Source of the DNA: a virus
Taxonomy: Duplodnaviria; Heunggongvirae; Uroviricota; Caudoviricetes
Length of the DNA: 63,143 nucleotides
Reading direction: 5' to 3' (one strand)
Virus record (IMG/VR): IMGVR_UViG_3300035515_000158
Below the pieces are notes generated by a model. The model saw only the letters and a program-made list of their open reading frames with translations, did not search any database and had not been told where the DNA came from. Below, piece after piece: positions 1 through 63,143 of this stretch; the stretch's first letter is position 1; the number at the start of each line of letters is the position of its first letter. Both the position numbers and the translations under genes were made by a program.

Positions 1-648
1 ATGCTAACTATAACTACTTGTTGAAACAAGTTAAGTCAGTTAATAGTGATACTCTTTATGGTGTAAACAGTAGTATTACTACTTTACAAAGTAATATTAA
101 GACAAACTTAACTGATGTTATAGGTACAAGTTCTGAGGTTGCTACCTCATACTCTACAAGTAATCATTTGTATGCTAACTATAACTACTTAGTTAATTAT
201 AAGAATACTATTAACAATACCAACCTTAAAACAGTTAATACTAACTTAACTACTCTGGATGGTTATATTACTAGTAACTTAACCAATAAGATTGGTTCAA
301 CATCAACTACAGCGGCTTCTTCATACAATACAAGTAATGTTTTGTATGCTAACTATAACTACTTAGTTAATTATAAGAATACTATTAACAATACCAACCT
401 TAAAACAGTTAATACTAACTTAACTACTCTGGATGGTTATATTACTAGTAACTTAACCAATAAGATTGGTTCAACATCAACTACAGCGGCTTCTTCATTC
501 TCAACAAGTAATGTTTTGTATGCTAACTATAACTACTTGTTGAAACAAGTTAAGTCAGTTAATAGTGATACTCTTTATGGTGTAAACAGTAGTATTACTA
601 CTTTACAAAGTAATATTAAGACAAACTTAACTGATGTTATAGGTACTT
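1..648 (+). repeat. Coding tandem repeat, units A(171 bp)-B(174 bp)-B(174 bp)-A(partial)
   Basis: (t)atgctaactataactac recurs at 1, 172, 346, 520; 1-126 matches 520-645 and the two B units match over about 150 bp. Confidence 0.9.
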
Positions 649-2387
649 CTGGTGATTTAGGTGGTTCAACATATGATGCTTCATCTACTTTATGGAGTAA
701 GTATAAGTACCTACTATCAATTACACCAAGTGTTAAGAGTTCACTTGATACGAATAATACTAATATTAAAAAATTAGTTGATAATACTGGTAATCTCACG
801 ACCACCAATGAGGTAGTTGCAGACCATGAAACAAGAATTGATACATTAGAATCAAATTCTAATATAACGAAGATAACATGGTCAAATTTGAAAGACCTTA
901 GAGATGCAAGTGGATTGGTTACTGGACATTCATATGAGATAACAGACTATGTTGCAACCAAAGAAGTATTTGTGTCTAAGGCATTACACGACTTAATAAA
1001 TACAAGTACAAATTTGTATATTCATAATAGGTATGGTTATTCAACTACAAAATTCCATATTATAGTGACTGCAACCTCAGAGAAAACATTATCAGAGGAA
1101 GCTCGTATGGTTAACGCTGGTTCTGAATATTATGATAGTAGTGTTGATAAATGGAAAATATGGTATTGTTTAGATAATGATTCTAATTGTTTTGAAGTTG
1201 GTAGTCATTCATCAACAGGTGTTATATATCGTATGATTGATGATTATGGTAATGATGCACCTTATGATTTCAAGTCGTTGGTATTCTATACAAGTATTAC
1301 CACAGCTACAAATATGTATAGGACATTTGGATATTTTGATACTACCGGACAATGTTGTGGTAATGTTATAAAACCATTATATGTTTTAAATACGAATGAT
1401 GATGAAAATACACAATGGTTACTATGTGTAAACTGTAATTATGTTAATACAACAACAGGTGCAATTCAAAATAATACGTTTGATTATGATTGTTATAATA
1501 ATGTATATCGTTCATATGAGAATACATTTGGTAAGGGATGTTTTTCAAATACTGTTTATGGATTTCAAAACATATTTGGTAATAACTGTAAAGGTAATGG
1601 TCTATCCAATTCAAATGCAAATAGAAATGTATTAGGTAATTATTGTTATAGTAATACGATTACATCATATGGTAATACACTAGGTAATTATTGTTATAGT
1701 AATTCATTAAGTAATTCTTCATATTCATATAGAAACAGATTAGGTGATGGGTGTTTTGGTAATATTGTGTATGGGTATTGTAATGTATTAAATAATCATT
1801 GTTCATATAATTATATTGATTCTAGAAGTACAGGTAATATGTTTGATAATAATTGTTTCTATAATAAAATTGGTACATATTCGCATAATAATAAATTTGG
1901 AAGTGGATGCCAGAGGAATTCAATAGGTACAAATAGTACGTGTAATGAATTTGGAAAAGGATGTAAAAATAATGCATTGGGTGATACAACTTATACAAAT
2001 CCTTCTACCGCGGTAACAAATCCAAACATAATGGGGTATTCTTCATCATATTTCTCAGATAAAGGAGGTTATTATATGTATTGTAAATTCTGTGATGGTG
2101 TATCTTATACAGCATTAACCTTAGAAGATATGGGTTCAAGTGATTATTTAACTTCTGCAAAAAATATCAGAAATATTACTATACATAAAGGTATTCATGG
2201 TGGTCTTAGGGGTAATATGTCATCTAATTTGGTAATATCAGATACTGCAACTTCTGTAGTGTATGAAACATATACGATATCAACAACAAATCCATATTTG
2301 GTATTATATGTTGATACTACATCACAAGATTATGAAATCAATTATGGTATTGATAAAGAAGGCAATATTGTTCAATGGTCTATCTAA
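18..2387 (+). CDS. Tail fibre/spike-like protein (5' end probably lies upstream of window)
   Basis: Frame is open from the window start; N-terminal 57/58-aa tandem repeats, then a domain typical of Bacteroidota phage fibres (ITWSNLKDLRD...YEITDY...KWKIWYCLDND...GVIYRMIDDYGNDAPYDFK) and N-x-F-G-x-x-C beta-helix repeats. Confidence 0.65.
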   Translation: MLKQVKSVNSDTLYGVNSSITTLQSNIKTNLTDVIGTSSEVATSYSTSNHLYANYNYLVNYKNTINNTNLKTVNTNLTTLDGYITSNLTNKIGSTSTTAASSYNTSNVLYANYNYLVNYKNTINNTNLKTVNTNLTTLDGYITSNLTNKIGSTSTTAASSFSTSNVLYANYNYLLKQVKSVNSDTLYGVNSSITTLQSNIKTNLTDVIGTSGDLGGSTYDASSTLWSKYKYLLSITPSVKSSLDTNNTNIKKLVDNTGNLTTTNEVVADHETRIDTLESNSNITKITWSNLKDLRDASGLVTGHSYEITDYVATKEVFVSKALHDLINTSTNLYIHNRYGYSTTKFHIIVTATSEKTLSEEARMVNAGSEYYDSSVDKWKIWYCLDNDSNCFEVGSHSSTGVIYRMIDDYGNDAPYDFKSLVFYTSITTATNMYRTFGYFDTTGQCCGNVIKPLYVLNTNDDENTQWLLCVNCNYVNTTTGAIQNNTFDYDCYNNVYRSYENTFGKGCFSNTVYGFQNIFGNNCKGNGLSNSNANRNVLGNYCYSNTITSYGNTLGNYCYSNSLSNSSYSYRNRLGDGCFGNIVYGYCNVLNNHCSYNYIDSRSTGNMFDNNCFYNKIGTYSHNNKFGSGCQRNSIGTNSTCNEFGKGCKNNALGDTTYTNPSTAVTNPNIMGYSSSYFSDKGGYYMYCKFCDGVSYTALTLEDMGSSDYLTSAKNIRNITIHKGIHGGLRGNMSSNLVISDTATSVVYETYTISTTNPYLVLYVDTTSQDYEINYGIDKEGNIVQWSI

Positions 2388-2411
2388 TGTTAATAGATAT
2401 AAACTAAATAT

Positions 2412-2444
2412 AAAAGGTTCGGGGATTTATCTCGAACCTTTTTT
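2412..2444 (+). terminator. Hairpin terminator immediately before a late promoter (same layout at 3129-3160, 9548-9580, 24754-24783)
   Basis: AAAAGGTTCG/CGAACCTTTT stem plus T run. Confidence 0.75.
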
Positions 2445-2452
2445 CATAAATA
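2445..2452 (+). promoter_or_regulatory. Putative late promoter CATAAATA (also + 3161, 9583, 22330, 24784, 27584, 30331; - 27603-27610, 30306-30313)
   Basis: Variant of T4 late TATAAATA found shortly upstream (about 20-50 nt) of structural and lysis genes. Confidence 0.7.
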
Positions 2453-2479
2453 TAATAAACATAAAATATAGTTTTATAA

Positions 2480-3106
2480 ATGGTAGATTCAGATAAAATT
2501 TTTGGAACAGAAATTACTTGTGGTTCATCTTATTTCTTTGAAGGAATGGATGGATATGTGTTTAGAAATAAAGACTATATGATTATCGTAGAGAAAGGTG
2601 ATGGATTTAATTATATTCAACAAGTCCAAACTGGTGATCATAATCTTTTCAAAATTGTGTATAGACCTAAACAAGAGTTAATTGAATATACACTTGAAAG
2701 AGCCCCCGGAGCCGCCCTTGGTAAGTTTTTGATTCCTGAGTTTGATGAAATTTTTGGTATAACTTTGGAAGATTTGAAACAATTAGAACCATTGTTAGAG
2801 AAACTAAAAGATGAACAGGCTTATGAAAAAGTGATTTATGATGCTTACTTTACAAATGGTAGTCTTACTTTAACTGATGAACAGAGAAAGGAAGCACTTA
2901 AATCATACAATTCGGCTCGTAATATTGATGATGAACCTGAAATTCCATCAGAAATAGAAGAAATCCCAGAAGAAATTCCCGAAGAGATTTCCCAAGAAAC
3001 ACAATCTATTACATCTGGCGAGTTAATTGACCAACTTATTGAAGAAAATGAAGGTGACGTTACTCCAGAAGGTGAAACAGAAACAGAAGAAACTCCCGTT
3101 GAGTAA
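2480..3106 (+). CDS. Hypothetical late protein with acidic C-terminal tail
   Basis: 208-aa ORF preceded by CATAAATA and followed by a hairpin terminator. Confidence 0.7.
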   Translation: MVDSDKIFGTEITCGSSYFFEGMDGYVFRNKDYMIIVEKGDGFNYIQQVQTGDHNLFKIVYRPKQELIEYTLERAPGAALGKFLIPEFDEIFGITLEDLKQLEPLLEKLKDEQAYEKVIYDAYFTNGSLTLTDEQRKEALKSYNSARNIDDEPEIPSEIEEIPEEIPEEISQETQSITSGELIDQLIEENEGDVTPEGETETEETPVE

Positions 3107-3193
3107 AACAAAATAATAAGACAAACAGAGTCCTTGATCTAATTGACCAAGGACTTTTTTCATAAATACAATAAAGTAAAGGATTAATTTTCA

Positions 3194-4534
3194 ATGGTTG
3201 ATAGTATTCTAAGTGTAACCAGATTTAAATATAGGACAACAATACCAACTTCTCCAAAGGTCGGTACATTTTATTGGGTAGAACCTGAGAATGAAGAAGA
3301 TATTGCTTTGTATTTATCTACCAGTGGAGGGTTGAAAAGATTAGATTCAAAGATACAACAACTGGTATTAAATGGTTCATACGATGTTATTTCATTGTCT
3401 GAACCCGATGAGAATGGTGAACAAGAATTAACTGTTAAGATTGGCTCATTTGACAAGGATGAAAAGACTTCCGGAGGAGTTAGGTCATTTAATGTTTCTT
3501 CTGACAATGATGGTTTATCTACTGTTGGTGAAACTATTAAATATGTGTCTGACTCTAATAACATGATATATATGTCCAATGCTGAGGATTATTGGGAAAC
3601 TGAAAATGTAGGAGGAATAAAAAAAGGATATAAAAAGAAAAACTTAAAAAATAAAACAATTAGTGAAATATTGGATGACATTTTATATCCCACATTACAA
3701 CCTACTTACACAAATCCATCAGTATCATTAAATCTATCTTATACATCTCCTATTAAAGTCGGAACAGACATAACAAGTATATTAAGTACATGGACAAAGA
3801 AAAACATAGTTAATTATATTTCTACCAATCGAGGAAGTCTAACATATGTGACTGATGAACCTCCAAAATACACATTGAAAAACTACGCAGGTTCACCAAT
3901 ATTGACCACATCAGGTTCAAGTAATGAGGTGACAGTGACAACAACAACACCAAGTTCAAAAACGTCAGCTGTTGAAGGTAAATATAGTGTAACAGTAAGT
4001 GTATATTTCAATGACGGTCCGACACCTTTAGATAATAAAAGAAATCGTGCGAGAGATGCTTCAAAGATAGACACTTGTGATTGTGATGATGGATGTGAGA
4101 AATGTTACTTACCCAATTTCAAAGGACAGTATATTAAATCATCTAATACACCTACCTTTAATGTAGTATATCCAATTTACATGAATAGTACAAATGGTGG
4201 TAATACATCAATACAAACAATCCAAGAATATAACACATTATTTGATTATACGTCAGGTAGTGCATCAAAACAAGATATAGAATTTCCCGCTGAGTTAGAA
4301 GGATTTAGTGAAAGTGAATTATACAAGATGACAATAGATATACCTTCACATTTATCAGTAGAGGTGTATCAATATAATGAAACAAATAAGAGTTATGATG
4401 TAAAGATTTCATTATACAAATCATCAGCGGTATTAAGATATAATAATACTCAATATACTCGATATATCAGAACAAATAATCCAACTGATGTGAAAACGGG
4501 TGTTGTAAAATATAAAATAACGATTAAGAAATAG
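3194..4534 (+). CDS. Putative tail/fibre structural protein
   Basis: 446-aa ORF; VGGIKKG...KTISEILDDILYPT...PT...PSVSL segment seen in phage fibre proteins; late promoter upstream. Confidence 0.55.
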   Translation: MVDSILSVTRFKYRTTIPTSPKVGTFYWVEPENEEDIALYLSTSGGLKRLDSKIQQLVLNGSYDVISLSEPDENGEQELTVKIGSFDKDEKTSGGVRSFNVSSDNDGLSTVGETIKYVSDSNNMIYMSNAEDYWETENVGGIKKGYKKKNLKNKTISEILDDILYPTLQPTYTNPSVSLNLSYTSPIKVGTDITSILSTWTKKNIVNYISTNRGSLTYVTDEPPKYTLKNYAGSPILTTSGSSNEVTVTTTTPSSKTSAVEGKYSVTVSVYFNDGPTPLDNKRNRARDASKIDTCDCDDGCEKCYLPNFKGQYIKSSNTPTFNVVYPIYMNSTNGGNTSIQTIQEYNTLFDYTSGSASKQDIEFPAELEGFSESELYKMTIDIPSHLSVEVYQYNETNKSYDVKISLYKSSAVLRYNNTQYTRYIRTNNPTDVKTGVVKYKITIKK

Positions 4535-7500
4535 TGGGATTAACATATAGTGGTTCAATACAATTCTCTAATAATTTCGAGGTCAAAACCACACAACCTT
4601 TAGATACCCGTTTAGTTGTTGATAAGATTGAGGACTTAACTAATGGTTCCATATCAGCTCCTTACACTGGTATGGTTGTAAATGTTGCTGGGACAAGTGA
4701 CCTTTATATTTTTACGAGTGTCGGAATTGTTGAATCAAAGAAAATATCAAATTGGACTAAGGTTTCATCATCCGGGACTAATGTTGTAAAAGAATTAGAA
4801 ACCAGTGAACTTAAAAAATTGGTTTCACCCTCTAATGGATGTTTGTTGAATGTAGATGGAACTTCTCAAATTTATGTACTTGTTGATTCTGAAAACTATA
4901 CAGATGTAACCAGTTGGAAAAAAATAAGTTCATCAGGTGGAGGAGATGGTAGTGGTTATAAAGGTTCAATACCAATTTATACTGGCACCGGATATGACAC
5001 ATTAGAGGATGAAGATAAACCCAGTGAATATATCCGTATCCCTAACACAGATTTAGATGAAGTTGTTGAAGATAATACCTATACAATCTCAACATTAAAT
5101 TCAGGTGATGTTGCTTCTATAATGTTCAAGGCTATCAAACAGTTACAGAAAGAAGTAACTATGTTGAAGAACTCATTTAATTATGGTATTGTGAGTATGA
5201 CGGAAGGTAATACTGCATCAAGTGAAATTGTTGATGAAATTGAAGAAGATGCAGAAGAACCTATCTGGGCAATTGATCCTGATTATTTGACTGAGGAAGA
5301 ATCATGTTCATTGGTTATGTCAACAGAGGAATGTGTGTTAGAATCTGTTGTTGATGGTAAATATAGTTGGACAGTTGAGGATAGTAAATGTTATGTGAAT
5401 GATTTGAGTTTCTATGATATCTCTGATAAAACTGTTGAATTAGAAGAATCAAAACAAATATATTTAATCAGAGCTCAGTTAAATAGTTCAGATTATGAAA
5501 TTCAAATAGATTTAAGTGATATTGAAGATAATAATCCAAGAACAATAAAATTCTCACAATTTTTATCCGGTCGTGAAAAGTTACCTGTCAATATTATGTT
5601 CATAGTTGACAGACATAATTTCAATGAGGATAATGATGACGATGATATGAGTGGATATAAATCATATATTCATGTATCTGTAACTAACAATGATGATATT
5701 TATTTGGTAGATGGATACTTGAATGATGATAATAAAACCCTTTCTAAAAGTGAAATTAGATTTGACCAGTATTATAAGATTGATAGAATTTGGTTTGATG
5801 ATTTAATATTAACAGAAGCTCGATTATATGTAAAAGATTCAACATATACTAATGATGAAGTATTACCCTCAAAATTGGATGTAGATGATTTCAAATATAA
5901 GGTAACTCACTTAGCAATTAGGTCTGTTGAAAAATATGAAAACTTAGAAAAATATGCTTCTCGATTTTTAGAGAATGAATTAATATATTGTGAAGAAGAA
6001 CAAAAATTATATATAAAAAATAATAACACGATAATTAGTCTCGCAGGAGGAACTAATATAAGTGGTGGAACAGGTATGGAAGAAAAAGATTTAATTAATT
6101 GGTTATTGAATCAGAAATTAATTGTGGATAAAGGTAACAATGAATATGACCTTAATTTGGATAGTCTCGAAAGTGTTAAATTTGTCCATACTGAGTCTGG
6201 AAAGGAATTCACATACTCAACGGATGCTTATGGAAATCTTGTTGGTAAAGAACCTCAAACCGTAGTTGTTGGTGGTGTTGTTAGTTCCGATAAACAGACT
6301 GATGAAGGTGTAAGTGCATCTAATTATGAGACATATCGTACTTTTGGTGCGGTTGGTTATTTTAATATGGATTATGACAAATGGAATGTTCAAAATACAA
6401 GTGCCAGTTCAGCGGCGACACCAAATGCTAAAGGTGATAGAGTTAGATTTGGTTCTTGGTATATTTCAACAACAACACAACAGGTTTATAATTGTTCACA
6501 TGACTTTGTTGAAATAGTAAATAGTGGAACAGATGACTACCCTTTAAGTAATGCAGTTCTTGGTTTCATGTATTCAAACACTGTAAATGGAACAACTAAA
6601 ACAAATGTGGAATGTTTTAGTCTTGATGGTGTTGTGAAGGCTGGTTCAACCTATCTTGTCAGAATGAAGAAACATTTGGATATTGATGATCCCTTAACTC
6701 ACATTGCAGTTAATGAATATGATAAGGAACTATGGTATGATTATGATGGAACAAAAGACTTATATGATGCTTCTAATTGTATAGGTATGGTTATGTTCCA
6801 TAAGAATGCTTTAAGTCTATTCCAAAAAGAAGATGTGGGTAATGGTAAACTTGTACTAATAAATACATCAGATTCACTTTGTCACCCATCGTTGATTGAT
6901 GTTGTGGTATGGTCAGGATATACAAGTAATTTCAAAGATACCACTACAAATAATGATACATGGGTTGGTTCTACTTGTGTATATACCAGAAGTGATAATA
7001 CTCTGGTGAAAGATATGTATGAACTTGATCCTGCAAAACAAGCTTATCGTTCATTGTGTACTTGTAAAGATGCCTCAAATGTTAGAACTACAAAAATCGC
7101 AGCTGACTATATACCTTTGAAAAATAAGAAGATATCATTGTGTAATAGTAGTGAAACGATTAGTATTGATAGATATACCCCAAAGGCAAGTACATCTGAA
7201 AAAAATGTAATCACAGATAAGACACAACCTGATATAGATAGACCTAACTTTGTAATGTGTGGTTTTGGTAAGAATGGTTTGACAACAAGAACATTTAACT
7301 GGGTATCAATCGGTGTTTATGATGAGTATATTTGGTTTAGAGAGAAAGGAAATACGACATGGAGTGAAGGTATTTCATCTTATACAAAGGGAAGTGCTAA
7401 TGCTGAAATAACGGTTGATACATATACCAGACCTGAAATAAGTGAAACCAATGCGAATTATGTTTATGGTAGAATTACAGACTATTTTCCTGCTACCAAT

Positions 7501-9525
7501 TATACATATACGTCACATAAACTTATAATCAATTTTACGAATACATTAGATTCAAATGGTTCTAAAACAATCGAATATGTTGTTGGTAGAGCCTTAGCCA
7601 ATGGACAACCAGATGAAGAACACATATCTAATGTCCAAGAGTTTACTTTACATGACAGTACATGGAAACCTTTTATTATCCACCACACAGATGAACAAGG
7701 GTTTGGTTGGATTGAATATCAGGTATGGAACGCCGCCGCTGATGAAATCGAGAATAAGATTACTGAATTTGTAGGTTCTCATGAAAAGACATATCCGGTT
7801 ATTATAGAGACTGGTGACATGACACAAAATGGAACACGTGTAAATGAATGGTTGGATTTCTATAATGGTGGATATAACTTGTGGAAAAAATATGAACACA
7901 TGGCGGTCGTAGGTAATAATGACTTAGCAGGTTCTTCATCTACAAGTGATATACATAATGAACTTGGTAATGGTGATGATGCTGGTAAATCAAACCCATT
8001 CTACTTTAATGTATTCCACTGTTATGAAGTAAATTATTTAACTGATGATGTTGATTTCAAAGGATATGAAGATAAGTGGTTGTCTGATATCATCATTAAC
8101 AGTCCTGAAAGTAAAAATGGAACAGGAATGTATATACCTTCTACATATTATTTCACATTGGGTAAGTATTTATATTTAATGGTGAATAGTGAAATTACAG
8201 TAGGGGCTTGTACTAATTTATATAATCACTCAGGTATTAATATATATACAGGTTTTGATACAAGTAAACCAACCGATGATACAGTTTATGATACGAATTG
8301 GTCTATTGAAAAATGGTGTAAAAGTGTATTGGACTTAGATGAAAATAAAGATAAAGTAATTGTAGCTTGTTGTCATGAGATGCCTTTCACTGTGATGACA
8401 ACAGAACAACTTATTGTAGAACCAAATGAATCAACTGATAAATATCGTGGTGGTACAAACTCATCAAAGTTAAATGTGATAACAAAGGGTACATATCTAA
8501 GTGATAAACATGGTTATTGGTTTGGTAGAATGTTAAATGAATATGGATGTAAATTGTGTATTGGTGGACATAAACACACATATGCAATTACCTATCCAAT
8601 ATATGAAACTGATTGGTGTAGTAATTATGAGGATACAACTCAATATGCTTCTATTGGTTGTGATGTGACAATATGTAGAAAACCAATAGATGTTAAGCTT
8701 GTTACTTCAATACCTATTGCTAAGTTGTTTAAGTTCTATAATGACAACAAACTTTATACATATCAACAGAAAGAAAATTCAACAAATTATGATTTTCTTG
8801 AAACAACAACTGATAATCTTCCAAAAACACCTACAGTATATTTGATGATGCAAGCTACTGGGTTCAAGTTGACTTCAAATAAAGAGTTACCTTCGAGATT
8901 TCAGTTCTTCTCAAAGGTTGTACCTATCACATCTGTAACAATGGAAGGTACAAGTGTAAAATCCTCTACTGCGGATCCTTCACAACAATATCCTATGTAT
9001 GCTCTTGTTGAACCATTTGAGAGTGATGGTGTAAATAAATTCAATATTGATGTATATAGAATTTCAAATACACAAACAGAATCATTAGTAACACCTACAA
9101 ATGCGTTCACATCTGATTTGAGTAGTTCAGCTTCTACTTATACAACAAATACAAAAGTAACGGCATTGTCATTCACAAAATATCCAACGGGTAGTTTATT
9201 GTCTGAAAAATTACTTTTGAATAATTCTGTTATCAGTGGCTCTGTATCTGTAGATGGTAATACAACAACCAACACTCAAAGTATTTCAGATACCACTTCT
9301 GATTTCTATAACAATTATTGGTATGTTGGTGAAGAATATCCAACAGATATTCACAAAACAGACATTCAAAGATGTTGGGGTAAAATAACAGATACAAAAA
9401 CATTGAGTGTTAATACTTATACATTAACATCGGTCAAGGTGGATGATACGACAACTGTAACACCTACATATAAGACATCTAATGTTGTTTTTGAGAATGT
9501 TGAACACACAATGGTAGTTGAATAA
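4534..9525 (+). CDS. Large virion-type protein with lamin-tail-like and purple acid phosphatase (calcineurin-like metallophosphoesterase) domains
   Basis: GTG start; N-terminal PLDTRLVV fibre motif; metallophosphoesterase motifs TDEQ, GDMTQNG, VGNND, CCHEMP, GGHKH in correct order. Confidence 0.7.
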   Translation: MGLTYSGSIQFSNNFEVKTTQPLDTRLVVDKIEDLTNGSISAPYTGMVVNVAGTSDLYIFTSVGIVESKKISNWTKVSSSGTNVVKELETSELKKLVSPSNGCLLNVDGTSQIYVLVDSENYTDVTSWKKISSSGGGDGSGYKGSIPIYTGTGYDTLEDEDKPSEYIRIPNTDLDEVVEDNTYTISTLNSGDVASIMFKAIKQLQKEVTMLKNSFNYGIVSMTEGNTASSEIVDEIEEDAEEPIWAIDPDYLTEEESCSLVMSTEECVLESVVDGKYSWTVEDSKCYVNDLSFYDISDKTVELEESKQIYLIRAQLNSSDYEIQIDLSDIEDNNPRTIKFSQFLSGREKLPVNIMFIVDRHNFNEDNDDDDMSGYKSYIHVSVTNNDDIYLVDGYLNDDNKTLSKSEIRFDQYYKIDRIWFDDLILTEARLYVKDSTYTNDEVLPSKLDVDDFKYKVTHLAIRSVEKYENLEKYASRFLENELIYCEEEQKLYIKNNNTIISLAGGTNISGGTGMEEKDLINWLLNQKLIVDKGNNEYDLNLDSLESVKFVHTESGKEFTYSTDAYGNLVGKEPQTVVVGGVVSSDKQTDEGVSASNYETYRTFGAVGYFNMDYDKWNVQNTSASSAATPNAKGDRVRFGSWYISTTTQQVYNCSHDFVEIVNSGTDDYPLSNAVLGFMYSNTVNGTTKTNVECFSLDGVVKAGSTYLVRMKKHLDIDDPLTHIAVNEYDKELWYDYDGTKDLYDASNCIGMVMFHKNALSLFQKEDVGNGKLVLINTSDSLCHPSLIDVVVWSGYTSNFKDTTTNNDTWVGSTCVYTRSDNTLVKDMYELDPAKQAYRSLCTCKDASNVRTTKIAADYIPLKNKKISLCNSSETISIDRYTPKASTSEKNVITDKTQPDIDRPNFVMCGFGKNGLTTRTFNWVSIGVYDEYIWFREKGNTTWSEGISSYTKGSANAEITVDTYTRPEISETNANYVYGRITDYFPATNYTYTSHKLIINFTNTLDSNGSKTIEYVVGRALANGQPDEEHISNVQEFTLHDSTWKPFIIHHTDEQGFGWIEYQVWNAAADEIENKITEFVGSHEKTYPVIIETGDMTQNGTRVNEWLDFYNGGYNLWKKYEHMAVVGNNDLAGSSSTSDIHNELGNGDDAGKSNPFYFNVFHCYEVNYLTDDVDFKGYEDKWLSDIIINSPESKNGTGMYIPSTYYFTLGKYLYLMVNSEITVGACTNLYNHSGINIYTGFDTSKPTDDTVYDTNWSIEKWCKSVLDLDENKDKVIVACCHEMPFTVMTTEQLIVEPNESTDKYRGGTNSSKLNVITKGTYLSDKHGYWFGRMLNEYGCKLCIGGHKHTYAITYPIYETDWCSNYEDTTQYASIGCDVTICRKPIDVKLVTSIPIAKLFKFYNDNKLYTYQQKENSTNYDFLETTTDNLPKTPTVYLMMQATGFKLTSNKELPSRFQFFSKVVPITSVTMEGTSVKSSTADPSQQYPMYALVEPFESDGVNKFNIDVYRISNTQTESLVTPTNAFTSDLSSSASTYTTNTKVTALSFTKYPTGSLLSEKLLLNNSVISGSVSVDGNTTTNTQSISDTTSDFYNNYWYVGEEYPTDIHKTDIQRCWGKITDTKTLSVNTYTLTSVKVDDTTTVTPTYKTSNVVFENVEHTMVVE

Positions 9526-9620
9526 AAACAACTAAATATAATAAATTAAGGAGGTTGATTCTTATGAATTGACCTCCTTTCTCATAAATAACATATAAAG
9601 AAGAAACAAAATCCAACAAG

Positions 9621-12600
9621 ATGAAATATATAAAAGATGGCAAAGAATACAGTAATCTTATCAATGCGGATGATGTGATAATTACTGATGCCAGTGATAA
9701 CACCCAAGAGAATTTATCGGAGGTGTTAAAAAAACAAACTGAATCTATAAAACTGTTAAAGAGTGGATTAAAATATCTTACCCTTCATGGTGGTATGGGT
9801 GGTTCAGGTTCAGGTTCTGGTAGTTCTTCATCTACAAAAATATCAGCGAATGTAAGTATTTCATATACAGACAGTTCTGGTTTATCACAACAAATATCAG
9901 TAACAAAAAATGTATCTAAGAATATAACTATTAAAGTTGGTACATCTGTAAAGGTAACTGTTGTAGATACTACTGCTGGTAGTGGTTCTATGGAGTCAAA
10001 GAAATTACAATTTTATAGTGATTCAGGTTCAAAAAATGAAACAGTTGAACTTGGAGGACTTGTTTCATCTCGTTCATTTACGGTTACACCTACAACAAAT
10101 GATATATACCACATCTTGATTAATGGTTCATCTTTACAATTTACTTTTAAGGTATTTACACGAAATGTTTCATTAGACACTAAAATCGTAATGGGTGGAA
10201 ATACTTATGTGAGTGGTTCATCAATAACATCAAGAGATGGTATTTTATATTTTGACTTAACAAATTATCAACCGGAAACATTCACAGATACTAAGATAAA
10301 CACAATAACTATATCATCATCTGTATCTAATAAAACATTCATTTGTGTTGATAAAGAAAGTTATACAACCGGAGAGGTAACTATAAATGATGTCATTTAT
10401 GATGGTGTATTTTATATTGAGACTGTCGAAAATAAAGAAACTGGATATGTTGATTATTTAATTTCAGATGGTTCAGAATCAACAACATATCAAGGCGTAT
10501 CATTATCCAGACTTATTGATGATGAAATGTATGGTATTTATAAAATAAAAATTAACTATACATTCAATAATACAGATAATGACTATACCCTGAGTTACAT
10601 TTATAAAGATGACAATGTGTTCGTGTATTTATATTCTGATGATACTCCATTTTATCCAGTTGAACAGAAAGATGTGACAGAATATTATGGACAAAGATAT
10701 GTGAATTATGTGTTACGATTGTATAAGGCCAATGGTGATGCATATGATAAAACATATAATATTAATCTAAAATTCTATAAAGTAACATATGATGAAAATC
10801 AAAATCAGAAACTTGAAGAGTTAAAAAATTATAATAAATCATTCCAATCTGTTACATCAGATACTAATTATGAAAATATTGTAAGTAATATTATATCAAG
10901 TGAAAGTGATACTGCTGAGATAAAGGTTGTTGTATCTGTTGAAGGTGTTGATGCTGAGAAATCATACTTCTTTTATCTTGGATATTATGAAAGTACATCA
11001 TATTTTTATCAAACAGATACATCAACATATTACAATGCCGTTTGTTTTTCAACAGATGCCCAAGATTCAAAATATAATCTGGAAACAATATTGGGGATGA
11101 CAAATGATAATCAAGAGTATAAGGGTGATGAAACAACAACTTGGAAATTGAAAGATTATTTGTTTGGTGATACTTTTGACATTTTTAACTCGACTGATAA
11201 AAATAAATCTTACAAGGGTTTAAATTTAAATAAATTCATTAACACAAACACAGAATATAACAACATTATAGATATTATTGAAGGTGTTGAAAAGGATGGT
11301 AGTGGTAATGATGGATACGACTATATGATAAGCTTCAGTGTTAAATACAACTCTGAGGATTATTCATTATGTATTTTCCAAGTTAATAATGGAAGTACCC
11401 AATACAATTTTTATAAAGACTATGTATCAAAGGTAGAAAAAAGTTCAGAGTCATCAATTAGTGAGTGTACAAATAAATTTTCAATACCAGCTGATGAAAA
11501 GTATCACATGGTCAATATATATGTTAAAGATTGTTATGATATTGGTTCATCATCACATTGTAAAATTGGTACATCAAACCGAGCCATGATATATATTGAT
11601 GGTGTGATGAACACTCAGGTTTTCTCATTCACCAATTTTACAAGTTCAATGACTATAACATTGTGTGAAGGTGATTTTACATTTAATCATCTTGGTATTG
11701 CTTTCTTTAATCCAAAACCAACCGGATTTAAGAGTACCATTGCTGGATTACAGGAAACAGATGAAACTGCGTCTAAGTATTATTTCGCTTGTAAATATTT
11801 TAATGATTTTGATCCTGTTATCCCATCCAATTATTATCAAGTGTGGAACTGGTCAACTGAAAATAATACAAGTTCTGAAAATGCAGGTAAAGAAGGAATA
11901 AAGACTGTATCTATTGTTCCAAAATTTGATGTACCCGGTATGTATAACTCTGGAACATTATTTAACTATTATGGACAGAACAATAAAAATTATATAAATA
12001 AGTTCATTAGAGTAAATCCCACAGTAATATCTTCTTTATTGACAAATTCAAATATGGAAATGTATTGTATTTGTCCGGATAGAGATATTAAAACAAGTGA
12101 TAGTAAAATACTCCACAATTTCATTAAGACATCAATGTTAAAAATTCCTCAAGATTATGATGAGGAACAATTCTTACAAAATAATACTGACGCTCAATTA
12201 ACTTGTGAGGGACAGTTGAAGAAATGGGTTGATGGACAATGGGAAAATGTAATAAGTGATTTTGATTATACTGAAGATAGTAATACAACAAAAGTTATAG
12301 TCCGTTTTAAGTTTAAGTTCCAAGGTTCGTCTACATTGTTGTTTGGAGCTAAAAACTTCTCCGCCGAAACATTGGATTTTTCATTTAGTACAGGTAATGA
12401 CAATATCGTTACTCGAAAGGTTTACTGGAATCCTGATAGTGAGTTATTTAGATACCCAGAAAAAATATTTAACTTAAAGGCGGATATTGTAGACTCATCA
12501 CATTCTAATAATACAGTTATTGGTGCATTTGTGAATAATCATATGACATCACCATATTCAACAGAATCACATAAAGTGAACTCTGCTCTTGTTGGTAAAC

Positions 12601-15600
12601 CTATTATTTTGTTTATAAATAATAACTTTAATCCCAACTACAATAGTTCAACTTCAAGTGGTGATGAGTCAGACCATGAATTATTATTAGGTATATATAA
12701 TCTTAACTTATCTCGTGATTCTGAAATTAATATGGGTTATTCTAATCTCCCATCATACAGTACATCAGAAGATAGTAAAACAGGTGTACAATATGTTGTT
12801 GTAAATGAAACTAATGTTAAACCTTTATTCAATGACTATGCTGTTGCGGAAATACAAGATAACTCAAACTTATATGACTTCTCTCAATATGATCCAGGTA
12901 TATTAAAAAATCAAATGTATGGTGACTTTAAGAATGCACCAAATGGAACAATTTCATATGTGTGGAATAGTTTGTATCCTAAACCACATAACTGGTTAAG
13001 AAGTTATATGGGTAATATTATGTCATATCAAGTGACTGATTATATATATCCTGTAATAGATAAAGATTATATTGTAAAGAATTATACAACACAACTTCTC
13101 AGTGATGATACTTTTACAAATCTTCTTAATGATATGTATATGTATGATTACAATAGTGGTAATCTTATAAAAGTTAAAAGTAAATATAACACTGATGAAT
13201 TATTACAAAATACCTATGTCATAGATGAGGACACTGTAAATCAATTAAGACCTTATCGTAGTATGGTTCAAGAAGGTGAGTATTATTATCCATATATATT
13301 CTCACCAAAATTACAATTCACATTATTATTAAATGTGAATGGTAGTGAATTTAAGACTTCAGGTGGTGTTAGACAATATATTATAAAAGAAGAGTCTTTA
13401 TTAGATTTAAGTGATACTAATGGTGGATATATGTCATCAGAGGGTAATACATCAACTACACATGAAATCTTTGATATAAATTCATCAGTAATGTATTATA
13501 TCATCTGTATGGCTTTCGCGATGGTGGACTCTGTTCAAAAGAATATAACAGTAAAACGTGTTCCAACATCAAGTGGTGTAGGTGTTTGGTATCCAGCTTT
13601 CTACGATATGGACACTGCGTTCGCTCTAACTAACTCATCTGGTGACGTTGATTTCAGAGCATTCTCAGCATATATCTATAATTCTATGATTATAAATGAC
13701 TATGCAGACCCTGATGTTACAGGATGGTTTGATGTTCCTTCTTCATATCTATTCATGTTTGCTAAGTATGCTAAGTTATTAGATAGTTCAATTTCAGATA
13801 ACAGAAATATAAGTAGTGTATATAATGAATGGGTTAACTTGAGAAAGGATGGAACGGATACAACCGCCGCTGGTGATTTAAGTAGTAGTGAATATTTCTG
13901 TAAAAAATATGTTGATAGTTATTTTGGTTGTGTTAATCCATTAATTTGGAATTTGAATTATCACTTTAAGTATTTTAGTTATTCAGAAAATAACTCAGAT
14001 ACATCTTCAACCGCACAGACTGAAATGTCAATGTTTAATGGAGATAGAAAATACTATCGTAAGGATTGGTTAAATGATAGATTACATTTTATAGATGTTT
14101 TGTTTGGTGTAATGAACCTACAAAAAATAGGTCGTCGAAATGATGTATATATAGGTAATAATACAACAACTATTTCATCGGCAGATATTGAAATCCAAAA
14201 TACAATGTTCCCAAGTTTTGTAAAAGGTGCAACATTGGCAAGTGGTGCGAATATTAGGTTCAAAGCGGATCCTAATACTGCATTTGTATTTAAGACAAGT
14301 GGACAACAAACAAGTATTTGGATAACTCCTTCAACTGGTATTCTTGATAAAACTATAACAGTATCAACAAATACAGAGGTTGGTTTTTATGGTTCAAAAA
14401 GAATAACTGAATTTGAAAAAGGTCTTGGATATTTATTATGTAAGGCTAACACTACAAACATGATACAAAATAATCTTATAAAATACATTACTATTGACTG
14501 TGGTAACTCTACAATTCAGGGAGTAAGTCTGAATATATGTGAAACCACACCAGCAGTAAAGGATATTAAGATTTCAACATCATTTACATATGGTGATGTT
14601 AGTATTGGTGGACAGTCAAATAACAAAATAATGTCATATGATACTGTTGACTTGAGTAATTTTTCATGTGATAATTTAATATTTGAAAATTGTACTATCA
14701 AAAATTTATATCTTAATGGTGTAAGTGTATCCTCACAATTACAATTTAATAACTGTACAATTACGAATTTCTATCGTAAAGGAAATGACATTTATTCTTC
14801 TGATACTTTTGGTAGTGTCGGTCCGGGTAAATTATATATGGAAAATTCAAGTATTAAGAACTATGCTGATATTAATGGAAAACCCGGTACATTAAATGAA
14901 ATTGTTTTATATGGTAAATATACATCAATTATCTTAAAAAATGTTGGTAATAGTATCAGTCTTGGAAGTAATCAATATTTGACTGAATTGACAATAACTG
15001 GTTGTGGAACTGGTAATGATAGTTCTTTGACTATACCTTCATTTGGTAAGGTGAGTGTGTGTGATATAACTAACTTAAAATTCGGAACAGTAACATTAGG
15101 TTCTTCTTCTGAAGTTTATTCTGGAACAATAATTGATGACACATTTACATTTAATTTTAATAGTGATGTTGTTAATCCTATGATTTCATTTATTAACTTC
15201 CCAAATGTCGTGACTTTGACTGTCGATGGATATACATACAAAAATGAAATAGATTCTGGAGGATATGTTGGAGTTGTATTTGGTGAATATGGTTTAAGTG
15301 GTGATAAGTCTCTTAAAGAAATTAAATTAAGTCCTAATACAACATATAGTGAAACAACCGCAATAATAGATGATTTATCAATGGTTGGTTCTGTTTCAGG
15401 TGGAAATTATGTTTTCCAAAATTGTGAATCATTTACTGAAGAAACACTTTCCATGATTATAGATAATTTATATTATGAGAAAGCTAACTTCTTGGGTATG
15501 TTCGCAATGAGTACAAAACAGACAGTTGGTAGTCTATATAATTCAACTAATCTAAAAAGAATATTTGAAAAATTTGGTAAGTATTTCGCTGGTAAGACTT

Positions 15601-18600
15601 TAAGTAGTACATTCCAAGGTTGGTATTTGGGAGATAAAGGTATAACTGATGATGATTATACAAATACAGATAATACATCAATGAATAATAAAATAAAATT
15701 CATTGAAGATTGTCTAAGTAAGATAGATAATGGTTCTGAGAATTATGTTGCAAGTTTGGAAGGAACATTCTATAACACAGGTATAAATTTCTTTACAATA
15801 GAAATGGCCAAAAAACAAACAACAAGTAACAACAGATATCCCTATTCTGTGTCTTCATATAACAATTATACTTATATCGAAGGTGCCAGTGCAAGTTCAG
15901 ATGGTATTATTGGTGATAGTTCATTTACAAGATTTACCGATATATCTTTTTCTTACACATCATATAATACACATAGGATGTTCATTAAAAATCTCAGTCC
16001 TAATGAAGATGGTACTGATAAATATATACCTTTACCACAAGTAGAGGATGCCTTAACATATGAAAATGAAAAGGGTATATTAGTAAATGATATTACACCA
16101 ATGCGTCTGTTTGGTCGTGAATATGATACTTGGACTCCAACTGGTGATTATACATATTTCTCATTTGATACTAATACTGATAATCGAGTGATGTTTGATA
16201 TGTCAGCTGGTTTATCATCTCAAATATCAAATATAATAGTTACAACTGGTGGTAATTTCCATTATCGTAGTAATGGTAAAGGTAAACCAACAAGAAAAGA
16301 AGGTAGTGGTAATTATGAAGTTGATGAAAATGGTAAGATAAAATTTGAAGAAACAGATAAACATGGTTTCTATGACATATTTAGAGACATGACTGTTAAA
16401 TATGAAAATAATGTTTTAACAGGAACTAAATTAAGTCAATCGTTAACTGATAGGACACGTTTTGATGATAATACTGATACTGAGGACATTGATATATATA
16501 GATTAATGGTTGATGATTCTGATGAAAATGGTGAATTGAAGTTGAGAGTATTACAGGTTCTTAATGAAACATCTTATAATAATTGTAAAAAGACATTTAC
16601 TTGTAAACATTTTGTAGATTTCTTAAAATTGTTTATTAAATACAATGCGACAACAGGTGTTATACCAAGATTGTTCATGAATACTACAATTACTGATAGA
16701 CCTATATATGTTGATGTTACTGATAATAAAACTGATACATCTAAGTATTACATAAGTATTAGTGAGGATTCAATGAAAACCGATACAGAGTATGAAAGTG
16801 TTGATGAACTTAAAGAAAATATAAGTGAATACTTGCTGTATAAACTATTAGGTAAATTCACAAATTATACAGGTAAGGATGTATATGTAACTAATCTGAG
16901 GGAAACATTTAGTAACTTTAAATATTCGGTTTCAGATTCAGAAACCCCTATCTATATGGATGTATGTAATATCTTTGATATGAAAGATAAGACAATATCT
17001 AATTTATATTCAGCATTTAGTGGTATGAGAATTACACATATCAATAAGATGTTTAATGTTGCTAAGAAGGGAGTTTCAACGATGAGTCGTATGTTCTATA
17101 ATTGTACATATAAACCATTTACTAAAGATGACATTGGTGTAAATATAAAGAAGTTTAGAACATCAGAGTATAATGGAACTTATACATTGGTTAATGATAT
17201 GACACAAGTACAAAATGGTTCAGACTTCTTTACATATAATCAAAGTTGTTATTTATCACCAACATCAGTTATCAAGAATATATTTGATGATGGAGATGAT
17301 TATACTACATTAATCAAATCATATACAGATGATGAGGGTGGAAAACTTCTTGATGATAGTAACTGGAGTAGTGATCCAATAGAAGGTATTTCATATGATT
17401 CAGATACTAAAACATTTATTGTTGATAATACTGAATTACTAAAATATATAAGACCGGGTGTTGAAACGACAACTGAAACAGGTATAAAAAATGGTAATGA
17501 TACATATACTGTAAAAATAGCATCAGACAATTATATATATAGTAATATCTGTAAAGTGTTAGGTGAATCTGAGACATTTGAAAATGATGTTGTTGTAAAG
17601 GGTTATCGTAGTAGTGCTTCTAATTATGGATGGAAATATGTTAAACCACATAGAACAATTTTATATCCATCATATCAAATGATACCGGATGATTTCTTTG
17701 ATGTTTGTGGTTCTGGATGTGTGATTGATGAAATATTTAGTCATTCTACTAAAACAACATCAAATAATCAACGTCTGTGGGGACAATTACCAACTAATAT
17801 TTCAAGTTATGGTTCATCAATGTTCTGTAATTGTGATGTGATACCAACATTTAGAAATTATAAGTTTGATGATAATGTTACTAAGACATATGAGACAAAT
17901 ACAGATGCTAAATTAATAACATCCGGACAATTAGTTTTGGAAGGTGGTGGAGACTCTTTGTATAAGGATAGTATAAAGAATTATAAAGGTTCTGTGATAA
18001 CTATAACATCAACTGGAGAGAATGTAATATCTACAAACACAAAGACATCATTTGATAAGGTTGATGAGTTATCTACATACAAAATGGGTTCTGATGATAC
18101 AATAAGTGTATATATTAAAACTGGTTATAGTAAACTAAATGGTGAATCATTTTATGCTAATGTTCATTGGATAACTGATGATACTGATACAGGTGGTCAT
18201 TGGGAATATAGTGATACGATAGTCAAGATGAGATTGGATAGTTCGGATAACTATTATGAAGATTTGTTTACAGATGTTATGTATGATTATGTCGATGATA
18301 ACTGGAAATGGACATATAATGATTACACTGTTGAAAGAAGAGGATACTTCTTCCCTGATGAATATCTCTTATCAACAAAGGATGGAAGATTTAATAATAA
18401 TATTGTTCTACCTATCAGTGAAGAAAAGGTATATTTATTTAATACATATACAGAAAGTGTTAAATCATTCTCAACATTGCCTACAATAGAATATGACCAA
18501 AATTTTAATGTGTGGAAAACATTTAGTAGAAGTAAATTAAAAGAAATGGGTACATCTACCGATAATAGTTCAACAGAGGGTACAACATCTTTCGTGATAA

Positions 18601-18902
18601 AATTCTGGGCAAGTAAGAGTGATAACATTGGTGAACAGAAGATTAAACATTCAACAACAGAATATATGTCATCATCATGGAATCTGTTTAATGTTGATTA
18701 TTATTCACAATCTATCTTGATTTATTTACTTGAAGTTTCACGTAACTTTATATTGAACTTTAATAATTCTCAGGGTTTCATACCATATCAATCTGGTGAA
18801 GATCTTACTACTATAAATGGTGGTTCTAATGGTTTGGGTACTGTAAATAATGGTTATGGTTTCTCATATACTAATCCAGAAAATTATTGGTATACAAAAT
18901 AA
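9621..18902 (+). CDS. Giant virion-type protein with LamG-like, CotH-kinase-like and LRR/DUF285-like regions
   Basis: 3093 aa; LHGGMGGSGSG linker; QGSST..GAKNF, LKADIVDSSHSNN, GIYNLN, MVDSVQKN, FYDMDT resemble the CotH kinase fold; C-terminal ..SRMFYNC type repeats. Confidence 0.6.
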   Translation: MKYIKDGKEYSNLINADDVIITDASDNTQENLSEVLKKQTESIKLLKSGLKYLTLHGGMGGSGSGSGSSSSTKISANVSISYTDSSGLSQQISVTKNVSKNITIKVGTSVKVTVVDTTAGSGSMESKKLQFYSDSGSKNETVELGGLVSSRSFTVTPTTNDIYHILINGSSLQFTFKVFTRNVSLDTKIVMGGNTYVSGSSITSRDGILYFDLTNYQPETFTDTKINTITISSSVSNKTFICVDKESYTTGEVTINDVIYDGVFYIETVENKETGYVDYLISDGSESTTYQGVSLSRLIDDEMYGIYKIKINYTFNNTDNDYTLSYIYKDDNVFVYLYSDDTPFYPVEQKDVTEYYGQRYVNYVLRLYKANGDAYDKTYNINLKFYKVTYDENQNQKLEELKNYNKSFQSVTSDTNYENIVSNIISSESDTAEIKVVVSVEGVDAEKSYFFYLGYYESTSYFYQTDTSTYYNAVCFSTDAQDSKYNLETILGMTNDNQEYKGDETTTWKLKDYLFGDTFDIFNSTDKNKSYKGLNLNKFINTNTEYNNIIDIIEGVEKDGSGNDGYDYMISFSVKYNSEDYSLCIFQVNNGSTQYNFYKDYVSKVEKSSESSISECTNKFSIPADEKYHMVNIYVKDCYDIGSSSHCKIGTSNRAMIYIDGVMNTQVFSFTNFTSSMTITLCEGDFTFNHLGIAFFNPKPTGFKSTIAGLQETDETASKYYFACKYFNDFDPVIPSNYYQVWNWSTENNTSSENAGKEGIKTVSIVPKFDVPGMYNSGTLFNYYGQNNKNYINKFIRVNPTVISSLLTNSNMEMYCICPDRDIKTSDSKILHNFIKTSMLKIPQDYDEEQFLQNNTDAQLTCEGQLKKWVDGQWENVISDFDYTEDSNTTKVIVRFKFKFQGSSTLLFGAKNFSAETLDFSFSTGNDNIVTRKVYWNPDSELFRYPEKIFNLKADIVDSSHSNNTVIGAFVNNHMTSPYSTESHKVNSALVGKPIILFINNNFNPNYNSSTSSGDESDHELLLGIYNLNLSRDSEINMGYSNLPSYSTSEDSKTGVQYVVVNETNVKPLFNDYAVAEIQDNSNLYDFSQYDPGILKNQMYGDFKNAPNGTISYVWNSLYPKPHNWLRSYMGNIMSYQVTDYIYPVIDKDYIVKNYTTQLLSDDTFTNLLNDMYMYDYNSGNLIKVKSKYNTDELLQNTYVIDEDTVNQLRPYRSMVQEGEYYYPYIFSPKLQFTLLLNVNGSEFKTSGGVRQYIIKEESLLDLSDTNGGYMSSEGNTSTTHEIFDINSSVMYYIICMAFAMVDSVQKNITVKRVPTSSGVGVWYPAFYDMDTAFALTNSSGDVDFRAFSAYIYNSMIINDYADPDVTGWFDVPSSYLFMFAKYAKLLDSSISDNRNISSVYNEWVNLRKDGTDTTAAGDLSSSEYFCKKYVDSYFGCVNPLIWNLNYHFKYFSYSENNSDTSSTAQTEMSMFNGDRKYYRKDWLNDRLHFIDVLFGVMNLQKIGRRNDVYIGNNTTTISSADIEIQNTMFPSFVKGATLASGANIRFKADPNTAFVFKTSGQQTSIWITPSTGILDKTITVSTNTEVGFYGSKRITEFEKGLGYLLCKANTTNMIQNNLIKYITIDCGNSTIQGVSLNICETTPAVKDIKISTSFTYGDVSIGGQSNNKIMSYDTVDLSNFSCDNLIFENCTIKNLYLNGVSVSSQLQFNNCTITNFYRKGNDIYSSDTFGSVGPGKLYMENSSIKNYADINGKPGTLNEIVLYGKYTSIILKNVGNSISLGSNQYLTELTITGCGTGNDSSLTIPSFGKVSVCDITNLKFGTVTLGSSSEVYSGTIIDDTFTFNFNSDVVNPMISFINFPNVVTLTVDGYTYKNEIDSGGYVGVVFGEYGLSGDKSLKEIKLSPNTTYSETTAIIDDLSMVGSVSGGNYVFQNCESFTEETLSMIIDNLYYEKANFLGMFAMSTKQTVGSLYNSTNLKRIFEKFGKYFAGKTLSSTFQGWYLGDKGITDDDYTNTDNTSMNNKIKFIEDCLSKIDNGSENYVASLEGTFYNTGINFFTIEMAKKQTTSNNRYPYSVSSYNNYTYIEGASASSDGIIGDSSFTRFTDISFSYTSYNTHRMFIKNLSPNEDGTDKYIPLPQVEDALTYENEKGILVNDITPMRLFGREYDTWTPTGDYTYFSFDTNTDNRVMFDMSAGLSSQISNIIVTTGGNFHYRSNGKGKPTRKEGSGNYEVDENGKIKFEETDKHGFYDIFRDMTVKYENNVLTGTKLSQSLTDRTRFDDNTDTEDIDIYRLMVDDSDENGELKLRVLQVLNETSYNNCKKTFTCKHFVDFLKLFIKYNATTGVIPRLFMNTTITDRPIYVDVTDNKTDTSKYYISISEDSMKTDTEYESVDELKENISEYLLYKLLGKFTNYTGKDVYVTNLRETFSNFKYSVSDSETPIYMDVCNIFDMKDKTISNLYSAFSGMRITHINKMFNVAKKGVSTMSRMFYNCTYKPFTKDDIGVNIKKFRTSEYNGTYTLVNDMTQVQNGSDFFTYNQSCYLSPTSVIKNIFDDGDDYTTLIKSYTDDEGGKLLDDSNWSSDPIEGISYDSDTKTFIVDNTELLKYIRPGVETTTETGIKNGNDTYTVKIASDNYIYSNICKVLGESETFENDVVVKGYRSSASNYGWKYVKPHRTILYPSYQMIPDDFFDVCGSGCVIDEIFSHSTKTTSNNQRLWGQLPTNISSYGSSMFCNCDVIPTFRNYKFDDNVTKTYETNTDAKLITSGQLVLEGGGDSLYKDSIKNYKGSVITITSTGENVISTNTKTSFDKVDELSTYKMGSDDTISVYIKTGYSKLNGESFYANVHWITDDTDTGGHWEYSDTIVKMRLDSSDNYYEDLFTDVMYDYVDDNWKWTYNDYTVERRGYFFPDEYLLSTKDGRFNNNIVLPISEEKVYLFNTYTESVKSFSTLPTIEYDQNFNVWKTFSRSKLKEMGTSTDNSSTEGTTSFVIKFWASKSDNIGEQKIKHSTTEYMSSSWNLFNVDYYSQSILIYLLEVSRNFILNFNNSQGFIPYQSGEDLTTINGGSNGLGTVNNGYGFSYTNPENYWYTK

Positions 18903-18906
18903 AACA

Positions 18907-18938
18907 AAAGGAGAGGAAATTAAATCCTCTCCTTTTTT
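18907..18938. terminator. Bidirectional intrinsic terminator
   Basis: AAAGGAGAGGA/TCCTCTCCTTT stem between convergent genes. Confidence 0.85.
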
Positions 18939-20433
18939 ATGATATGTGTAATTTTTTTACTTCATATGGAAAACATTGACTTTCATATATCTTTATTCTT
19001 TCTCGTGCATGTCCCATTTCATAACATCCTGAATAAAGGTCATCACTAATGTCATATATGTTTACAAAGTCTTTACCAATATCATTACTCTTTCTCAATC
19101 CACGACCAATACTTTGTAAAATGGTACTGGGTGATTTATAACTATTGACAAAGAAAATATTGAATATGTTGTTAATACTGATACCTGTACTACTTGTTCC
19201 AAAACTGGCGACTAATACAACATCATCATTAACCTCCATACGTTTTCTGATTTCCTCTCTTACTTTCTTATCAATCTGACCATCAATATAGTAAATGATT
19301 TTGGTAGTGTTATCCTTTAACCATTTATATATTTTTTTACCATAATCAATAGTCTGAAATAAAACTAATGTATTTTTATTAGTGGAGGCTATCAATTTGT
19401 TTATGGTTCTAAATCTTTTTTCTGATTCATTAACAAAGGTATTTTCAAGATTAAACATATCTTTACCTTTACCCATTTTTACTAATTCCTTCTTCGCATT
19501 TTTGAAATTAGTTTTTTGGTTTTCAGTTGTATAGTTTAACCTGACCTGTGTTATTTTACAGTTAGATATGTAACCTTCTTCTTGTAATTGATTGGCACTT
19601 ACATTAATAACAATCGGTCCGATATTAGAACAGATAGTCAGACCATCTGCATACATCATTCCGGGTATTGTTCCAGATAAACCAAATCTATATGGAAATT
19701 TACAAGAACTTAGAATCTTAATTTGACTTGAACTTGTTGACAGGTGACACTCATCTACCAATACTACTCCAAATTGATTGAAGAAATCTTGACATTCTTT
19801 ACATAGACTTTGATATGTGCCAATGAAAATGTTCGCATCTTGTTCGGCTTTACACCCAGAAAAGATTTGTTGTATTTTTATGTCTAACTTACCATTATTG
19901 TATTTGTTGAAGTCTGCGGTTGGTTGTATTACCAAGTCAATCTTAGGGACTACCATCATGATTTTATCAACAATTTTGTGGTCTAATAGATATGCGAATA
20001 CAATAAAGGCGATTAATGTTTTACCAGCTGAAGTGGCCAACTGAGCACAACACCTTTTGTATCTTAACATCCTAAAGGCCGCATCTACCTGATAGTATCT
20101 TGGTTTTATAGGATTATCTTTGAAGAAGTTGTCCACCCACTCTGAAAACTCATCATATTCAATTTCATTATCGAGTAAGACTTCAAGATTGGATATTTCA
20201 CAACTAAACCCATATTCATTACAAATATCAAATAAGTATTTATAAGTAGACGCCGGAAGGTGTGAACCATTGCAGAAATAAATATTACCATCCCAACTAC
20301 CATTCTTAAATTTGGGATTAAATCTATATCCCTTAACCTTTTTAGTGTATGATAGTTTTATTTGTTCATACTCTGCACTGGTACACTCATCAATGATTAA
20401 ATATTCCTTAGTATCATCAACGTGTAATCTCAT
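18937..20433 (-). CDS. uvsW: SF2 DNA helicase, T4 UvsW-like
   Basis: RYYQ Q-motif, ATSAGKT, VDECH, GLSGT, QSIGRGLR; 498 aa. Confidence 0.85.
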   Translation of the reverse strand: MRLHVDDTKEYLIIDECTSAEYEQIKLSYTKKVKGYRFNPKFKNGSWDGNIYFCNGSHLPASTYKYLFDICNEYGFSCEISNLEVLLDNEIEYDEFSEWVDNFFKDNPIKPRYYQVDAAFRMLRYKRCCAQLATSAGKTLIAFIVFAYLLDHKIVDKIMMVVPKIDLVIQPTADFNKYNNGKLDIKIQQIFSGCKAEQDANIFIGTYQSLCKECQDFFNQFGVVLVDECHLSTSSSQIKILSSCKFPYRFGLSGTIPGMMYADGLTICSNIGPIVINVSANQLQEEGYISNCKITQVRLNYTTENQKTNFKNAKKELVKMGKGKDMFNLENTFVNESEKRFRTINKLIASTNKNTLVLFQTIDYGKKIYKWLKDNTTKIIYYIDGQIDKKVREEIRKRMEVNDDVVLVASFGTSSTGISINNIFNIFFVNSYKSPSTILQSIGRGLRKSNDIGKDFVNIYDISDDLYSGCYEMGHARERIKIYESQCFPYEVKKLHIS

Positions 20434-20460
20434 TCTTATAAAACAAACTTATTGTATATA

Positions 20461-20473
20461 TAAATATAACAAA
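20461..20473 (-). promoter_or_regulatory. Putative middle-class motif TTTGTTATNTTTA (also - 29401, 36094, 38753, 43453, 45990, 47302, 49416, 57157; + 34391)
   Basis: Ten intergenic copies, always oriented with the downstream gene. Confidence 0.6.
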
Positions 20474-20480
20474 ACAAAGA

Positions 20481-20512
20481 AAAAGTGAAACTGAAAAATA
20501 AGTTTCACTTTT
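20481..20512 (-). terminator. Hairpin between replicase-like gene and uvsW
   Basis: AAAAGTGAAAC/GTTTCACTTTT. Confidence 0.7.
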
Positions 20513-20517
20513 AATAT

Positions 20518-22332
20518 TTATGGTTTTATCATCTTGTCAATCAGAGGAATATCTAAATATCTAACTCTTTTAGAACATAAATTTATTTGTTTTTTATTGT
20601 CACCATTCTTAGCTCTCAATAGGTCATCTTTCCTCTGTTCAAAATTCGTAAAAACAAAATCATACAACTCTTTTTTCTTTTCAGGTGTATATTGTTTTAA
20701 TTCAGATAGATATCGTTTTAGAGTTGTGTTTGATATTTCTTTATGATTTGATTGAGATAAAATATAATTAATTTTTTTTAATAATTCAGTATTCTTTAAT
20801 TTAGGATTTTTTTGTTTTATATAATCTACCATTATCATATGTGAATCCTTTTTTAATTGTCGTTCTGATAATGATAGTTGTCTTTGTTCATTTGTATATG
20901 TCTTATTCTTAAAGTTCTGAACCGAGAAGTTAAATGAGTTGTTGAATGTCATATTAAATTCATGGGTAGTGAACTCTGATATGTTTGATGTACCCGGCCA
21001 AGTGTGACAAAATTCTTCATCTTTGTCTGTGTATGCTTGTTTTACTTGTTTTTTAACTTTCGCTTTGAATTTTCTAATGTTGTTAGGTTCAATGTTATAT
21101 ATATCGTTACTATCCCTATAACCCAATTCTTTCGCTAAGTTCCATACAGTGTCACGAGTACAAGTGAAAATGAAGTTGTTTCGAGATTCTTCAAAATCCT
21201 GAGATTGTTTCTTATTTGGTTTAACTTTTACCTTTTCACTTGGTTCATCATCTATCTTACTAATTGTTGTGTCTGATAGTTTGTCCATGAGATTACCCAC
21301 AATAGGAAGTGTGTCTTGATACATTTGTTCCATTGTTGGTGCCTTACTGAAATATCGGTCTCTCATATACTTAGTGTTAAAGAATGAAAACATCTCCTCA
21401 CGTGTTCGGTATCTAATTTCACCATTCACTACATAAGGCATTTTTAGTTCAAGTTGATATTCTCCTAACAAAGCTGTGTAAAAATTCTTAGCCTTCCAGA
21501 ATGTGAATTTCTTGTCACCAAATTTTTTAATGTCATTGATGTATGTTAATGAACGAGTATATTTTCGATAGTTAATCCCTTCTGGTGTAAGTTTTGTAAA
21601 GTCTATATTTGTGATATTAACTTCTTGATACTTATTAGTTGACTTCTCAAATTCATCAACCTTAGACTTAATCAAATCCCAGTTAATACATTTATAGTTA
21701 CAGTCTTTAATCAACCATTGTAATTGAACGTGTTTTGTTTCATGATTCTGAATATAAAAATCAGGTACATGACCATACTCTGCGAACTTTAGAATAACAC
21801 GGTCAATCTCTTTTTGATTGTCAGGTTTTGTACAATCAACATCAATATCAAAAACGATTATGTTTCGTATGTTTCGGGTTAGTCCTGTTCCAACCGCAGA
21901 GTATTCACCATATTTGACACACATATCCAAATAGTTATCCACACCATCTTTAATCATACTGTGTTTCATGTATTTGAATGATGGGAGGTCTTTATATAGT
22001 GAGATGTCATTACTAAACACCTTAAAGTTCAAATATAACTCGATGTATTTGTAAGCACTGGTTCTAAACATGGCCAATTTAGGATCCACATAATATTCAC
22101 AGGTGTTTTTGTAGAATATTTTGTAAGCCCTGAAAAAACAATTACCACGTTGTAATGTAACTAATTGATATTGATAATCAGATAGTTTACCAGATACCCC
22201 ATTTAACTGAGCGGTGGAATCCGTAACAGTAAATGTCCATGTACTTGGTTGTGATTTATTTACTTTAGTAATCTTTATGTAGTGGATATTATCATCATTT
22301 TTAATAATATCTCTTAATGTTATTGTCTTCAT
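20518..22332 (-). CDS. ColE2/pAL5000-type replicase-like protein (AEP primase + PriCT-1 + HTH)
   Basis: IVFDIDVD, PDFYIQNHETKHVQLQW, GDKKFTFWKAKN, SRNNFIF and C-terminal SNTTLKRYL; start moved to MKTITL (22332) to avoid overlap with the 22373 gene. Confidence 0.6.
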   Translation of the reverse strand: MKTITLRDIIKNDDNIHYIKITKVNKSQPSTWTFTVTDSTAQLNGVSGKLSDYQYQLVTLQRGNCFFRAYKIFYKNTCEYYVDPKLAMFRTSAYKYIELYLNFKVFSNDISLYKDLPSFKYMKHSMIKDGVDNYLDMCVKYGEYSAVGTGLTRNIRNIIVFDIDVDCTKPDNQKEIDRVILKFAEYGHVPDFYIQNHETKHVQLQWLIKDCNYKCINWDLIKSKVDEFEKSTNKYQEVNITNIDFTKLTPEGINYRKYTRSLTYINDIKKFGDKKFTFWKAKNFYTALLGEYQLELKMPYVVNGEIRYRTREEMFSFFNTKYMRDRYFSKAPTMEQMYQDTLPIVGNLMDKLSDTTISKIDDEPSEKVKVKPNKKQSQDFEESRNNFIFTCTRDTVWNLAKELGYRDSNDIYNIEPNNIRKFKAKVKKQVKQAYTDKDEEFCHTWPGTSNISEFTTHEFNMTFNNSFNFSVQNFKNKTYTNEQRQLSLSERQLKKDSHMIMVDYIKQKNPKLKNTELLKKINYILSQSNHKEISNTTLKRYLSELKQYTPEKKKELYDFVFTNFEQRKDDLLRAKNGDNKKQINLCSKRVRYLDIPLIDKMIKP

Positions 22333-22372
22333 AAATACATTATACAGTTCAATATTAAAAGTAACAAAACCA

Positions 22373-22948
22373 ATGGGTAATTTGAATAAATCCGTTGACT
22401 TTTTTGATAAGGGTAAAGGTGTGTTCGAGTTGGATAAAGATAGTCTATTATCTAACAAAGTAGTCTTATACCCTGGTCGTTTCTATGTCTTACAATATGT
22501 CACAAAGATAACTGATAGACCAATTAACACGAGACCTGTAATATTAAGTCTTGGAACATCTATCAAGGATCCAGATTCATTCTTATGTATTGACCTTTGT
22601 GTAATTCCCAGAGATATAAGAATCAAGTTCATAGATATTTATTACAACATATTCAAAAAAGAAATTGGTGATAATGTTAAAAAATATTGGATGATTAAAG
22701 ACGCAGACAAACAAGATGAAATTAAATCCTTGACTTACCAAAACCTATTGAAAGTAAAAGATTTTCAACCTATTGTAAAGTTAGCTCTTAAAAGATATAA
22801 AATTAAAAACACCAAAAAGATATACTCAATATTATATGGTGATATTTATAAAGTCCTTGGTAACTTCGCTGATGAGAACTGGTTTATTAATGGTAAAATA
22901 TCTGATGTTCAAAAGGATTTCTTAAAACAATTACAAAAGTTAAGATAA
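22373..22948 (+). CDS. DNA end-protector protein, T4 gp2-like
   Basis: PGRFYVLQY...RPVILSLG...IDLCVIP..IR..F...ALKRY pattern resembles gp2; late promoter at 22330. Confidence 0.5.
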   Translation: MGNLNKSVDFFDKGKGVFELDKDSLLSNKVVLYPGRFYVLQYVTKITDRPINTRPVILSLGTSIKDPDSFLCIDLCVIPRDIRIKFIDIYYNIFKKEIGDNVKKYWMIKDADKQDEIKSLTYQNLLKVKDFQPIVKLALKRYKIKNTKKIYSILYGDIYKVLGNFADENWFINGKISDVQKDFLKQLQKLR

Positions 22949-23532
22949 TGATACCTAATTTTGATGAATATATAAAGGAAGCCCTCTGGAAAGGTGTAAT
23001 TGACCGTTCTAAATCTAATGAACTCAGAAAGGAAGATAGTAATAAATTAACTCAATGGTTAAAGGATGCTAAATATAATGAAATTGATTTTGGTTTAACT
23101 TCAGGTAATTTATGGTTATCCGTTAACTATGGTGAGATGGAAGGTAATCAATTTGGTTCAGGTTTATTTTTAACAATAGATGAAGTAAAAGAAATACATG
23201 AGTTACTACCACCTAAGTATAAGATAGCCAGTGAATGGGATCTTAGAGAATTGATTACCCACTTTGGTTTCCATCTTAGTTCATATAGTAATAAATATAA
23301 GACAAGTTGTTATTATTATACTAATTATAAAGAGAAACTTAGATTTCCATTGGTTGGTACATATTGGGGAGAGACTTTTTCACAACCATCCAATGTTTGT
23401 TTATTTACCTATGATGAATCTTATGAAAAAGTAAAGAATGTTATATTAGGTAAAGACAAAAATATAGACATAAGATTAATGGATGACAACAGTAAAATGA
23501 GATTACCAATACGATTAATAAAAGAAAAATAA
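22948..23532 (+). CDS. Probable internal head protein; DUF1566/Fib_succ_major-like domain after a shared leader
   Basis: N-terminus FDEYIKEALWKGVIDRSKSNE; IDFGLTSGNLW...LPPKYKIASEWDLRELI...LRFPLVG resembles the Bacteroidota VDLGLPSGTLW domain. Confidence 0.5.
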   Translation: MIPNFDEYIKEALWKGVIDRSKSNELRKEDSNKLTQWLKDAKYNEIDFGLTSGNLWLSVNYGEMEGNQFGSGLFLTIDEVKEIHELLPPKYKIASEWDLRELITHFGFHLSSYSNKYKTSCYYYTNYKEKLRFPLVGTYWGETFSQPSNVCLFTYDESYEKVKNVILGKDKNIDIRLMDDNSKMRLPIRLIKEK

Positions 23533-23533
23533 A

Positions 23534-24259
23534 ATGATAAAAAAATTTGAAGAATATATAGAGGAAGCTCTTTGGAAAGGTGTAATTGACCGTTCCAAAT
23601 CTAATGAAAAACGATTGGAAGATGGTAAGAAAGTTATGACATCACTTGGAATAGAAGCCATTATAAAGGATCCTGATTGTGAATATGAGGTTTATATTAA
23701 AGACCTATTAAACACAGTTGATAAGAGTGAAGAATTCCAAATTAGTATATTACGTCTCCAAGATTACGGTCCGGATGAACAGAAAAACATCATAAAAGGT
23801 TCATGTGACTATGACTATAAAATAACTGATGAAAGAAACTTATCAATAGTCGCTGGTTTTCCCTCATACAATGATTTACAGGAAATGACATATACATCTT
23901 ATGGTGATGATATCTGTGAGGAAGATTATATTAGTGTGTGTCATGCTGTTGGTACTAAGTTACAAGAAACCGTTATAAGTAAATCAAATGAGGATAAGAA
24001 GTTTTATTTTGAATTGATTGATGAAGACACTACTTGGAATTATATATCTCGACAACATGATTCAGAAGATGAGGATGATTATTATGATGATCCATTAGAT
24101 GCTTTTAGAGAATGTTTTGAAGAAAAATTCCCTGATGTTGAACTTCATTTCTGGAGTTTTGCTGGTTATGGTTATAATATAGGTATTGAAATTGATTATG
24201 ACAATACTTTAATATATAATGAATGTGTTGAATTTACAGAGGATTTTTTTGAAGCATGA
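23534..24259 (+). CDS. Probable internal head protein, acidic
   Basis: Same leader (FEEYIEEALWKGVIDRSKSNE) as the previous gene with an unrelated C-terminus. Confidence 0.55.
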   Translation: MIKKFEEYIEEALWKGVIDRSKSNEKRLEDGKKVMTSLGIEAIIKDPDCEYEVYIKDLLNTVDKSEEFQISILRLQDYGPDEQKNIIKGSCDYDYKITDERNLSIVAGFPSYNDLQEMTYTSYGDDICEEDYISVCHAVGTKLQETVISKSNEDKKFYFELIDEDTTWNYISRQHDSEDEDDYYDDPLDAFRECFEEKFPDVELHFWSFAGYGYNIGIEIDYDNTLIYNECVEFTEDFFEA

Positions 24260-24543
24260 TATTAGAAGATTTGAATAAAGGACTTACTGAGTTAGGTTTT
24301 GAGATAACAGATGATAATTATAAAATCGAAATCACAAAAGAAACTCCTGTAATTTTATATAATGGTCAACAAGCTATCAAACAAGATAAAGTTGTTGCCC
24401 AGTTAAAATATATAGGTTCCGGTGGTGAACTCGATGAAAATGGTGACATAATTGAAGGAAGGGAACTTCATGGATTTGACATTAATGATACTACGATTTA
24501 TGTCACTGATGTTAATGATATGAAAGGTTGGCTAAATTTATGA
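24256..24543 (+). CDS. Hypothetical protein
   Basis: 95-aa ORF with ATGA overlap coupling. Confidence 0.65.
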   Translation: MILEDLNKGLTELGFEITDDNYKIEITKETPVILYNGQQAIKQDKVVAQLKYIGSGGELDENGDIIEGRELHGFDINDTTIYVTDVNDMKGWLNL

Positions 24544-24767
24544 AAAGATTGTTGAGATTTTTCAAGGCACTCATTAAATATGTAAGATATGGTAAAAGAG
24601 TAAGTTATCGGACATATATAATGAGGTTGTCGATATGTGAAAGATGTCCACATTTAGATAAGGATAAATGGACTTGTGGTGAGTGTGGGTGTTTTGTAGA
24701 TAAGAAAGCTAAAATGGATACTGAAACTTGTCCAAAATATAGATGGAATATTCAGAGCTGGGACTAA
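24540..24767 (+). CDS. Small Cys-rich zinc-binding protein, DUF6171-like
   Basis: RLSICERC...CGECGCF..KKAK....CPKYRW; ATGA overlap at 24540. Confidence 0.6.
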   Translation: MKRLLRFFKALIKYVRYGKRVSYRTYIMRLSICERCPHLDKDKWTCGECGCFVDKKAKMDTETCPKYRWNIQSWD

Positions 24768-24813
24768 TTACTCAGCTCTTTTTCATAAATACCTTATAGA
24801 GAATTAATTCAAA

Positions 24814-26814
24814 ATGAAAAACTTATTAAATTTTGATCAATATAGACAACAAGTGAGAATATACGAAGCTCAGGTATATCAACAAGAAATGAAAAAACTC
24901 AATGAAGGTCTTATTACTAAATTGAAGAAACATAAGGCCACCAAAGTAGTTGATAAGATTCTTGCTGATGAAATTGCCATGGGTCGAGATTTTGAAGAAA
25001 GAATTAAAGAAACCCTTGCTGAGATAAAAAGAGCTTGTGATGAACTGAAAGAAAAATCTAAAACAAGTTCTGAGTTCACACAAAGAGTAAATGGTATAAT
25101 AGATGAAATTAATAAGGTTTCATTTGATACGTTGTCTTTATTAGGTGATCAGGATATTGACTTTTCTGGTTTTAGAACATCTGTAATCATGGCCAATGTT
25201 GCTAAGTTTGGTGCCATCTTTAGTCCTATCAAAAATGGATTAATGATAAAGAAAGCTTATGACTATTTTATTGGTCTTATTAAACAAACCATCCGTAAGG
25301 ATTTGATTATGTTGATAGTTAATTTTGATCAATTCCAAAATACAGTCCTTCAACGTTCATTAGAGTCTGTCGAAAATGCTCGTAACCAATCTGAAATAGA
25401 CCAAGCCATAGGTGCTACTAAAAATGAATTTGAAAAGATTATCTCTGGATTAATAAAGAATGATAGAAAGAAACAACAAGAGTGGTTAAAGGTTCAGAAG
25501 GATTTAAGAAAAGACCAAGAAGAAAGAAGAAAAACTAACCCGGTGTTAAATGTCTTTGCAAACGCCTACGATAACACCTATAAGATGACTTCTGAGGCCT
25601 TGAAATCTTACACCACAGAAGATACTCAAAAACAATTAGATGCCCTTAAAAATAGTATAAATAGACTTGGTTCAGGTAATGAAGACTTATCTATCTATGG
25701 TGAGTTATTAATCGCCGCCGCTGAGGAAAAATCATTAAAGACATCTAATGCAATTCATAGTAATTTCTTAAAGTTATCTGAAGTATTTAAGTTGTCGAAT
25801 CAGAAAAATCTTATTGAATTGATTTCAGAAGCAGAGAAAGAGGAACAGAAAAGAATCAATGAGGAAACAAAAGAAACAAAAAAGAAATTTGATGGTGACT
25901 ATTTTGAGGCCAGACTTGAATTTTTGAAGTCTGAATTTGAAAAGATTAAGAAAGATAAAGATTTGGGTAGTATATCATTAAAGGAAATTGAAAAACTCAA
26001 AGATGATGAGGTTGAATTTAAGTTTAGTGATGACGATTCAGGTATGGATAAGAAAGAGACTAAGACTAAATATGACATCTTAACCGAATATTTATCAAAC
26101 ACAGAAGGTATTGATGATATTATTGAAAGTTGTAGTTATGATTTAAGAATGTTAATCATTAATCAAGACGTAAATGAAGGACATTCTTATAGAGATTATA
26201 TGACTGTTCTGGGTGAAACTGTTGATAAGATGGTTGTTGACGCTGGAACATATTCAGATAAAGAGTATTATCTTGATTTCTCAGCTCTTGATAGTGTGGA
26301 TGAAATTGAAAAGGTACTTAAATATTTCAAACCTACAAAGAAAGGTGAGAAAGATAGAGATAAACAAAATCTAATGTTATCATATATAGATAGTTTAACA
26401 AAATTCCCATATGAGGTATTGGTAGAAAAACTTAATGACATCTATACTGAGAAAGAATATGATAAAATACTTGATAAATTTAAATCATATAGAAAGAAAC
26501 TGGAAAAATGGAAAAAAACTGTTGATGAAGATAAGAGAAAAGAAGCAAGTGAGAAATTAAAAAACTTTAAAAAACTGGGACCTGATGGGTATGTTAAAAG
26601 TAAAAGGACAGAAGGTAGTACAGAAGAAGAAGGAAAACTTAAAGAGGAATATAATGAGGAACTTAAAAAACACGAAAAAACTGTCAAGGATACTGATCGT
26701 CCAAAATCACCAATCAGAACATCATTAAATAAGGATGACTATAAAAATCTCAAAGAAGGTTTCAAAAATATGAGAGAACATATATCTGGTGAAAAAACAG
26801 AACATGATAAATAA
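24814..26814 (+). CDS. Large charged coiled-coil protein, possible internal head protein
   Basis: 666 aa, K/E-rich; N-terminus MKNLLNFDQY...LNE resembles capsid-targeting leaders; late promoter at 24784. Confidence 0.5.
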   Translation: MKNLLNFDQYRQQVRIYEAQVYQQEMKKLNEGLITKLKKHKATKVVDKILADEIAMGRDFEERIKETLAEIKRACDELKEKSKTSSEFTQRVNGIIDEINKVSFDTLSLLGDQDIDFSGFRTSVIMANVAKFGAIFSPIKNGLMIKKAYDYFIGLIKQTIRKDLIMLIVNFDQFQNTVLQRSLESVENARNQSEIDQAIGATKNEFEKIISGLIKNDRKKQQEWLKVQKDLRKDQEERRKTNPVLNVFANAYDNTYKMTSEALKSYTTEDTQKQLDALKNSINRLGSGNEDLSIYGELLIAAAEEKSLKTSNAIHSNFLKLSEVFKLSNQKNLIELISEAEKEEQKRINEETKETKKKFDGDYFEARLEFLKSEFEKIKKDKDLGSISLKEIEKLKDDEVEFKFSDDDSGMDKKETKTKYDILTEYLSNTEGIDDIIESCSYDLRMLIINQDVNEGHSYRDYMTVLGETVDKMVVDAGTYSDKEYYLDFSALDSVDEIEKVLKYFKPTKKGEKDRDKQNLMLSYIDSLTKFPYEVLVEKLNDIYTEKEYDKILDKFKSYRKKLEKWKKTVDEDKRKEASEKLKNFKKLGPDGYVKSKRTEGSTEEEGKLKEEYNEELKKHEKTVKDTDRPKSPIRTSLNKDDYKNLKEGFKNMREHISGEKTEHDK

Positions 26815-26817
26815 AAT

Positions 26818-26845
26818 AAAGGTTGGAAAGTTAATCCCAACCTTT
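26818..26845. terminator. Bidirectional terminator (related hairpin at 34788-34818)
   Basis: AAAGGTTGG/CCAACCTTT between convergent genes. Confidence 0.75.
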
Positions 26846-26846
26846 C

Positions 26847-27575
26847 TTATTTTTTTAGAAACATATCATATAATTTCTGAATAAATGCGGTGTGTGACAT
26901 ACTACTGTCAAAATATCCAACCCATCTACAATCGTTCCAATCGAGTTCACCTTCTTCACAATGGAACTCATCAAAATTAGGTACACCTTCTTCACCAATA
27001 AAGTTATAATACAATGAGAATATGATTATTCCATTTTCTTCTCTGTAATTAAAGGTGTTACACATCTCAATGAATTTATGTTTATTCATAGGACTTGGAA
27101 TGTGTGGGTTAAAAAATTTACAACCAATACCTTTGTTTGGGAATCTTTCAAAGGTCTGAATTAATCTTTGAAACCAAACTCTCTCCGCAGCTTCCTGTAA
27201 GAAATAAGGCATGTCCGGTTTGTCATAGATTTTCATGTATCTTGGTTGTGTGTCACTCCATTCGGTGTCTTTAGTAATGAATTGGTCATCACTCCAAAAT
27301 ACGAAATCATCAGTTAAATCAGGAATGGTTTCAATAGCCTTCCTAATTTTTTCAATAATGTTAGCATCTTTGTCTTCATAAGGATCATCTTGATAAATCC
27401 AAATAATATCATCACCTAAAGACTTAATTTTTGGGGTTTGGGAAACGATAATTATTCGATTTACAAATTTACAATACTTTCTGATAGATGCAATAGTTAC
27501 CCTTATTTCAAAATTCTTGTTCTCAAAAGACTTTGTACTAAGGGGAATAATAATGTCATGTTTATCATTACTCAT
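26847..27575 (-). CDS. Stealth/CpsY-like sugar-phosphotransferase-related protein
   Basis: EIRVTIASIRKY...RIIIV and IPDLTDDFVFWSDDQF match Stealth CR1/CR2-like motifs. Confidence 0.55.
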   Translation of the reverse strand: MSNDKHDIIIPLSTKSFENKNFEIRVTIASIRKYCKFVNRIIIVSQTPKIKSLGDDIIWIYQDDPYEDKDANIIEKIRKAIETIPDLTDDFVFWSDDQFITKDTEWSDTQPRYMKIYDKPDMPYFLQEAAERVWFQRLIQTFERFPNKGIGCKFFNPHIPSPMNKHKFIEMCNTFNYREENGIIIFSLYYNFIGEEGVPNFDEFHCEEGELDWNDCRWVGYFDSSMSHTAFIQKLYDMFLKK

Positions 27576-27640
27576 TTGAAAATCATAAATAACTTATATA
27601 GATATTTATGTAAAATATAATAAAAATCATTTAGGATGAT

Positions 27641-28570
27641 ATGTCATTAGGAGTTCCAACAAGATTTTATGATTACGTTTTATATTACGAATGTGGTATA
27701 AATGAACGTTTAAGTTCTTCATATTTTTTACCTAATAAAGTGGGTTCATTATCTGCTGGTTCATTGGGTAGTTATGTGAAGTGGAACGCCAGTGGTAATA
27801 ATGTCGGTGATGGTGCTGGTATTACAAGATTTGGTGTTACAGGTGTTGCTATTACTGCATATAAAAATTGGTCACATAATAACTCATATACCTTGAATAG
27901 TTATGCGACTTGGAAACAGATAGTTGGGTATTTTTGGTCAGATGCTCACTCATATGAATGTGCTAACTATGCCTGTGGTGTATTATTATGTCAAGGTAAA
28001 TGGGGAGGTTGGAGTAGTACCGCATTAAAAAAATGTTGTAGTGAATTGGCTAAAAATGCGGATAAATCAACATCAGGAATATCATTAAATGGTTCATATT
28101 CATCTATTGCTAAATTAACCAACTGTTTTTCCAATCCTATGAATGCTTTTGTAATAATAAGAAATTGTAGGATTTCATATCTTAGAAGTTGTGGTAATGC
28201 ATCTAAATTCGCTGGTGGATGGATGAGACGAGAGTTTTTCGCCATGCAGGAAGATGGTCTTTATATTGAACCCGGAACAAAATCATTCACAACTTATGGT
28301 ACAGCATCTATTGCAACAATGAAATCCGCGGCCTCTAAATTAAAGAGTAATTCAAGTAGTGGATATGTTAAATTGATGTCATGGGATGGAACACCAGACA
28401 TAGCAACAGATGATGGTGTTGTAGATATATTAAGTTCATCTGGAGATTCTTATTCATCAAATGTATATCAATCACCTGTGGATGGTGGAATATTATCAAC
28501 CGGATTAAATAGTAAGAATAATACTGTTGGTACTGTTCTTGGATTAAGTATACGACAAAAAACAAATTAA
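27641..28570 (+). CDS. GH108-like peptidoglycan muramidase, possibly virion/baseplate associated
   Basis: YECG..., GDGAGITRFGVT, YFW, KFAGGWMRR motifs. Confidence 0.6.
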   Translation: MSLGVPTRFYDYVLYYECGINERLSSSYFLPNKVGSLSAGSLGSYVKWNASGNNVGDGAGITRFGVTGVAITAYKNWSHNNSYTLNSYATWKQIVGYFWSDAHSYECANYACGVLLCQGKWGGWSSTALKKCCSELAKNADKSTSGISLNGSYSSIAKLTNCFSNPMNAFVIIRNCRISYLRSCGNASKFAGGWMRREFFAMQEDGLYIEPGTKSFTTYGTASIATMKSAASKLKSNSSSGYVKLMSWDGTPDIATDDGVVDILSSSGDSYSSNVYQSPVDGGILSTGLNSKNNTVGTVLGLSIRQKTN

Positions 28571-28581
28571 ATATAAAAAAC

Positions 28582-28612
28582 AAAGGAGAGGATTTAATTT
28601 CCTCTCCTTTTT
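28582..28612. terminator. Bidirectional intrinsic terminator, exact reverse complement of 18907-18935
   Basis: AAAGGAGAGGATTTAATTTCCTCTCCTTT between convergent genes. Confidence 0.85.
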
Positions 28613-28776
28613 TAATTTTCAACAATGTAGTTTCCTGACCAAAGATTATCTGAATTATAAGAGTATGTCAAACAACTTGAATCTTTATTTTCTACATATT
28701 CTGGGATGATGTCTTTTACTGTTGACGTGAAATATAAATCATCCAACTCTGTTTTACTACAATTTACGTTTTCCAT
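28612..28776 (-). CDS. Small hypothetical protein (54 aa, MENVNCSKTELDD...)
   Basis: Read by hand; fills the gap between the UvsY-like gene and a bidirectional terminator. Confidence 0.45.
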   Translation of the reverse strand: MENVNCSKTELDDLYFTSTVKDIIPEYVENKDSSCLTYSYNSDNLWSGNYIVEN

Positions 28777-28777
28777 G

Positions 28778-29233
28778 TTATACCAACTGATTACTTACTA
28801 TTTCTATTTTATTTTTAATCGCAAACCCAAGATTATCGAGGGTTTTAACAGTTTCCTCTAAAAACATTATTTGTCTTGAAATCAATTTAATCTGTCTATT
28901 CAAAGAAGCATAATCACCACTAAGACTAACTTTTTTATCAACTGCTGATACTTTACGAGCTGATTGATTTTCATATTCATCACTTCTTTTTTGAATAACT
29001 TTATCATAAGATTCCTGACGTTTATCACAAAGGATACGATACTCTGCCAATTTATCTTGAATAATTTGTCTATATGATAATTGAATAACCTGAGCTTCTG
29101 TGAGTTTCCTATTATCTTTGATACAGTCAATCACATCAAACATTTTTTTATTCCAATCATCACGTTCAGATTTGAATCTATCTTCAAGTTCTTTATTTAT
29201 CTCCTGTGTTTTCGTTTCGTCTATCGCTTTCAT
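28778..29233 (-). CDS. Recombination mediator, UvsY-like
   Basis: Helical protein ending QIMFLEETVKTLDNLGFAIKNKIE, similar to the UvsY C-terminus; UvsW-like gene in the same region. Confidence 0.5.
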   Translation of the reverse strand: MKAIDETKTQEINKELEDRFKSERDDWNKKMFDVIDCIKDNRKLTEAQVIQLSYRQIIQDKLAEYRILCDKRQESYDKVIQKRSDEYENQSARKVSAVDKKVSLSGDYASLNRQIKLISRQIMFLEETVKTLDNLGFAIKNKIEIVSNQLV

Positions 29234-29378
29234 TAAGTTTAAAATCAATTATTAAATCATCAATAATCTTCATAGTCCTCTCATCTGGTCTGAAAGATGA
29301 AATGTATTTTAATTTCTTTTCTTTCTTAGTTAGGACTTTCTGAAATTCTTCAAATTCTTGGTTTATTTGTTCTCCCAT
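29193..29378 (-). CDS. Small hypothetical protein
   Basis: 61-aa ORF downstream of a TTTGTTATTTTTA motif. Confidence 0.4.
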   Translation of the reverse strand: MGEQINQEFEEFQKVLTKKEKKLKYISSFRPDERTMKIIDDLIIDFKLNESDRRNENTGDK

Positions 29379-29414
29379 GACTTTTAATTTCTAACTAAAT
29401 TAAAAATAACAAAA

Positions 29415-30284
29415 TTAGAGGGAAAGAATCATGTCAATTAATTCTTGTTGAGGGAACATATCAAATTTATCTGTACGAATATTGGCGTGTGTAATTAAAC
29501 CTTTTGTTTTACCATTATAAGCGTCAGCATGGAACTCAAAGGCATTTACACCTTCACTTTTTATCCATGAATATATACCTGTGTGGAGGTCTATACTATC
29601 TCGATTGGCTACATATAACAACAAAGACTTTAATGATTCTAATTGTTTATCTGAGTATCTGTGCCATTGGGTGTATCCTCTAAATGCCTTTGATAGAGTT
29701 ACAATTTGAGATGTCTGAACTGTGGTATTTACATAACTTTTTCCATTTTTTACCCAACCAATATTACAGTTCTCTATACCAACCGCATGTGTATTCATAT
29801 AAGATGAACCTGAATTACCAATATGATAACCTTGACAACCTTCCGGGAATGTTCTAATTATTTTTCCATCATAGGTACTTCTACCATCTGTACTTCTAAT
29901 TCCACCTATTACAAATTCAGTAGCAACTCTACCTTGTGAATCATTATTCCATGTATCTACTACTTGTTCAGGCGAATCATGACCGGCTGTGTGATGTAAA
30001 ACAATATACTCATTCTTGTATGTTCCGGTTAAATATTGTCCGGAGTTTAGAAATTTATTTGTGATAATAGGAATTGAAGTGATAATGTTTGAACTACCCT
30101 TCTGTTGTAATACTGACCATGTTTTATCACCAACAACACCATCCACTGTTAATCCATTCTTTAGTTGAAATTGTTTAACCGCAGTTTCTGTGTTCGCACC
30201 AAAAATACCATCAGCAGTTAGACCAAGGAGTTTCTGTAATGTCTTAACAGATTCACCTTTACTACCTTTTTTCAATGTTTCCAT
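29415..30284 (-). CDS. Endolysin: PG_binding_1 + N-acetylmuramoyl-L-alanine amidase (Amidase_2)
   Basis: LKKGSKGESVKTLQKLL...ADGIFG...FQ...GLTVDGVVG; IVLHHTAG, AVGIENCN, ITHANI. Confidence 0.85.
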   Translation of the reverse strand: METLKKGSKGESVKTLQKLLGLTADGIFGANTETAVKQFQLKNGLTVDGVVGDKTWSVLQQKGSSNIITSIPIITNKFLNSGQYLTGTYKNEYIVLHHTAGHDSPEQVVDTWNNDSQGRVATEFVIGGIRSTDGRSTYDGKIIRTFPEGCQGYHIGNSGSSYMNTHAVGIENCNIGWVKNGKSYVNTTVQTSQIVTLSKAFRGYTQWHRYSDKQLESLKSLLLYVANRDSIDLHTGIYSWIKSEGVNAFEFHADAYNGKTKGLITHANIRTDKFDMFPQQELIDMILSL

Positions 30285-30371
30285 CTTACAAAATTTTTAT
30301 ATAGATATTTATGACCTGTCTCAAAGGTGACATAAATATATTATAAATTGATTGAAAAAAATTGATAACAT

Positions 30372-33300
30372 ATGGCCGTTAGTGTAAATAATTCACTTAG
30401 TGATTTCTTGGAACAAAGTCTAATTCTCGAAAAGAATAGTCTTGAAACCATTTCTAAAATAAATGATGCGGTAGTTTCAACAGAAGATACCGTTACCTTA
30501 ACCTTGACTGATCCAAATGATTCAAGTCAAACTAAAACATATCAAATTCCTTCATTTGGTTATTTGAAAAATGCTATTACTCGATTGGATGCTAATATAT
30601 CTAATATGAGTAATATCACTTCATCAGGTAGTAGTATTCGATTATCTGATGGAACTTACAGAAAGATTATTGCTACTAAATTACCCAGTGAGGCACCAAC
30701 TATCACAACAGTAAATAATGTTACCAATTTTGAATTTAAGTCTAATTGGTTTTTTGAAGATTTGTTGAATCCCAGACTTTATATCTCATGGGATTTAAGT
30801 GACCAAATTAGTTCTGATACCACAAATGTCATAGTTCAAAGATACTTACTAAAATGTAATACCCCAATAAAGGTTACAATTTTTAACAGAACTTTCAAAG
30901 GGAAAAATAATATAAACTATAGTGATTTTGTAAAGACACTTGTAAGGTATCAAATTCAATATACTGTCGATGAGGATGTGAGACAATTACCTCCCCGTCA
31001 AAAAAGATATAGTGGTGAGTTTACTGTATTGAGAACAACATTACCTAAAGCAGATTATAATGGTAAAGTAACTAAGAACTATAAATTATCAACAATAGAA
31101 TATACTGATAATAATACAACTCTAACCAATTCAAGAAAGTTGGCTGTTGGTGATTATCTTGAAGTAGTAACCGATCCAGTAACAACAAGATATAAGGTTA
31201 CATATGTTGACACTAATACCAATCAAGTTCAATTATCTCTTATTGAGGGTGGTGAACCTGTGACCATCGGAACTAAACTTAAAATATACTCTGCTCAGGA
31301 TACTGATGTAAATATTGAAATTCCAGTTGGTTATGGGGAAAGAGAAGTAATCTTTATGAAACCTGTTGATCCAGATTCACAAATCCCAGCGAATGATTGG
31401 TCTCCCGGTGTTGGTTTTTATACAAATGAATTAACATATACAGATTCTAAAAATCAAAAAACAACATTAGCGAAATTCTATCAATCAACTGTGGTGGATT
31501 TTGGTCAAGTGATGTTGTCATATGCCATAGATTACTATCCAACAGTTAAAGAAGGTCGAACACCTACAAGACCAACATTAATTCAATCTAATTTTAAGGT
31601 AATTAGAATAAATGACCACCTAACAGAAAACTATGACACAATACAATCATTAGTATCAAGTAAACAAACCGCAAATAGTAACCTTAGTACAATTAATGAT
31701 AAGGTCGCTGCCCAGAAAATTTATCTACAAACAACATCCTTTGTAACAGAAGCGGATAAATCAGAAGCTTATAATACACTCGCAAGTTTGATATCTCAAC
31801 AATATTCAGCCTCACAAGAGTATTATTCATATGTAAACCAATTAAGTTCTCTAACCTCTGAAAACGGGTATATAGAACCTAAATATCGTGTAAGAGGTTT
31901 CTGGTCAATACCTAATCCTATTACATCAGCACAAACAGGGGAACAAAAGATTATAAAGTTCAAAGTTCGTTATAGATATCTGAGTGAAAATGGAACACAA
32001 AATGACATTGAAGAATATCCTATTGTAAACTCACAAAATACAGTAGTTGCCACTGCTAAGTTTTCAAATTGGATAGAGTTTGAAACAAAATGTCGTTCAC
32101 GTATTCTAAGTAATGGTGAATATAAATGGGCAGATGTTGATGTTACAGATGAGAATGATGTAAAGATAAACCAACTCGATATTCCAATTCGTTCCGGTGA
32201 ATCTGTTGAAATACAAGTTAAGTCTGTAAGTGAAGCGGGTTGGCCTTCTAATCCTTTAACATCAAGTTGGTCAAATTCAGTAGTAGTCAATTTCTCAGAT
32301 TATTCTAATTTAACACAAGCAGATACTTCATCATATATTCAACAAAACATGGTGGATGCGGCCTTAGCGACATATGCTAACACAACCCAAAATGTTTCAG
32401 AACACATGAACACATCATTCTATACAAATGATAAGTATTTTGCTCATACCGCTGAAACCATCACATCAGGTTTCTTGACAGATGAACAAACACCTATTAC
32501 ATTGTATGATAAACTAAAAGATTTGAACACACAAATATCAACATTAAATGATAAATTAAATCGTGCGTCTGTTGGTATGATAGTGACAGTTACTGATGAA
32601 GATAATAAAGTATATACATTAACTGAAGGTTCAACAACTTATATATATGCAGGTGATTATACAACCGCTAAAAAGTCAATAGATTCAAGTGAACAAACAG
32701 GTGCCATCATAACTAAAACATTCCAAATCGGTATTAGACCTGATGGTGATAGTGTTCTGGATATATTAAGTAAAGTGGTTGGTAATAGAACTTCAATGTG
32801 TCCTAGTTCAAGAGCTTATAACTATACTCAAGGTGAAGAACCGGAAGATACAACAACTACAACAAGTTCATCAAGTAGTTCAACATATGTAGCCACTAAT
32901 ACAACCGCAGAAGAAAGAGAAAAAATTCTAAATAGTTTTAATTTTAGTAGTAGTGGAAATACTAGTTATATGGACTTCATTAATAGAGAAAAACATTTAA
33001 TGGATGGTGTAACAACAATAACTGCAACAACGTCAGATATTGTAAAAGGAGTATCTAATACATATGGTCTTATTACTGCAGACACAAGTACAGGTATTAG
33101 TGTTCACAAACCAGATTATGAAGTGGATTATGAACTATACAACTACTTGAACTCATATGAATTGTATGATAATGTAATTAATCCTAAATCTATCGCCAGT
33201 GCTTACTATGCTACTCGTGGTCGTTATGATTTAGTTCCTATTAACTTGACAAATTCTGATATAATTGATTACCAAGTAGCTTCACCTAATATGTATCAAT

Positions 33301-34355
33301 CAGCTCAATGTTGTGGTCAATTTGTATATTGTCGTTTTACTAATATTGATGGAACAATGAACTTATATGCCAATGCACTGGATAATAATCAATATGGTTT
33401 ATATGATGACCTTTCATTCTTTGCCGAATCTGAAATTACTTATGGTAGTGAAAAGAATGCTGTAATTTGGACACAATTATATAAACAAAGAGTTGGAGGA
33501 AAATATACAATTAGTAAAACAAGAATAGCTAAAGATTTCATGTCTTTGATAGGTGAGGAAATCAATAATGTAACTGAAGATGCAGACTTCTACGAAAATG
33601 TATCGTTAGTTATGAATAGATTACCTATTACATATAATACTCAATCATCAACATCAAGTGTATCTAACAATACAACTTTATTAACTCGATTGGCAAATTC
33701 AGAGGATATATCAAATAATACAAGATATAATACCCTCTTGACAAATCGTTTGAAGAATGATAGTGGAACTAAAAATGCAACATATACTATCAAACCTAAA
33801 ATTCAAAATGCTTATGGGTTTGGTAATATTGTAGATAACATTCCAAGAAAAGATGGTTGTAGTCCTTGTTATTTGACCACACATAAAATTGGATATGAAT
33901 CAAAAGATAGATATGCAGAAGGAGAAGATAGTTGTAATTCATTCTTATTTTTAAGTCCTTCAAGTCATAGTAGTATCCAAGTAAGTGGTGATACTTCAAC
34001 TTCATCAAAGACTATCGAATCATCTGATGTGATTTATATTCCTATGGTGTTCCAATATCGTATGGAAGATATTAATGGTTATATATTTGGTGATTCATCT
34101 TATAATACATATACTGATGTTGTCCAAAAAACTAAGTATGCTAACATTATTGGTCTTGATATTTGGTCAGATGTTTTGTCAGATTTACCTAAACAATATG
34201 ACATTATAGTATATGCAACTTATGGTGGAACAACATTAAATACTGTTAATACAATCCAAACTAATACAGTTACACAATCAGTATTAAATGCCGCGAACTT
34301 AGCTAATTTGGGAAATGTAACTTTACTAAATAAATCAGTTTTAACATCCCACTAA
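30372..34355 (+). CDS. Large putative virion structural protein
   Basis: 1327 aa, S/T/N-rich, late promoter at 30331; no enzymatic motif recognised. Confidence 0.55.
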   Translation: MAVSVNNSLSDFLEQSLILEKNSLETISKINDAVVSTEDTVTLTLTDPNDSSQTKTYQIPSFGYLKNAITRLDANISNMSNITSSGSSIRLSDGTYRKIIATKLPSEAPTITTVNNVTNFEFKSNWFFEDLLNPRLYISWDLSDQISSDTTNVIVQRYLLKCNTPIKVTIFNRTFKGKNNINYSDFVKTLVRYQIQYTVDEDVRQLPPRQKRYSGEFTVLRTTLPKADYNGKVTKNYKLSTIEYTDNNTTLTNSRKLAVGDYLEVVTDPVTTRYKVTYVDTNTNQVQLSLIEGGEPVTIGTKLKIYSAQDTDVNIEIPVGYGEREVIFMKPVDPDSQIPANDWSPGVGFYTNELTYTDSKNQKTTLAKFYQSTVVDFGQVMLSYAIDYYPTVKEGRTPTRPTLIQSNFKVIRINDHLTENYDTIQSLVSSKQTANSNLSTINDKVAAQKIYLQTTSFVTEADKSEAYNTLASLISQQYSASQEYYSYVNQLSSLTSENGYIEPKYRVRGFWSIPNPITSAQTGEQKIIKFKVRYRYLSENGTQNDIEEYPIVNSQNTVVATAKFSNWIEFETKCRSRILSNGEYKWADVDVTDENDVKINQLDIPIRSGESVEIQVKSVSEAGWPSNPLTSSWSNSVVVNFSDYSNLTQADTSSYIQQNMVDAALATYANTTQNVSEHMNTSFYTNDKYFAHTAETITSGFLTDEQTPITLYDKLKDLNTQISTLNDKLNRASVGMIVTVTDEDNKVYTLTEGSTTYIYAGDYTTAKKSIDSSEQTGAIITKTFQIGIRPDGDSVLDILSKVVGNRTSMCPSSRAYNYTQGEEPEDTTTTTSSSSSSTYVATNTTAEEREKILNSFNFSSSGNTSYMDFINREKHLMDGVTTITATTSDIVKGVSNTYGLITADTSTGISVHKPDYEVDYELYNYLNSYELYDNVINPKSIASAYYATRGRYDLVPINLTNSDIIDYQVASPNMYQSAQCCGQFVYCRFTNIDGTMNLYANALDNNQYGLYDDLSFFAESEITYGSEKNAVIWTQLYKQRVGGKYTISKTRIAKDFMSLIGEEINNVTEDADFYENVSLVMNRLPITYNTQSSTSSVSNNTTLLTRLANSEDISNNTRYNTLLTNRLKNDSGTKNATYTIKPKIQNAYGFGNIVDNIPRKDGCSPCYLTTHKIGYESKDRYAEGEDSCNSFLFLSPSSHSSIQVSGDTSTSSKTIESSDVIYIPMVFQYRMEDINGYIFGDSSYNTYTDVVQKTKYANIIGLDIWSDVLSDLPKQYDIIVYATYGGTTLNTVNTIQTNTVTQSVLNAANLANLGNVTLLNKSVLTSH

Positions 34356-34407
34356 TATATAAAATGACTGAGAATCAAACATCTCAGTCATTTGTTATTT
34401 TTAAGTT

Positions 34408-34788
34408 ATGGAAGACAACAATATCGAATATATAAAAGAATTTATTAAAAAACATAATTATTCACCTAAGATAACTATACAAGTGGTAGGTGAACAATTA
34501 GATGAAAATATCGTATCTGTAAAATTCAATAAGAAAGATGTCAAGTTAGATAGGACATTTAAGATAGATGAAATTAGATATGATATAGATACTGATTTAC
34601 CAGATGATGTTTTTTTCAGGTATCTCGAATATCTTGAAAAAAATGAAGATGATGTTGATTACATATACTGGATGACTAAAATGAGTAATGGATATGAACC
34701 TATGGATATTGATTTTTCCAGTCGTGATCAATTGTTAGATGAAATAAATCAATCTTTAGCATATATAAAAAAGGTGATACAAAAATAA
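34408..34788 (+). CDS. Hypothetical protein
   Basis: 126-aa ORF between two hairpins. Confidence 0.65.
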   Translation: MEDNNIEYIKEFIKKHNYSPKITIQVVGEQLDENIVSVKFNKKDVKLDRTFKIDEIRYDIDTDLPDDVFFRYLEYLEKNEDDVDYIYWMTKMSNGYEPMDIDFSSRDQLLDEINQSLAYIKKVIQK

Positions 34789-34801
34789 AAAGTTGGGAAA
34801 A

Positions 34802-35428
34802 TTAATCTCCAACTTTTTTAATTCTTTTCAAAATACCTGTTATCTTGTATGATATTTTAAACCCAACTTCTACATATTCAAAATTAGCATTAATGACTTC
34901 CCATCCTTGTGAACCATAATCATTTAGGATTTTTTCAAATTCACCGGGTGTTTCAACATAGTCATTCAATACCTTGTACTCATAATTGTGATATTGTGTT
35001 GTTGTCTGAAATACTTTTTCTAAACTCTGTCCTTTATATATCGCTTCAGGAATATCTAAAGTATCCCGTTGAGTACCAGCAGATGTAATCGGTTCAGTTT
35101 CAGTCTTTTCTGTGATGACAATTTCTTCTTTCTCCGGTTCTTCCTTTGGTGTTTGTTTCTTATTGACAAATTCAAAATCCACATGATTAACTGAAGAAAT
35201 CTTTTTCACATGACTAACTTCAACATAGTTAATATCAGATGTGTCCTCAGTATTGTGAACTTCATATTTAGGAGGATCTGTCAATAAAACAATCTCATCA
35301 TCAAAATAAAACTTTTCAAATGGATTACGGTCATCTTTTCCTATAAAAATCATATCTCTTAATCTGGTAATAAAAGGTAGGAGAAATCCCCCTACCTTAT
35401 TTAATATTTTATTTTTCCTTAAATTCAT
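34802..35428 (-). CDS. Hypothetical protein with C-terminal DUF4177-like domain
   Basis: YEYKVL...FEKILNDYGSQGWEVI; start placed at MNLRK. Confidence 0.55.
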   Translation of the reverse strand: MNLRKNKILNKVGGFLLPFITRLRDMIFIGKDDRNPFEKFYFDDEIVLLTDPPKYEVHNTEDTSDINYVEVSHVKKISSVNHVDFEFVNKKQTPKEEPEKEEIVITEKTETEPITSAGTQRDTLDIPEAIYKGQSLEKVFQTTTQYHNYEYKVLNDYVETPGEFEKILNDYGSQGWEVINANFEYVEVGFKISYKITGILKRIKKVGD

Positions 35429-36068
35429 CACTTCCCCAGAAACCAATGTCATGAAGATACTGACTAAAACCAGAAAGTGCATCTTCAATGATTCTTAGAT
35501 TTCGTTTTGATACATCCTCTTTTGTTTCTTTGTCAGAAGTTTGAGGTGCTTCTTTCTTTTTAGGCTCAGTGTATGGATTTTTACAACAACCAGTATTGTC
35601 ATTCATACCTTTCAACACCCATCTATTAATATAACCATAAAGTTCACGATTATACATTTGTTTAGATTTTAATTCATTGATTTCATCTTCTAAGGTGTTG
35701 ATGATGTCACGATGTTGTTCAACCTTAGCGACCTTATCACGAACTTCATTTTCAAGGGTTTTAGTATCTATTGTAACTTCTTTTGCAATAGACTGAGCAT
35801 TTTCAATAGTAACACCTTTTAGTAAGTTAACTACCTTATCAGTCAAATCATATATCTTGTAACCACTTTTAACCTGATATGTCGTGGGAGCTAAGTCACT
35901 TAATTTAACAGGTTCTTTTACTTCTGTCTTTTTGTCCTCTACATCAGTGTAATATGATGAGATAAGGGTGTTCTCATTTAGTGAAAGTAGTGCCTTCTTC
36001 GCGGCCTCATTGAACTTAAATTCATCATCAAATGTCACACCATTGACATTACCAATAAACTTTCTCAT
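35409..36068 (-). CDS. Hypothetical coiled-coil protein
   Basis: 219-aa ORF with upstream TTTGTTATGTTTA. Confidence 0.65.
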   Translation of the reverse strand: MRKFIGNVNGVTFDDEFKFNEAAKKALLSLNENTLISSYYTDVEDKKTEVKEPVKLSDLAPTTYQVKSGYKIYDLTDKVVNLLKGVTIENAQSIAKEVTIDTKTLENEVRDKVAKVEQHRDIINTLEDEINELKSKQMYNRELYGYINRWVLKGMNDNTGCCKNPYTEPKKKEAPQTSDKETKEDVSKRNLRIIEDALSGFSQYLHDIGFWGSDEFKEK

Positions 36069-36107
36069 AATTAAAATACTTTAGATTTTATATTAAACAT
36101 AACAAAT

Positions 36108-36842
36108 TTAGTTGAATCGTTTTAACCAACCGAACATATTTTCCGGATATATCTTATGGGTTATTTTCTGTAAATGTTTAATCATTACTGCATCATATTC
36201 AAAACCAACAAGATATAATTTTGAATCATGTGAAGATGATACATCATTATATTTATTTAATGTTTGTATCTCATAGACAGACCATGAACGACATGGTTTG
36301 TTTTTATAACCATTGAGATACATTAACCAAAGATATGTCCGGTCATCATTGTATGTATTAATGATAGTTTCATCAACAATTTTTTCCCAGTTTTTCAACA
36401 TTTTTTTCTGGAATATTGATGTGACTGTATTTGTGTACATATCTTCAAGATTAACAGTGTGTTTTATACTTCCACTAACCGCATGATTTCCACCATAATA
36501 AAGAAAATCATTTACTCGACTTTCAATAACTGTATTTGGAGGTAAAAAATCATCATCCCAAGTCATAATAAGGTCATCATCATCAAGGTATTTTAATATA
36601 GGAAATACCTTCTTCATAGTTTTTGTATTATCATCAACCCATTTAATTGCAATGTGTTCATGTTCATTTATAAATTGAACTAAATCACTGGGTAGGTCTT
36701 GTTCACGATTTACAAATTCCTCTGTACTGAGTGTGAGTAATATTACATCAGGAGGTCTTGTGTTTGAGAGTATATTCTCTAATACTTTCTTTACATTATT
36801 AATCCTTTTGGGATATGATGTTATTGCAACTACTACTTTCAT
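36108..36842 (-). CDS. GT-A fold glycosyltransferase (GT2/GT64-like)
   Basis: VAITSYPKRI...PPDVILLTL...IMTWDDD. Confidence 0.7.
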   Translation of the reverse strand: MKVVVAITSYPKRINNVKKVLENILSNTRPPDVILLTLSTEEFVNREQDLPSDLVQFINEHEHIAIKWVDDNTKTMKKVFPILKYLDDDDLIMTWDDDFLPPNTVIESRVNDFLYYGGNHAVSGSIKHTVNLEDMYTNTVTSIFQKKMLKNWEKIVDETIINTYNDDRTYLWLMYLNGYKNKPCRSWSVYEIQTLNKYNDVSSSHDSKLYLVGFEYDAVMIKHLQKITHKIYPENMFGWLKRFN

Positions 36843-37165
36843 TTTTCTGATTTAATTATTTTATTCATGCCCAATAACCAACTTGAATAGTTAACAGGTC
36901 TTTCTTCTTCATCATCATATTTGTAATGATACCACAACATATATTCATCAGGATCAGCATTTAATTCAACATCTAAAATGATGTCTTCCATATATGCAAA
37001 ACTATTCCATTCCTCGATGAATACTATAGTCCCTGTAAATAAACCAACCCAACCCTTTTTCACATCATCAAAACAAAGAGAGTGTTTATCACAAAAAGCC
37101 CGTAAATATTCATTACAGGCTTTTTCATATGTTTTCCAGATATCGGATGAAAACTTACTATCCAT
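36839..37165 (-). CDS. Hypothetical protein
   Basis: 108-aa ORF, coupled to neighbours. Confidence 0.65.
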   Translation of the reverse strand: MDSKFSSDIWKTYEKACNEYLRAFCDKHSLCFDDVKKGWVGLFTGTIVFIEEWNSFAYMEDIILDVELNADPDEYMLWYHYKYDDEEERPVNYSSWLLGMNKIIKSEK

Positions 37166-38718
37166 TATTGATTACCTTTAAGTTTATCAACAATAGGTTG
37201 GTAACGTTCAGTATCCAACATTGATTTCAAAACAGTCCAAGGATCCGTTTCATCAGACATGACCATCTTCACAATGTTCACTGAGAAACCAGACAGGAGA
37301 ATAACACCTGCTTCGTTTTCTTGAACAGGAACTGTGTTGGTACGAGAGTTTACATTCCAAAACACAAGTTTAGGAAGTGTGTAACCATTTTGTTTGTAGA
37401 GGTCACTCAATCCATCAAACAGTGCCTTATCAACAAGTGAACCATTATCATAACCCCAACATGAAGTGGCATCATCAAATTCCATATCACTTACGATAAG
37501 AATTCGTTCAGGCATATCAGACTGTGACATCTTGTGTTTGATAGCGGTATTCAAAAGGAGCTTGAATACTTTTTCGATGTCTGTGTTTGAACAATCAGTG
37601 TATTTGATAACATGATTAATCTTATCACGAAGTGTGTCAAGTCCAACCAAGTCAATAAACTGGGGATTTGATGAAAACTCAATGAAACGGTTTTTATACT
37701 CACCTTCACAACGTTCAGCAAAGTAAACAGCCAATGAACGAGCGACATCAATAGCCTTTACATTTGTGTTAGGAATAGTTGATTCCATAGAACCAGAACC
37801 ATCACAAACACACATAGTATTTCCACATTCGCCAAGGTCATTGAGGTTTGACCACATTGCTTCAAGGGCTTGGTCTTCTGTCTCAATACCCTTCCAACGA
37901 AGATTGGTATTATAAAGATACTTACGCCAGATTTCATAAGGATACAAAGCTGACACATGCATGGTAGCCTTACTTTCAGGTTTACTCAATTCATCAAGAT
38001 ACTCACGACGACGGGTTTCATCATGACGAAGGAAGGCGTCACTGTAACGTAAGTTGGCATTGGATGAAACTTTGTTGTAGTCAATTTCACCCCAACGATT
38101 ACCACAGGTCTTCACCTCAGTAACATCAATATACTTACGGAGTTTTGACAACATCTTACGGTATTCATTGTTCTTGATATCCAATGATTTAATGATGTCA
38201 AGAGCCTGAATACGACTTTTCTTAGATGCATTGATAGAAGGCATCCACTTGGACAACAGAGAGATAGGTTTGTTCTCAGTGTAGTTGTGGAGGTCTTGAC
38301 GTAGTTGTTCCTTAATCACACGACAGCATTCCAGTTTGAGAGACTTATTACCACTGAAGGCAATGTCAACAACATCCTTCCATCGACCATATTCAGCAAT
38401 AAGGTTAATCAAAGAAACTGCTGTCTCCGGATAGTTTTCATAGAGAATCTTGAACAATGAAACGAAAGAATCTCGTTCACCAAGACCACCACGAATGTCA
38501 CGAAGGAAAAACAACCACTTAATGGTATATACAAAGTTCTCCTTAAGTGAGGTGATAAACTTTTGTTCATCTTCCTCATTAATACCACCACGAAGTGAAG
38601 GTACCTTAAAGTTGAGGTCAAGAAGGTCAGTACCAGTAGTTGTATAACCAATAGCACCATTTTCAGTCAGACCATACTGATTTGACTTTTCGATTTCTTT
38701 TTTGATTTCGTTCATCAT
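37165..38718 (-). CDS. DUF2828 family TROVE-like/vWA protein
   Basis: FFLRDIRGGLGER, SKWMPS, VCDGSGSM (MIDAS), SDMEFD, FWNV, LSGFS. Confidence 0.85.
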   Translation of the reverse strand: MMNEIKKEIEKSNQYGLTENGAIGYTTTGTDLLDLNFKVPSLRGGINEEDEQKFITSLKENFVYTIKWLFFLRDIRGGLGERDSFVSLFKILYENYPETAVSLINLIAEYGRWKDVVDIAFSGNKSLKLECCRVIKEQLRQDLHNYTENKPISLLSKWMPSINASKKSRIQALDIIKSLDIKNNEYRKMLSKLRKYIDVTEVKTCGNRWGEIDYNKVSSNANLRYSDAFLRHDETRRREYLDELSKPESKATMHVSALYPYEIWRKYLYNTNLRWKGIETEDQALEAMWSNLNDLGECGNTMCVCDGSGSMESTIPNTNVKAIDVARSLAVYFAERCEGEYKNRFIEFSSNPQFIDLVGLDTLRDKINHVIKYTDCSNTDIEKVFKLLLNTAIKHKMSQSDMPERILIVSDMEFDDATSCWGYDNGSLVDKALFDGLSDLYKQNGYTLPKLVFWNVNSRTNTVPVQENEAGVILLSGFSVNIVKMVMSDETDPWTVLKSMLDTERYQPIVDKLKGNQ

Positions 38719-38794
38719 ATCTTTATCAGTTTTAATTTTTTCTTTACTATTATAAAGATAACAACTTTTTTGTTGTTCCCTTTTATTTACAATA

Positions 38795-38826
38795 CAAAGT
38801 TACAAGAAAATTTTTAATCCACCAAA
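38795..38826 (-). promoter_or_regulatory. Bacteroidota sigma-A promoter (-33 TTTG, 20 nt, -7 TAACTTTG)
   Basis: Exact consensus and spacing, upstream of DUF2828 gene. Confidence 0.8.
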
Positions 38827-38830
38827 TTTT

Positions 38831-39832
38831 TTACAAACTTTTTGATGTTAAAACTTGCAAAAACTGTTCCTCAGTTAATTGACACCCAGCCGCTCCTGTA
38901 TGTCCACCACCACCATATTTAGATTTCAGATATTCTCCACAATGGAACTCATCTTCATCATGTGTGTTATATAGTGACAGTGCCCAGTTTCCATCTTTCA
39001 AATGTCTAAATATGATACCATGTCTGTATTCATCTTTAACTTCAGAAAAGTAATTAGAACCATATCCACTGGTTTCAAAAATCACACAAGCTTTATGATC
39101 ACCAGCTACTGTAAAAAGTGAACCATTCTCTCGTACGATTTTATGTCGTTTCAAATCTTCAGTTTTGTTATATCTTTCACCTTGTATTTCAAACTCTCTA
39201 ATCACATCACTTTGTTGGTCTTCTTTGAGTTTATAAGGAAGTGTCCCATTAATGTATTGAACATAATTAGATACATATTCAATAATAGTTTCTGCATCAA
39301 GATTGAACGCATTGTGAACGCCTGTGTTCACATTTCTAACATATTCCTTATCATAACCCCAAATATCAAATGACCATGAATCATAAGCTGACAATATATT
39401 CAATAGTTCAGGGTTAGGTAGACCATTTTCTTCATCATGTGTGTCAAGATTAAAAGGATTATACAACCAGTTCCACATATTAAGAATTGCAGATATTGTT
39501 GTACTTCTCGAACCCTCTATCATACACAGTTTATTTACTTCTTGAATGATAGGTTTGTGGTGATCAATCCAGATTAATTTATTTCCCAACTTTTTATACA
39601 GTTTCTCCATTTGGGGTGCCTTGAATGAAATGTCTGTAATGATAACATTCTCATATGTCTTGAAAAATTGTTTATCAAGACTAATGTTAGATATTTCATT
39701 ATGATTACACCCACTTAAAACTATTTGTTCCTTGGGTACATTCATTACTCTTGTGAGATAATCATACATAATGGCCATCGAAAATAAACCATCATTATCC
39801 TCACGATGATAAATAATAAGATACTGATACAT
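38831..39832 (-). CDS. DHH-family phosphoesterase (NrnB/oligoribonuclease-like)
   Basis: YH..DNDG, TDISF, IWIDHH, GGGGHTGAAG. Confidence 0.85.
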   Translation of the reverse strand: MYQYLIIYHREDNDGLFSMAIMYDYLTRVMNVPKEQIVLSGCNHNEISNISLDKQFFKTYENVIITDISFKAPQMEKLYKKLGNKLIWIDHHKPIIQEVNKLCMIEGSRSTTISAILNMWNWLYNPFNLDTHDEENGLPNPELLNILSAYDSWSFDIWGYDKEYVRNVNTGVHNAFNLDAETIIEYVSNYVQYINGTLPYKLKEDQQSDVIREFEIQGERYNKTEDLKRHKIVRENGSLFTVAGDHKACVIFETSGYGSNYFSEVKDEYRHGIIFRHLKDGNWALSLYNTHDEDEFHCGEYLKSKYGGGGHTGAAGCQLTEEQFLQVLTSKSL

Positions 39833-40299
39833 TATTTTAAACTTCTTTCAAATTCACGTTTCAAATCTCTCTCTTTAATGCTTTGGGATTTGTCATAGGT
39901 TTTCTTACCCTTTACCAGTGCAATGTCAACCTTGGCATACCCATGTTCATTTATATATAACTTAACAGGAACTATTGAATGACCACTTACTTTTATTTTT
40001 TCAGTTAGTTTTTTTAGTTCACGTTTAGTCAATAGTAACTTTCTATCTCGGTTGGGTTCAAGTTTGATATATCCTGAATTGTCATACTCATTGATATACA
40101 GGTTTTTAATATACAATTCACCATTCTCAAAAAAACAGTATGAATCAGTGAAGTTGACCTTACCCAATCGAATGGACTTTATCTCACATCCATTCAATAC
40201 AATACCACTCTGATAATTCTCTAAAATAGTATAGTCAAAATTAGCCTTTCGGTTTTTGGCTACTATTCGATTATTACCCATTATTCGATTTAGATTCAT
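39832..40299 (-). CDS. smpB: SsrA-binding protein SmpB
   Basis: NRKANFDY...GIVLNGCEIKSIR...RDRKLLLTKRE...IALVKGKKTYDK..SIKERD. Confidence 0.97.
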   Translation of the reverse strand: MNLNRIMGNNRIVAKNRKANFDYTILENYQSGIVLNGCEIKSIRLGKVNFTDSYCFFENGELYIKNLYINEYDNSGYIKLEPNRDRKLLLTKRELKKLTEKIKVSGHSIVPVKLYINEHGYAKVDIALVKGKKTYDKSQSIKERDLKREFERSLK

Positions 40300-40301
40300 T
40301 T

Positions 40302-40919
40302 TTACTCTGATTTATAAACATACAACAATGTGGGATTATTGTCATGAATGTCTATTGCTTCCTGATAATTGTCCCTGAATGTTTTTTTGTTAAAGGGTTT
40401 GGTGATGAGGTGATAACCATGAACAGTAGGAATCAAATCAACTACCTTTTCATAGTCCGGTTCACACTTTTCAATTACACTCTTGATTTTCTCGATTTCG
40501 TTTTCGTCTTTCGTGTCAATATCAACTAACCATGTTTTGTTTTTATCACAAGCACCTGTCTGACCACAAGCTGATTCAAAAATGGTCTTGATACCTTTAT
40601 ATTCTTCTAATGAAATCATATGTGCCAAGTTTTCCAATCCTTTCAAACCAACTTGCTTATAGGATTTCTTGTTCAAATTAATATAAGCTCGTGCATTGAA
40701 AATCTTACACAACTCAATTATCTCTTCCATTTTCTGGTCAAGATATTCAGGGGATGATACAAAATAGGATTTGATGGTTTTGTTGGAGAAATTAGTCTTA
40801 CCAGTATCAAACTTTGTCAATCCATCCTTTGAACGGTGAATAATCTGAACAAAGTAAAACTCATTAGTCGACGTAAAATTCATCAACTTCTTAATTTGTT
40901 CTACGTTATTAATTTCCAT
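40302..40919 (-). CDS. Conserved phage protein with AEP-like (primase-polymerase fold) motifs
   Basis: WLVDID and PTVHGYHLIT resemble AEP motifs I and II. Confidence 0.45.
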   Translation of the reverse strand: MEINNVEQIKKLMNFTSTNEFYFVQIIHRSKDGLTKFDTGKTNFSNKTIKSYFVSSPEYLDQKMEEIIELCKIFNARAYINLNKKSYKQVGLKGLENLAHMISLEEYKGIKTIFESACGQTGACDKNKTWLVDIDTKDENEIEKIKSVIEKCEPDYEKVVDLIPTVHGYHLITKPFNKKTFRDNYQEAIDIHDNNPTLLYVYKSE

Positions 40920-40921
40920 AA

Positions 40922-41347
40922 TTATAATTTTTTAACAATAAGATGGTCATTACTATATCTATTTAACTCTGTCACAATATCTTTATGTTTAACAAGTTGC
41001 AGACAAAACTGAGCATCACTTAACTCATCAAATACCTGAATTACTTTTTCATCAAGACTGGTTTTTAATGATGAACTGAACTCATCATTAAAATAGTAAT
41101 TATCAACGGAAATGAACTCAAATAGCATACCTTCCCTTCTGTCGAAAAATGGATAGTCATCTCTGTCTTTTTTATTCTTTTTCCAGTATTCAACAATATC
41201 CATACAAGGTTTCAGATACTTTTTGAATCGCGAACTTCTTGGATTAAATTGGATGATGTATAACCTCCGACAATTATACCTGATATACAGTATTCTATAT
41301 CTTTTGTCGGCATCCTTTCTTAACCGTTTCAGTAGTTTTGTCTTCAT
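40922..41347 (-). CDS. Hypothetical protein (MKTKLLKRLRK leader)
   Basis: 141 aa; N-terminus shared with 57173-57502. Confidence 0.6.
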   Translation of the reverse strand: MKTKLLKRLRKDADKRYRILYIRYNCRRLYIIQFNPRSSRFKKYLKPCMDIVEYWKKNKKDRDDYPFFDRREGMLFEFISVDNYYFNDEFSSSLKTSLDEKVIQVFDELSDAQFCLQLVKHKDIVTELNRYSNDHLIVKKL

Positions 41348-41353
41348 TCGTTT

Positions 41354-41770
41354 TTACCAAAGTTTACCATCAGAGATAAATTCAAGTCCCTGAATCTGTT
41401 CATACTTCTCAATTAAAGGTACAACTTTTTCAATCGCACCATATATGATTCTTTCATCTTCACCAAAACAAGTTGAATTTTTTGATAATGATTCAATCTT
41501 ATATCCTGTCTTAAACCAATCATCAAGGTCTTCAAACTCTTTTTTACATACATCAAAATCAGCAGGTGATGGGAATAATTTAATGGCTTTGTCAAGGACT
41601 TTTTTGTCTGTGGTAATTTCAAGGTCTGCCCTTATATATAAAAGTTCACCACAATCATAGTCATTATATCCATCACGAAACATCTCAATATTATCACCAC
41701 CAATGTCATATCTACCAATATGAAATGTGAATACTGGTCGTTCATCTGATAGTGTAAGCATGTACCTCAT
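41354..41770 (-). CDS. Hypothetical protein
   Basis: 138-aa ORF directly below the sigma-A promoter at 41802-41833. Confidence 0.65.
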   Translation of the reverse strand: MRYMLTLSDERPVFTFHIGRYDIGGDNIEMFRDGYNDYDCGELLYIRADLEITTDKKVLDKAIKLFPSPADFDVCKKEFEDLDDWFKTGYKIESLSKNSTCFGEDERIIYGAIEKVVPLIEKYEQIQGLEFISDGKLW

Positions 41771-41801
41771 ATCTATTATATTTTATTTTTTATTTACATC
41801 A

Positions 41802-41833
41802 CAAAGTTACAATAAATTTTTGAAACTACCAAA
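41802..41833 (-). promoter_or_regulatory. Bacteroidota sigma-A promoter
   Basis: TTTG-N20-TAACTTTG. Confidence 0.8.
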
Positions 41834-41839
41834 TTTTTT

Positions 41840-42403
41840 TCAATTATTTTGATTCATCGCTTCTAAAATTCCACAGATTAAATATACCATCTTGTTAAAT
41901 CCTTCTTCATCAGCATCAACCTCAATGTAATCAATCTTGTCATACTCAGATTCAATTCCTTCCAAATTCAAAATACCCAATATCTTTTTGTCAAGTTCAT
42001 GGGCTTCTTCCTCTGTTTGATTTCTACCATTGGGATTATATGCTTTCTTTCGGTTCAAAAAGAAATTTACATTGTTGGTATCATAACTCATAAATTCTTC
42101 AACAATCGCAGACTTTAAATATTTCTTGTCTGTATAAGCACACCCAATAAGAATAGGTGAATCATTTATAATTACATCAACTTCTCCAAAACAACGACTA
42201 ATCTTAAATGATTGTTTACCAGTGATATACAGTTGATTGTTGAATACCTTCTTATTTTGTTCCCACACTTTATCCTTAGCGAACTCTGATACATACTCAG
42301 CATCAACCCCCATCATTTTAAGACGTGAGAATAGATACGCCGCACAGGTCGATTTTCCTGTACCCGGTCCCCCAAATAAATTAATTATAACTGTGTTCTT
42401 CAT
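41840..42403 (-). CDS. P-loop NTPase, NadR/AAA_28 nucleotide-kinase-like
   Basis: INLFGGPGTGKST, EFAKD, DSP. Confidence 0.8.
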   Translation of the reverse strand: MKNTVIINLFGGPGTGKSTCAAYLFSRLKMMGVDAEYVSEFAKDKVWEQNKKVFNNQLYITGKQSFKISRCFGEVDVIINDSPILIGCAYTDKKYLKSAIVEEFMSYDTNNVNFFLNRKKAYNPNGRNQTEEEAHELDKKILGILNLEGIESEYDKIDYIEVDADEEGFNKMVYLICGILEAMNQNN

Positions 42404-42768
42404 ATTTTTGTAACAAGTGCTTTATATGTGGACATTCCATTAGCCCAACAAAATTTAAAATGGTCTATGTCATCCTTAATCTGTTTTTCAGTATATAGAA
42501 AATAATAAGGATCCTTTTCCTTTTCACTATCACTCATGTTCACACCAAGACGTTTATATACATCTTTCATCCATTCATCAAAACTTCTCCAACGGTCAAA
42601 GTTCTTAACAAATTCTTCATTACTAACTGTGATAAACTCATTTTCATACTCACCAAAACAAAGTTGATAGGTTATTTCATCTTCATCATGGTCAATTAAA
42701 ACAACCTTACAAACTAAAGCATATTGATTCTGAATCCAATAACTTCCGGTTTCAATATTCCAAACCAT
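42400..42768 (-). CDS. Hypothetical protein
   Basis: 122-aa ORF in operon. Confidence 0.6.
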   Translation of the reverse strand: MVWNIETGSYWIQNQYALVCKVVLIDHDEDEITYQLCFGEYENEFITVSNEEFVKNFDRWRSFDEWMKDVYKRLGVNMSDSEKEKDPYYFLYTEKQIKDDIDHFKFCWANGMSTYKALVTKI

Positions 42769-42780
42769 TTTATCTTTATA

Positions 42781-43185
42781 TTAAATTAAACTTCTATACA
42801 TATATTCCATAAAAAGTCCAAACCTACTTCTACGATGAAATTTCGTAATGAATTCTTCTTTAACTAATTCATTAATTTCATTCTCATCTCTGAATTGTTT
42901 CTCCGTCAAAACACCAGCTAAGTGAGGTTTCTTATTTGGTTTGACAGTATAATAATTAATCATACCATCTTCCGCATCTACTATCCAAAACTTAGTTAAC
43001 TCTTTACCATCATTACTGATAACTCCACCTTGTTTTAGATGTTTAACTATTTCATTTATAGTTCTAAAATGAAACTTCTCAAAATGTTCTCGACTAATCT
43101 CAGATTGTTTCTTTTTCTGAGCTTTGTCTTCATCATAAAATTTCTTGATGTTTTCCATCGTTTCTTCTGACATTCTAATTTCCAT
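42781..43185 (-). CDS. Hypothetical protein
   Basis: 134-aa ORF in operon. Confidence 0.6.
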   Translation of the reverse strand: MEIRMSEETMENIKKFYDEDKAQKKKQSEISREHFEKFHFRTINEIVKHLKQGGVISNDGKELTKFWIVDAEDGMINYYTVKPNKKPHLAGVLTEKQFRDENEINELVKEEFITKFHRRSRFGLFMEYMYRSLI

Positions 43186-43432
43186 GTCTAAATTTATCTA
43201 TGTATAACGGCTGATTAAGTTCCTTCTCAATCATCCATGTGGTTCCATCTTTCTCATTAGTTAACCTTTCAACAATGTCAACAATATCAGACAAACGGAG
43301 TCTACTGGTAACTGAACTAAAAGGATTAATGGAACAGAAAACCATGTCCCATTCTTCCTTCCACCCAAGAACTAATCCATATAGACCATCCTTAAATAGA
43401 ACAATATCAAACATCTCAGGTACTAAATCCAT
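43175..43432 (-). CDS. Hypothetical protein
   Basis: 85-aa ORF below TTTGTTATGTTTA motif. Confidence 0.6.
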   Translation of the reverse strand: MDLVPEMFDIVLFKDGLYGLVLGWKEEWDMVFCSINPFSSVTSRLRLSDIVDIVERLTNEKDGTTWMIEKELNQPLYIDKFRHGN

Positions 43433-43522
43433 AAAGAAATAATTTTATAATCTAAACATAACAAAATTGGCCAAGTCATATTTCAAACTTAGCCAATTTA
43501 AATATTAATACTTGTTAAATCT

Positions 43523-44122
43523 TTAAATACTACACACATATAATTCATCATCATTTGTATAAAAACTCATTGATGAATCTGAGCCCGGAGACCATGAACC
43601 AATTTTCAATGAATCATACATCTCATCAATACAGAAAAACATTTTGGTCATCTTATCTAAATCACCTTTATGTTTTTTAATGAAAGTCTTAACATAATTA
43701 AATATCTCCGTATTTAACTGGTCATAAGACTCTGAAATACTATGGTCATCAATACCATATACTGTTAGAACTTTGTAGTCAACATCACTATCTGGTAACT
43801 GACAATTATCATCAATCACATCATTTAGATAGTTCTTAAATAATCCAGTCTCAAAATCTATCTCAAGGGAATAAGAGTAAACTTCATTTTTTAAGGGGTG
43901 TTCGGTGATATAATCTATTATTAGTTGAACAATAGAATGGTGTAAAATTACCCATTCTGAATTCTTTACTTTACTCTTGTTTTCAGTGATGGGCATATCA
44001 TTAATAAAATCATCTTTTCGATTATCTCTCCACCACTTCCTCCCACAAGTTAACTCACTCTGAGACGTTCGTCGCCAACTTTCCTCATGGAAAATGTCGT
44101 AATAATCATCATATGTTTTCAT
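43523..44122 (-). CDS. Hypothetical acidic protein
   Basis: 199-aa ORF. Confidence 0.65.
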   Translation of the reverse strand: MKTYDDYYDIFHEESWRRTSQSELTCGRKWWRDNRKDDFINDMPITENKSKVKNSEWVILHHSIVQLIIDYITEHPLKNEVYSYSLEIDFETGLFKNYLNDVIDDNCQLPDSDVDYKVLTVYGIDDHSISESYDQLNTEIFNYVKTFIKKHKGDLDKMTKMFFCIDEMYDSLKIGSWSPGSDSSMSFYTNDDELYVCSI

Positions 44123-44165
44123 TATATATATTTAAAAGTGTATATCACTACGGGCATTGTCCTGA

Positions 44166-44756
44166 TCAGTAATCATCCGAATCGTCTATTTCATCCAGAT
44201 TGATTTCGTAGTTGTCTTCAAATTCTTCGAGTCGTTTCTTTAATTCATCACTAAATCTACCCTCTCCAAAACTACTCTGGTCGTGACAATGGTCATATAC
44301 ATCAAGGTATATTCTTGCTTTCTCTAACATATACAACGTTTCTTTTAATTTGTCCTTTTCTTCCTGACTATATCTAACATACCAATTTCCATCAGCATAT
44401 ACCATACAATCACTTTCTCTAATCTCATAGTGCATTGGTATAACCTCACCATCAGATGTTGTATATGTTTCATCTCCATGATTTTTATCAACCCACATAT
44501 TGTCACCAGTCCGTTCTAACCACTCAAGACTATTTAACAAATCCTCAGCTTCCTTTCTGGTTTCAAGTTCCTTCAAATCACAAAGATTATATATGTAGTG
44601 AGAAAATTGATAACAATTCTCACCAGTCTTAAACACGATATTAATAAAGTGTTTTTTTACCATATCAGGTATAGTCTGCTCACTTTTCTTAATATCTCTC
44701 TTTAAGGTTTCGATTATTTCATCAAACCTCCATTCAGGTAAATCAAAATATCTCAT
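44166..44756 (-). CDS. Hypothetical protein
   Basis: Start MRYFD gives ATGA overlap with upstream gene. Confidence 0.65.
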   Translation of the reverse strand: MRYFDLPEWRFDEIIETLKRDIKKSEQTIPDMVKKHFINIVFKTGENCYQFSHYIYNLCDLKELETRKEAEDLLNSLEWLERTGDNMWVDKNHGDETYTTSDGEVIPMHYEIRESDCMVYADGNWYVRYSQEEKDKLKETLYMLEKARIYLDVYDHCHDQSSFGEGRFSDELKKRLEEFEDNYEINLDEIDDSDDY

Positions 44757-45169
44757 TTTCTCTTTTCTTTTGTCCAAATTTCACCATCAAAACAAAATAA
44801 AAAATTACTCAGTTCATCATCTTGAACTCTAAGTAAACAACACTCTTTCCCATTAGAAAGTTTATGGTTGAAACAACATTTTTGACAATAATCATAAGGA
44901 TCACCTTTCAATTCACCATCAATGTTAGGATCATATCTTCTAACTCGATATACATGATCCATACAATCCACCATTTCAGTCGTACGATAATGTCCGCTGA
45001 TTGAAGGAATATTATCTCTCAAACAATTAATCTCTACTACTTTCCCATCTTCATCTCGCTTAGTCACTCCATCAAAAAATGAACATCCTTCACAATGACT
45101 CGGCTCAACACCATTTACGGGATAGTATTTACAACTAACATAACTCTTATAAAATACTTCTTTCTTCAT
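44753..45169 (-). CDS. Hypothetical Cys-rich protein
   Basis: CEGCSFF and CQKCCF motifs. Confidence 0.6.
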   Translation of the reverse strand: MKKEVFYKSYVSCKYYPVNGVEPSHCEGCSFFDGVTKRDEDGKVVEINCLRDNIPSISGHYRTTEMVDCMDHVYRVRRYDPNIDGELKGDPYDYCQKCCFNHKLSNGKECCLLRVQDDELSNFLFCFDGEIWTKEKRK

Positions 45170-45171
45170 AA

Positions 45172-45525
45172 TCAAAACCGTTCAAATTTACCACATTTCT
45201 CACATCTATAATAATCATGATGACTGTCACTAAATCTATGTGTAAACTTATGCTCACATTCACCTTGTAAGACTTCTATCTTATCTCCAATCTCTTTTAT
45301 CTCCTTGTCTATATGGTGTAATGTGTAAGCGATATCATTTCGTTGTAGTCTAACTTTATAACTCTCTCCTAACTCATACTCATTAAATAATTCAAGAGCA
45401 ATGTCAAACCTCTTTACTATATCTCTCAATCGTTCAGCTTCCTTTTGTTGTTTTCTCAATCTTTCAACAAGTCCTTTCACTGGCTCCTCTACCATGTCAA
45501 CTTCTAAATCAAAAAACCTATTCAT
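45172..45525 (-). CDS. Hypothetical coiled-coil protein with C-terminal Zn-ribbon
   Basis: CEHKF...RCEKCG. Confidence 0.6.
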   Translation of the reverse strand: MNRFFDLEVDMVEEPVKGLVERLRKQQKEAERLRDIVKRFDIALELFNEYELGESYKVRLQRNDIAYTLHHIDKEIKEIGDKIEVLQGECEHKFTHRFSDSHHDYYRCEKCGKFERF

Positions 45526-45985
45526 TAACGATTTCAAAATTATAATTATTCCAGACTATCTTCCCATCAAATAATAACTTGGACATATAACCCGGATTAT
45601 TCTTAATATTCTCTTTTATCTCATCTTTCAAAATATCATAAGGTGGTTCAGCCAACGGAATTTTTATTATTGTTATCCTGTCTTTTATCACCTTAATGAC
45701 AGCTCGCTTAAATCCATAACCATCATCATTTATCAGGTTATCTAAATCTTCAAATATGGGGATAACACCAAATTCATATAAGTGCTCCATCGTGTATTGC
45801 TCATAATTAATCAGAAATTGGTCATACGTTTCTACATATTTCCTGAACTCCAATTCTTCATCACATACACCTTCTCCCCATCCACAACATTTCTCTATGA
45901 TTTCACTTGGTGTCAATTTAAGTAATCCCTTCGACTCTAATATTAACATTTCGAGTAACACATTCCTTTCTACTTTTCCCATCAC
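45518..45985 (-). CDS. Hypothetical protein
   Basis: 155-aa ORF. Confidence 0.6.
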   Translation of the reverse strand: MMGKVERNVLLEMLILESKGLLKLTPSEIIEKCCGWGEGVCDEELEFRKYVETYDQFLINYEQYTMEHLYEFGVIPIFEDLDNLINDDGYGFKRAVIKVIKDRITIIKIPLAEPPYDILKDEIKENIKNNPGYMSKLLFDGKIVWNNYNFEIVNE

Positions 45986-46075
45986 ATTTTAATAATAACA
46001 AAAATGTGGAGTTAAAATATAGTATCTCCCCCATATTCCAATTCCACATATTATTTTTTTTTCCTTATACTTTAT

Positions 46076-46591
46076 TTATGATTCTACATTTTCGGTTGTT
46101 TCAGTTTTGTTACCACTCTCATCTTTGAATAACTGGTCAAACTTATCCTTGTTCTTAGCCATATATTCTTGCATAGACTTCAACTGCTCATTCGACATAA
46201 CTGAACTAACTACCGCATATGAACCATTATTCAAAGTGAAATCAGACCTCTGCAATAAACTACTGTATCTCAAGGAAGCACACAATACTCCAAATTCAAG
46301 TTCATCTGTCTTCCACTTATTCACAGTTTCATAGACAACCTTCATTCGCTGAGTTCGTTCCTCCTGTGTTTCCAAAGGTGCCTCTTTCTTACACTTACAC
46401 CCTTCTCCACATTGTCCACTACACTCTCCCTTTTCTTCACATTCACATTTCTCTGTTTTCTCAGCTTCATTCAAAGACTCTACTTCACCAGTGTCACCAT
46501 TAGTCACTGCATCTCCACCACAATTTTGGTCTTGTGATAAACTCTCTAAATCAACTTCATTTTCTTTATCAGCTTTCTTCTTTCGTGCCAT
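46076..46591 (-). CDS. Hypothetical protein with Cys-rich patch
   Basis: CECEEKGECSGQCGEGCKC. Confidence 0.65.
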   Translation of the reverse strand: MARKKKADKENEVDLESLSQDQNCGGDAVTNGDTGEVESLNEAEKTEKCECEEKGECSGQCGEGCKCKKEAPLETQEERTQRMKVVYETVNKWKTDELEFGVLCASLRYSSLLQRSDFTLNNGSYAVVSSVMSNEQLKSMQEYMAKNKDKFDQLFKDESGNKTETTENVES

Positions 46592-46604
46592 ATATATCTA
46601 TTTT

Positions 46605-46925
46605 TTAATCTTTATTTTCTCCATTTAATATCGTCGATTTGTAATTCTTAACCCTGTAATAATCAAACAAACCAACCATAGTTCCTGAATATTGTTCCAT
46701 CAACTTCTTCACATTCCCAGCTCGTGCAGTTAATACTTCATGGGGATGTTCTTCATCAATCTCCAATATTACATAACCATTTCCATAGTCCTCACCTTTC
46801 TGCTCAAACTCATTATTTATCCGCTTCTTCTCATCTTGTAAGAACTCTATAATATACTCAAGTATCTCAACAAAAGTATATTTCTCTAATACTAAATCTA
46901 ACTTAATTTTGTCTATATCTTCCAT
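46605..46925 (-). CDS. Hypothetical protein
   Basis: About 106 aa. Confidence 0.6.
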   Translation of the reverse strand: MEDIDKIKLDLVLEKYTFVEILEYIIEFLQDEKKRINNEFEQKGEDYGNGYVILEIDEEHPHEVLTARAGNVKKLMEQYSGTMVGLFDYYRVKNYKSTILNGENKD

Positions 46926-47154
46926 CAAAATAAAACATTATCATAAACATTAATATCATCCACCAGAAAAAGAAACAAACACAAAAATCACCACATAAAT
47001 CTTGTAACCAATCTACATAACGACCAGCATCTACCTCATCTCCATACCTATATCTCTCAGCAAAGTCCATGAAAAACTTAACATGCTTCTCATACCTCCC
47101 CCTCAAAAATACTCCAATTACACCAAGCAAATATATAATAACAAAATATATCAT
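46903..47154 (-). CDS. Small membrane protein (two hydrophobic segments)
   Basis: MIYFVIIYLLGVIGVFL and FCVCFFFWWMILMFMIMFYF; ATGA overlap at 47151-47154. Confidence 0.55.
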   Translation of the reverse strand: MIYFVIIYLLGVIGVFLRGRYEKHVKFFMDFAERYRYGDEVDAGRYVDWLQDLCGDFCVCFFFWWMILMFMIMFYFDGRYRQN

Positions 47155-47282
47155 ACCGCTACCATTAATAAACAAATGAACATGATTACTAAAAATAAAG
47201 TAAATACATAATCAAATCCTAAAGAAATATACCATCCAAGAAATTTCCAGTATAGTGATTTTATCTTATCTATTATCTTCAT
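47151..47282 (-). CDS. Small membrane peptide (43 aa)
   Basis: Read by hand: MKIIDKIKSLYWKFLGWYISLGFDYVFTLFLVIMFICLLMVAV; promoter-like motif at 47302. Confidence 0.5.
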   Translation of the reverse strand: MKIIDKIKSLYWKFLGWYISLGFDYVFTLFLVIMFICLLMVAV

Positions 47283-47317
47283 ATCTTTTTTAACTTTACT
47301 CTAAATATAACAAATAA

Positions 47318-48049
47318 TTAACTCTTAACCACCGTTTCACATATTTCTTTCTGTATCTCTTCTTCTTCCTTTATATATGTGAAATACTTACCTGTCTGAA
47401 TATAAATGTATATCTTCCCATTTACATACCTATCTATTCCCATCACATATACATCATTCTTAGCCATCAATAACGGTATCACATTATGAACAATACACAA
47501 AAAATATACCCCATACTGCTCATGCAACTTGTTCATCATATTCACTACCCCAACAGTCCATTCTAACGATAATCCCTTGTCTATCTCATCAAAGATAATC
47601 AAAGTCTTGTCATTAAATTTGTCCCTGTTGTCCACTAACCATTTCCCTATCAAATTTAACTCACTCTCCCCATTACTCTTGTGCCGATTCATATATCCAC
47701 CATACTCTACATAACTCTCAGCACTCGCACAATTATTCAAACTCTTAGTGTCATCAAATTCACTCGATAAGAAATATATCTTCTCAAAATCCGTCTCTAC
47801 TTCCGACCTCCCCTCAAAATCATCAGAAAACAAATCTCCATAACCTAACTTCGCTCCCCAACCACTCCTGTCCTCTCCTTCATTATCACACTGACGAACT
47901 CGAACACAATTTATCAACGTACTCTTTCCACACCCATTCTTTCCAGTAATATATATGAAAGGCTCACTCTTCCCTTCAAAATCAAACTCATACTCAGTTC
48001 CACCTTTCAATACTCGCAAATCTTCCTTTATCTTTATCTTTATCTTCAT
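47318..48049 (-). CDS. ABC-type ATPase (stand-alone)
   Basis: GKNGCGKST, signature-like SNGE, LIIFDEIDKGL, H-loop VHN. Confidence 0.75.
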   Translation of the reverse strand: MKIKIKIKEDLRVLKGGTEYEFDFEGKSEPFIYITGKNGCGKSTLINCVRVRQCDNEGEDRSGWGAKLGYGDLFSDDFEGRSEVETDFEKIYFLSSEFDDTKSLNNCASAESYVEYGGYMNRHKSNGESELNLIGKWLVDNRDKFNDKTLIIFDEIDKGLSLEWTVGVVNMMNKLHEQYGVYFLCIVHNVIPLLMAKNDVYVMGIDRYVNGKIYIYIQTGKYFTYIKEEEEIQKEICETVVKS

Positions 48050-48792
48050 CTCTTTTTCCTTTTTTTATTATTCGTTACATCTTCTATGAATACCTCAAAC
48101 CAATCCTTACTGATATTACTTAAAGGATATCCTCCAATCCTTCCTCTCGGCTTGTATTCTACCCCAGCCTCTCGATACCACTTGTAATTTATTGATATGT
48201 GACTGTCATACTTTACCCGGTCACAATATTTCTTCAATAACTTCTTATAAGTACGTATATCTACTAATATCCATCCTCCACTCTCAGCCAATATCTCACT
48301 CCGCTTCGCTACTTCAACAAAATGACACCATATATTTCCACTATACTTAAATGTCCTCGGCTCATTCTCTATTACCCAACTACTCTCAACATACGACTTC
48401 CCCATCTCCCATCCTAATGTTTGTGTATCTTCATCTAAACAAAACCTACTAACATCATATGGATCTATCCCCTTAAATAACTTCTTATACTTTCCTCGCC
48501 ATTCCTTGTGATACTGATTCTTCTCATCAAACCACTCATAAAATAAATCAACTTGTCGTATCTTTAACTTCTTCCCATTCTCATCTTTCAGAAACTTCCG
48601 TCGACCATTCACAATATTTCCACTCCCAACTCCACCTAATAAAAAACTCTCTACAAAACCATGAGGAAAAGCATAAATACCCCACTCAACAGGGGCACTA
48701 TGAAATCCTGTACCATACTCCTTATGATACTGCGGAATCAAATTTCCCCACCTCTTAAATTCCACCTCTAATTTTTTCACAACTTTCTTCAT
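48046..48792 (-). CDS. Hypothetical protein
   Basis: 248-aa ORF. Confidence 0.6.
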   Translation of the reverse strand: MKKVVKKLEVEFKRWGNLIPQYHKEYGTGFHSAPVEWGIYAFPHGFVESFLLGGVGSGNIVNGRRKFLKDENGKKLKIRQVDLFYEWFDEKNQYHKEWRGKYKKLFKGIDPYDVSRFCLDEDTQTLGWEMGKSYVESSWVIENEPRTFKYSGNIWCHFVEVAKRSEILAESGGWILVDIRTYKKLLKKYCDRVKYDSHISINYKWYREAGVEYKPRGRIGGYPLSNISKDWFEVFIEDVTNNKKRKKR

Positions 48793-49411
48793 CTACTCTT
48801 GCGTTCTTTACTTGGCCTATTTCATCCCATTTCTTTACTATAATACAATCACTACATATTCCCTTTAAGTATAAGTCATCATCAGTCATCATTTCTATTG
48901 CGACAACCTCTCCATTTAACCCTATATCTACTCTATGTAATTTATTGACATTATATTCAAATACCAAATCTCCAACCTCTATCAATTCTCCTTTCCTATC
49001 TCTACATCCAGTGTCTCCACCTAAATGCCCTCCTATTATACTTCGCCAATCACTATTCATGTGTTCCCTATACTCAGCTAAATCAGGACATTCAGTATAT
49101 TCCCTATCTCGTTGCCCATATCCCCAATCATAAAAATTACCCCCATAATAACTGTATAAAACAATTACAGTATAGGGTGCATTCTTACAGTAATATTCAT
49201 ACCCTGACATATTACCATAACTATCTTCATAACTCTCATTATCTTTATTATATTTGACATCTGTTTCTTCTTTCCAATTCATATCTAATATCCTAAGAAA
49301 ATGCTTGTCAAATTCTAAAAAATCAAAACAACGAGGATCTAATTCACTCAAAACATCCCTTACTTCCTTCAAGATGTTTTCCTTCCTTAAATCAAAATAA
49401 AATCTATTCAT
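48755..49411 (-). CDS. Hypothetical protein, C-terminus YopX-like
   Basis: TGCRDRKGELIEVGDLV resembles the YopX motif. Confidence 0.5.
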   Translation of the reverse strand: MNRFYFDLRKENILKEVRDVLSELDPRCFDFLEFDKHFLRILDMNWKEETDVKYNKDNESYEDSYGNMSGYEYYCKNAPYTVIVLYSYYGGNFYDWGYGQRDREYTECPDLAEYREHMNSDWRSIIGGHLGGDTGCRDRKGELIEVGDLVFEYNVNKLHRVDIGLNGEVVAIEMMTDDDLYLKGICSDCIIVKKWDEIGQVKNARVDEESCEKIRGGI

Positions 49412-49429
49412 ACTTAAAACATAACAAAA

Positions 49430-50150
49430 ACGGACATCCCCTCACTTTTTTCAACCCATTTTTTTATTCCCACATTATTTTTTAACATTTCTGTAATATT
49501 AATGTAAAATTATGTCTTTTTTATCTATATATTTTATTATTGAATTTTTTTGTAATCTATTTATACTGAGCTAATTAAATTCAAAAATATATACCCAATT
49601 TTTTAACTCAATTTTGTCAGATTTGTTTCAATTTATTTTTAATTTATTTTAATTTGTTTCAATTTATTTTTAATTTACTGAGCCAAGATCTAGCCTTCTT
49701 TGATTGATTCTGAATACCCCCTAAAAAACCCTAATTTTAGCTAATTTTACCCCCTTCCCAAAATAGGCCAAAAATACCCCAAAATTAGCGTTTTTTACAT
49801 ATCCTAAAAATACCCCAAAATTAGCTTATTTTACCCCCTCAGAAATTAGCTCATTTTACCCCTTTGAAAAACCACCCCTCCAACTCAGGACAGACCGGAA
49901 ATGTAGTTTTCACAGATTTCCACAGATTTCCAAGAATTCCAAAAAAGTGTAAAATATGGTAAAAAAGGGGAATAAAATAAGCTAAGTAAAAAAGAGGTAA
50001 AAAGTGTAAAAATAGGTAAAAAGTAAGAAAGGGGAAAAACATGGAAAATAGTGAAAAAATGTGTCTTAAAATTAGCTAAGTAAAAAAGAGGTAAAAATGG
50101 GAAAAATCGTAAAATCGTTCGTATAGTAAAATAGGTAAATGTGAGGAAAT
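49430..50150. other. Putative replication-origin core: AT-rich tract plus direct and inverted short repeats at a GC-skew switch
   Basis: 26-bp AT repeat x2 (49621, 49652); 20-bp repeat x2 (49770, 49806); TTTTACC x3 left versus GGTAAAA x4 right; CACAGATTTC x2 (49911-49930); 24-bp repeat x2 (49980, 50074). Confidence 0.5.
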
Positions 50151-50159
50151 AGGGTTAAT

Positions 50160-52540
50160 ATGTATCTGGGGGTTATTTACTGGGCTGAGGAATCTGGTAT
50201 CTGGAAGTCTGGGGTGTATATCTGGGGGTTAATATATCCGGTATGGTAGATATGGGGGTGGATGAGTAGTAGTTTCGTCATTCGTATCGTGAGGGAAAGG
50301 GAGAGGAATGGTAAAGAGGGTTAAGTTGAGGAAGGGGGATGGACAGTTATATGGGTTGAGTTCTGGTCAGCTGAGTCTGGGGACTGGGTTAAGATGACAA
50401 AATGAAAGTAAAAGAGGGGATTTACTTACATGCTTATAAAAAATCCCCAGAGTTTTTCTTCAGGAGGTGACAAAATGAAAGTAAAAATAGGGATATAGTA
50501 ACAAAATGTCAAATGGGATAGTAGTTTCGTTTATCGTATCGTGATGAGATATGGGTTCTTGGTTAGCTGAGTTCTTGGACAGTGGTATGAAATTTGATGA
50601 AGGGGATGTGATGAGTTTGGTGATATTGGACTGAGCTGCGGGAATGAGATAAATCAGGAACAGGGGGACTTGGGTGGAGAACAGGGAGTAGAAAAGATAA
50701 TCTGAGTCGGGGAAGGGGAATGGACAGAAGTGGGTTTAGTAGTTTCGTCTATCGTAGTTCGTGTTAATCAGTGGGATGAGATTTGATGAGGTTCGAGTCA
50801 GTGAAGGAGGAATGGACAGTCGGTTCTGGGGACTTGGGTTGAGTTCTGGTCAGCTGAGTCTGGGACAACGGGATGAGATTTGAGAGAGATGAGACTCCGG
50901 AGATGGAATGAGTAGAGAAGTCTTGGGTTGGTGGTGTAAACTTGGGGACATTGGACTGTGCTGTGGAAATGAAATGATGACCGGGGTGGAATTAGGGAAT
51001 GGGGAATCCTGTTGTGGTGTGCTGGACAATATTAGGAACAGGGGACTGAGGTGGGGAACAGGGAGTAGAAAAGATGATATGAGTCGGGGAATGGGAATAG
51101 AAAGAAGAAAGAAGTCTTGGTTCTTGGGTTTCGTTATTCGTATCGTGGTGGAAATAGAATGGACAGTGAGATGAGATTTGATGAAGGGTGGTTTCTTGGA
51201 CAGCTGAGTCGGAGAAGGGGAATGGTGTGGAATCTGGAAAACTGGAATCCTGTTGTGGTGTGTTGGACAATATCAGGAACAGGGAAGTTGGATTGGAGGT
51301 AATGTGAGCTGAGTCGGAGAAGGAGGAATGGACAGTCGAGATGAGTAGATTAGATTTGGGTTTCGTCTATCGTTATTCGTGTTAGTCAGTGGGATGAGAT
51401 TTGATGAGGTTCGAGTCAGTGAAGGGGAATGGTCAGTTGGTTTTGGATACTTGGGTGGAGTCTGGACATCGGGATGAGGAATGAAGATGGGTTCTGGATA
51501 CCGTTAGATTTAGTGAGCTTGGTTCTGGGGTTGAGGTATATTTGGTCAGCTGAGTCTGGTTAGTAGAGATGAGTAGATGTCTTGGTTTAGTAGTTTCGTT
51601 ATTCGTATCGTGATGAGATGAGGGTAGTCAGTGATATGAGATTTGATGGAGGTGGGTTCTGGTTCTGGATACTTGGTCAGGTTGAGTCTGGGAATGGTGA
51701 CTGGTGTGGAAGATGAAGTCCTGAGATGGAATCCTGTTATGGTGTGTTGGACAATATTAGGAACAGGGGACTAAGATGAGAACAGGGAGTAGAAAAGATA
51801 ATCTGAGTCGGAGAAGGGGAATGGACAACGAGATGAGATTTGGGTTTCGTTATTCGTGTCGTGTTGGTCAGTGGTATGAGATTTGATGAAGGGTGGAGTT
51901 CTTGGTCAGTTGAGTCTGGTTTGGATTAGAGATGGAATGAGTAGAGAAGTCTTGGGTTAAGTTATCGTTTCTCGTAGTTCGTGTGGAGATTGACTGAGAT
52001 GAGGAATGAAGATGGGTTCTGGATACTTGGGTTGAGTTCTGGTCCGCTGAGTCTGGTTGGGAATAGATGTCTTGGATTGGTGTGTAAACTTGGGGACTTG
52101 GACTGGGTTGAGGAAGATGGGTTCTGGATAACTTGGAGGAATGAAGTTTGGGTGGAATCTGGAAAACTGGAATCCTGTGGAGATGTGCTGGACAATATCA
52201 GGAACAGGGAAGTGGGATTGGGAACAGGGAAGTAAAGTGGGCTGAGTCCGGTTAGTAGTAATGAGTAGACGACTTGGGTTTAGGTTTCGTCATTCGTATC
52301 GTGATGAGATGAGGGTTAAGTTGGAGAAGGGGAATGGACATTTGGTTCTGGATACTTGGGTGGAGTCTGGGAACAACGGGATGAGATTTGATGAAGGGGT
52401 GGAATGATCCTGGAACTGTTGAGGTATCCGGGATGAGGAATGAAGATGGGTTCTGGTTCTGGGAGCTTGGGTTATCTGGGGTCATCCTGTTTCTGGTGAG
52501 CTGAGTCTGGGGACTGAGATGGAAAACAGGGAGGGTTGAA
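50160..52540 (+). repeat. G-rich, C-poor non-coding array of shuffled 15-40 bp modules
   Basis: Recurrent GTTTCGTnnTTCGTATCGTG, CAGCTGAGTCTGG, GATGAGATTTGATGA, GGAGAAGGGGAATGGACAG, GAATCCTGTT..GGACAATATYAGGAACAGGG. Confidence 0.9.
50395..50511 (+). repeat. 117-bp direct repeat, copy 1
   Basis: 14 mismatches, no gaps, against 52542-52658. Confidence 0.95.
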
Positions 52541-52541
52541 A

Positions 52542-52658
52542 TGACAAAATGAAAGTAAAATGAGGGTTTTACTTACACACATAAGAAAAATCCCCTGAGT
52601 TTTTCTTCAGGAGGTGTCAAAATGAAAGTAAAAATCAGGAAATAGTAACAAAATGTCA
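52542..52658 (+). repeat. 117-bp direct repeat, copy 2
   Basis: TGACA...TGTCA ends; internal TG(A/T)CAAAATGAAAGTAAAA x2. Confidence 0.95.
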
Positions 52659-52663
52659 GAATA

Positions 52664-52703
52664 CAAAAAAAAACAATCCCTCAGAAGAAATCCAAGGGAT
52701 TGT
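52664..52703 (-). terminator. Intrinsic terminator ending the early-region transcript before the array
   Basis: ACAATCCCT/AGGGATTGT stem followed on the minus strand by a T run. Confidence 0.75.
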
Positions 52704-52865
52704 GTGACATATTCAGAAAGTTAGGTTAGCACATTTTACAATAATAGCATACTGTGTAATGATTAGTTTAAGGTCTGATTATGTCAGCATATGTAATGAT
52801 GGTCAAAATAAGGATGGTCATAAACTTGGCGAAAAGTCGTGCGAAGAAAAGACCACAGATGGAAA

Positions 52866-53321
52866 CTAAAGGTTGATGGTCAGGTTTTCGATGTTGATAT
52901 TAATCGTGATGCCTGAATTAGTTTCCGTTTCATTACATGCGTCTGTTTCCGGGGTTAGATTTACTGTATCGTCGGTAGAAGCAGAAGTAGTAATAGGGGA
53001 TGGTTTGAACAGTATGCAGTCATCGAGAGATACTAAACCATTTTCATATAGAGTCTGTTCGAGTTTTTTGAATTTATCCTTGGCGTAGAAGTTAACCAAG
53101 AACGGGTCGAACAGTCTGAATTGATTATAATTGAGGGTGTCATTATATGTGAACCCAAACTTATCGAGGAAGACACATTCATAAAGGAATAGGTATCCTC
53201 CTTTATATCTTTTAGTGACAACATTCATGATTTTTCCATGTTCGCCTTTCGTATTCGTAATGATGAGGTCGAATTGTTTAGGTGTGTTTGAGAAATCAGA
53301 TGTCGTAGAAGCTGTTTCCAT
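52866..53321 (-). CDS. Hypothetical protein
   Basis: 151-aa ORF. Confidence 0.55.
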   Translation of the reverse strand: METASTTSDFSNTPKQFDLIITNTKGEHGKIMNVVTKRYKGGYLFLYECVFLDKFGFTYNDTLNYNQFRLFDPFLVNFYAKDKFKKLEQTLYENGLVSLDDCILFKPSPITTSASTDDTVNLTPETDACNETETNSGITININIENLTINL

Positions 53322-53583
53322 TTAGTTTATATTTTATTTCAGATGTACAACAAGGACAACGATATGTGAAAAATTGATAAAGAGGTTGGTTAGGTACCTT
53401 GGCTGATGTTAGACAAGGAGAAGAAGTACCTTTAAATCTATTCCTTGGGCCGGACAGACATTCATCATAACAGTCATGTAATTCCATATCGCTACCACAG
53501 ATTGGACATGATTTGATATCGTATGGATAGAACTTGTGACCATTTACCTCTACGAGTGATGGAGAGATATCAATGTTTTCCAT
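53296..53583 (-). CDS. Small Zn-ribbon protein
   Basis: CPICG...CPCC. Confidence 0.6.
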   Translation of the reverse strand: MENIDISPSLVEVNGHKFYPYDIKSCPICGSDMELHDCYDECLSGPRNRFKGTSSPCLTSAKVPNQPLYQFFTYRCPCCTSEIKYKLNGNSFYDI

Positions 53584-53594
53584 ATCACTGAAAG

Positions 53595-53957
53595 TTAACT
53601 GTTGGACAGAGGGATGTTATTGTCGAGAAGATAACGGATGCAGTTAAAGACAACATCAACGAAATCCAGACCGTTACATTTTTGGAAGTCGGCGTCAGTG
53701 GTTTTTGGATCACTGTAATCCACATAACCTTCATAAATTTGTTCCCAATTCGGTCCGGAAGAAATACTGATTCCGTTGTGTAATTCCATCAGGGCGGAAA
53801 GAGACCAAGCGGGAATATCATCAGGTCCCATTGAGTAATCCTGTTTAGCCAAGAGATATTTACCTGTTACTGAGTAGAACATATCAGCAGTTTCAACAGG
53901 GACATCTTTAGATAGGAGAAACTCAGATTGTTGAATTGAGGTAGCTATTTTATTCAT
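53595..53957 (-). CDS. Hypothetical protein, paralog of 58507-58980
   Basis: TSIQQS..LL....ETAD...PAWSLSALM. Confidence 0.65.
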   Translation of the reverse strand: MNKIATSIQQSEFLLSKDVPVETADMFYSVTGKYLLAKQDYSMGPDDIPAWSLSALMELHNGISISSGPNWEQIYEGYVDYSDPKTTDADFQKCNGLDFVDVVFNCIRYLLDNNIPLSNS

Positions 53958-53959
53958 GA

Positions 53960-54304
53960 TTATTTCTTTTTTGAGCGATTATTTTTCGTAACGACTTCTT
54001 GTTCAAAATAGGGGTCATACCAGTTAAGGATACCGCCATCTTCATTGATTAGATAAACCCAGTAACCTTCTTCGAGTGGATTACCTTTGTTGTCTCTGGA
54101 TTCGCCACTGATCCACCGAGCTTCAATTATTTCTACTGTTTTACCAGCGAAGTCGGAGTAAGGAGGATACCATAGTTCATCTTCTTCATCAGGGTCACAG
54201 ATAATCAGAGGTTCATCATATCCGGGGCAAACTTTAGAGAGAGATGATAGGTCTTTGACTTTTACTTTGTCACCTACCTTGAAGTGGTTATTTGTTCTGT
54301 CCAT
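53960..54304 (-). CDS. Hypothetical protein with KOW/SH3-like domain shared with the paralog family
   Basis: FKVGDKVKVK...FAGKTVEI...YLINEDGG. Confidence 0.6.
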   Translation of the reverse strand: MDRTNNHFKVGDKVKVKDLSSLSKVCPGYDEPLIICDPDEEDELWYPPYSDFAGKTVEIIEARWISGESRDNKGNPLEEGYWVYLINEDGGILNWYDPYFEQEVVTKNNRSKKK

Positions 54305-54339
54305 TGTTTATTTTTTTAGACGATTTTCGTGACGATTAT

Positions 54340-54495
54340 TTACGGAAGAGTTCCACTTTGGTTGTTCCATTTTCGAGGGGGAGTCTCAACAACCTCAAAG
54401 TCGGTATATACATTGTCATTGATTTTGACATTACCGTTGATGATATGTTGATTATAAGCGGCCATCATTGAAAGACCTAAGAACATGCGTTTCAT
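54340..54495 (-). CDS. Small early peptide (51 aa, MKRMFLGLSMM...)
   Basis: Read by hand; sits directly under the duplicated promoter/5'UTR module. Confidence 0.5.
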   Translation of the reverse strand: MKRMFLGLSMMAAYNQHIINGNVKINDNVYTDFEVVETPPRKWNNQSGTLP

Positions 54496-54541
54496 TGTTT
54501 TTTGTTTTTTAGAGAGTTAAACTTGTTTTCTTTTTACATTA

Positions 54542-54573
54542 CAAAGATACTTGATTTTTTTGACTTGACCAAA
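54542..54573 (-). promoter_or_regulatory. Bacteroidota sigma-A promoter
   Basis: TTTG-N20-TATCTTTG. Confidence 0.8.
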
Positions 54574-54625
54574 TTTTAAGTGCTAAAAATTTGTTAAATC
54601 TTTTTTCAATCATCTTTTCAATGTT

Positions 54626-54928
54626 CTACTTTTTATCAGCTATGTCTTCAAGCAACATAGAGGGGAGTATCATGTCCTCATTAATTTCAATCACATTATC
54701 ATCTTTTTTATCAGCTATGTCTTCAAGCAACATAGAGGGGAGTATCATGTCCTCATTAATTTCAATCACATTATCATCTTTTTTATCAGCTATGTCTTCA
54801 AGCAACATAGAGGGGAGTATATTGTCATAATTGGGTTCAATATTTTCGATTTCACGTGCAAGGTCGCGAAGTATCTTGTCATAACCAATATTGTTATTTA
54901 CTTTGTTGCGTTTAGTTGTTTTTTTCAT
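54626..54928 (-). CDS. Early protein with 25-aa tandem repeat
   Basis: ILPSMLLEDIADKKDDNVIEINEDM x2.5; same promoter/UTR module upstream. Confidence 0.6.
   Translation of the reverse strand: MKKTTKRNKVNNNIGYDKILRDLAREIENIEPNYDNILPSMLLEDIADKKDDNVIEINEDMILPSMLLEDIADKKDDNVIEINEDMILPSMLLEDIADKK
54629..54820. repeat. 75-bp perfect tandem repeat, about 2.5 copies
   Basis: ttttatcagctatgtc at 54631, 54706, 54781. Confidence 0.95.
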
Positions 54929-54973
54929 TGTTTTTGTTTTTTAGAGAGTTAAACTTGTTTTCTTTTTACATTA

Positions 54974-55005
54974 CAAAGATACAAGTTTTTCTCAACATCT
55001 CCAAA
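54974..55005 (-). promoter_or_regulatory. Bacteroidota sigma-A promoter
   Basis: TTTG-N20-TATCTTTG. Confidence 0.8.
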
Positions 55006-55062
55006 TAAAAACCGCTAAATAATGCTAACAATATCTGATTACTGAATTACGATTTATTTTCG

Positions 55063-55812
55063 TCAATATTTCAAATGTCGTTCTGTGGTATCTTCATGAC
55101 CAATCGCTGGATGTTTCATGAAGTAGAATAGTGATTGACAGGCCGACTCATATACTCTGAAATAGTTACCGATTTTATACTGGTTCTCATCAAAGTCATC
55201 ACCATAGTCATTCTTAGCGACCACATTGCCTATTTCATTTACATAGAAATAAACACCATAACGTTGAGCCCTCCAAGGAATAGGATTAAAGTCATTCCAA
55301 TCTCTTTTATGTTTAGAGGGGAATAACATGATTTCACCATCCTCATCAAACGTGCCATCTTTATGAAGTATCAGGTCGTTATTGATATAGTATTTGTTTT
55401 TCTGGATTGTTTCTTCTCCGGGTAGTTTTGGTTTTCTCAGGAATATGAAATCACCATACATACTATCCACAATTACATCACCAATCATCGGACAGTAGAA
55501 GACTTGATTTTCTTCACATTTACCAAGGATTTGAATTAGGTCGAGGATAGGGGTTTCAGTTCCATCTAAATTAACGAGAGCTGAGAAACAACCGGAAGTC
55601 CAGACGTTGTTATCTTCCTCAATGGTAAAATAAGTTGAGTCTATTTTATCTTTAATGGTCACGATTTGGTCACAGAAATTACTCATGTCTTCTTTGAAAT
55701 AGAAGGGGAGTTCAATCTTACCTATCGAGATTTGTTTGGTGTTTGTATCTCTGTTCTCTAAATACCACTGTTGAGATTTGACCCTTACTTTATCACCTAC
55801 ATTTAATTTCAT
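55063..55812 (-). CDS. Paralog family member (KOW-like + GExxLFPS + YFYV..G..NYF domains)
   Basis: MKLNVGDKVRVKSQQWY...GEIMLFPSKHKRDW...YFYVNEIG...NYF. Confidence 0.7.
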   Translation of the reverse strand: MKLNVGDKVRVKSQQWYLENRDTNTKQISIGKIELPFYFKEDMSNFCDQIVTIKDKIDSTYFTIEEDNNVWTSGCFSALVNLDGTETPILDLIQILGKCEENQVFYCPMIGDVIVDSMYGDFIFLRKPKLPGEETIQKNKYYINNDLILHKDGTFDEDGEIMLFPSKHKRDWNDFNPIPWRAQRYGVYFYVNEIGNVVAKNDYGDDFDENQYKIGNYFRVYESACQSLFYFMKHPAIGHEDTTERHLKY

Positions 55813-55863
55813 ACGATTATTTGATTGTTAAAAAATTTGGAGAATTGAATTTTATTTACTCTA

Positions 55864-55895
55864 CAAATGTACAAGAAAAAATTCAATTCTCCAAA
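55864..55895 (-). promoter_or_regulatory. Bacteroidota sigma-A promoter inside a 20-bp inverted repeat
   Basis: TTTG-N20-TACATTTG. Confidence 0.75.
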
Positions 55896-55939
55896 TTAGA
55901 CATGCAAAATATGTTTAAAAATTCATTCAGTAAGTTCTA

Positions 55940-57058
55940 TTAATTTCGTGCGAATGAAATCGTTTTTCCCATGAGGTGGTCTTTAGGTGATTGATAAAAT
56001 TCTCCATGTTCGACATCAACAATACATACATCAGTTTTCATGTCTACATAGTTCACCTTAGAGTAGTCATATTTGTCACCATAGATTTCCTTGGCTATGT
56101 TAATGAAATACTCTTGACTTATTTTACGATCTCGCTCAGCTTGGATGGGGTTTTCATTTGACTGTTTCTCGTCGAAGTCTTTCTCAGCGTTATTGATGAA
56201 CCTTTTGATTGCTCGGTTTGATACTGATTGTCCAGTGTAACCATTCAAGTGGTGTCGCGGGGTTGACCAGAACGCACCATTCTCCGGACAGATGATACAT
56301 ACCTTGGTGTTTGAATTTACATAGTTCACCTTAGAGTAGTCGAATTTGTCACCATGAATTTCTTTGGCTCGGCGAATAAACTCATCCTGTGTCAGTTTGT
56401 GTTTCTCGGTTTGGCACACAGCACAACCTTTTCCAGTGAGGTGGTCTTTAGGTGTCTGATAAAATTCACCATGTTTCGGGCAGATGATACATACCTTCGA
56501 CATTGCGTTTACGTACTCGGTTTTAGAATAGTCATACTTTTTACCATGCAGTCGTCGGGCCTTTTCAATGAACTTATCGGTTGTCATTTGGTGTTTATTA
56601 TACCAACAGTCTGGACAGCCAAGTCCTTTCAAGTGATTTATCGGGCTCATCCAGAACTCACCATGTTCAGGACAGATGATACATACCTTAGTTCTTGAAT
56701 TTACATACTCTACCAAGGAATAGTCATACTTGTCACCATGTACTTGTCGAGCTTGGTCAATGAACTTAGCGGTTGTCATCTTGTCAGCGAAACGAGGTCG
56801 GGATTTGTCCATTTCCAACTCGGTCTTGCGAATAAACTCAGCGTGTTCCTTTTGGTTGTCGAGGTTGATATGATTTTCTCGACATGCTGGACAACCAAGT
56901 CCTTCCAAGTGGTTCTGAGGTGTCATCCAAAATTCACCATGTTTCGGACAGATGATACATACTTTAGTTTTAGTGTTTACAAAATTGACTTTAGAATAGT
57001 CATACTTGTCACCATGTACTGCTTGTGCAGATTCAATGAAATTTGTCATTGTACTCAT
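55940..57058 (-). CDS. Five-repeat DUF723-like zinc-binding protein without a nuclease domain
   Basis: F...A..VHGDKYDYS...Y.N..TKVCIICP.HGEF...P..HL.G.GC..C x5, last two missing some Cys ligands. Confidence 0.75.
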   Translation of the reverse strand: MSTMTNFIESAQAVHGDKYDYSKVNFVNTKTKVCIICPKHGEFWMTPQNHLEGLGCPACRENHINLDNQKEHAEFIRKTELEMDKSRPRFADKMTTAKFIDQARQVHGDKYDYSLVEYVNSRTKVCIICPEHGEFWMSPINHLKGLGCPDCWYNKHQMTTDKFIEKARRLHGKKYDYSKTEYVNAMSKVCIICPKHGEFYQTPKDHLTGKGCAVCQTEKHKLTQDEFIRRAKEIHGDKFDYSKVNYVNSNTKVCIICPENGAFWSTPRHHLNGYTGQSVSNRAIKRFINNAEKDFDEKQSNENPIQAERDRKISQEYFINIAKEIYGDKYDYSKVNYVDMKTDVCIVDVEHGEFYQSPKDHLMGKTISFARN

Positions 57059-57172
57059 ATACAATATTTTTAAAAAATTAAAATTAAAAAATTAAATTAA
57101 AAAATTAAATTAAAAAATGTTTGTTTGTAAGATGTTGTTTAATTTATCTTACATTATAATAATAACAAAAAA

Positions 57173-57502
57173 TTAGAGAGATGTCAACTTTTTGATAATA
57201 TTTTTTCTTATTTTTTTGTTTTCCTCATTTCGTCTTTCGTCACGTAGGTCTTCAATATACTCTAATATATATAACCTCCGACCTTCATTCAAAAATACAG
57301 CCGCTCCTATTTCAAAGAAGTCGAATCGGTCGAAACAGTCCCTTGTCCATTTCATTTCTTTGGAAAGGTAATATTTCTTATTCTTATATCTTATCCGGAC
57401 ACAAAACTGAGGTTGAGGGTCATAGATGTTACCGGAGATAGGAACTAACTTTACATTTTTCTTAGCTTCCTTTCTCAGTCGTTTCAGTATGGTTGTTTTC
57501 AT
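57173..57502 (-). CDS. Hypothetical protein (MKTTILKRLRK leader)
   Basis: Start reset to MKTTIL. Confidence 0.6.
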   Translation of the reverse strand: MKTTILKRLRKEAKKNVKLVPISGNIYDPQPQFCVRIRYKNKKYYLSKEMKWTRDCFDRFDFFEIGAAVFLNEGRRLYILEYIEDLRDERRNEENKKIRKNIIKKLTSL

Positions 57503-57965
57503 TTTCGTACTTTCGTTTGTCGTTAATTTTATCCAAGATATTATAGTAGTTGAGGAATAACAACCAACTGCATACATTAGGGAAGTCATGTGGTTCGGTT
57601 ATCTCAGAAACAATGTCCAGGATCACAGTAATAATCCAAAACTTTTCATTCCCCATGTATTTCCGCATGCGTTTCCTGATGAATGTGAAGTCCCCATAAC
57701 CTTTGTCCTGTTTTTCCCTGATAACCTGTTCCATCCATCGTTCCACCCCTTCATCAGATTTCAGTATCATCCGGTCAATCACACAAGTGACCAACCATTC
57801 ATTGGCATCTACTACCTCATCATCTTCAAATCCACGAAGGAAGAAGTCAGCACAACGACAACTGGAAATCTTATTATAGTTGTCATTAAGTTCACCAAAT
57901 ATTTCGATGGCTGAGTCTGGGACAGAATTTATCAGACGGTCGATGGTTTCTTTACTGGGAATCAT
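57462..57965 (-). CDS. Hypothetical protein
   Basis: Start reset to MIPSKE (ATGA overlap). Confidence 0.6.
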   Translation of the reverse strand: MIPSKETIDRLINSVPDSAIEIFGELNDNYNKISSCRCADFFLRGFEDDEVVDANEWLVTCVIDRMILKSDEGVERWMEQVIREKQDKGYGDFTFIRKRMRKYMGNEKFWIITVILDIVSEITEPHDFPNVCSWLLFLNYYNILDKINDKRKYENENNHTETTEKGS

Positions 57966-58225
57966 TGGAAACTGATTACATAATATTGGACATCTGGTTG
58001 AGCTCCCCATTCTGGATTTCCGGTTCTGATGGAGATGTCAGTGATCTGAAAAGTCAAGGTTTCTGATGTGTAACCTTTATGGAAACAAACAGTATCGTAA
58101 TTCGTATCGTCTAACCGTTTTGTCCAATAGGGTTTCACATCTCGGTATTCCTCCCTTTTCACTCCTGACTCAATCATCTCATACCATTTGGATTTCAGGA
58201 TAAGGTGTAGAGTTTTACCATTCAT
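57962..58225 (-). CDS. ASCH-domain protein
   Basis: LHLILKSKWYEMIESGVKREEYR...YW..RL...F.KGY...GNPEWGA. Confidence 0.8.
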   Translation of the reverse strand: MNGKTLHLILKSKWYEMIESGVKREEYRDVKPYWTKRLDDTNYDTVCFHKGYTSETLTFQITDISIRTGNPEWGAQPDVQYYVISFQ

Positions 58226-58469
58226 TATCAATTCCATCTTCAACTGGGACTTCTGGTTGCCAAGTAGACATGATTTTGAGTTCACCTTTCTGCTCCTTTT
58301 CTTTCAACTCATTCATAGCATCCTCATAAGTGTCAAACTCACAAGGACAGATATGTTGCTTAGTAATGTTGAGGAATGAATACTTACCTCCTACCTTATG
58401 TTTGAAGATAGAGATGGTGTAGTATTTTTTCTTGTCGTAACGGTAAATTGTAATAAAATCAGGCATCAT
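58215..58469 (-). CDS. Hypothetical protein
   Basis: FLNITKQHICPCEF..YEDA. Confidence 0.6.
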   Translation of the reverse strand: MMPDFITIYRYDKKKYYTISIFKHKVGGKYSFLNITKQHICPCEFDTYEDAMNELKEKEQKGELKIMSTWQPEVPVEDGIDNEW

Positions 58470-58506
58470 AATTTAACTAATTTTTATATTGTTTAACTAT
58501 CTATGT

Positions 58507-58980
58507 TTACTGAGCTGAGTCCCATCCATCAACAAATTCCTGTAGAGTGGGTTGTCCCTCACAGTAGGTTGAAAACTTGGCCAAGACAACTAACTTAACC
58601 AGAACATCTAAAGGATCACCAGATTTATGGAAAATGACTTCCAGAGTTTCTTTAAGTGTCAGAGTAATGTCAACTTCATGATTTTGGCACACGATTATGG
58701 TCAACTCATATTTACTGGGGTCGATTTTCAGTGCATCTATCAGTGACCAGAGAGACCAAGCAGGATACATGATGTCTGGATCCGTGTCTGAGTTCGGTAG
58801 TAGTTCACGTTGTAGACCATACTCATTATTTTCAAATCTTTCTTCATATTCGTTTTTCGTAATGAAGTTTCCCTCCATGTCTTTGAATATCCAATGATGG
58901 TCAGCTGAGTCAGGATTAATTCCACAGTCGAGAAGAATTGATGACTGTTTGATGGTTGTTACTGTTTTATTCGATGTCAT
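58507..58980 (-). CDS. Hypothetical protein, paralog of 53595-53957
   Basis: TTIKQS.ILL..GI.PDSAD...PAWSLWSLI. Confidence 0.65.
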   Translation of the reverse strand: MTSNKTVTTIKQSSILLDCGINPDSADHHWIFKDMEGNFITKNEYEERFENNEYGLQRELLPNSDTDPDIMYPAWSLWSLIDALKIDPSKYELTIIVCQNHEVDITLTLKETLEVIFHKSGDPLDVLVKLVVLAKFSTYCEGQPTLQEFVDGWDSAQ

Positions 58981-59200
58981 ATTTTGGTTTAATTTGATAT
59001 TCCTTTCTGGTTGGATCAGGAAATTGAGTTATCTCTATCGGTAGTGCCTCATCTATCCATCTTAAATCTGGCCAAAGTGCTGAGTCAATTTGGAACTCAT
59101 CTCCTCGACCACACCAGATTTTATAGTGGTTATGACGAGCTGGTTTTGATTTGAATAAGTGAAGGACATCATTTCCATCACGAGCTACATAAAATTTCAT
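58967..59200 (-). CDS. Small hypothetical protein
   Basis: MKFYVARD...LHLF..KP...LWPDL.W.DE. Confidence 0.6.
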   Translation of the reverse strand: MKFYVARDGNDVLHLFKSKPARHNHYKIWCGRGDEFQIDSALWPDLRWIDEALPIEITQFPDPTRKEYQIKPKYDIE

Positions 59201-59673
59201 TCTTCCGGTTTTTGATGTCGTTCCATTGCAGATAATAAAACTTGGTAGGATTGGAATAGTGGAGTTGACCGTGCGATTTCTTTCGTCTGGAAATAATTAC
59301 ATATCATCCATCGAGTTTGGTCTTTAGTAGTGTCCATCTCAGTGTCCTCCCGAATCGTTCCAACCTCATCAATGTAGTAGTAAGTGTCCCCTTCATCACC
59401 TCGCCACCTCAGAGGAATCTTGTCTGACCATTTTGACCAATCCTGTTGTCTCTTGTTAGGAAATATCATCAGCTCACTATTAGGAAAATCAACAGGTCGA
59501 CCAAATTCATCAAAGACAACCTCATCTCCATCTAAGACCTTGAACTGAAGCCGGCGGTACTCTAAAAAACTCTGGAAGTACATATCACCATAAAGAGGAC
59601 TCCAGAACAACGTAGGAAACCACCGGAGTTCATCTCGGCTATGTAAAGTGTCGAATAGATTGAATTTACTCAT
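59197..59673 (-). CDS. Paralog family member lacking the N-terminal KOW-like domain
   Basis: WSPLYG...LMIFPNKRQQDWSKW...YYYIDEVG...NYF. Confidence 0.65.
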   Translation of the reverse strand: MSKFNLFDTLHSRDELRWFPTLFWSPLYGDMYFQSFLEYRRLQFKVLDGDEVVFDEFGRPVDFPNSELMIFPNKRQQDWSKWSDKIPLRWRGDEGDTYYYIDEVGTIREDTEMDTTKDQTRWMICNYFQTKEIARSTPLFQSYQVLLSAMERHQKPEE

Positions 59674-59968
59674 GTTTTAGTCGATTATATGTCTGGTAAC
59701 TTTCTTCAAAAAACGGATCACTGAAGTCCGGAAAGAAAGCATCCATGATTAACTTGGTTTCTACACTTGGTTCAGGACTACGGTAATCAGGACAAATATA
59801 ATTGCAGATTAACTGAGCGAACCTTTGACTTGGGTATTCTTCAATTAATGTCTTGATTTCGTCGGCTCGGTTTTGAATCACACTGTTGGATTTGATTAGC
59901 TCATAAATCTGATAGTTGTAATTCTGCCTTTGACCGACACCAAGAGGTACATTGGTCACTATACTCAT
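59666..59968 (-). CDS. Hypothetical protein
   Basis: YPSQRFAQLI...DPFFEES. Confidence 0.6.
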   Translation of the reverse strand: MSIVTNVPLGVGQRQNYNYQIYELIKSNSVIQNRADEIKTLIEEYPSQRFAQLICNYICPDYRSPEPSVETKLIMDAFFPDFSDPFFEESYQTYNRLKHE

Positions 59969-60597
59969 TGTTCCGTATTTAATAGTTTATACAATTCACT
60001 ATCTTCTGCGAATTCTCTCGTGCGAAAATAGTTGTGAATAACATATCTCTGTCGGTCTTGGTAACTGTCACAATCTCGAACATAAACAATATCACCAATA
60101 TCATTCACATAGTAGTAAGATTGATTTATCTCAGCACGCCAACCTGTATGGATGTTTTTCAGTTTTGTCCAATCTCTCTGGTATGCATCTGGAAACAGGA
60201 GACATTCACCAGCGGGAGTTGCGTCGAGTCTTCCAAACCTGTCGAATATGTGAGCTCGGATATCTATTTCGGAATCTACCTCCCAAACCAAAATCTCACC
60301 AGTGTCCATTGCATTCTTTAGTTCCACAAATCCATAAGCTGGTGAATACAAGATTGTCCCTTCTTTGAAATATCTCAGGATGTGGTTTATGTCCACCCGG
60401 CTTTCTTCAATCAGGAAATCATCATACCATTTGAACCTTCCATCATCTTCATACATCTGGTAACTTCCATCTGGGTTCACATCACAAACAGTCATGACCT
60501 CATCTATGAACTGTTCCATTCCAGATATAATTTTAGCTGATGAATTGAACTGACCGAGACTCACACGAACTTTATCGTATTTCGTATATTTAGCCAT
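59965..60597 (-). CDS. Paralog family member
   Basis: GTILYSPAYG...GECLLFPDAYQRDW...YYYVNDIG...HNYF. Confidence 0.7.
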   Translation of the reverse strand: MAKYTKYDKVRVSLGQFNSSAKIISGMEQFIDEVMTVCDVNPDGSYQMYEDDGRFKWYDDFLIEESRVDINHILRYFKEGTILYSPAYGFVELKNAMDTGEILVWEVDSEIDIRAHIFDRFGRLDATPAGECLLFPDAYQRDWTKLKNIHTGWRAEINQSYYYVNDIGDIVYVRDCDSYQDRQRYVIHNYFRTREFAEDSELYKLLNTEQ

Positions 60598-60599
60598 CT

Positions 60600-61277
60600 T
60601 TAACTTTCCCTTTCTCGATAGATACGCCAGAATTTACTTCCTTTCACATCTCGTTCATTAATAAAATAGTTGTGGATTTTATACCTCATGTCATCTACGT
60701 CGGTGTGAAAATCCTTGGTCACTTGAATATGTCCAACCTCATCAACAAAGAAATATGAAAATCCAAAGTCCTTTCTCGGCCACTCATCAACTACTTCCAG
60801 TTCTTTCCATGATTTCACATCTTCATTAGGGAAAAGTGAAACGGGAACATGAAGTGGAGTGTTGTCATGGTTGGGTTCACAATTAAACTGTCCATATCTG
60901 TTGAACTCATAACTCTGCATGTTTTTGAGAACTCGTATGGTCTGAGTATCCGGGTTCAACATTTCTACGTAAACTGTGCCAAGAAAATTACACCACAAGT
61001 AATCATAGTCCTTGATGTTTCGGTAGATTGTTTGGAAGATATTAACAGGTTCAAAGCCAGCGAACATCTCATCTCGCCAAACATTTCCACCCCCATCCTC
61101 ATCAATCAAATAACTGTCATCAATCACATCAGAGATAGTTACGGTCTGGTCACAAAATTTAACCATGTCAGGAGTGAAAATATAAGCACCACAAGTGACA
61201 CCTACATTCAGGAATTTCTTAGTGTCATACCAATTTTTTGATTTGACAACTACTCTATCACCTACTTTGTAATTCAT
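60600..61277 (-). CDS. Paralog family member
   Basis: YKVGDRVVVKSKNWY...LFPNED..SW...YFFVDEVG...HNYF. Confidence 0.7.
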   Translation of the reverse strand: MNYKVGDRVVVKSKNWYDTKKFLNVGVTCGAYIFTPDMVKFCDQTVTISDVIDDSYLIDEDGGGNVWRDEMFAGFEPVNIFQTIYRNIKDYDYLWCNFLGTVYVEMLNPDTQTIRVLKNMQSYEFNRYGQFNCEPNHDNTPLHVPVSLFPNEDVKSWKELEVVDEWPRKDFGFSYFFVDEVGHIQVTKDFHTDVDDMRYKIHNYFINERDVKGSKFWRIYRERES

Positions 61278-61317
61278 ATCGTTTTCTTTTTACTGATTAG
61301 ACGATTTGTTTTCGTAA

Positions 61318-61992
61318 TTAATAGTGAAGTTTATGGTATGCTTGGTAAATGTCACTACGGAAGGCCTCAGCTCTCGTGAAGAAATAATTGAATGCCTCAT
61401 AACGGAGAATGTCACGTTCAGTTGATTTATCTACTGTGCCTTGTATTGTTCCGTACTGGTCGATGAAGTAATATTCCGCATCTTCATATCGCTCACTTCT
61501 GTGGAAACCAAGGAAATTCTCCCAAGTGTTCGTCTTTGAGTCTGGGAATAAACAAGGCTGAGTTCCAATCACTTTTCCATTGAAGGTGACTTGACCATAC
61601 TTGTTAAATATCACTTCTTCTCCATCCGATGTCAGAACAGTGATGGTTTCGTCTTCATTCACATTTTCCAACTTCACATTGCCACCATAAAGAGGACAAT
61701 AGAGAACATAACCTTTCTTAGCATGTTTTAGAATGTCATATATGTTAGCGGGGAGGAATTCATCTTCCATCATTTCCTCAGTCCATCTATAACATCCACC
61801 ATCCTCATCAACTGTAAATGTGCCATCTTTAAAGGTTTCTCGAACAGTGACTATTTGACCACAGTACCGTTGCATGTCCCTGAAAAACGTATTACCATCA
61901 TCAAAAGAGATATGTCCATTGAATTGTCCATTGTAGAGACTGTCATACCACTGAAGGGATTTAACTCTATATTGATTGTTGACTTTTTTCAT
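61318..61992 (-). CDS. Paralog family member
   Basis: YRVKSLQWY...LYCPLYG...CLFPDS...YYFIDQYG...FNYF. Confidence 0.7.
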   Translation of the reverse strand: MKKVNNQYRVKSLQWYDSLYNGQFNGHISFDDGNTFFRDMQRYCGQIVTVRETFKDGTFTVDEDGGCYRWTEEMMEDEFLPANIYDILKHAKKGYVLYCPLYGGNVKLENVNEDETITVLTSDGEEVIFNKYGQVTFNGKVIGTQPCLFPDSKTNTWENFLGFHRSERYEDAEYYFIDQYGTIQGTVDKSTERDILRYEAFNYFFTRAEAFRSDIYQAYHKLHY

Positions 61993-62037
61993 TGTTTCTT
62001 GTTTTATTGGGTTTAACTTTGTTTTTTATTTACACTA

Positions 62038-62069
62038 CAAAGTTACTGGTTTTTTCTGACTTCTCCAAA
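62038..62069 (-). promoter_or_regulatory. Bacteroidota sigma-A promoter
   Basis: TTTG-N20-TAACTTTG. Confidence 0.8.
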
Positions 62070-62116
62070 TAAAAACAGCTAATTAATGTTAACAATTTCT
62101 GATTACTGATTTACGA

Positions 62117-62833
62117 TTATTTTTCGTCATCGTCAGAACCAAACAACAAATCATCAAAACAACCCGGATGTGATTCCATTGATGTTTGGTATTTTATAAT
62201 CAAATCCTCATCATTGGGAGCATTGACATGAAATCCCTTGTAAATGTCTGACTTCCGGGCTTCATCTATAGTGGGAAAATAATTGTGAACCCTCCAACGT
62301 GTGAACTCCAATTTCTTTCCCTGTTCAATGTCATGTTTAATATCACCATCGGAATCCACATAGTAATAAAAGTCATGTCGCTTCGCTTTCCAAGGTTTAT
62401 TAGGAATCACAAACTCACTCCAATCCCGGCACTTTTCACTTGGCCACAGAATACACTCTCCGGGTATGTTATCTCGCCACCGCCCAGACTTGTCAATTTC
62501 AATGATGGTTTGTTTATTCACCACACGAAGACCTATCGTATCCTTATGTACATCTACGAGTTCAACATACCCAAAGACCGGAGACCACAAGATTGTCCCT
62601 TTCGCATAAGCCAAGATAACACTCAGGTCGAACTCATACAAGTCGAACTCACATTCCATCCAGTCATTCCCACCCTCATCTTCAACAATAGTATAACCCC
62701 AGTCGGTAATTCGTGCGATAGTGACAACCTGACCAATATACTTCTCTTTCGATTTCAGTATATTGTTATGGTACATCTCAACATACCATTTGTGGGACTT
62801 TACTCTAACTTTCTCGCCAATGTTAAATTTCAT
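62117..62833 (-). CDS. Paralog family member
   Basis: FNIGEKVRVKSHKWY...GTILWSPVFG...GECILWPS..RDW...YYYVDSDG...HNYF. Confidence 0.7.
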   Translation of the reverse strand: MKFNIGEKVRVKSHKWYVEMYHNNILKSKEKYIGQVVTIARITDWGYTIVEDEGGNDWMECEFDLYEFDLSVILAYAKGTILWSPVFGYVELVDVHKDTIGLRVVNKQTIIEIDKSGRWRDNIPGECILWPSEKCRDWSEFVIPNKPWKAKRHDFYYYVDSDGDIKHDIEQGKKLEFTRWRVHNYFPTIDEARKSDIYKGFHVNAPNDEDLIIKYQTSMESHPGCFDDLLFGSDDDEK

Positions 62834-62844
62834 GATACTAATCG

Positions 62845-62979
62845 TTAAAGTTCATAGTCAAAGTCGATTTCTGAACCAATTTTATCATCAGCGAAACGGT
62901 TCAAGATTTCCATTACATCTGAAAGGTCATCTTCACCATACTCATCTTTCAGAGCATCTTCAAGTCGGATTTTTTTCAT
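62845..62979 (-). CDS. Small acidic peptide (44 aa, MKKIRLEDALKDE...)
   Basis: Read by hand; fills the gap between two genes. Confidence 0.5.
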   Translation of the reverse strand: MKKIRLEDALKDEYGEDDLSDVMEILNRFADDKIGSEIDFDYEL

Positions 62980-62981
62980 GA

Positions 62982-63143
62982 TTACGATTTATTTTCGTTT
63001 AGTTCAATTAAAATCTTATTGTCATCATGCGTGTTTCCAAGTACCTTCCATGTCTCAGGCTCATAACAACCATCATAATCTACTATGTCCAAATATTCCA
63101 AATCTTCAAACAACTGAGGATTGTCGGACTTGATAATCATCAC
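62982..63143 (-). CDS. Partial ORF, YopX-like C-terminus (5' end outside window)
   Basis: PETWKVLGNTHDD resembles YopX EVIGNIHD. Confidence 0.45.
   Translation of the reverse strand: MMIIKSDNPQLFEDLEYLDIVDYDGCYEPETWKVLGNTHDDNKILIELNENKS

What the first reader, a model, noticed from the sequence alone, without database searches (positions are those of the whole stretch)
49430..50150. Origin-like core: AT-rich unwinding tract, oppositely oriented repeats and a sharp GC-skew flip near 49.9 kb
Seen: very AT-rich 49480-49680 with a 26-bp duplication; left of about 49.9 kb TTTTACC(CC) x3 and AAAAATACCCCAAAATTAGC x2; right of it the reverse-complement GGTAAAA x4 within AGCTAAGTAAAAAAGAGGTAAAAA x2; CACAGATTTC x2 at the centre. 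The + strand changes from C-rich to G-rich here. Inference: bidirectional replication origin with initiator or helicase-loader sites facing each other.
Basis: partly seen in the sequence, partly recalled or inferred. Interest (0 to 1): 0.8.

Follow-up and report, generated by a model that had tools for sequence, protein, structure and literature searches.

The report
Local replication-start footprint in huge phage
A 700-base gene-free core in a roughly 350-kb gut/rumen phage carries an AT-rich tract and two opposed repeat sets, and sits at the centre of a strong mirror-image strand bias that ignores gene direction and fades within 8-9 kb; it is most likely a local DNA replication start site, but this is unproven.

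Summary
The AT-rich tract, the 25-bp duplication, the opposed TTTTACC/GGTAAAA repeat sets and the tandem CACAGATTTC are all where stated. The window's cumulative G-C minimum falls at 49,940, between the two repeat sets.

The main new result concerns 41 genes on either side, all on the minus strand. Their plus-strand third-codon GC skew runs from about -0.78 just left of the centre to +0.77 just right of it. It decays linearly to background at 9.5 kb (left) and 7.9 kb (right). The flip is therefore not a gene-orientation effect. It is also local, not genome-wide.

A related phage (L056, proteins about 50% identical, collinear gene block) has the same layout and the same orientation-independent dipole, and shares short words in the core. 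It lacks the 2.4-kb G-rich array, so the array is a lineage-specific addition.

The best reading (confidence about 0.5) is a replication initiation site of T4-like type, from which short-range or uncoupled synthesis leaves a local footprint. The main rival is a strong promoter or R-loop zone without initiation.

No replication, transcription or binding data could be obtained. The same kind of dipole was noted earlier in this scan on other DNA (e1-1844578, e1-1620605).

The parts
49440..49680 (.). AT-rich tract (candidate unwinding element) with an exact 25-bp direct duplication at 49622 and 49653. It lies between the repeats and the first gene of the conserved leftward gene block.
   Evidence: 83% A+T; duplication; tandem-repeat rows 49608-49677. 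The equivalent AT tract in L056 is at about 9140-9320.
49681..49905 (+). Left repeat arm, C-rich on +. It holds TTAGCTnATTTTACCCC x3 (49737, 49821, 49846), AAAAATACCCCAAAATTAGC x2 (49770, 49806) and CCCAAAATAGGCC (49757), a word shared with L056.
   Evidence: G/C clusters recur every 12.0 nt (z about 19; 0 of 500 shuffles reach the peak). Alignment to the L056 core is A2, columns 140-260.
49907..49941 (.). Centre: a 10-nt tandem (CACAGATTTC, 3.6 copies). The window's cumulative G-C minimum is at 49940.
   Evidence: No significant fold on either strand.
49942..50150 (-). Right repeat arm, G/A-rich on +. It holds GGTAAAA x4 (49958, 49996, 50015, 50090), AGCTAAGTAAAAAAGAGGTAAAAA x2 (49980, 50074) and two degenerate inverted copies of the 17-mer (49969-49985, 50063-50079).
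   Evidence: (I3). Periodicity of 9.25 nt (z about 16).
41840..49411 (-). Left skew arm: minus-strand genes whose plus-strand GC3 skew rises in magnitude from about -0.3 to -0.8 towards the centre. It is the head of a gene block that is collinear with L056.
52866..57064 (-). Right skew arm: minus-strand genes that point towards the centre. Their plus-strand GC3 skew is +0.39 to +0.51 for the four nearest genes and about 0 by 57 kb, so their coding strand is C-rich, unlike other genes.
50151..52541 (+). A 2.4-kb non-coding mosaic repeat array, G-rich and C-poor (G 37%, C 9%). It adjoins the core, occupies the inner part of the right arm, and is absent from the relative L056.
   Evidence: Not coding under TAG/TGA recoding. 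No Rfam match. L056 has only about 300 nt of C-rich spacer in its place.
52673..52703 (-). Terminator-like hairpin with a T-run that closes the right-hand minus-strand genes at the edge of the gene-free region.
   Evidence: 13 pairs, followed by T8.
20518..22332 (-). Candidate primase/initiator: an archaeo-eukaryotic primase (AEP) primase-polymerase fold (residues about 105-350) plus a C-terminal winged helix (about 490-580). It lies next to a UvsW-like helicase (18937-20433).
   Evidence: AlphaFold2 model, pLDDT 88. Z 8.3-7.3 to LigD polymerase, Prim-PolC, the CRISPR-associated prim-pol (CAPP) and S-2L PrimPol, and Z about 6.5 to PadR-type winged helices. PF03090 matches weakly in 2 of 14 homologues. 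UvsW_N, ResIII and Helicase_C on the neighbouring gene.

Best explanation
The core (49440-50150) is a conserved cis-acting site at which the phage DNA is opened and copied outward in both directions. In other words, it is a replication initiation site.

Shown:
- An AT-rich tract lies beside two opposed, periodic repeat sets that meet at 49940.
- Silent-site strand composition flips there with origin polarity. It does so regardless of gene direction and decays linearly to background within 8-9.5 kb on each side.
- A related phage has the same layout at the head of the same gene block.

Inferred:
- The repeats position an initiator or shape the DNA, and the AT tract melts.
- Synthesis starts here as in T4 origins (primer RNA or primase at an AT-rich unwinding element).
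- The footprint stays local for one of two reasons. Either origin-started forks travel only a few kb before stalling, with the rest of the genome copied later by recombination-started forks of random direction, as in T4. Or the first several kb are made by leading-strand synthesis that is uncoupled from lagging-strand synthesis, so the displaced strand stays single-stranded longest next to the start. The second model is the mitochondrial type of gradient, and would fit the very high amplitude and the linear decay.
- The 2.4-kb G-rich array is a lineage-specific addition inside the right arm and is not part of the conserved core.
For: 1. Position and polarity. The cumulative G-C minimum of the 63-kb window is at 49940, between the repeat sets. 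The + strand is C-rich to the left and G-rich to the right, as at origins.

2. Orientation independence. All 41 genes from 34.8 to 62.8 kb are on the minus strand, yet plus-strand GC3 skew is -0.59 (mean, nearer than 4.6 kb) on the left and +0.46 on the right (Mann-Whitney p = 0.004). Linear fits extrapolate to -0.78 and +0.77 at the centre and reach the far-field mean at 9.5 and 7.9 kb (Spearman rho 0.83, p = 6e-7, and -0.67, p = 0.003). Four-fold sites agree (GC skew -0.70 against +0.36).

3. Conservation. L056 has a collinear block of 11 shared proteins at 32-65% identity. It has a gene-free 8492-9326 with the G-C minimum at 8835, and the same order of elements: TTTTAC(C)-type units, then GGGGT(T)ATTTT and GGCCTATTTTGGG units, then an AT tract, then the gene block. 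The two genes pointing into its centre have GC3 skew -0.36 and -0.35. The genes leaving it have +0.5 to +0.7, fading with distance. The genes on the far side of the centre are unrelated in the two phages, so the effect depends on position, not on gene content.

4. Origin-type anatomy. The tract is 83% A+T over 240 bp. The 17-mer repeat is unique to the core in 63 kb. Periodicity is strong, at 12.0 and 9.25 nt.

5. Context. The phage encodes a UvsW-like helicase and an AEP primase-polymerase with a winged helix. In T4, oriF and oriG are a promoter plus an AT-rich unwinding element, and oriE has evenly spaced 12-nt repeats. In T4, early forks also stall and give sub-genomic DNA, and UvsW removes origin R-loops (PMC3016281).
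Against: - There is no direct evidence of initiation: no coverage, nascent-strand or binding data.
- The skew is local. In the far field on both sides plus-strand GC3 skew is near 0, or follows gene direction. This site does not organise strand composition or gene orientation on a genome scale.
- Genes to the right are head-on to a rightward fork for at least 10 kb.
- No replication gene adjoins the core.
- The switch point lies 260 nt from the AT tract, inside the repeats. The repeats' own composition helps to set it.
- The A/T component is inconsistent with simple cytosine deamination of a displaced strand. At four-fold sites of the left arm, the G-rich strand gains A and loses T. In L056, T is enriched on the G-rich strand.
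- Between two strains about 98.5% identical, the core kb is the most diverged (3.2%) and one 17-mer copy is mutated.
- Only one relative could be found.
Confidence: 0.5

Rival explanations
1. The core is a very strong divergent transcription start or R-loop zone without replication initiation. Transcripts leave it in both directions. The non-template strand on each side becomes G-rich and purine-rich, either by transcription-associated mutation or by selection for stable RNA:DNA hybrids.
For: - The conserved gene block starts at the core and points away from it.
- The AT-rich tract lies just upstream of the block's first gene.
- In the left arm the G-rich strand also gains A at four-fold sites. 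This is purine loading rather than a keto skew, and it suits RNA:DNA hybrid stability.
- The array has 26-36 G-runs per kb on the + strand.
- T4 origins are themselves promoters, so this rival overlaps the best explanation.
Against: - Genes at 52.9-57 kb, and the two genes upstream of the centre in L056, are transcribed towards the centre but carry the opposite silent-site skew. Explaining this needs dominant antisense read-through over 4-7 kb.
- No host-type promoter (TTTG N17-23 TAnnTTTG) lies in 49.4-50.2 kb, although six good ones lie elsewhere in the window.
- Sigma-70-like matches in the region are unconvincing: 21 found against 12 +/- 3.2 expected over 4.4 kb.
- After a coding-strand baseline of about 0.1 is removed, the two arms have equal amplitude (+/-0.78). 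This points to a symmetric process.
Confidence: 0.22
2. The core is the site of another strand-specific DNA transaction. Candidates are a packaging start or genome end with resection, a nick or recombination hotspot, or a centromere-like or anchoring platform that uses the periodic repeats.
For: - The repeats are periodic and opposed.
- The core lies at the boundary between a conserved block and a variable region.
- T4 origins coincide with recombination hotspots (reference list of PMC3016281).
Against: - 5'-to-3' resection from an end at this site would expose the minus strand on the right and the plus strand on the left. That predicts the opposite polarity, if exposure depletes C. This is reasoning, not a test.
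- A binding platform alone does not explain a silent-site gradient of 8-9 kb.
- The end of the 351.6-kb contig lies near window position 520, not at the core.
Confidence: 0.1
3. The pattern is a compositional accident: foreign DNA, or amino-acid or codon preferences of the flanking genes, with repeats that have no function.
For: - The region right of 53 kb has higher G+C (37-41%) than the left (29-32%).
- The strand partition of the short repeats follows from the skew itself.
Against: - The gradient appears at third codon positions and at four-fold sites and scales with distance.
- It recurs around the homologous core in L056, next to unrelated genes.
- The 17-mer repeat is far beyond chance.
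Confidence: 0.03

Closest known systems
Bacteriophage T4 origins oriF/oriG (R-loop origins)
   Same: A short non-coding element with an AT-rich unwinding tract at the head of a transcription unit. T4 initiates in two steps, its early forks stall and give sub-genomic DNA, and a UvsW helicase is encoded by the phage (PMC3016281; UvsW-like gene).
   Different: No promoter could be identified in the core. The T4 elements are about 100 bp and have no opposed repeat sets. In T4 the compositional shifts coincide with switches of transcription direction, whereas here all flanking genes share one strand. An R-loop is not shown here.
T4 oriE and iteron-type origins (lambda ori, plasmid oriV, bacterial oriC)
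   Same: Clustered, evenly spaced short repeats lie beside an AT-rich tract. The 12.0-nt spacing in the left arm recalls the 12-nt repeats of oriE. The skew minimum falls at the site.
   Different: No initiator gene is adjacent and binding is untested. The repeats here form two opposed sets with different spacings (12.0 and 9.25 nt). The skew switch is local, not replichore-wide.
Vertebrate mitochondrial strand-displacement asymmetry (established knowledge, not checked here)
   Same: The silent-site GC skew is very large (about 0.8) and changes linearly with position. That is what a strand left single-stranded for a position-dependent time would show.
   Different: The dipole here is two-sided and only about 17 kb long. 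The A/T component does not show the clear deamination signature in this phage.
Skew jumps and N-domains at mammalian replication origins (established knowledge, not checked here)
   Same: There is an upward jump of skew at the start site, followed by a linear decline with distance. The skew is separable from the transcription-linked skew.
   Different: The scale is kb rather than Mb, and the amplitude is roughly ten times larger. This is a phage, not a chromosome.

Membership tests
Replication origin (AT-rich unwinding element plus repeated sites) | AT-rich, easily melted tract | tested here: met
   49440-49680 is 83% A+T, against about 69% for the window.
Replication origin (AT-rich unwinding element plus repeated sites) | Clustered repeated sites bound by an initiator | tested here: inconclusive
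   The repeats are present, are unique to the core and are periodic. Words are shared with L056. Binding cannot be tested with these tools.
Replication origin (AT-rich unwinding element plus repeated sites) | Strand-composition switch with origin polarity, independent of gene direction | tested here: met
   Met locally and in L056. Genome-wide it could not be tested, because the whole contig is not retrievable.
Replication origin (AT-rich unwinding element plus repeated sites) | DNA synthesis starts there (marker frequency, nascent strands, autonomous replication) | not testable with these tools
No culture exists.
Replication origin (AT-rich unwinding element plus repeated sites) | Initiator or replication gene adjacent (common, not universal) | tested here: not met
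   The flanking genes have no replication annotation. The AEP/winged-helix gene is 28 kb away.
T4-type R-loop origin (oriF/oriG) | Promoter that fires into the unwinding element | tested here: inconclusive
   There is no Bacteroidota-type -33/-7 match in the core. There are only weak sigma-70-like matches.
T4-type R-loop origin (oriF/oriG) | Persistent RNA:DNA hybrid used as primer | not testable with these tools
   This needs R-loop mapping (DRIP) or nuclease mapping in infected cells.
T4-type R-loop origin (oriF/oriG) | Phage encodes a UvsW-type helicase | tested here: met
   18937-20433 carries UvsW_N, ResIII, DEAD and Helicase_C and matches phrog_16 at 1.6e-74.
AEP primase-polymerase / plasmid Rep (PF03090) for the 20518-22332 protein | AEP catalytic fold with the DxD motif | tested here: met
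   Residues 105-350 match LigD polymerase (Z 8.3), Prim-PolC (8.0), CAPP (7.6) and S-2L PrimPol (7.3). The family consensus includes VLDIDV. The Z values are only just above the tool's usual noise.
AEP primase-polymerase / plasmid Rep (PF03090) for the 20518-22332 protein | Sequence membership in Pfam Replicase / PriCT-1 | tested here: inconclusive
   The protein itself has no Pfam hit. PF03090 matches at E = 0.01 in 2 of 14 homologues. The Atlas search gives leads only.

The most novel reading that the evidence does not exclude
Local, orientation-independent strand-composition dipoles may be sequence fossils of phage replication start sites at which the first several kb are made by short-lived or uncoupled forks. 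If so, origins of uncultivated huge phages could be mapped from sequence alone. This Bacteroidota-type huge phage would then replicate in two modes, like T4, from a conserved repeat-flanked origin.
Probability: 0.4. Interest if true: 0.7.

Novelty: new variant of a known kind. Interest (0 to 1): 0.58.

Why it matters
Nothing is known experimentally about how huge uncultivated phages of gut and rumen Bacteroidota start DNA replication. In such genomes origins are usually guessed from genome-wide skew.

Here the signal is different. It is a very strong dipole (GC3 skew about +/-0.78) that is symmetric, decays linearly and spans only about 17 kb. It is centred on a conserved non-coding core, and it is separable from gene orientation.

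If it marks initiation, it gives a precise and testable origin: a 700-bp fragment, a defined repeat and a candidate primase/winged-helix protein. It also says something about mechanism, namely short-range or uncoupled synthesis near the start.

If it does not mark initiation, an unknown strand-specific process is shaping silent sites over many genes.

Tried and rejected
- **Coding under another genetic code.** With TAG=Q and TGA=W, several overlapping frames open at once and give W-rich nonsense. Rejected.
- **Known RNA families.** No Rfam match at E up to 1 over 49.0-53.0 kb.
- **tRNAs.** None in the window.
- **Folded RNA or DNA.** The centre and the 126-bp elements do not fold better than shuffles (z from -1.7 to +1.5).
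- **G-quadruplex array.** Only one canonical motif was found. Rejected.
- **Similar DNA in phage records.** None.
- **IMG/VR scans.** A 19-mer scan returned 45 loci, none of which matched the window by blastn at E up to 1e-5, so they are unrelated. An array-module pattern gave no hit. Protein-based scans with the two flanking proteins gave nothing. A 17-mer scan gave 6 hits, about the number expected by chance (my own estimate, not computed), none with a dipole.
- **Whole genome.** Not held, so a genome-wide skew profile was not possible.
- **Homologues of the flanking genes.** The 218-aa protein has only a 98% variant. The 203-aa protein has only a short-contig relative.
- **Other relatives of the AAA protein.** P0013, P0007, P0003 and P0004 sit in other contexts without a gene-free core. 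The AAA protein has only one small match in phage records.
- **RNA evidence.** Metatranscriptome runs X1 and X2 hold 0.28 and 0.23 of the sampled words of 46.5-55.5 kb. This is no evidence either way.
- **Foldseek on the whole 604-residue model.** No significant match.
- **Elevated divergence in the arm.** Not seen: 1.3% in the arm against 1.6% elsewhere between strains.
- **Terminus or end-resection readings.** Rejected on polarity.

Full report
**What the window is.** The window comes from a huge phage. Its genes occur letter for letter on a 351,598-bp JGI metagenome contig and on several other contigs. Gut metatranscriptome runs also hold parts of it. Its nearest annotated relatives are distant. 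A 1327-aa protein matches uncultured 460-735-kb phages, Lak phages of Prevotella and jumbo phages of Flavobacteriia at 26-35% identity. No whole genome is held for it.

**The observation.** The stretch from 49412 to 52865 has no credible gene.
- 49440-49680 is 83% A+T. It contains an exact 25-bp duplication at 49622 and 49653.
- Left of 49.9 kb there are three exact copies of TTAGCTnATTTTACCCC and two of AAAAATACCCCAAAATTAGC.
- Right of 49.9 kb there are four GGTAAAA, two copies of a 24-mer, and two degenerate inverted copies of the 17-mer.
- At the centre, CACAGATTTC forms a 10-nt tandem.

These checks rest. The 17-mer occurs nowhere else in the 63 kb. G/C clusters recur every 12.0 nt in the left arm and every 9.25 nt in the right arm, far beyond shuffles. 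The cumulative G-C curve of the whole window has its minimum at 49940, between the two repeat sets. The flip occurs within 100 nt. One caveat applies: the strand partition of the short repeats partly follows from the skew itself.

**The flip is not a gene-direction effect, and it is local.** Elsewhere in the window the skew follows gene orientation, with the coding strand slightly G-rich. Around the core all 41 genes from 34.8 to 62.8 kb lie on the minus strand. Even so, their plus-strand third-position GC skew is mirror-imaged.
- On the left it runs from about -0.07 at 35-41 kb to -0.8 at 48 kb.
- On the right it is +0.39 to +0.51 at 52.9-54.3 kb and falls to about 0 by 57 kb.
- Linear fits extrapolate to -0.78 and +0.77 at the centre. 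They reach the far-field mean at 9.5 and 7.9 kb. Distance and skew are strongly correlated on both sides.
- Four-fold degenerate sites agree.

The genes on the right are transcribed towards the core, yet they have a C-rich coding strand. This is the opposite of what their own transcription would give. The far field on both sides shows no replichore-type bias. The feature is therefore a dipole about 17 kb long, not a genome-scale switch.

**Conservation.** Only one relative lineage could be reached: L056, a 37-kb contig. Eleven of its proteins match the left-hand block of the window in the same order, at 32-65% identity. The genes on the other side of its gene-free region are unrelated to those in the window.

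L056 has the same anatomy in the same order relative to the gene block:
- a cumulative G-C minimum at 8835, inside the gene-free 8492-9326;
- TTTTAC(C)-type units;
- then GGGGT(T)ATTTT and GGCCTATTTTGGG units;
- then an AT tract;
- then genes with GC3 skew of +0.5 to +0.7 that fades with distance.

The two genes pointing into the L056 centre have GC3 skew of -0.36 and -0.35. About 120 nt of the two cores can be aligned, and they share words of 13 to 17 nt. L056 has only about 300 nt of C-rich spacer where the window has the 2.4-kb G-rich array. The array is therefore a lineage-specific addition and not part of the conserved core.

**What it most likely is.** The evidence best fits a site where DNA synthesis starts and proceeds outward in both directions. 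The points in favour are the polarity, the symmetry, the independence from gene direction, the position dependence next to unrelated genes in two phages, the AT-rich tract and the clustered periodic repeats.

The local extent needs an explanation. Two are offered, and both are inferences.
- *Fork directionality.* Forks from this site travel only a few kb, and the rest of the genome is copied by forks of random direction. The T4 review describes exactly this behaviour. Origin forks stall early and leave sub-genomic DNA, later replication is recombination-dependent, and UvsW removes origin R-loops (PMC3016281). This phage encodes a UvsW-like helicase.
- *Uncoupled synthesis.* Leading-strand synthesis is uncoupled near the start, so the displaced strand stays single-stranded longest next to the origin. 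This would fit the very high amplitude and the linear decay, as in vertebrate mitochondrial DNA (established knowledge, not checked here).

It has a primase-polymerase fold (Z 8.3-7.3) and a C-terminal winged helix (Z about 6.5). It is thus a plausible primase or initiator, but nothing ties it to this site.

**Weaknesses.**
- There are no replication, transcription or binding data.
- The one chance to place RNA or DNA reads was lost to a filter.
- No promoter could be identified in the core.
- No replication gene is adjacent.
- The A/T part of the bias is not the classical deamination signature in this phage. The G-rich strand gains A at four-fold sites in the left arm. In L056, by contrast, T is enriched on the G-rich strand. 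Purine loading would suit an R-loop reading.
- Between two strains that are about 98.5% identical, the core kb is the most diverged stretch.
- The main rival is a strong divergent promoter or R-loop zone. It overlaps the origin reading, because T4 origins are promoters. On its own it needs dominant antisense transcription across 4-7 kb of right-hand genes.

**Comparison with what is known, and novelty.** AT-rich tract plus repeats plus a skew minimum is the textbook origin pattern. What differs here:
- the dipole is local, very strong and linearly decaying;
- it sits among genes that all share one direction;
- it is conserved around a specific non-coding core in huge phages.

I rate it a new variant of a known kind. 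Earlier follow-ups in this scan reached a similar reading on other DNA: e1-1844578, a roughly 350-kb rumen phage that shares words with this region, and e1-1620605, another phage dipole. These are leads, not independent support.

Noticed in passing
window 50151-52541: A 2.4-kb non-coding array of shuffled modules (G 37%, C 9% on +). The modules include TCGT triads, GCTGAGTC, GAGATTTGATGA and an 81-nt module in 4 copies. G content is well above that of four-fold sites nearby (22%), so the array is probably not just neutral drift. It is absent from the relative L056.
   Followed up: partly
window 50386-50511 and 52533-52658: Two 126-bp direct repeats (87% identical) bracket most of the array. 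Each holds TGACAAAATGAAAGTAAAA twice, around hairpins that look like terminators for leftward transcription. Their folds are not better than shuffles.
   Followed up: partly
window 20518-22332 (-): The protein has no Pfam or PHROG hit, but it models well (pLDDT 88). The model shows an N-terminal beta domain, an AEP primase-polymerase fold and a winged helix. It belongs to a small family of 31 representatives.
   Followed up: yes
window 38795, 41802, 54542, 54974, 55864, 62038 (all -): Six Bacteroidota-type promoters share an extended consensus, TTTGG..N..GTAnCTTTG. All lie upstream of minus-strand genes. None lies in the core.
   Followed up: no
L069-L073 (metagenome contigs): Unrelated short contigs hold arrays of GGCCTATTTTGGGG-like units several hundred nt long. 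L071 and L073 show a 10.25-10.5-nt period, and there the array then flips to the complementary units. The order is G-type then C-type, the opposite of the window's core. Some lie next to GAAGCCTCGC tandem repeats. What these elements are is unknown.
   Followed up: partly
window 54630-54841: A 137-nt stretch is repeated at an offset of 75 nt with 95% identity. This is an internal tandem duplication inside the 100-aa ORF 54626-54928.
   Followed up: no
window 37165-42403 (-): The conserved block includes an SmpB-like protein, a DHH phosphoesterase, a DUF2828/phrog_850 protein and a kinase-like AAA_28 protein. This looks like an RNA-repair or translation-rescue set in a phage.
   Followed up: no
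window 53000-63143 versus 1-49000: G+C steps up from 29-32% left of the core to 37-41% right of it. The right-hand genes have no homologues in L056, so the core sits at a boundary between a conserved region and a variable one.
   Followed up: partly

Follow-up and report, generated by a model that had tools for sequence, protein, structure and literature searches.

A dispensable G-rich array of decayed direct repeats lies beside an origin-like centre of mirror-image strand bias in a rumen phage genome

What is the 2.4-kb G-rich stretch that separates two gene blocks in the genome of a rumen phage of roughly 350 kb, and is its odd composition its own? The window analysed here is the whole available stretch of 63,143 nucleotides, in which the array region occupies positions 50160-52660. 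Its + strand counts 893 G, 230 C, 670 A and 708 T (G about 36-37%, C 9%, GC 45%, purines 62%). The resulting GC skew of +0.59 compares with a mean of 0.05 (sd 0.15, maximum 0.32) for the 1-kb segments of the window lying outside 41-57.5 kb. The original prediction of a G-rich, C-poor and non-coding + strand was confirmed by these values, down to the 23 G and 2 C counted at 51061-51120, and by the presence of at least 18 stop codons per frame on both strands. The + strand frames each contain 7-10 TAA, 11-15 TAG and 28-45 TGA, and the minus-strand frames 6-16 TAA plus 6-11 TGA. Since each + strand frame carries all three stop codons, no single stop reassignment opens any of them, and no ORF was found under any genetic code in any frame of either strand. 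The region is not an assembly artefact, its sequence being 100% identical across contigs of six JGI samples. No DNA homology to the array was detected in 50,697 phage records or in the 462-kb phage LR756500.1, and searches of IMG/VR and metagenome contigs with the array module patterns returned chance single matches only. Seven animal-gut metatranscriptome runs contain at most 25% of the words sampled from 47500-54500, this interval being taken as a whole.

The array had been described as a set of recurring modules in changing order, neither a simple tandem repeat nor a CRISPR. All the named modules are present and in place, including nine copies of a TCGT triad and CCTGTT...AACAGG hairpins at 51008, 51249, 51733 and 52174. 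Their changing order was not upheld: when the array is cut at the triads, the nine resulting units align collinearly in a single order, once numerous deletions and a few sub-repeats within units are allowed for. Self-alignments with gaps, 150-340 nt long and 67-82% identical, are offset by about 232 nt or a multiple of it; every repeat is direct and none is inverted. In all, about 10 direct copies of a single unit, now decayed, make up the array, and the order within the unit does not change. TRF found no short-period repeat in it and missed the tandem repeat because the copies fall below 75% likeness. The earlier description thus stands for TRF output and for CRISPR, which was rejected because there is no repeat-spacer pattern but only degenerate long direct repeats; it does not stand for the array itself, which is a degenerate tandem repeat. 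In arrays of this kind, the indels of decaying tandem repeats can give a false impression of 'module shuffling'.

The first G-rich unit (50160..50385, +) carries a triad at 50275 and the motif CAGCTGAGTCTGG at 50368. It is followed by T1 (50386..50511, +), the left copy of a 126-nt direct repeat, with a GACAAAATGAAAGTAAAA duplication and a weak terminator-like hairpin. The main array (50512..52532, +) comprises eight degenerate direct units of 118-386 nt, opened by triads at 50527, 50745, 51131, 51363, 51596, 51847, 51965 and 52287; the 386-nt unit may conceal a copy whose triad was lost. T2 (52533..52658, +) is the right copy of the 126-nt repeat, with a minus-strand terminator-like hairpin at 52613-52592. 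Beyond it lies a strong intrinsic terminator (52673..52703, minus strand), a 13-bp stem and a T run with a folding energy of -18.5 kcal/mol (z = -4.5), at which the upstream minus-strand operon ends. T1 and T2 (repeat family D7) are 87% identical and bracket the main array. A mobile element nature of these 126-nt modules was considered and rejected: they are the duplicated ends of an amplified segment whose units are homologous to the resident first unit.

The triad is the one element of the unit that has resisted decay. It has the form TCGT-N3-TCGT-N1/3-TCGT, with words spaced 0/7/12 or 0/7/14. All three TCGT words are identical in each of the nine units, while their ungapped flanks are only 30-47% identical, and 14 of the 17 invariant columns of the unit alignment fall in the triad; as the units were defined by the triads, part of this invariance reflects ascertainment. 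A tenth triad lies outside the array at 50107..50124 (+), at the edge of the proposed centre described below, and is the apparent founder of the unit-opening motif. The ten triads are all on the + strand, 118-386 bp apart. Base conservation among copies otherwise follows the order G > T > A > C, C being lowest at 82%, and no special conservation of C was found among the repeat copies. Because G and T are the best kept bases, the array, triad excepted, appears to evolve under a regional pressure and not under module-specific constraint.

A natural variant bears on the importance of the array. In a sister strain (three assemblies), whose left flank is 98.5% identical, the 2.1-kb main array is missing; JGI samples 3300043081 and 3300035500 carry this strain. 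The sister strain keeps the first G-rich unit and the strong terminator together with one T module, which is a T1/T2 hybrid. This is a clean loss of the main array by recombination between the flanking repeats. Absence from a near-identical strain implies that the main array is not an essential replication platform. Since T1 and T2 differ by 13% whereas the strains differ by 1.5%, the array predates the separation of the strains and was retained. It is old but dispensable.

C-poverty had been taken as a property of the array. We found instead that it extends into the flanking genes, and that the odd composition of the array belongs to a wider, mirror-image strand bias. At silent sites, the strand running outward from a hub at about 49.9 kb is enriched in G irrespective of gene direction, for about 8 kb to the left and 4-6 kb to the right, and this bias has faded out at around 41 and 57 kb. 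The left arm (41000..49411, minus strand) is an operon in which the coding strand steadily gains G and loses C as the hub is approached. Its G3-C3 skew, 0.07 at 41.5 kb, has reached 0.8 by 48.4 kb, the + strand skew of four-fold sites at 44-49 kb reaches -0.4 to -1.0, and 57% of NNR codons end in G near the hub vs 33% far from it. In the right arm (52866..56500) the genes are also on the minus strand, and it is the antisense (+) strand that is G-enriched at silent sites. There, four-fold sites have a + strand skew between +0.25 and +0.64 at 53-56 kb, dropping to about 0 past 57 kb, four-fold C is 0.24 vs 0.15, and NNR codons are G-ending at 17% vs 36%. The array values (G.37, C.09) are close to those at third positions of the two most skewed genes of the neighbouring operon (G3.32-.34, C3.04-.06); four-fold sites of the near-left genes have G.21 and C.04.

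The bias flips within the hub itself (49715..50140), where six TTAGCTAA-type palindromic sites are found, four to the left within C-run repeats and two to the right. Within the window this motif occurs only at the hub (4 matches vs 0.16 expected). The right half also carries GGTAAAA A-tracts phased at about 10 nt, and repeat families D3 and D20 and the inverted pair I3 fall within the hub. Immediately to the left, and 0.4-0.7 kb left of the triad array, composition and TRF define an AT-rich tract with short tandem repeats (49440..49700, about 20% GC), a candidate unwinding element. SNP density between the two strains is modestly higher in the hub, an uninformative difference. No convincing polar oligomer of the Chi or KOPS kind is common to both arms. 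Among 68 polarised recent substitutions of the left arm, no strand asymmetry per site was detected, and the value is only 1.5 SE from that of a mutation-driven equilibrium; if upheld with more data, this lack of asymmetry would favour selection over a mutational footprint of opening.

The flip is conserved in relatives. A syntenic phage with 35-65% amino-acid identity (L019) shows the same skew flip, the same G gradient in the operon syntenic to the left arm, an equivalent hub with TAGGCCTA-core palindromes and a similar ATCGT-N-TCGT motif in the same relative place as the hub-proximal triad. In LR756500.1 the flip occurs twice, once beside ten 18-bp iterons; at the other flip, the left-hand genes lie on the C-rich strand. 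The equivalent spacer is only 0.4-1 kb in relatives. The skew flip was absent from three ATPase relatives (L016, L017 and L020). Scans of IMG/VR and metagenome contigs with the flank proteins gave nothing useful apart from one distant locus (L051), where the skew feature is absent.

From these observations we propose, with a probability of about 0.4, that the array is accessory cis-acting DNA, a reiteration of hub-proximal TCGT sites on the rightward arm of an origin-like opening centre. The array would have arisen, in this lineage only, through tandem amplification of the first G-rich unit, just to the right of a centre at about 49.9 kb made up of the palindromic protein sites, the phased A-tracts and the AT-rich tract. 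DNA would be opened repeatedly at this centre and copied outward, and the strand running 5'->3' away from it would have become rich in G and poor in C to the left and right of it, within genes as well as spacers. The array would inherit this regional composition and add nine further triad copies in the same orientation, about 230 bp apart, which may serve as reiterated binding or priming sites modulating the centre in the manner of an iteron control array. That the centre is a replication origin is suggested by the minus to plus polarity of the skew at the hub, which matches that of an origin. Active T4 origins lie at points of transcriptional divergence that coincide with compositional shifts, and T4 oriE carries iterons (PMC3016281). 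Against the origin reading, a 646-aa candidate protein is without Pfam match and no initiator gene was identified beside the hub. The triad, a putative site for a protein or a primase, shares with the sites of iteron origins a direct repetition in one orientation and strict conservation (ten triads, TCGT words 100% conserved). Classical iterons are 17-22 bp long and closely packed, unlike the triads with their spacing of about 230 bp, and the helically phased spacing of about 20-22 bp next to an AT-rich element was not found. Any effect of the array on firing would be modulatory at most and could be nil, since the sister strain manages without the main array.

The same locus might instead act through RNA. 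A long untranslated + strand transcript could arise in the hub, or in every unit separately, from a middle-type promoter that escaped recognition. Hybridised to its template as an R-loop, it would prime or license replication toward the right, much as at T4 oriF/oriG or herpesvirus oriLyt. This transcript could also bind proteins as an unstructured RNA, and its C-poverty would make it a poor Rho substrate. We consider this explanation doubtful. In its favour, a + strand RNA:DNA hybrid is clearly preferred over the duplex in the array and nowhere else in the window (-0.118 kcal/mol per step with nearest-neighbour parameters, compared to about 0 for the other strand of the array and +0.01 to +0.07 for the rest of the window). 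The phage is T4-like in its CATAAATA late promoters and its UvsW helicase, the latter borne out in the window by Pfam matches to ResIII, Helicase_C and UvsW_N; UvsW is the R-loop helicase of T4, where its role has been described (PMC3016281). Repetition of the hub-edge motif in each unit also means that each could hold its own start site. Several results oppose it. As originally noted, no promoter facing the array was recognised; both the host type (TTTG-N19-21-TAnnTTTG) and the late type (CATAAATA) were looked for, and each turns up readily in other parts of the window. R-loop initiation motifs are at chance, with 6 matches vs 5.8 +/- 1.8 in shuffles for G3N1-10G3N1-10G3 and 3 vs 3.5 for G4N1-10G4, and G3+ runs are not in excess either (86 vs 77.8 +/- 4.7). 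T1, if it is a + strand terminator at all, would halt a hub-derived transcript before the main array, and the silent-site bias of the right flank, where genes run in the opposite direction, would require kilobases of antisense read-through. Given that the main array is also dispensable, the R-loop platform proposed originally retains the hub beside a sharp skew flip, the UvsW gene and the hybrid preference, and loses the initiation motifs and the need for the array. The G-quadruplex part of that proposal failed: one canonical motif (G3+N1-7 x4) occurs in 2.4 kb vs 1.0 +/- 0.9 in dinucleotide shuffles, and two-tetrad motifs are not in excess (23 vs 20.3 +/- 2.9). Likeness to switch regions holds for + strand composition and not for short pentamer structure of the GAGCT/GGGGT type, which is absent. 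Nor is there support for a structured or CsrB-type sponge RNA, GGA not being enriched (123 vs 111.7 +/- 6.8). RNAalifold predicts 0 conserved pairs over the nine units, folding is no more stable than by chance (MFE z = +0.37), the four weak CCTGTT/AACAGG stems are the only recurrent hairpins of the array, and Rfam gives 0 matches to it at gathering score and 0 at E<=1; large structured ncRNAs such as GOLLD, ROOL or OLE are thus unsupported, with neither Rfam match nor conserved fold.

A simpler view, which we judge unlikely, is that of a neutral satellite produced by slippage and unequal recombination in an often single-stranded non-coding spot, with copies decayed under the regional bias and no function of their own. 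The traceless loss of the array in the sister strain, the decay of the copies, which are 65-82% alike and carry many indels, a conservation order that follows the regional bias and the short spacer of relatives are all as expected from it. It accounts poorly for nine perfect triads out of nine amid diverged neighbours, though C is otherwise the most depleted and least conserved base, for retention of the array since before the T1/T2 divergence and for its identity in six samples. The minus strand, for its part, could insulate: with 36% C and 9% G over 2.4 kb, a rut-like composition for a minus-strand transcript only, read-through RNA would offer an ideal Rho loading zone, backed up by the minus-strand hairpins of T2 and T1, and so protect the hub and the next operon. 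The strong terminator and the terminator-like site in T2 fit such a role, which is nonetheless very unlikely as this terminator already stands upstream, the sister strain keeps nothing more than it and one T module, and neither the triads and direct-repeat organisation nor the bias of the flanking genes would be explained. Guide-RNA, antitoxin or coding arrays (CRISPR, VIPR vrRNAs, ToxI-like repeats, a gene in another code) have as sole support that this is a purine-rich repeat array in a phage, and can be set aside with near certainty. VIPR vrRNAs are RNAs of about 100 nt with 9-16 YNNGG repeats plus a conserved tail, characterised by adjacent vipr (RAMP-like) and vap genes (PMC13142463). Here, no run of at least three GGYNN repeats and no lag-5 GGY autocorrelation were detected, so that a VIPR array was rejected, and no PHROG match pointed to a vipr/vap-type function among the neighbouring proteins. 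Type III antitoxin repeats measure 34-45 nt, far short of the unit length of about 230 nt here, and the array is not followed by a toxin gene; the stop codons counted above oppose a coding role and the absence of a repeat-spacer pattern a CRISPR.

Returning to the reading as accessory DNA beside an origin-like centre, a bolder version of it has, in our opinion, a small chance of being right. The hub, its two G-rich arms and the triad array might represent, in huge Bacteroidota phages, a type of origin not described so far, where synthesis would proceed outward for kilobases before opposite-strand priming, in a strand-displacement or R-loop zone comparable to those of mitochondria and RSF1010, leaving an extreme local skew 'volcano'. 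Priming or loading would then take place at the few C-containing words conserved on the displaced strand, namely the TCGT triads and the GCT/GTC of CAGCTGAGTC, and the array would be a tunable set of such sites. If the hub is an origin, it would provide a sequence-level marker of replication start and direction in huge, uncultivated rumen phages, and the natural pair of array-plus and array-minus strains allows a direct test of origin-flanking repeats. Over about 12-14 kb of genes in all, amino-acid content is also altered by this steep local mirror skew. For annotation, the G-rich spacer and the C-poor gene block should be treated as a single phenomenon, and the spacer should not be labelled as a CRISPR-like, guide-RNA or G-quadruplex element.

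The locus can be compared with several known systems. Like replication origins marked by a GC-skew sign change, those of T4 included, it shows a minus to plus skew change at a non-coding, repeat-bearing, AT-rich centre, in a phage with UvsW and a T4-like late promoter; T4 oriE too has a direct-repeat cluster of unproven role (PMC3016281). Unlike the skew at such origins, the bias is here extreme (0.6-0.8 at silent sites), local and not replichore-wide, and overrides gene direction on one side. Immunoglobulin switch regions and CpG-island promoters, where GC skew accompanies R-loops (PMC3787257), share with it degenerate repeats whose non-template strand is G-rich on the kilobase scale, skew mirrored on the two sides of a divergent centre and a thermodynamic preference for the RNA:DNA hybrid. 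They differ from the present array, which has no pentamer repeats or G-clusters above chance and no detected promoter, and lies in a bacterial phage. In herpesvirus oriLyt, the repeat regions are transcribed and needed for origin function, and the G-rich repeat transcripts (EBV BHLF1, HCMV RNA4.9) form RNA:DNA hybrids. The resemblance lies in a repeat-built G-rich region of about 2.5 kb beside a viral lytic origin with divergent control elements, the origin being putative here; the array differs in being dispensable and in having no recognised promoter. In vertebrate mitochondrial DNA, strand displacement generates skew gradients in which silent-site bias grades with distance from the origin. 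Here too, genes of either direction are affected and amino-acid use is reshaped, though over kilobases around one point of a 350-kb genome, and the base shifts include a gain of G from both T and A, which is not a pure deamination signature. Finally, the iteron control arrays of plasmids and phage-plasmids, such as P1 incA and R6K, have sites about 20 bp apart. The sites of our array are about 230 bp apart, no Rep gene was identified and each unit drags along about 200 nt of decaying spacer; as in these control arrays, it is built of same-orientation copies of a short, strictly conserved site beside an origin-like core, varies in copy number and can be dispensed with.

The array, a gene-free stretch at 50160-52660, contains 36% G on its + strand, against 9% C (GC skew +0.59, GC 45%, purines 62%); outside 41-57.5 kb, skew in 1-kb windows averages 0.05 (sd 0.15, maximum 0.32). 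The 23 G and 2 C counted in the original prediction for 51061-51120 were confirmed, and its listed modules were all found in place. As it also held, the array is non-coding: stops occur in every frame of both strands (7-10 TAA, 11-15 TAG and 28-45 TGA per + strand frame; 6-16 TAA and 6-11 TGA per minus-strand frame) and, since all frames carry several kinds of stop, none is opened by reassigning one of them. ARAGORN and Rfam (gathering score or E<=1) gave no match in the array region, and a guide RNA or coding function is scarcely credible. The array sequence is 100% identical across contigs of six JGI samples, one of 351,598 bp, and is therefore not the assembly artefact that had been envisaged. 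What was observed is real, and its description is revised in part here. Contig ends of several independent assemblies cluster at 49143-49344 and 50706 (starts at ~49.1-49.3 kb for L047, L048, L049 and L015; end at 50706 for L014), the AT-rich tract and the array being hard for short-read assemblers.

Each unit of the array opens with a triad of TCGT words; ten such triads were found between 50107 and 52287, all on the + strand. Cut at these triads and aligned (alignment A1), nine units proved collinear, in one order and not as modules in changing order, with many deletions and a few internal sub-repeats as differences. The triad is followed by a GATGAGATTTGATGA block, a GAAGGGGAATGGACAG block, a GGTTCTGG...CAGCTGAGTCTGG block and an optional long insert, then by a CCTGTT...AACAGG hairpin, a GAACAGGGAGTAGAAAAG...CTGAGTCGG block, a second GGGGAATGGACAG block and GAGTAGA...TTGGGTT. 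Gapped self-alignments span 150-340 nt at 67-82% identity, with offsets that are multiples of ~232 nt; all 33 self-matches are direct, none is inverted, and another copy covers 87% of the array. It is thus a decayed direct tandem repeat, with copies too diverged for TRF. A 126-nt direct repeat flanks the main array (50512-52532), as T1 on the left (50386-50511) and T2 on the right (52533-52658), the two being 87% identical. Each T module carries a mini-ORF of 7 codons (50472-50509, MKVKIGI; 52619-52656, MKVKIRK) with AGGAGG 7 nt upstream and a common stop codon position; AGGAGG and mini-ORF are probably incidental, the host rarely using Shine-Dalgarno sites.

A homologue (97%) of the 151-aa protein encoded in the right flank led us to an array-minus sister strain, L172, which is 98.5% identical to the window over 43001-50511 and 95.5% over 52491-54435. 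Its inter-operon gap is 1.2 kb, compared to 3.45 kb in the window strain, and retains the hub (the repeat-rich zone at ~49.9 kb), the first unit and a single T module. In this module all left diagnostic sites are those of T1 and all right ones those of T2, the crossover falling within 10 nt common to both; the hybrid junction recurs in three assemblies made independently, from two JGI samples and one Logan run. Since T1 and T2 differ by 13% and the two strains by 1.5%, the duplication predates the strain split, and recombination between T1 and T2 removed 2,147 bp from L172. The main array is thus old and retained in one lineage, yet not needed for viability. The two strains offer a useful natural array-plus/array-minus pair. 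They also differ by an indel or replacement of ~0.5 kb at 54435-54964, in the right-flank gene block.

The G-rich composition is regional and not specific to the array. In the left minus-strand operon, coding-strand G3-C3 skew is 0.07 at 41.5 kb and climbs to 0.8 at 48.4 kb, whereas in the right genes (52.9-56 kb, also minus strand) G is enriched on the antisense (+) strand instead, with + strand skew at four-fold sites of +0.25 to +0.64, falling to ~0 beyond 57 kb. Two-fold codons concur: G-ending NNR codons amount to 57% near the hub and 33% far away on the left, and to 17% and 36%, respectively, on the right. Amino-acid use tracks the bias, with more Gly and less Ala, Thr and Pro. These opposite silent-site skews make the bias a mirror image about 49.9 kb, the G-rich strand running 5'->3' outward on both sides; it fades over ~8 kb to the left and 4-6 kb to the right, independently of gene direction. 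Array composition (G.37, C.09) is close to that of third positions in the two most skewed genes (G3.32-.34, C3.04-.06) and of four-fold sites in near-left genes (G.21, C.04). Among repeat copies, G is conserved at 90%, T at 87%, A at 84% and C at 82%; the array and its surroundings drift under a common pressure. Per-site rates of 68 polarised substitutions were symmetric, a sample of low power for separating mutation from selection. At silent sites G increases at the cost of both A and T, and the shift is therefore not a pure deamination signature.

A neutral satellite, drifting and dispensable, would fit these data, and we consider it unlikely in view of the triads. All three TCGT words are identical in 9/9 units, with spacing 0/7/12 or 0/7/14; ungapped 20-nt flanks are 30-47% identical, and invariant A1 columns inside the triad number 14/17. 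Elsewhere in the array no base is as depleted or as poorly conserved as C, so the triad is the one array feature that looks selected, although part of its invariance is ascertainment, the units being defined by their triads. Three further triads lie outside the array, at 58095-58112 (+), 40498 and 57505; that at 58095 (TCGTAATTCGTATCGT) is near-identical to the array consensus, yet within a minus-strand coding region.

The centre of this mirror image (49440-50140) combines a tract of 20% GC, six TTAGCTAA-type palindromes that the rest of the window lacks (extended motif: 4 matches, 0.16 expected), GGTAAAA A-tracts phased at ~10 nt and the first TCGT triad. Promoter-like elements in the hub are -7-like boxes only, all leftward. 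Minus-strand promoters of host type (TTTG-N19-21-TAnnTTTG, with -33 TTTG and -7 TAnnTTTG; extended form TTTGG-N-AAAAA-N-TGTAnCTTTG) precede seven genes, at 20473, 38826, 41833, 54573, 55005, 55895 and 62069; the extended Bacteroidota-type form points to a Bacteroidota host and a gene class read by the host polymerase. Late-type CATAAATA promoters, like those of T4 but with C, not T, at the first position, lie 20-40 nt upstream of start codons of + strand structural genes and a few others (+: 2445, 3161, 9583, 22330, 24784, 27584, 30331; minus: 20515, 27603, 30306, 46073). Neither type faces the array, in agreement with the proposed lack of a recognised + strand promoter driving it.

We favour, with a probability of about 0.4, an accessory cis-acting DNA forming the rightward arm of an origin-like opening centre. 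A hub-proximal unit would have been tandemly amplified, reiterating the TCGT site along this arm, and G-richness would be the regional footprint, or a requirement, of the centre. The switch-region, G4 and sponge readings of the original prediction are mostly unsupported: one G4 motif was found (1.0 +/- 0.9 in shuffles), and G-runs are likewise at expectation, as is GGA with 123 occurrences (111.7 +/- 6.8 in shuffles). An R-loop-forming + strand transcript is doubtful, though it ranks next. With nearest-neighbour parameters, a + strand RNA:DNA hybrid over the array has an advantage of 0.118 kcal/mol per step and the array is the only clearly hybrid-favourable region in the window, making R-loops plausible if the + strand is transcribed; initiation motifs are at shuffle expectation. 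RNAalifold returned zero shared pairs for the nine units, an 851-nt array piece is no more stably folded than its shuffles (z = +0.37) and the four hairpin modules reach only z = -1.1 to -1.8. The array has neither a period-5 signal nor a GGYNN run and so falls outside VIPR vrRNA arrays as PMC13142463 defines them. At the end of the operon to the right stands a strong terminator on the minus strand (52703-52673, z = -4.5); that the array itself is a minus-strand Rho/terminator insulator is improbable.

Elsewhere in the window, a minus-strand cluster (37165-40299) comprises a DUF2828/DUF7788 vWA protein (which some phage records label RNA-binding), a DHH/DHHA1 phosphoesterase and a phage-encoded SmpB. 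Conserved in the syntenic Logan contig L019, it is a possible RNA or ribosome-rescue module. The 646-aa protein beside uvsW (20518-22458, minus) had no Pfam match at E<=0.001. An HNH/DUF723 endonuclease gene (55940-57064, minus) has strong internal DNA repeats, with many 70-85% self-matches in blastn against L172.

The source is a huge phage, and its UvsW is closest (43.6%) to that of LR756500.1, a 462-kb uncultured phage. L019 has an orthologous operon (35-65% amino-acid identity), where skew jumps to +0.6 at the operon start and decays over ~8 kb, as in the window; its hub carries TAGGCCTA-core palindromes and, at the edge, a TCGT-rich motif, and its G-rich spacer is only ~400 nt, with three CCTGTT/AACAGG-type hairpins. 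LR756500.1 has no DNA homologous to the array and no homologous flank genes. It shows two skew flips, one at the record junction, adjoining ten tandem 18-bp iterons (461880-462018) and then a ~1 kb G-rich spacer (1-1000), the other at 11.1 kb, where the left-hand genes contain almost no G although they lie on the + strand. The spacer includes a 45-nt inverted repeat. Near the second flip, two GGCGGACCGGTTTG direct repeats enclose a repeat stretch of 200 nt that is free of C (11400-11650), a miniature of the direct repeat/C-poor repeats/direct repeat layout.

Skew polarity at the hub matches that of origins in general. It also fits the T4 pattern, in which active origins coincide with points of divergence and compositional shift, and oriE carries direct repeats whose role is unknown (PMC3016281).

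Follow-up and report, generated by a model that had tools for sequence, protein, structure and literature searches.

The two elements in the G-rich array described here are real recombination substrates for the 2.1-kb interval between them. A sister lineage found in nature has lost this interval and carries one element, a chimera of the two. We consider it moderately probable that the elements represent a conserved non-coding cassette and that the deletion arose by ordinary homologous recombination; a cis-acting role of the cassette at a boundary or 3' end is the weaker part of this model. In it, the two elements would be ancient paralogs of a single non-coding cassette of 126 bp, held at a fixed length by selection within a fast-changing G-rich array that lies beside a switch in strand composition of a Bacteroidota phage. 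The copies recombine because they are direct repeats: in one natural lineage, an exchange within a stretch of up to 31 nt common to both removed 2,147 bp and kept one hybrid. The locus is a clean natural case in which recombination between repeats eliminated a 2-kb non-coding array, and its junction is resolved to within 31 nt.

The element pair and its surroundings

The window, the whole 63,143-nt stretch of DNA that was analysed, belongs to an uncultured phage of about 351.6 kb (351,598 bp) from a metagenome. The paper on Moraphage, whose lineage reaches up to 307 kb, describes no region like the one treated here (PMC12619734). The phage genes of the contig include those for a UvsW helicase, an amidase endolysin and an HNH/DUF723 endonuclease. 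Early promoters of the Bacteroidota type (TTTG-N19-TAnnTTTG) were recognised at six clear sites upstream of minus-strand genes, and the late plus-strand genes are preceded by CATAAATA.

Positions 49412-52865 are gene-free, and neither a host-type early promoter (TTTG-N17-21-TAnnTTTG, either strand) nor the late promoter CATAAATA was found there. The left part of this region is a hub (49412-50150) at which strand composition flips, with GC skew going from about -0.6 to +0.6 near 49.9 kb and cytosine depleted on both diverging arms. An AT-rich tract lies at 49480-49680, 0.5 and 2.7 kb from the two elements. To the right is a plus-strand array of shuffled G-rich modules (50151-52532). Copy 1 of the element begins 235 nt into the array, after a stub (50151-50385) that is kept in the deletion lineage and is about 220 nt longer in the divergent strain L023, and copy 2 forms the right end of the array. 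The G-rich, C-poor modules between the copies (50512-52532) together with one element length make up the 2,147 bp that are absent in the sister lineage. No single stop reassignment gave an open frame through the array; with TAA as the sole stop, the longest frame was 439 of 794 codons.

The original prediction had described two gapless 117-bp copies, A-rich within G-rich surroundings, and both observations were reproduced. Alignment of 50395-50511 with 52542-52658 needs no gaps and shows 14 mismatches over 117 nt. The true similarity is longer and extends leftward by 9 nt, so that the plus-strand elements measure 126 nt (50386-50511 and 52533-52658), differ at 16 positions and start 2,147 bp apart. 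Their composition is 43.7% A and 20-21% G, against 23-25% A, 37-39% G and 8-9% C in the array. The 17-mer GCTGAGTCTGGGGACTG, which had been reported to precede both copies, is present at both and directly abuts only copy 1 (50370-50386); near copy 2 it occupies 52500-52516, with 17 extra nt before the element. An nhmmer profile built from seven element versions detected only the two copies in the window (E = 1e-40 and 6e-38), with no decayed or degenerate copies in the array, a count that covers these 63 kb of a genome of about 351 kb. A distant-mode blastn search with positions 49400-52900 gave no match in a phage collection. Neither the exact element pattern nor relatives of the flanking proteins were found in a viral contig collection, and a flanking protein matched only its own 90% cluster in a collection of 5.8 billion proteins.

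Comparison between strains allowed the age and the conservation of the pair to be judged. Distant strains (SRR10148552/3), 89-93% identical to the window, contain an ortholog of copy 1 (L023) and orthologs of copy 2 (L021, L022), each with array beside it, and letters specific to each copy are common to the orthologs at alignment columns 47, 49, 52, 53, 85 and 109. Since both copies have orthologs in these distant strains, the duplication is older than the strains, and the form with one element arose later by deletion. The element does not vary in length: all seven versions are of the same size without indels, and the array around them is full of indels. In strain pairs, the L023 ortholog of copy 1 is 88.9% identical and the orthologs of copy 2 (L019, L021, L022) are 95-98% identical, with 0 gap columns in either case. 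Coding DNA in the same pairs is 92-96% identical with 0-1 gap columns. Counting gaps, the array is 36-39% identical beside copy 1, with many gap columns, and 80-84% identical beside copy 2, with some. A fixed, indel-free length within an indel-rich array suggests that the element is under selection with a spacing constraint; such a constraint had been proposed in the original prediction from the conserved length.

A natural deletion with a chimeric element

We sought related contigs by exact encoding of the flanking proteins. A 3,454-bp region 100% identical to the window was recovered in at least six samples. Samples with this array form include JGI 3300035517, 3300035520, 3300043019 and 3300043021 as well as SRR11794470 and SRR11794475. 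In a sister lineage (L015, L016, L017 and L112-L114; from JGI 3300043081, JGI 3300035500 and SRR11793810), about 96-99% identical in the flanks, the same genes are separated by about 1.2 kb containing one element only, and the 2,147 bp between the copies are missing. Alignment of L015 and L016 to the window runs up to 50514 and resumes at 52533, which leaves 130 nt that agree with either copy. At all 10 diagnostic sites on its left the single element has the letters of copy 1, and at all of those on its right it has the letters of copy 2; in L015 it equals copy 1 through column 53 and copy 2 from column 85. This junction was assembled independently by JGI and by Logan, whose contig L017 matches L015 at 100% identity, and the deletion lineage has its own substitutions throughout; the junction is not an assembly artefact. 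An ORF spanning the junction (P0017) was found on 10 contigs and ORFs of the array (P0007 and P0009) on 12. The sister lineage as a whole is represented by at least 10 contigs from two assembly sources. Array and deletion forms occur in the same sample series. The persistence of the deletion lineage in several samples indicates that the interval is dispensable, and the embedded cassette changes far more slowly than the array around it.

The crossover lies within alignment columns 54-84, corresponding to 50439-50469 in copy 1 and 52586-52616 in copy 2 by the letter pattern of L015, a position that rests on one recombinant lineage and a block of up to 31 nt. By the letters of the window alone the interval would be stricter, 10 nt at 50439-50448 (AAAAATCCCC). 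The mismatch that bounds it, column 64, is an A only in copy 1 of the window and a T in copy 1 of L023 and in every copy 2. Since this letter is private to the window, the ancestral identity block was probably the full 31 nt of columns 54-84, the longest in the element. For the same reason we discarded the 10-nt core as a sign of site specificity.

An exchange within the longest block of identity is as ordinary homologous recombination predicts, and we infer a process of the T4 type rather than a dedicated site-specific system. UvsW and a weakly matching AAA_23 ATPase domain, possibly Rad50-like, are encoded nearby. The whole region is recombination-prone, with other exact repeats of 29-30 nt in the array and indels between strains. 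Logan contigs from samples with the array form pass through both elements without branching; together with the 1-4% flank divergence of the deletion lineage, this points to one old event rather than to frequent switching. The claim that the elements are recombination sites for the 2.1-kb interval therefore stands as far as substrates are concerned, and its extension to a dedicated site-specific or excision system is not supported. No sign of amplification or of circles was found; the two sequencing runs covered here yielded a few contigs from small shares, with no joints and nil coverage of the array, which weighs neither for nor against circles, amplification or expression.

The Logan contigs L014 and L017 break near box A1, which mixed forms, k-mer repeats or local polymorphism would explain equally well.

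The closest analogue known to us is the promoter-early stem-loop (PeSL) cassette of T4-type phages, a repeated motif combining a promoter with a stem-loop (PMC2839356, Arbiol et al. 2010; PMC4122927, Comeau et al. 2014). Recombination between PeSLs deletes or swaps the intervening DNA, yields mini-circles and accounts for differences between close relatives (PMC2839356; PMC4122927). The element is likewise a short, repeated, non-coding composite motif with stem-loops in a T4-related phage, and recombination between its copies has produced an indel between close relatives (the 2,147-bp deletion in L015, L016 and L017). However, it is alike in recombination only and is not a member of the class. 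PeSLs carry a strong host-type early promoter, are found immediately before small ORFs and reach about 50 copies per genome (PMC2839356), whereas the element has no host-type early promoter, both copies lie in a gene-free array rather than before small ORFs, and there are two in the 63-kb window as against tens per genome. The stem-loop of a PeSL is a stable terminator or attenuator; in the element, hairpins can be drawn and one was flagged as terminator-like, with neither covariation nor unusual stability. The logic of modular shuffling seen with PeSLs in enterobacterial T4-type phages may extend to distant huge phages through a different kind of cassette.

Boxes, hairpins and a putative boundary role

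The original prediction that each copy contains a TG(A/T) box twice was borne out. The core ACAAAATGAAAGTAAAA occurs four times in the window, every time within the two copies, compared with 0.17 expected from shuffled sequences (none of 100 shuffles reached four). Each copy has the 19-mer TG(A/T)CAAAATGAAAGTAAAA twice, 73 nt apart, followed 31 nt further by a half box, ACAAAATGTCA. In copy 1, box A1 (TGACAAAATGAAAGTAAAA) lies at 50395-50413, box A2, the same 19-mer starting 73 nt after A1, at 50468-50486, and the half box at 50501-50511. The corresponding positions in copy 2 are 52542-52560, 52615-52633 (the TGTCA variant) and 52648-52658, all six being on the plus strand. The spacings of 73 and 31 nt between box starts equal about 7 and 3 helical turns. 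Two boxes of 19-20 nt have stayed identical between the paralogs, whose duplication is older than strains that differ by at least 10%.

The two hairpins, each imperfect in one copy, are also as first described: copy 1 has an intact GGGGATTT/AAATCCCC stem, which carries a bulge in copy 2, and CCTGA/TCAGG pairs perfectly in copy 2 but is broken in copy 1. The sequence of the element allows three overlapping hairpins, of which one, on the minus strand of copy 2, was flagged as terminator-like. Fold stability was no better than that of shuffled sequence (z-scores of -1.7 to +0.5), and no compensatory change was seen in either hairpin across the element versions. An internal control for the latter result is provided by the strong intrinsic terminator at 52673-52703 on the minus strand, 15 nt past copy 2, which closes the convergent minus-strand operon. 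In its stem, an A-T pair has been replaced by G-C in the same 92% strains, a compensatory double change.

Our best guess at a role, held at less than even odds, is a cis-acting module with putative protein-binding boxes that marks a boundary or the 3' end of a rightward non-coding unit. The three ACAAAATG boxes, 73 and 31 nt apart, may bind a protein, and the cassette would combine them with overlapping terminator-like hairpins between A- and T-tracts. This suggestion is based on the position at the end of the rightward unit, on the hairpins with flanking tracts on both strands and, weakly, on a 230-nt contig from an RNA library that covers 52366-52585, running from the array into copy 2 and stopping in hairpin 1. 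Copy 2 also adjoins the terminator of the convergent operon. Against it stand the lack of compensatory changes and the ordinary fold stability described above, and the box has no significant third copy in the hub. A rightward transcript across the array is itself putative, as neither promoter class occurs in 49412-52865. The element resembles bidirectional intrinsic terminators in that an A-rich run leads into its G/C-cored hairpin and a T-rich run follows, so that both strands read as a hairpin with a T-tract, and in its place where convergent units meet. Unlike them, it has short stems and a 17-nt loop, is imperfect in some copies, lacks covariation and folds at the level of shuffled sequence. 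To our knowledge, termination signals in Bacteroidota are poorly defined. As an indel-free sequence, the cassette is the best handle on whatever protein or process acts at the hub, and the two natural forms are a ready-made comparison with and without the array.

Alternative readings of the element

The same deletion could in principle be the product of an attL/attR-like pair at which a dedicated recombinase excises and reinserts a 2.1-kb module. As in such systems, two partly identical direct sites bracket a segment that is precisely absent in a relative, with one hybrid left; the junction is precise and reciprocal-looking and lies within the element over the hairpin region, and both forms share a sample series. 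We regard this as very unlikely. For all called genes up to 10 kb away in both directions, the recorded Pfam families are limited to YopX, DUF723, AAA_23, AAA_28, SmpB and DHH, with no integrase, resolvase, transposase or invertase among them; the crossover fits the longest identity block, and the flank divergence and unbranched array-form contigs indicate a single old event. Furthermore, the segment is gene-free and made of the same modules as its surroundings, with its module families also present left of copy 1, and the copies are 12% diverged over their full length, unlike sites that share a core between unrelated arms. It is similarly improbable, though a little less so, that the phage uses the cassette as a dedicated site of boundary and recombination, through which the 2-kb array can be removed and re-inserted beside an origin and early-promoter hub. 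If true, this would amount to a programmed presence/absence switch for a non-coding array, perhaps one that forms R-loops or acts as a protein sponge, with an excised circle as intermediate. A MITE-like mobile element or a packaging (pac) site is extremely unlikely. MITEs have terminal inverted repeats, a target-site duplication and multiple dispersed copies. The TGACA...TGTCA ends of the window copies, which the original prediction had emphasised, are inverted over 5 nt only and are not conserved, the L023 ortholog of copy 1 terminating in TGACA. No target-site duplication is present at the flanks, the similarity runs 9 nt past the supposed end, and the two copies in 63 kb are both in the array. 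Repeated boxes flanking a central region are seen in some pac sites, but nothing ties the locus to terminase, so the earlier suggestion of a packaging site finds no footing here, and neither reading gains a relative from the phage, viral or metagenome collections.

A further possibility is that the 19-bp boxes are iterons, bound by a replication initiator as part of an origin at the skew switch. Origin iterons consist of several tandem, regularly spaced repeats of 17-22 bp, bound by an initiator that the replicon encodes, and classically form tight tandem sets beside an unwinding element. The boxes share with those of lambda ori, P1 oriR and pPS10-type origins a repeat length of about 19 bp, direct orientation and helical phasing, and they too are close to a composition switch and an AT-rich tract; their elements occupy the G-rich arm at the hub in which the skew reverses sign, and the boxes are conserved at near-integral helical-turn spacing without indels in seven versions. 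We nevertheless consider this unlikely, and the original proposal of initiator iterons found no support. There are only two full boxes per element (2.5 with the half box), 73 nt apart, in two cassettes 2.1 kb from each other and 0.5 and 2.7 kb from the AT-rich core. No Pfam family was found for the ORF at 20518-22458 (646 aa), the supposed replicase, and a lineage with half the boxes persists. A related box in the opposite orientation does lie in the AT-rich tract at 49601-49619; it matches at 15 of 19 positions, which is not significant (P about 0.1), and was dropped as a third site. At the other extreme, the elements could be functionless relics, left over from an old segmental duplication of the array, with deletions as their only effect. 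No function could be shown for the element, and the array overall evolves by duplication and shuffling of modules. We find this highly doubtful, since the elements contain no indels and equal coding DNA in conservation, with indels on both sides in the same strain pairs, and the paralogs have kept two boxes identical from before the strains diverged. We hold it to be very unlikely that the element encodes a small RNA or mini-protein. The RNA-library contig overlaps copy 2, and box A2 opens a frame of 7-8 codons (MKVKI...) in all versions, but conservation does not extend to the frames opened by boxes A1 and A3 (in copy 2 a stop follows after 4 codons, and copy 1 of L023 lacks an ATG) and no promoter of either known class lies upstream. 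Rfam 15 gave no match at the gathering score and, at E up to 5, two chance-level rows only; no tRNA was found. Folding at the level of shuffles and the absence of covariation also count against an RNA.

The box sequence ACAAAATG does resemble the A-rich start contexts of this phage's own genes. The box pattern GGTGNCAAAATGAAAGTAAAA had 46 matches in metagenome contigs and 41 in viral contigs, in collections that did not contain this phage's own contigs. These were rejected as relatives of the element, the likeness ending within 27-34 nt. Nearly all of them lie at gene starts, where they coincide with a ribosome-binding site followed by an MKVK start, mostly in gut phages.

Array length and arrangement among strains

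The array of G-rich, C-poor modules is of variable length on either side of the conserved element. In L023, the 89% identical strain of SRR10148553, the array to the left of copy 1 of the element (L023:450-722, equivalent to window 50151-50385) is approximately 220 nt longer than that of the window and contains additional modules. In a gut metatranscriptome library, a contig of 230 nt matched window 52366-52585 exactly, and the 10 letters preceding this match fit another array module junction. From this junction, the modules of the strain present in that sample seem to be arranged in a further, different way.

The window and the deletion lineage, the sister lineage with a single hybrid element, show a second presence/absence difference at 54430-54956. 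Here the window encodes a 100-aa ORF (54626-54928) with a perfect 75-bp tandem repeat of 2.5 copies (54630-54820). This ORF is missing from the deletion lineage, which has at the equivalent position approximately 170 different bases and a 110-aa ORF.

Composition of the array and left arm

Between 35 and 48 kb, the GC skew grew steadily from approximately -0.13 to -0.63; it then switched sign to +0.6 in the array, and had faded by 54 kb. Across 35000-54000, cytosine depletion thus covers both the coding genes of the left arm and the non-coding array. Two short words also departed from expectation in the array (50151-52532): GAGTC occurred 17 times (7.1 per kb, versus 0.3 per kb elsewhere) against 2.0 +/- 1.4 expected from composition, although these counts are not independent, because most of the sites fall in the recurring GCTGAGTC module. 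GATC was almost missing, with one site observed and 5.7 expected.

Replicase candidate, transcription signals and host

At a threshold of E <= 0.001, Pfam gave no family for the 646-aa ORF at 20518-22458 (minus strand), a putative ColE2-type primase-replicase in the original prediction. Early promoters of the Bacteroidota type, TTTGG..-N-..TTGTA(A/T)CTTTG, lie at six near-identical sites on the minus strand 5' of minus-strand genes (38795-38826, 41802-41833, 54542-54573, 54974-55005, 55864-55895 and 62038-62069), and plus-strand late genes are preceded by a hairpin and (T)CATAAATA. Judged from these sequence signals, the early-promoter type together with the late-gene signal points to a host in the Bacteroidota.

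Beside copy 2 of the element, the minus-strand terminator hairpin of the convergent operon (52673-52703) differs in two more distant strains, L021 and L022, where an A-T pair of the stem is replaced by G-C through a compensatory double substitution. The adjoining A-run is 9 nt long in the window, versus 7 nt in the other lineages.
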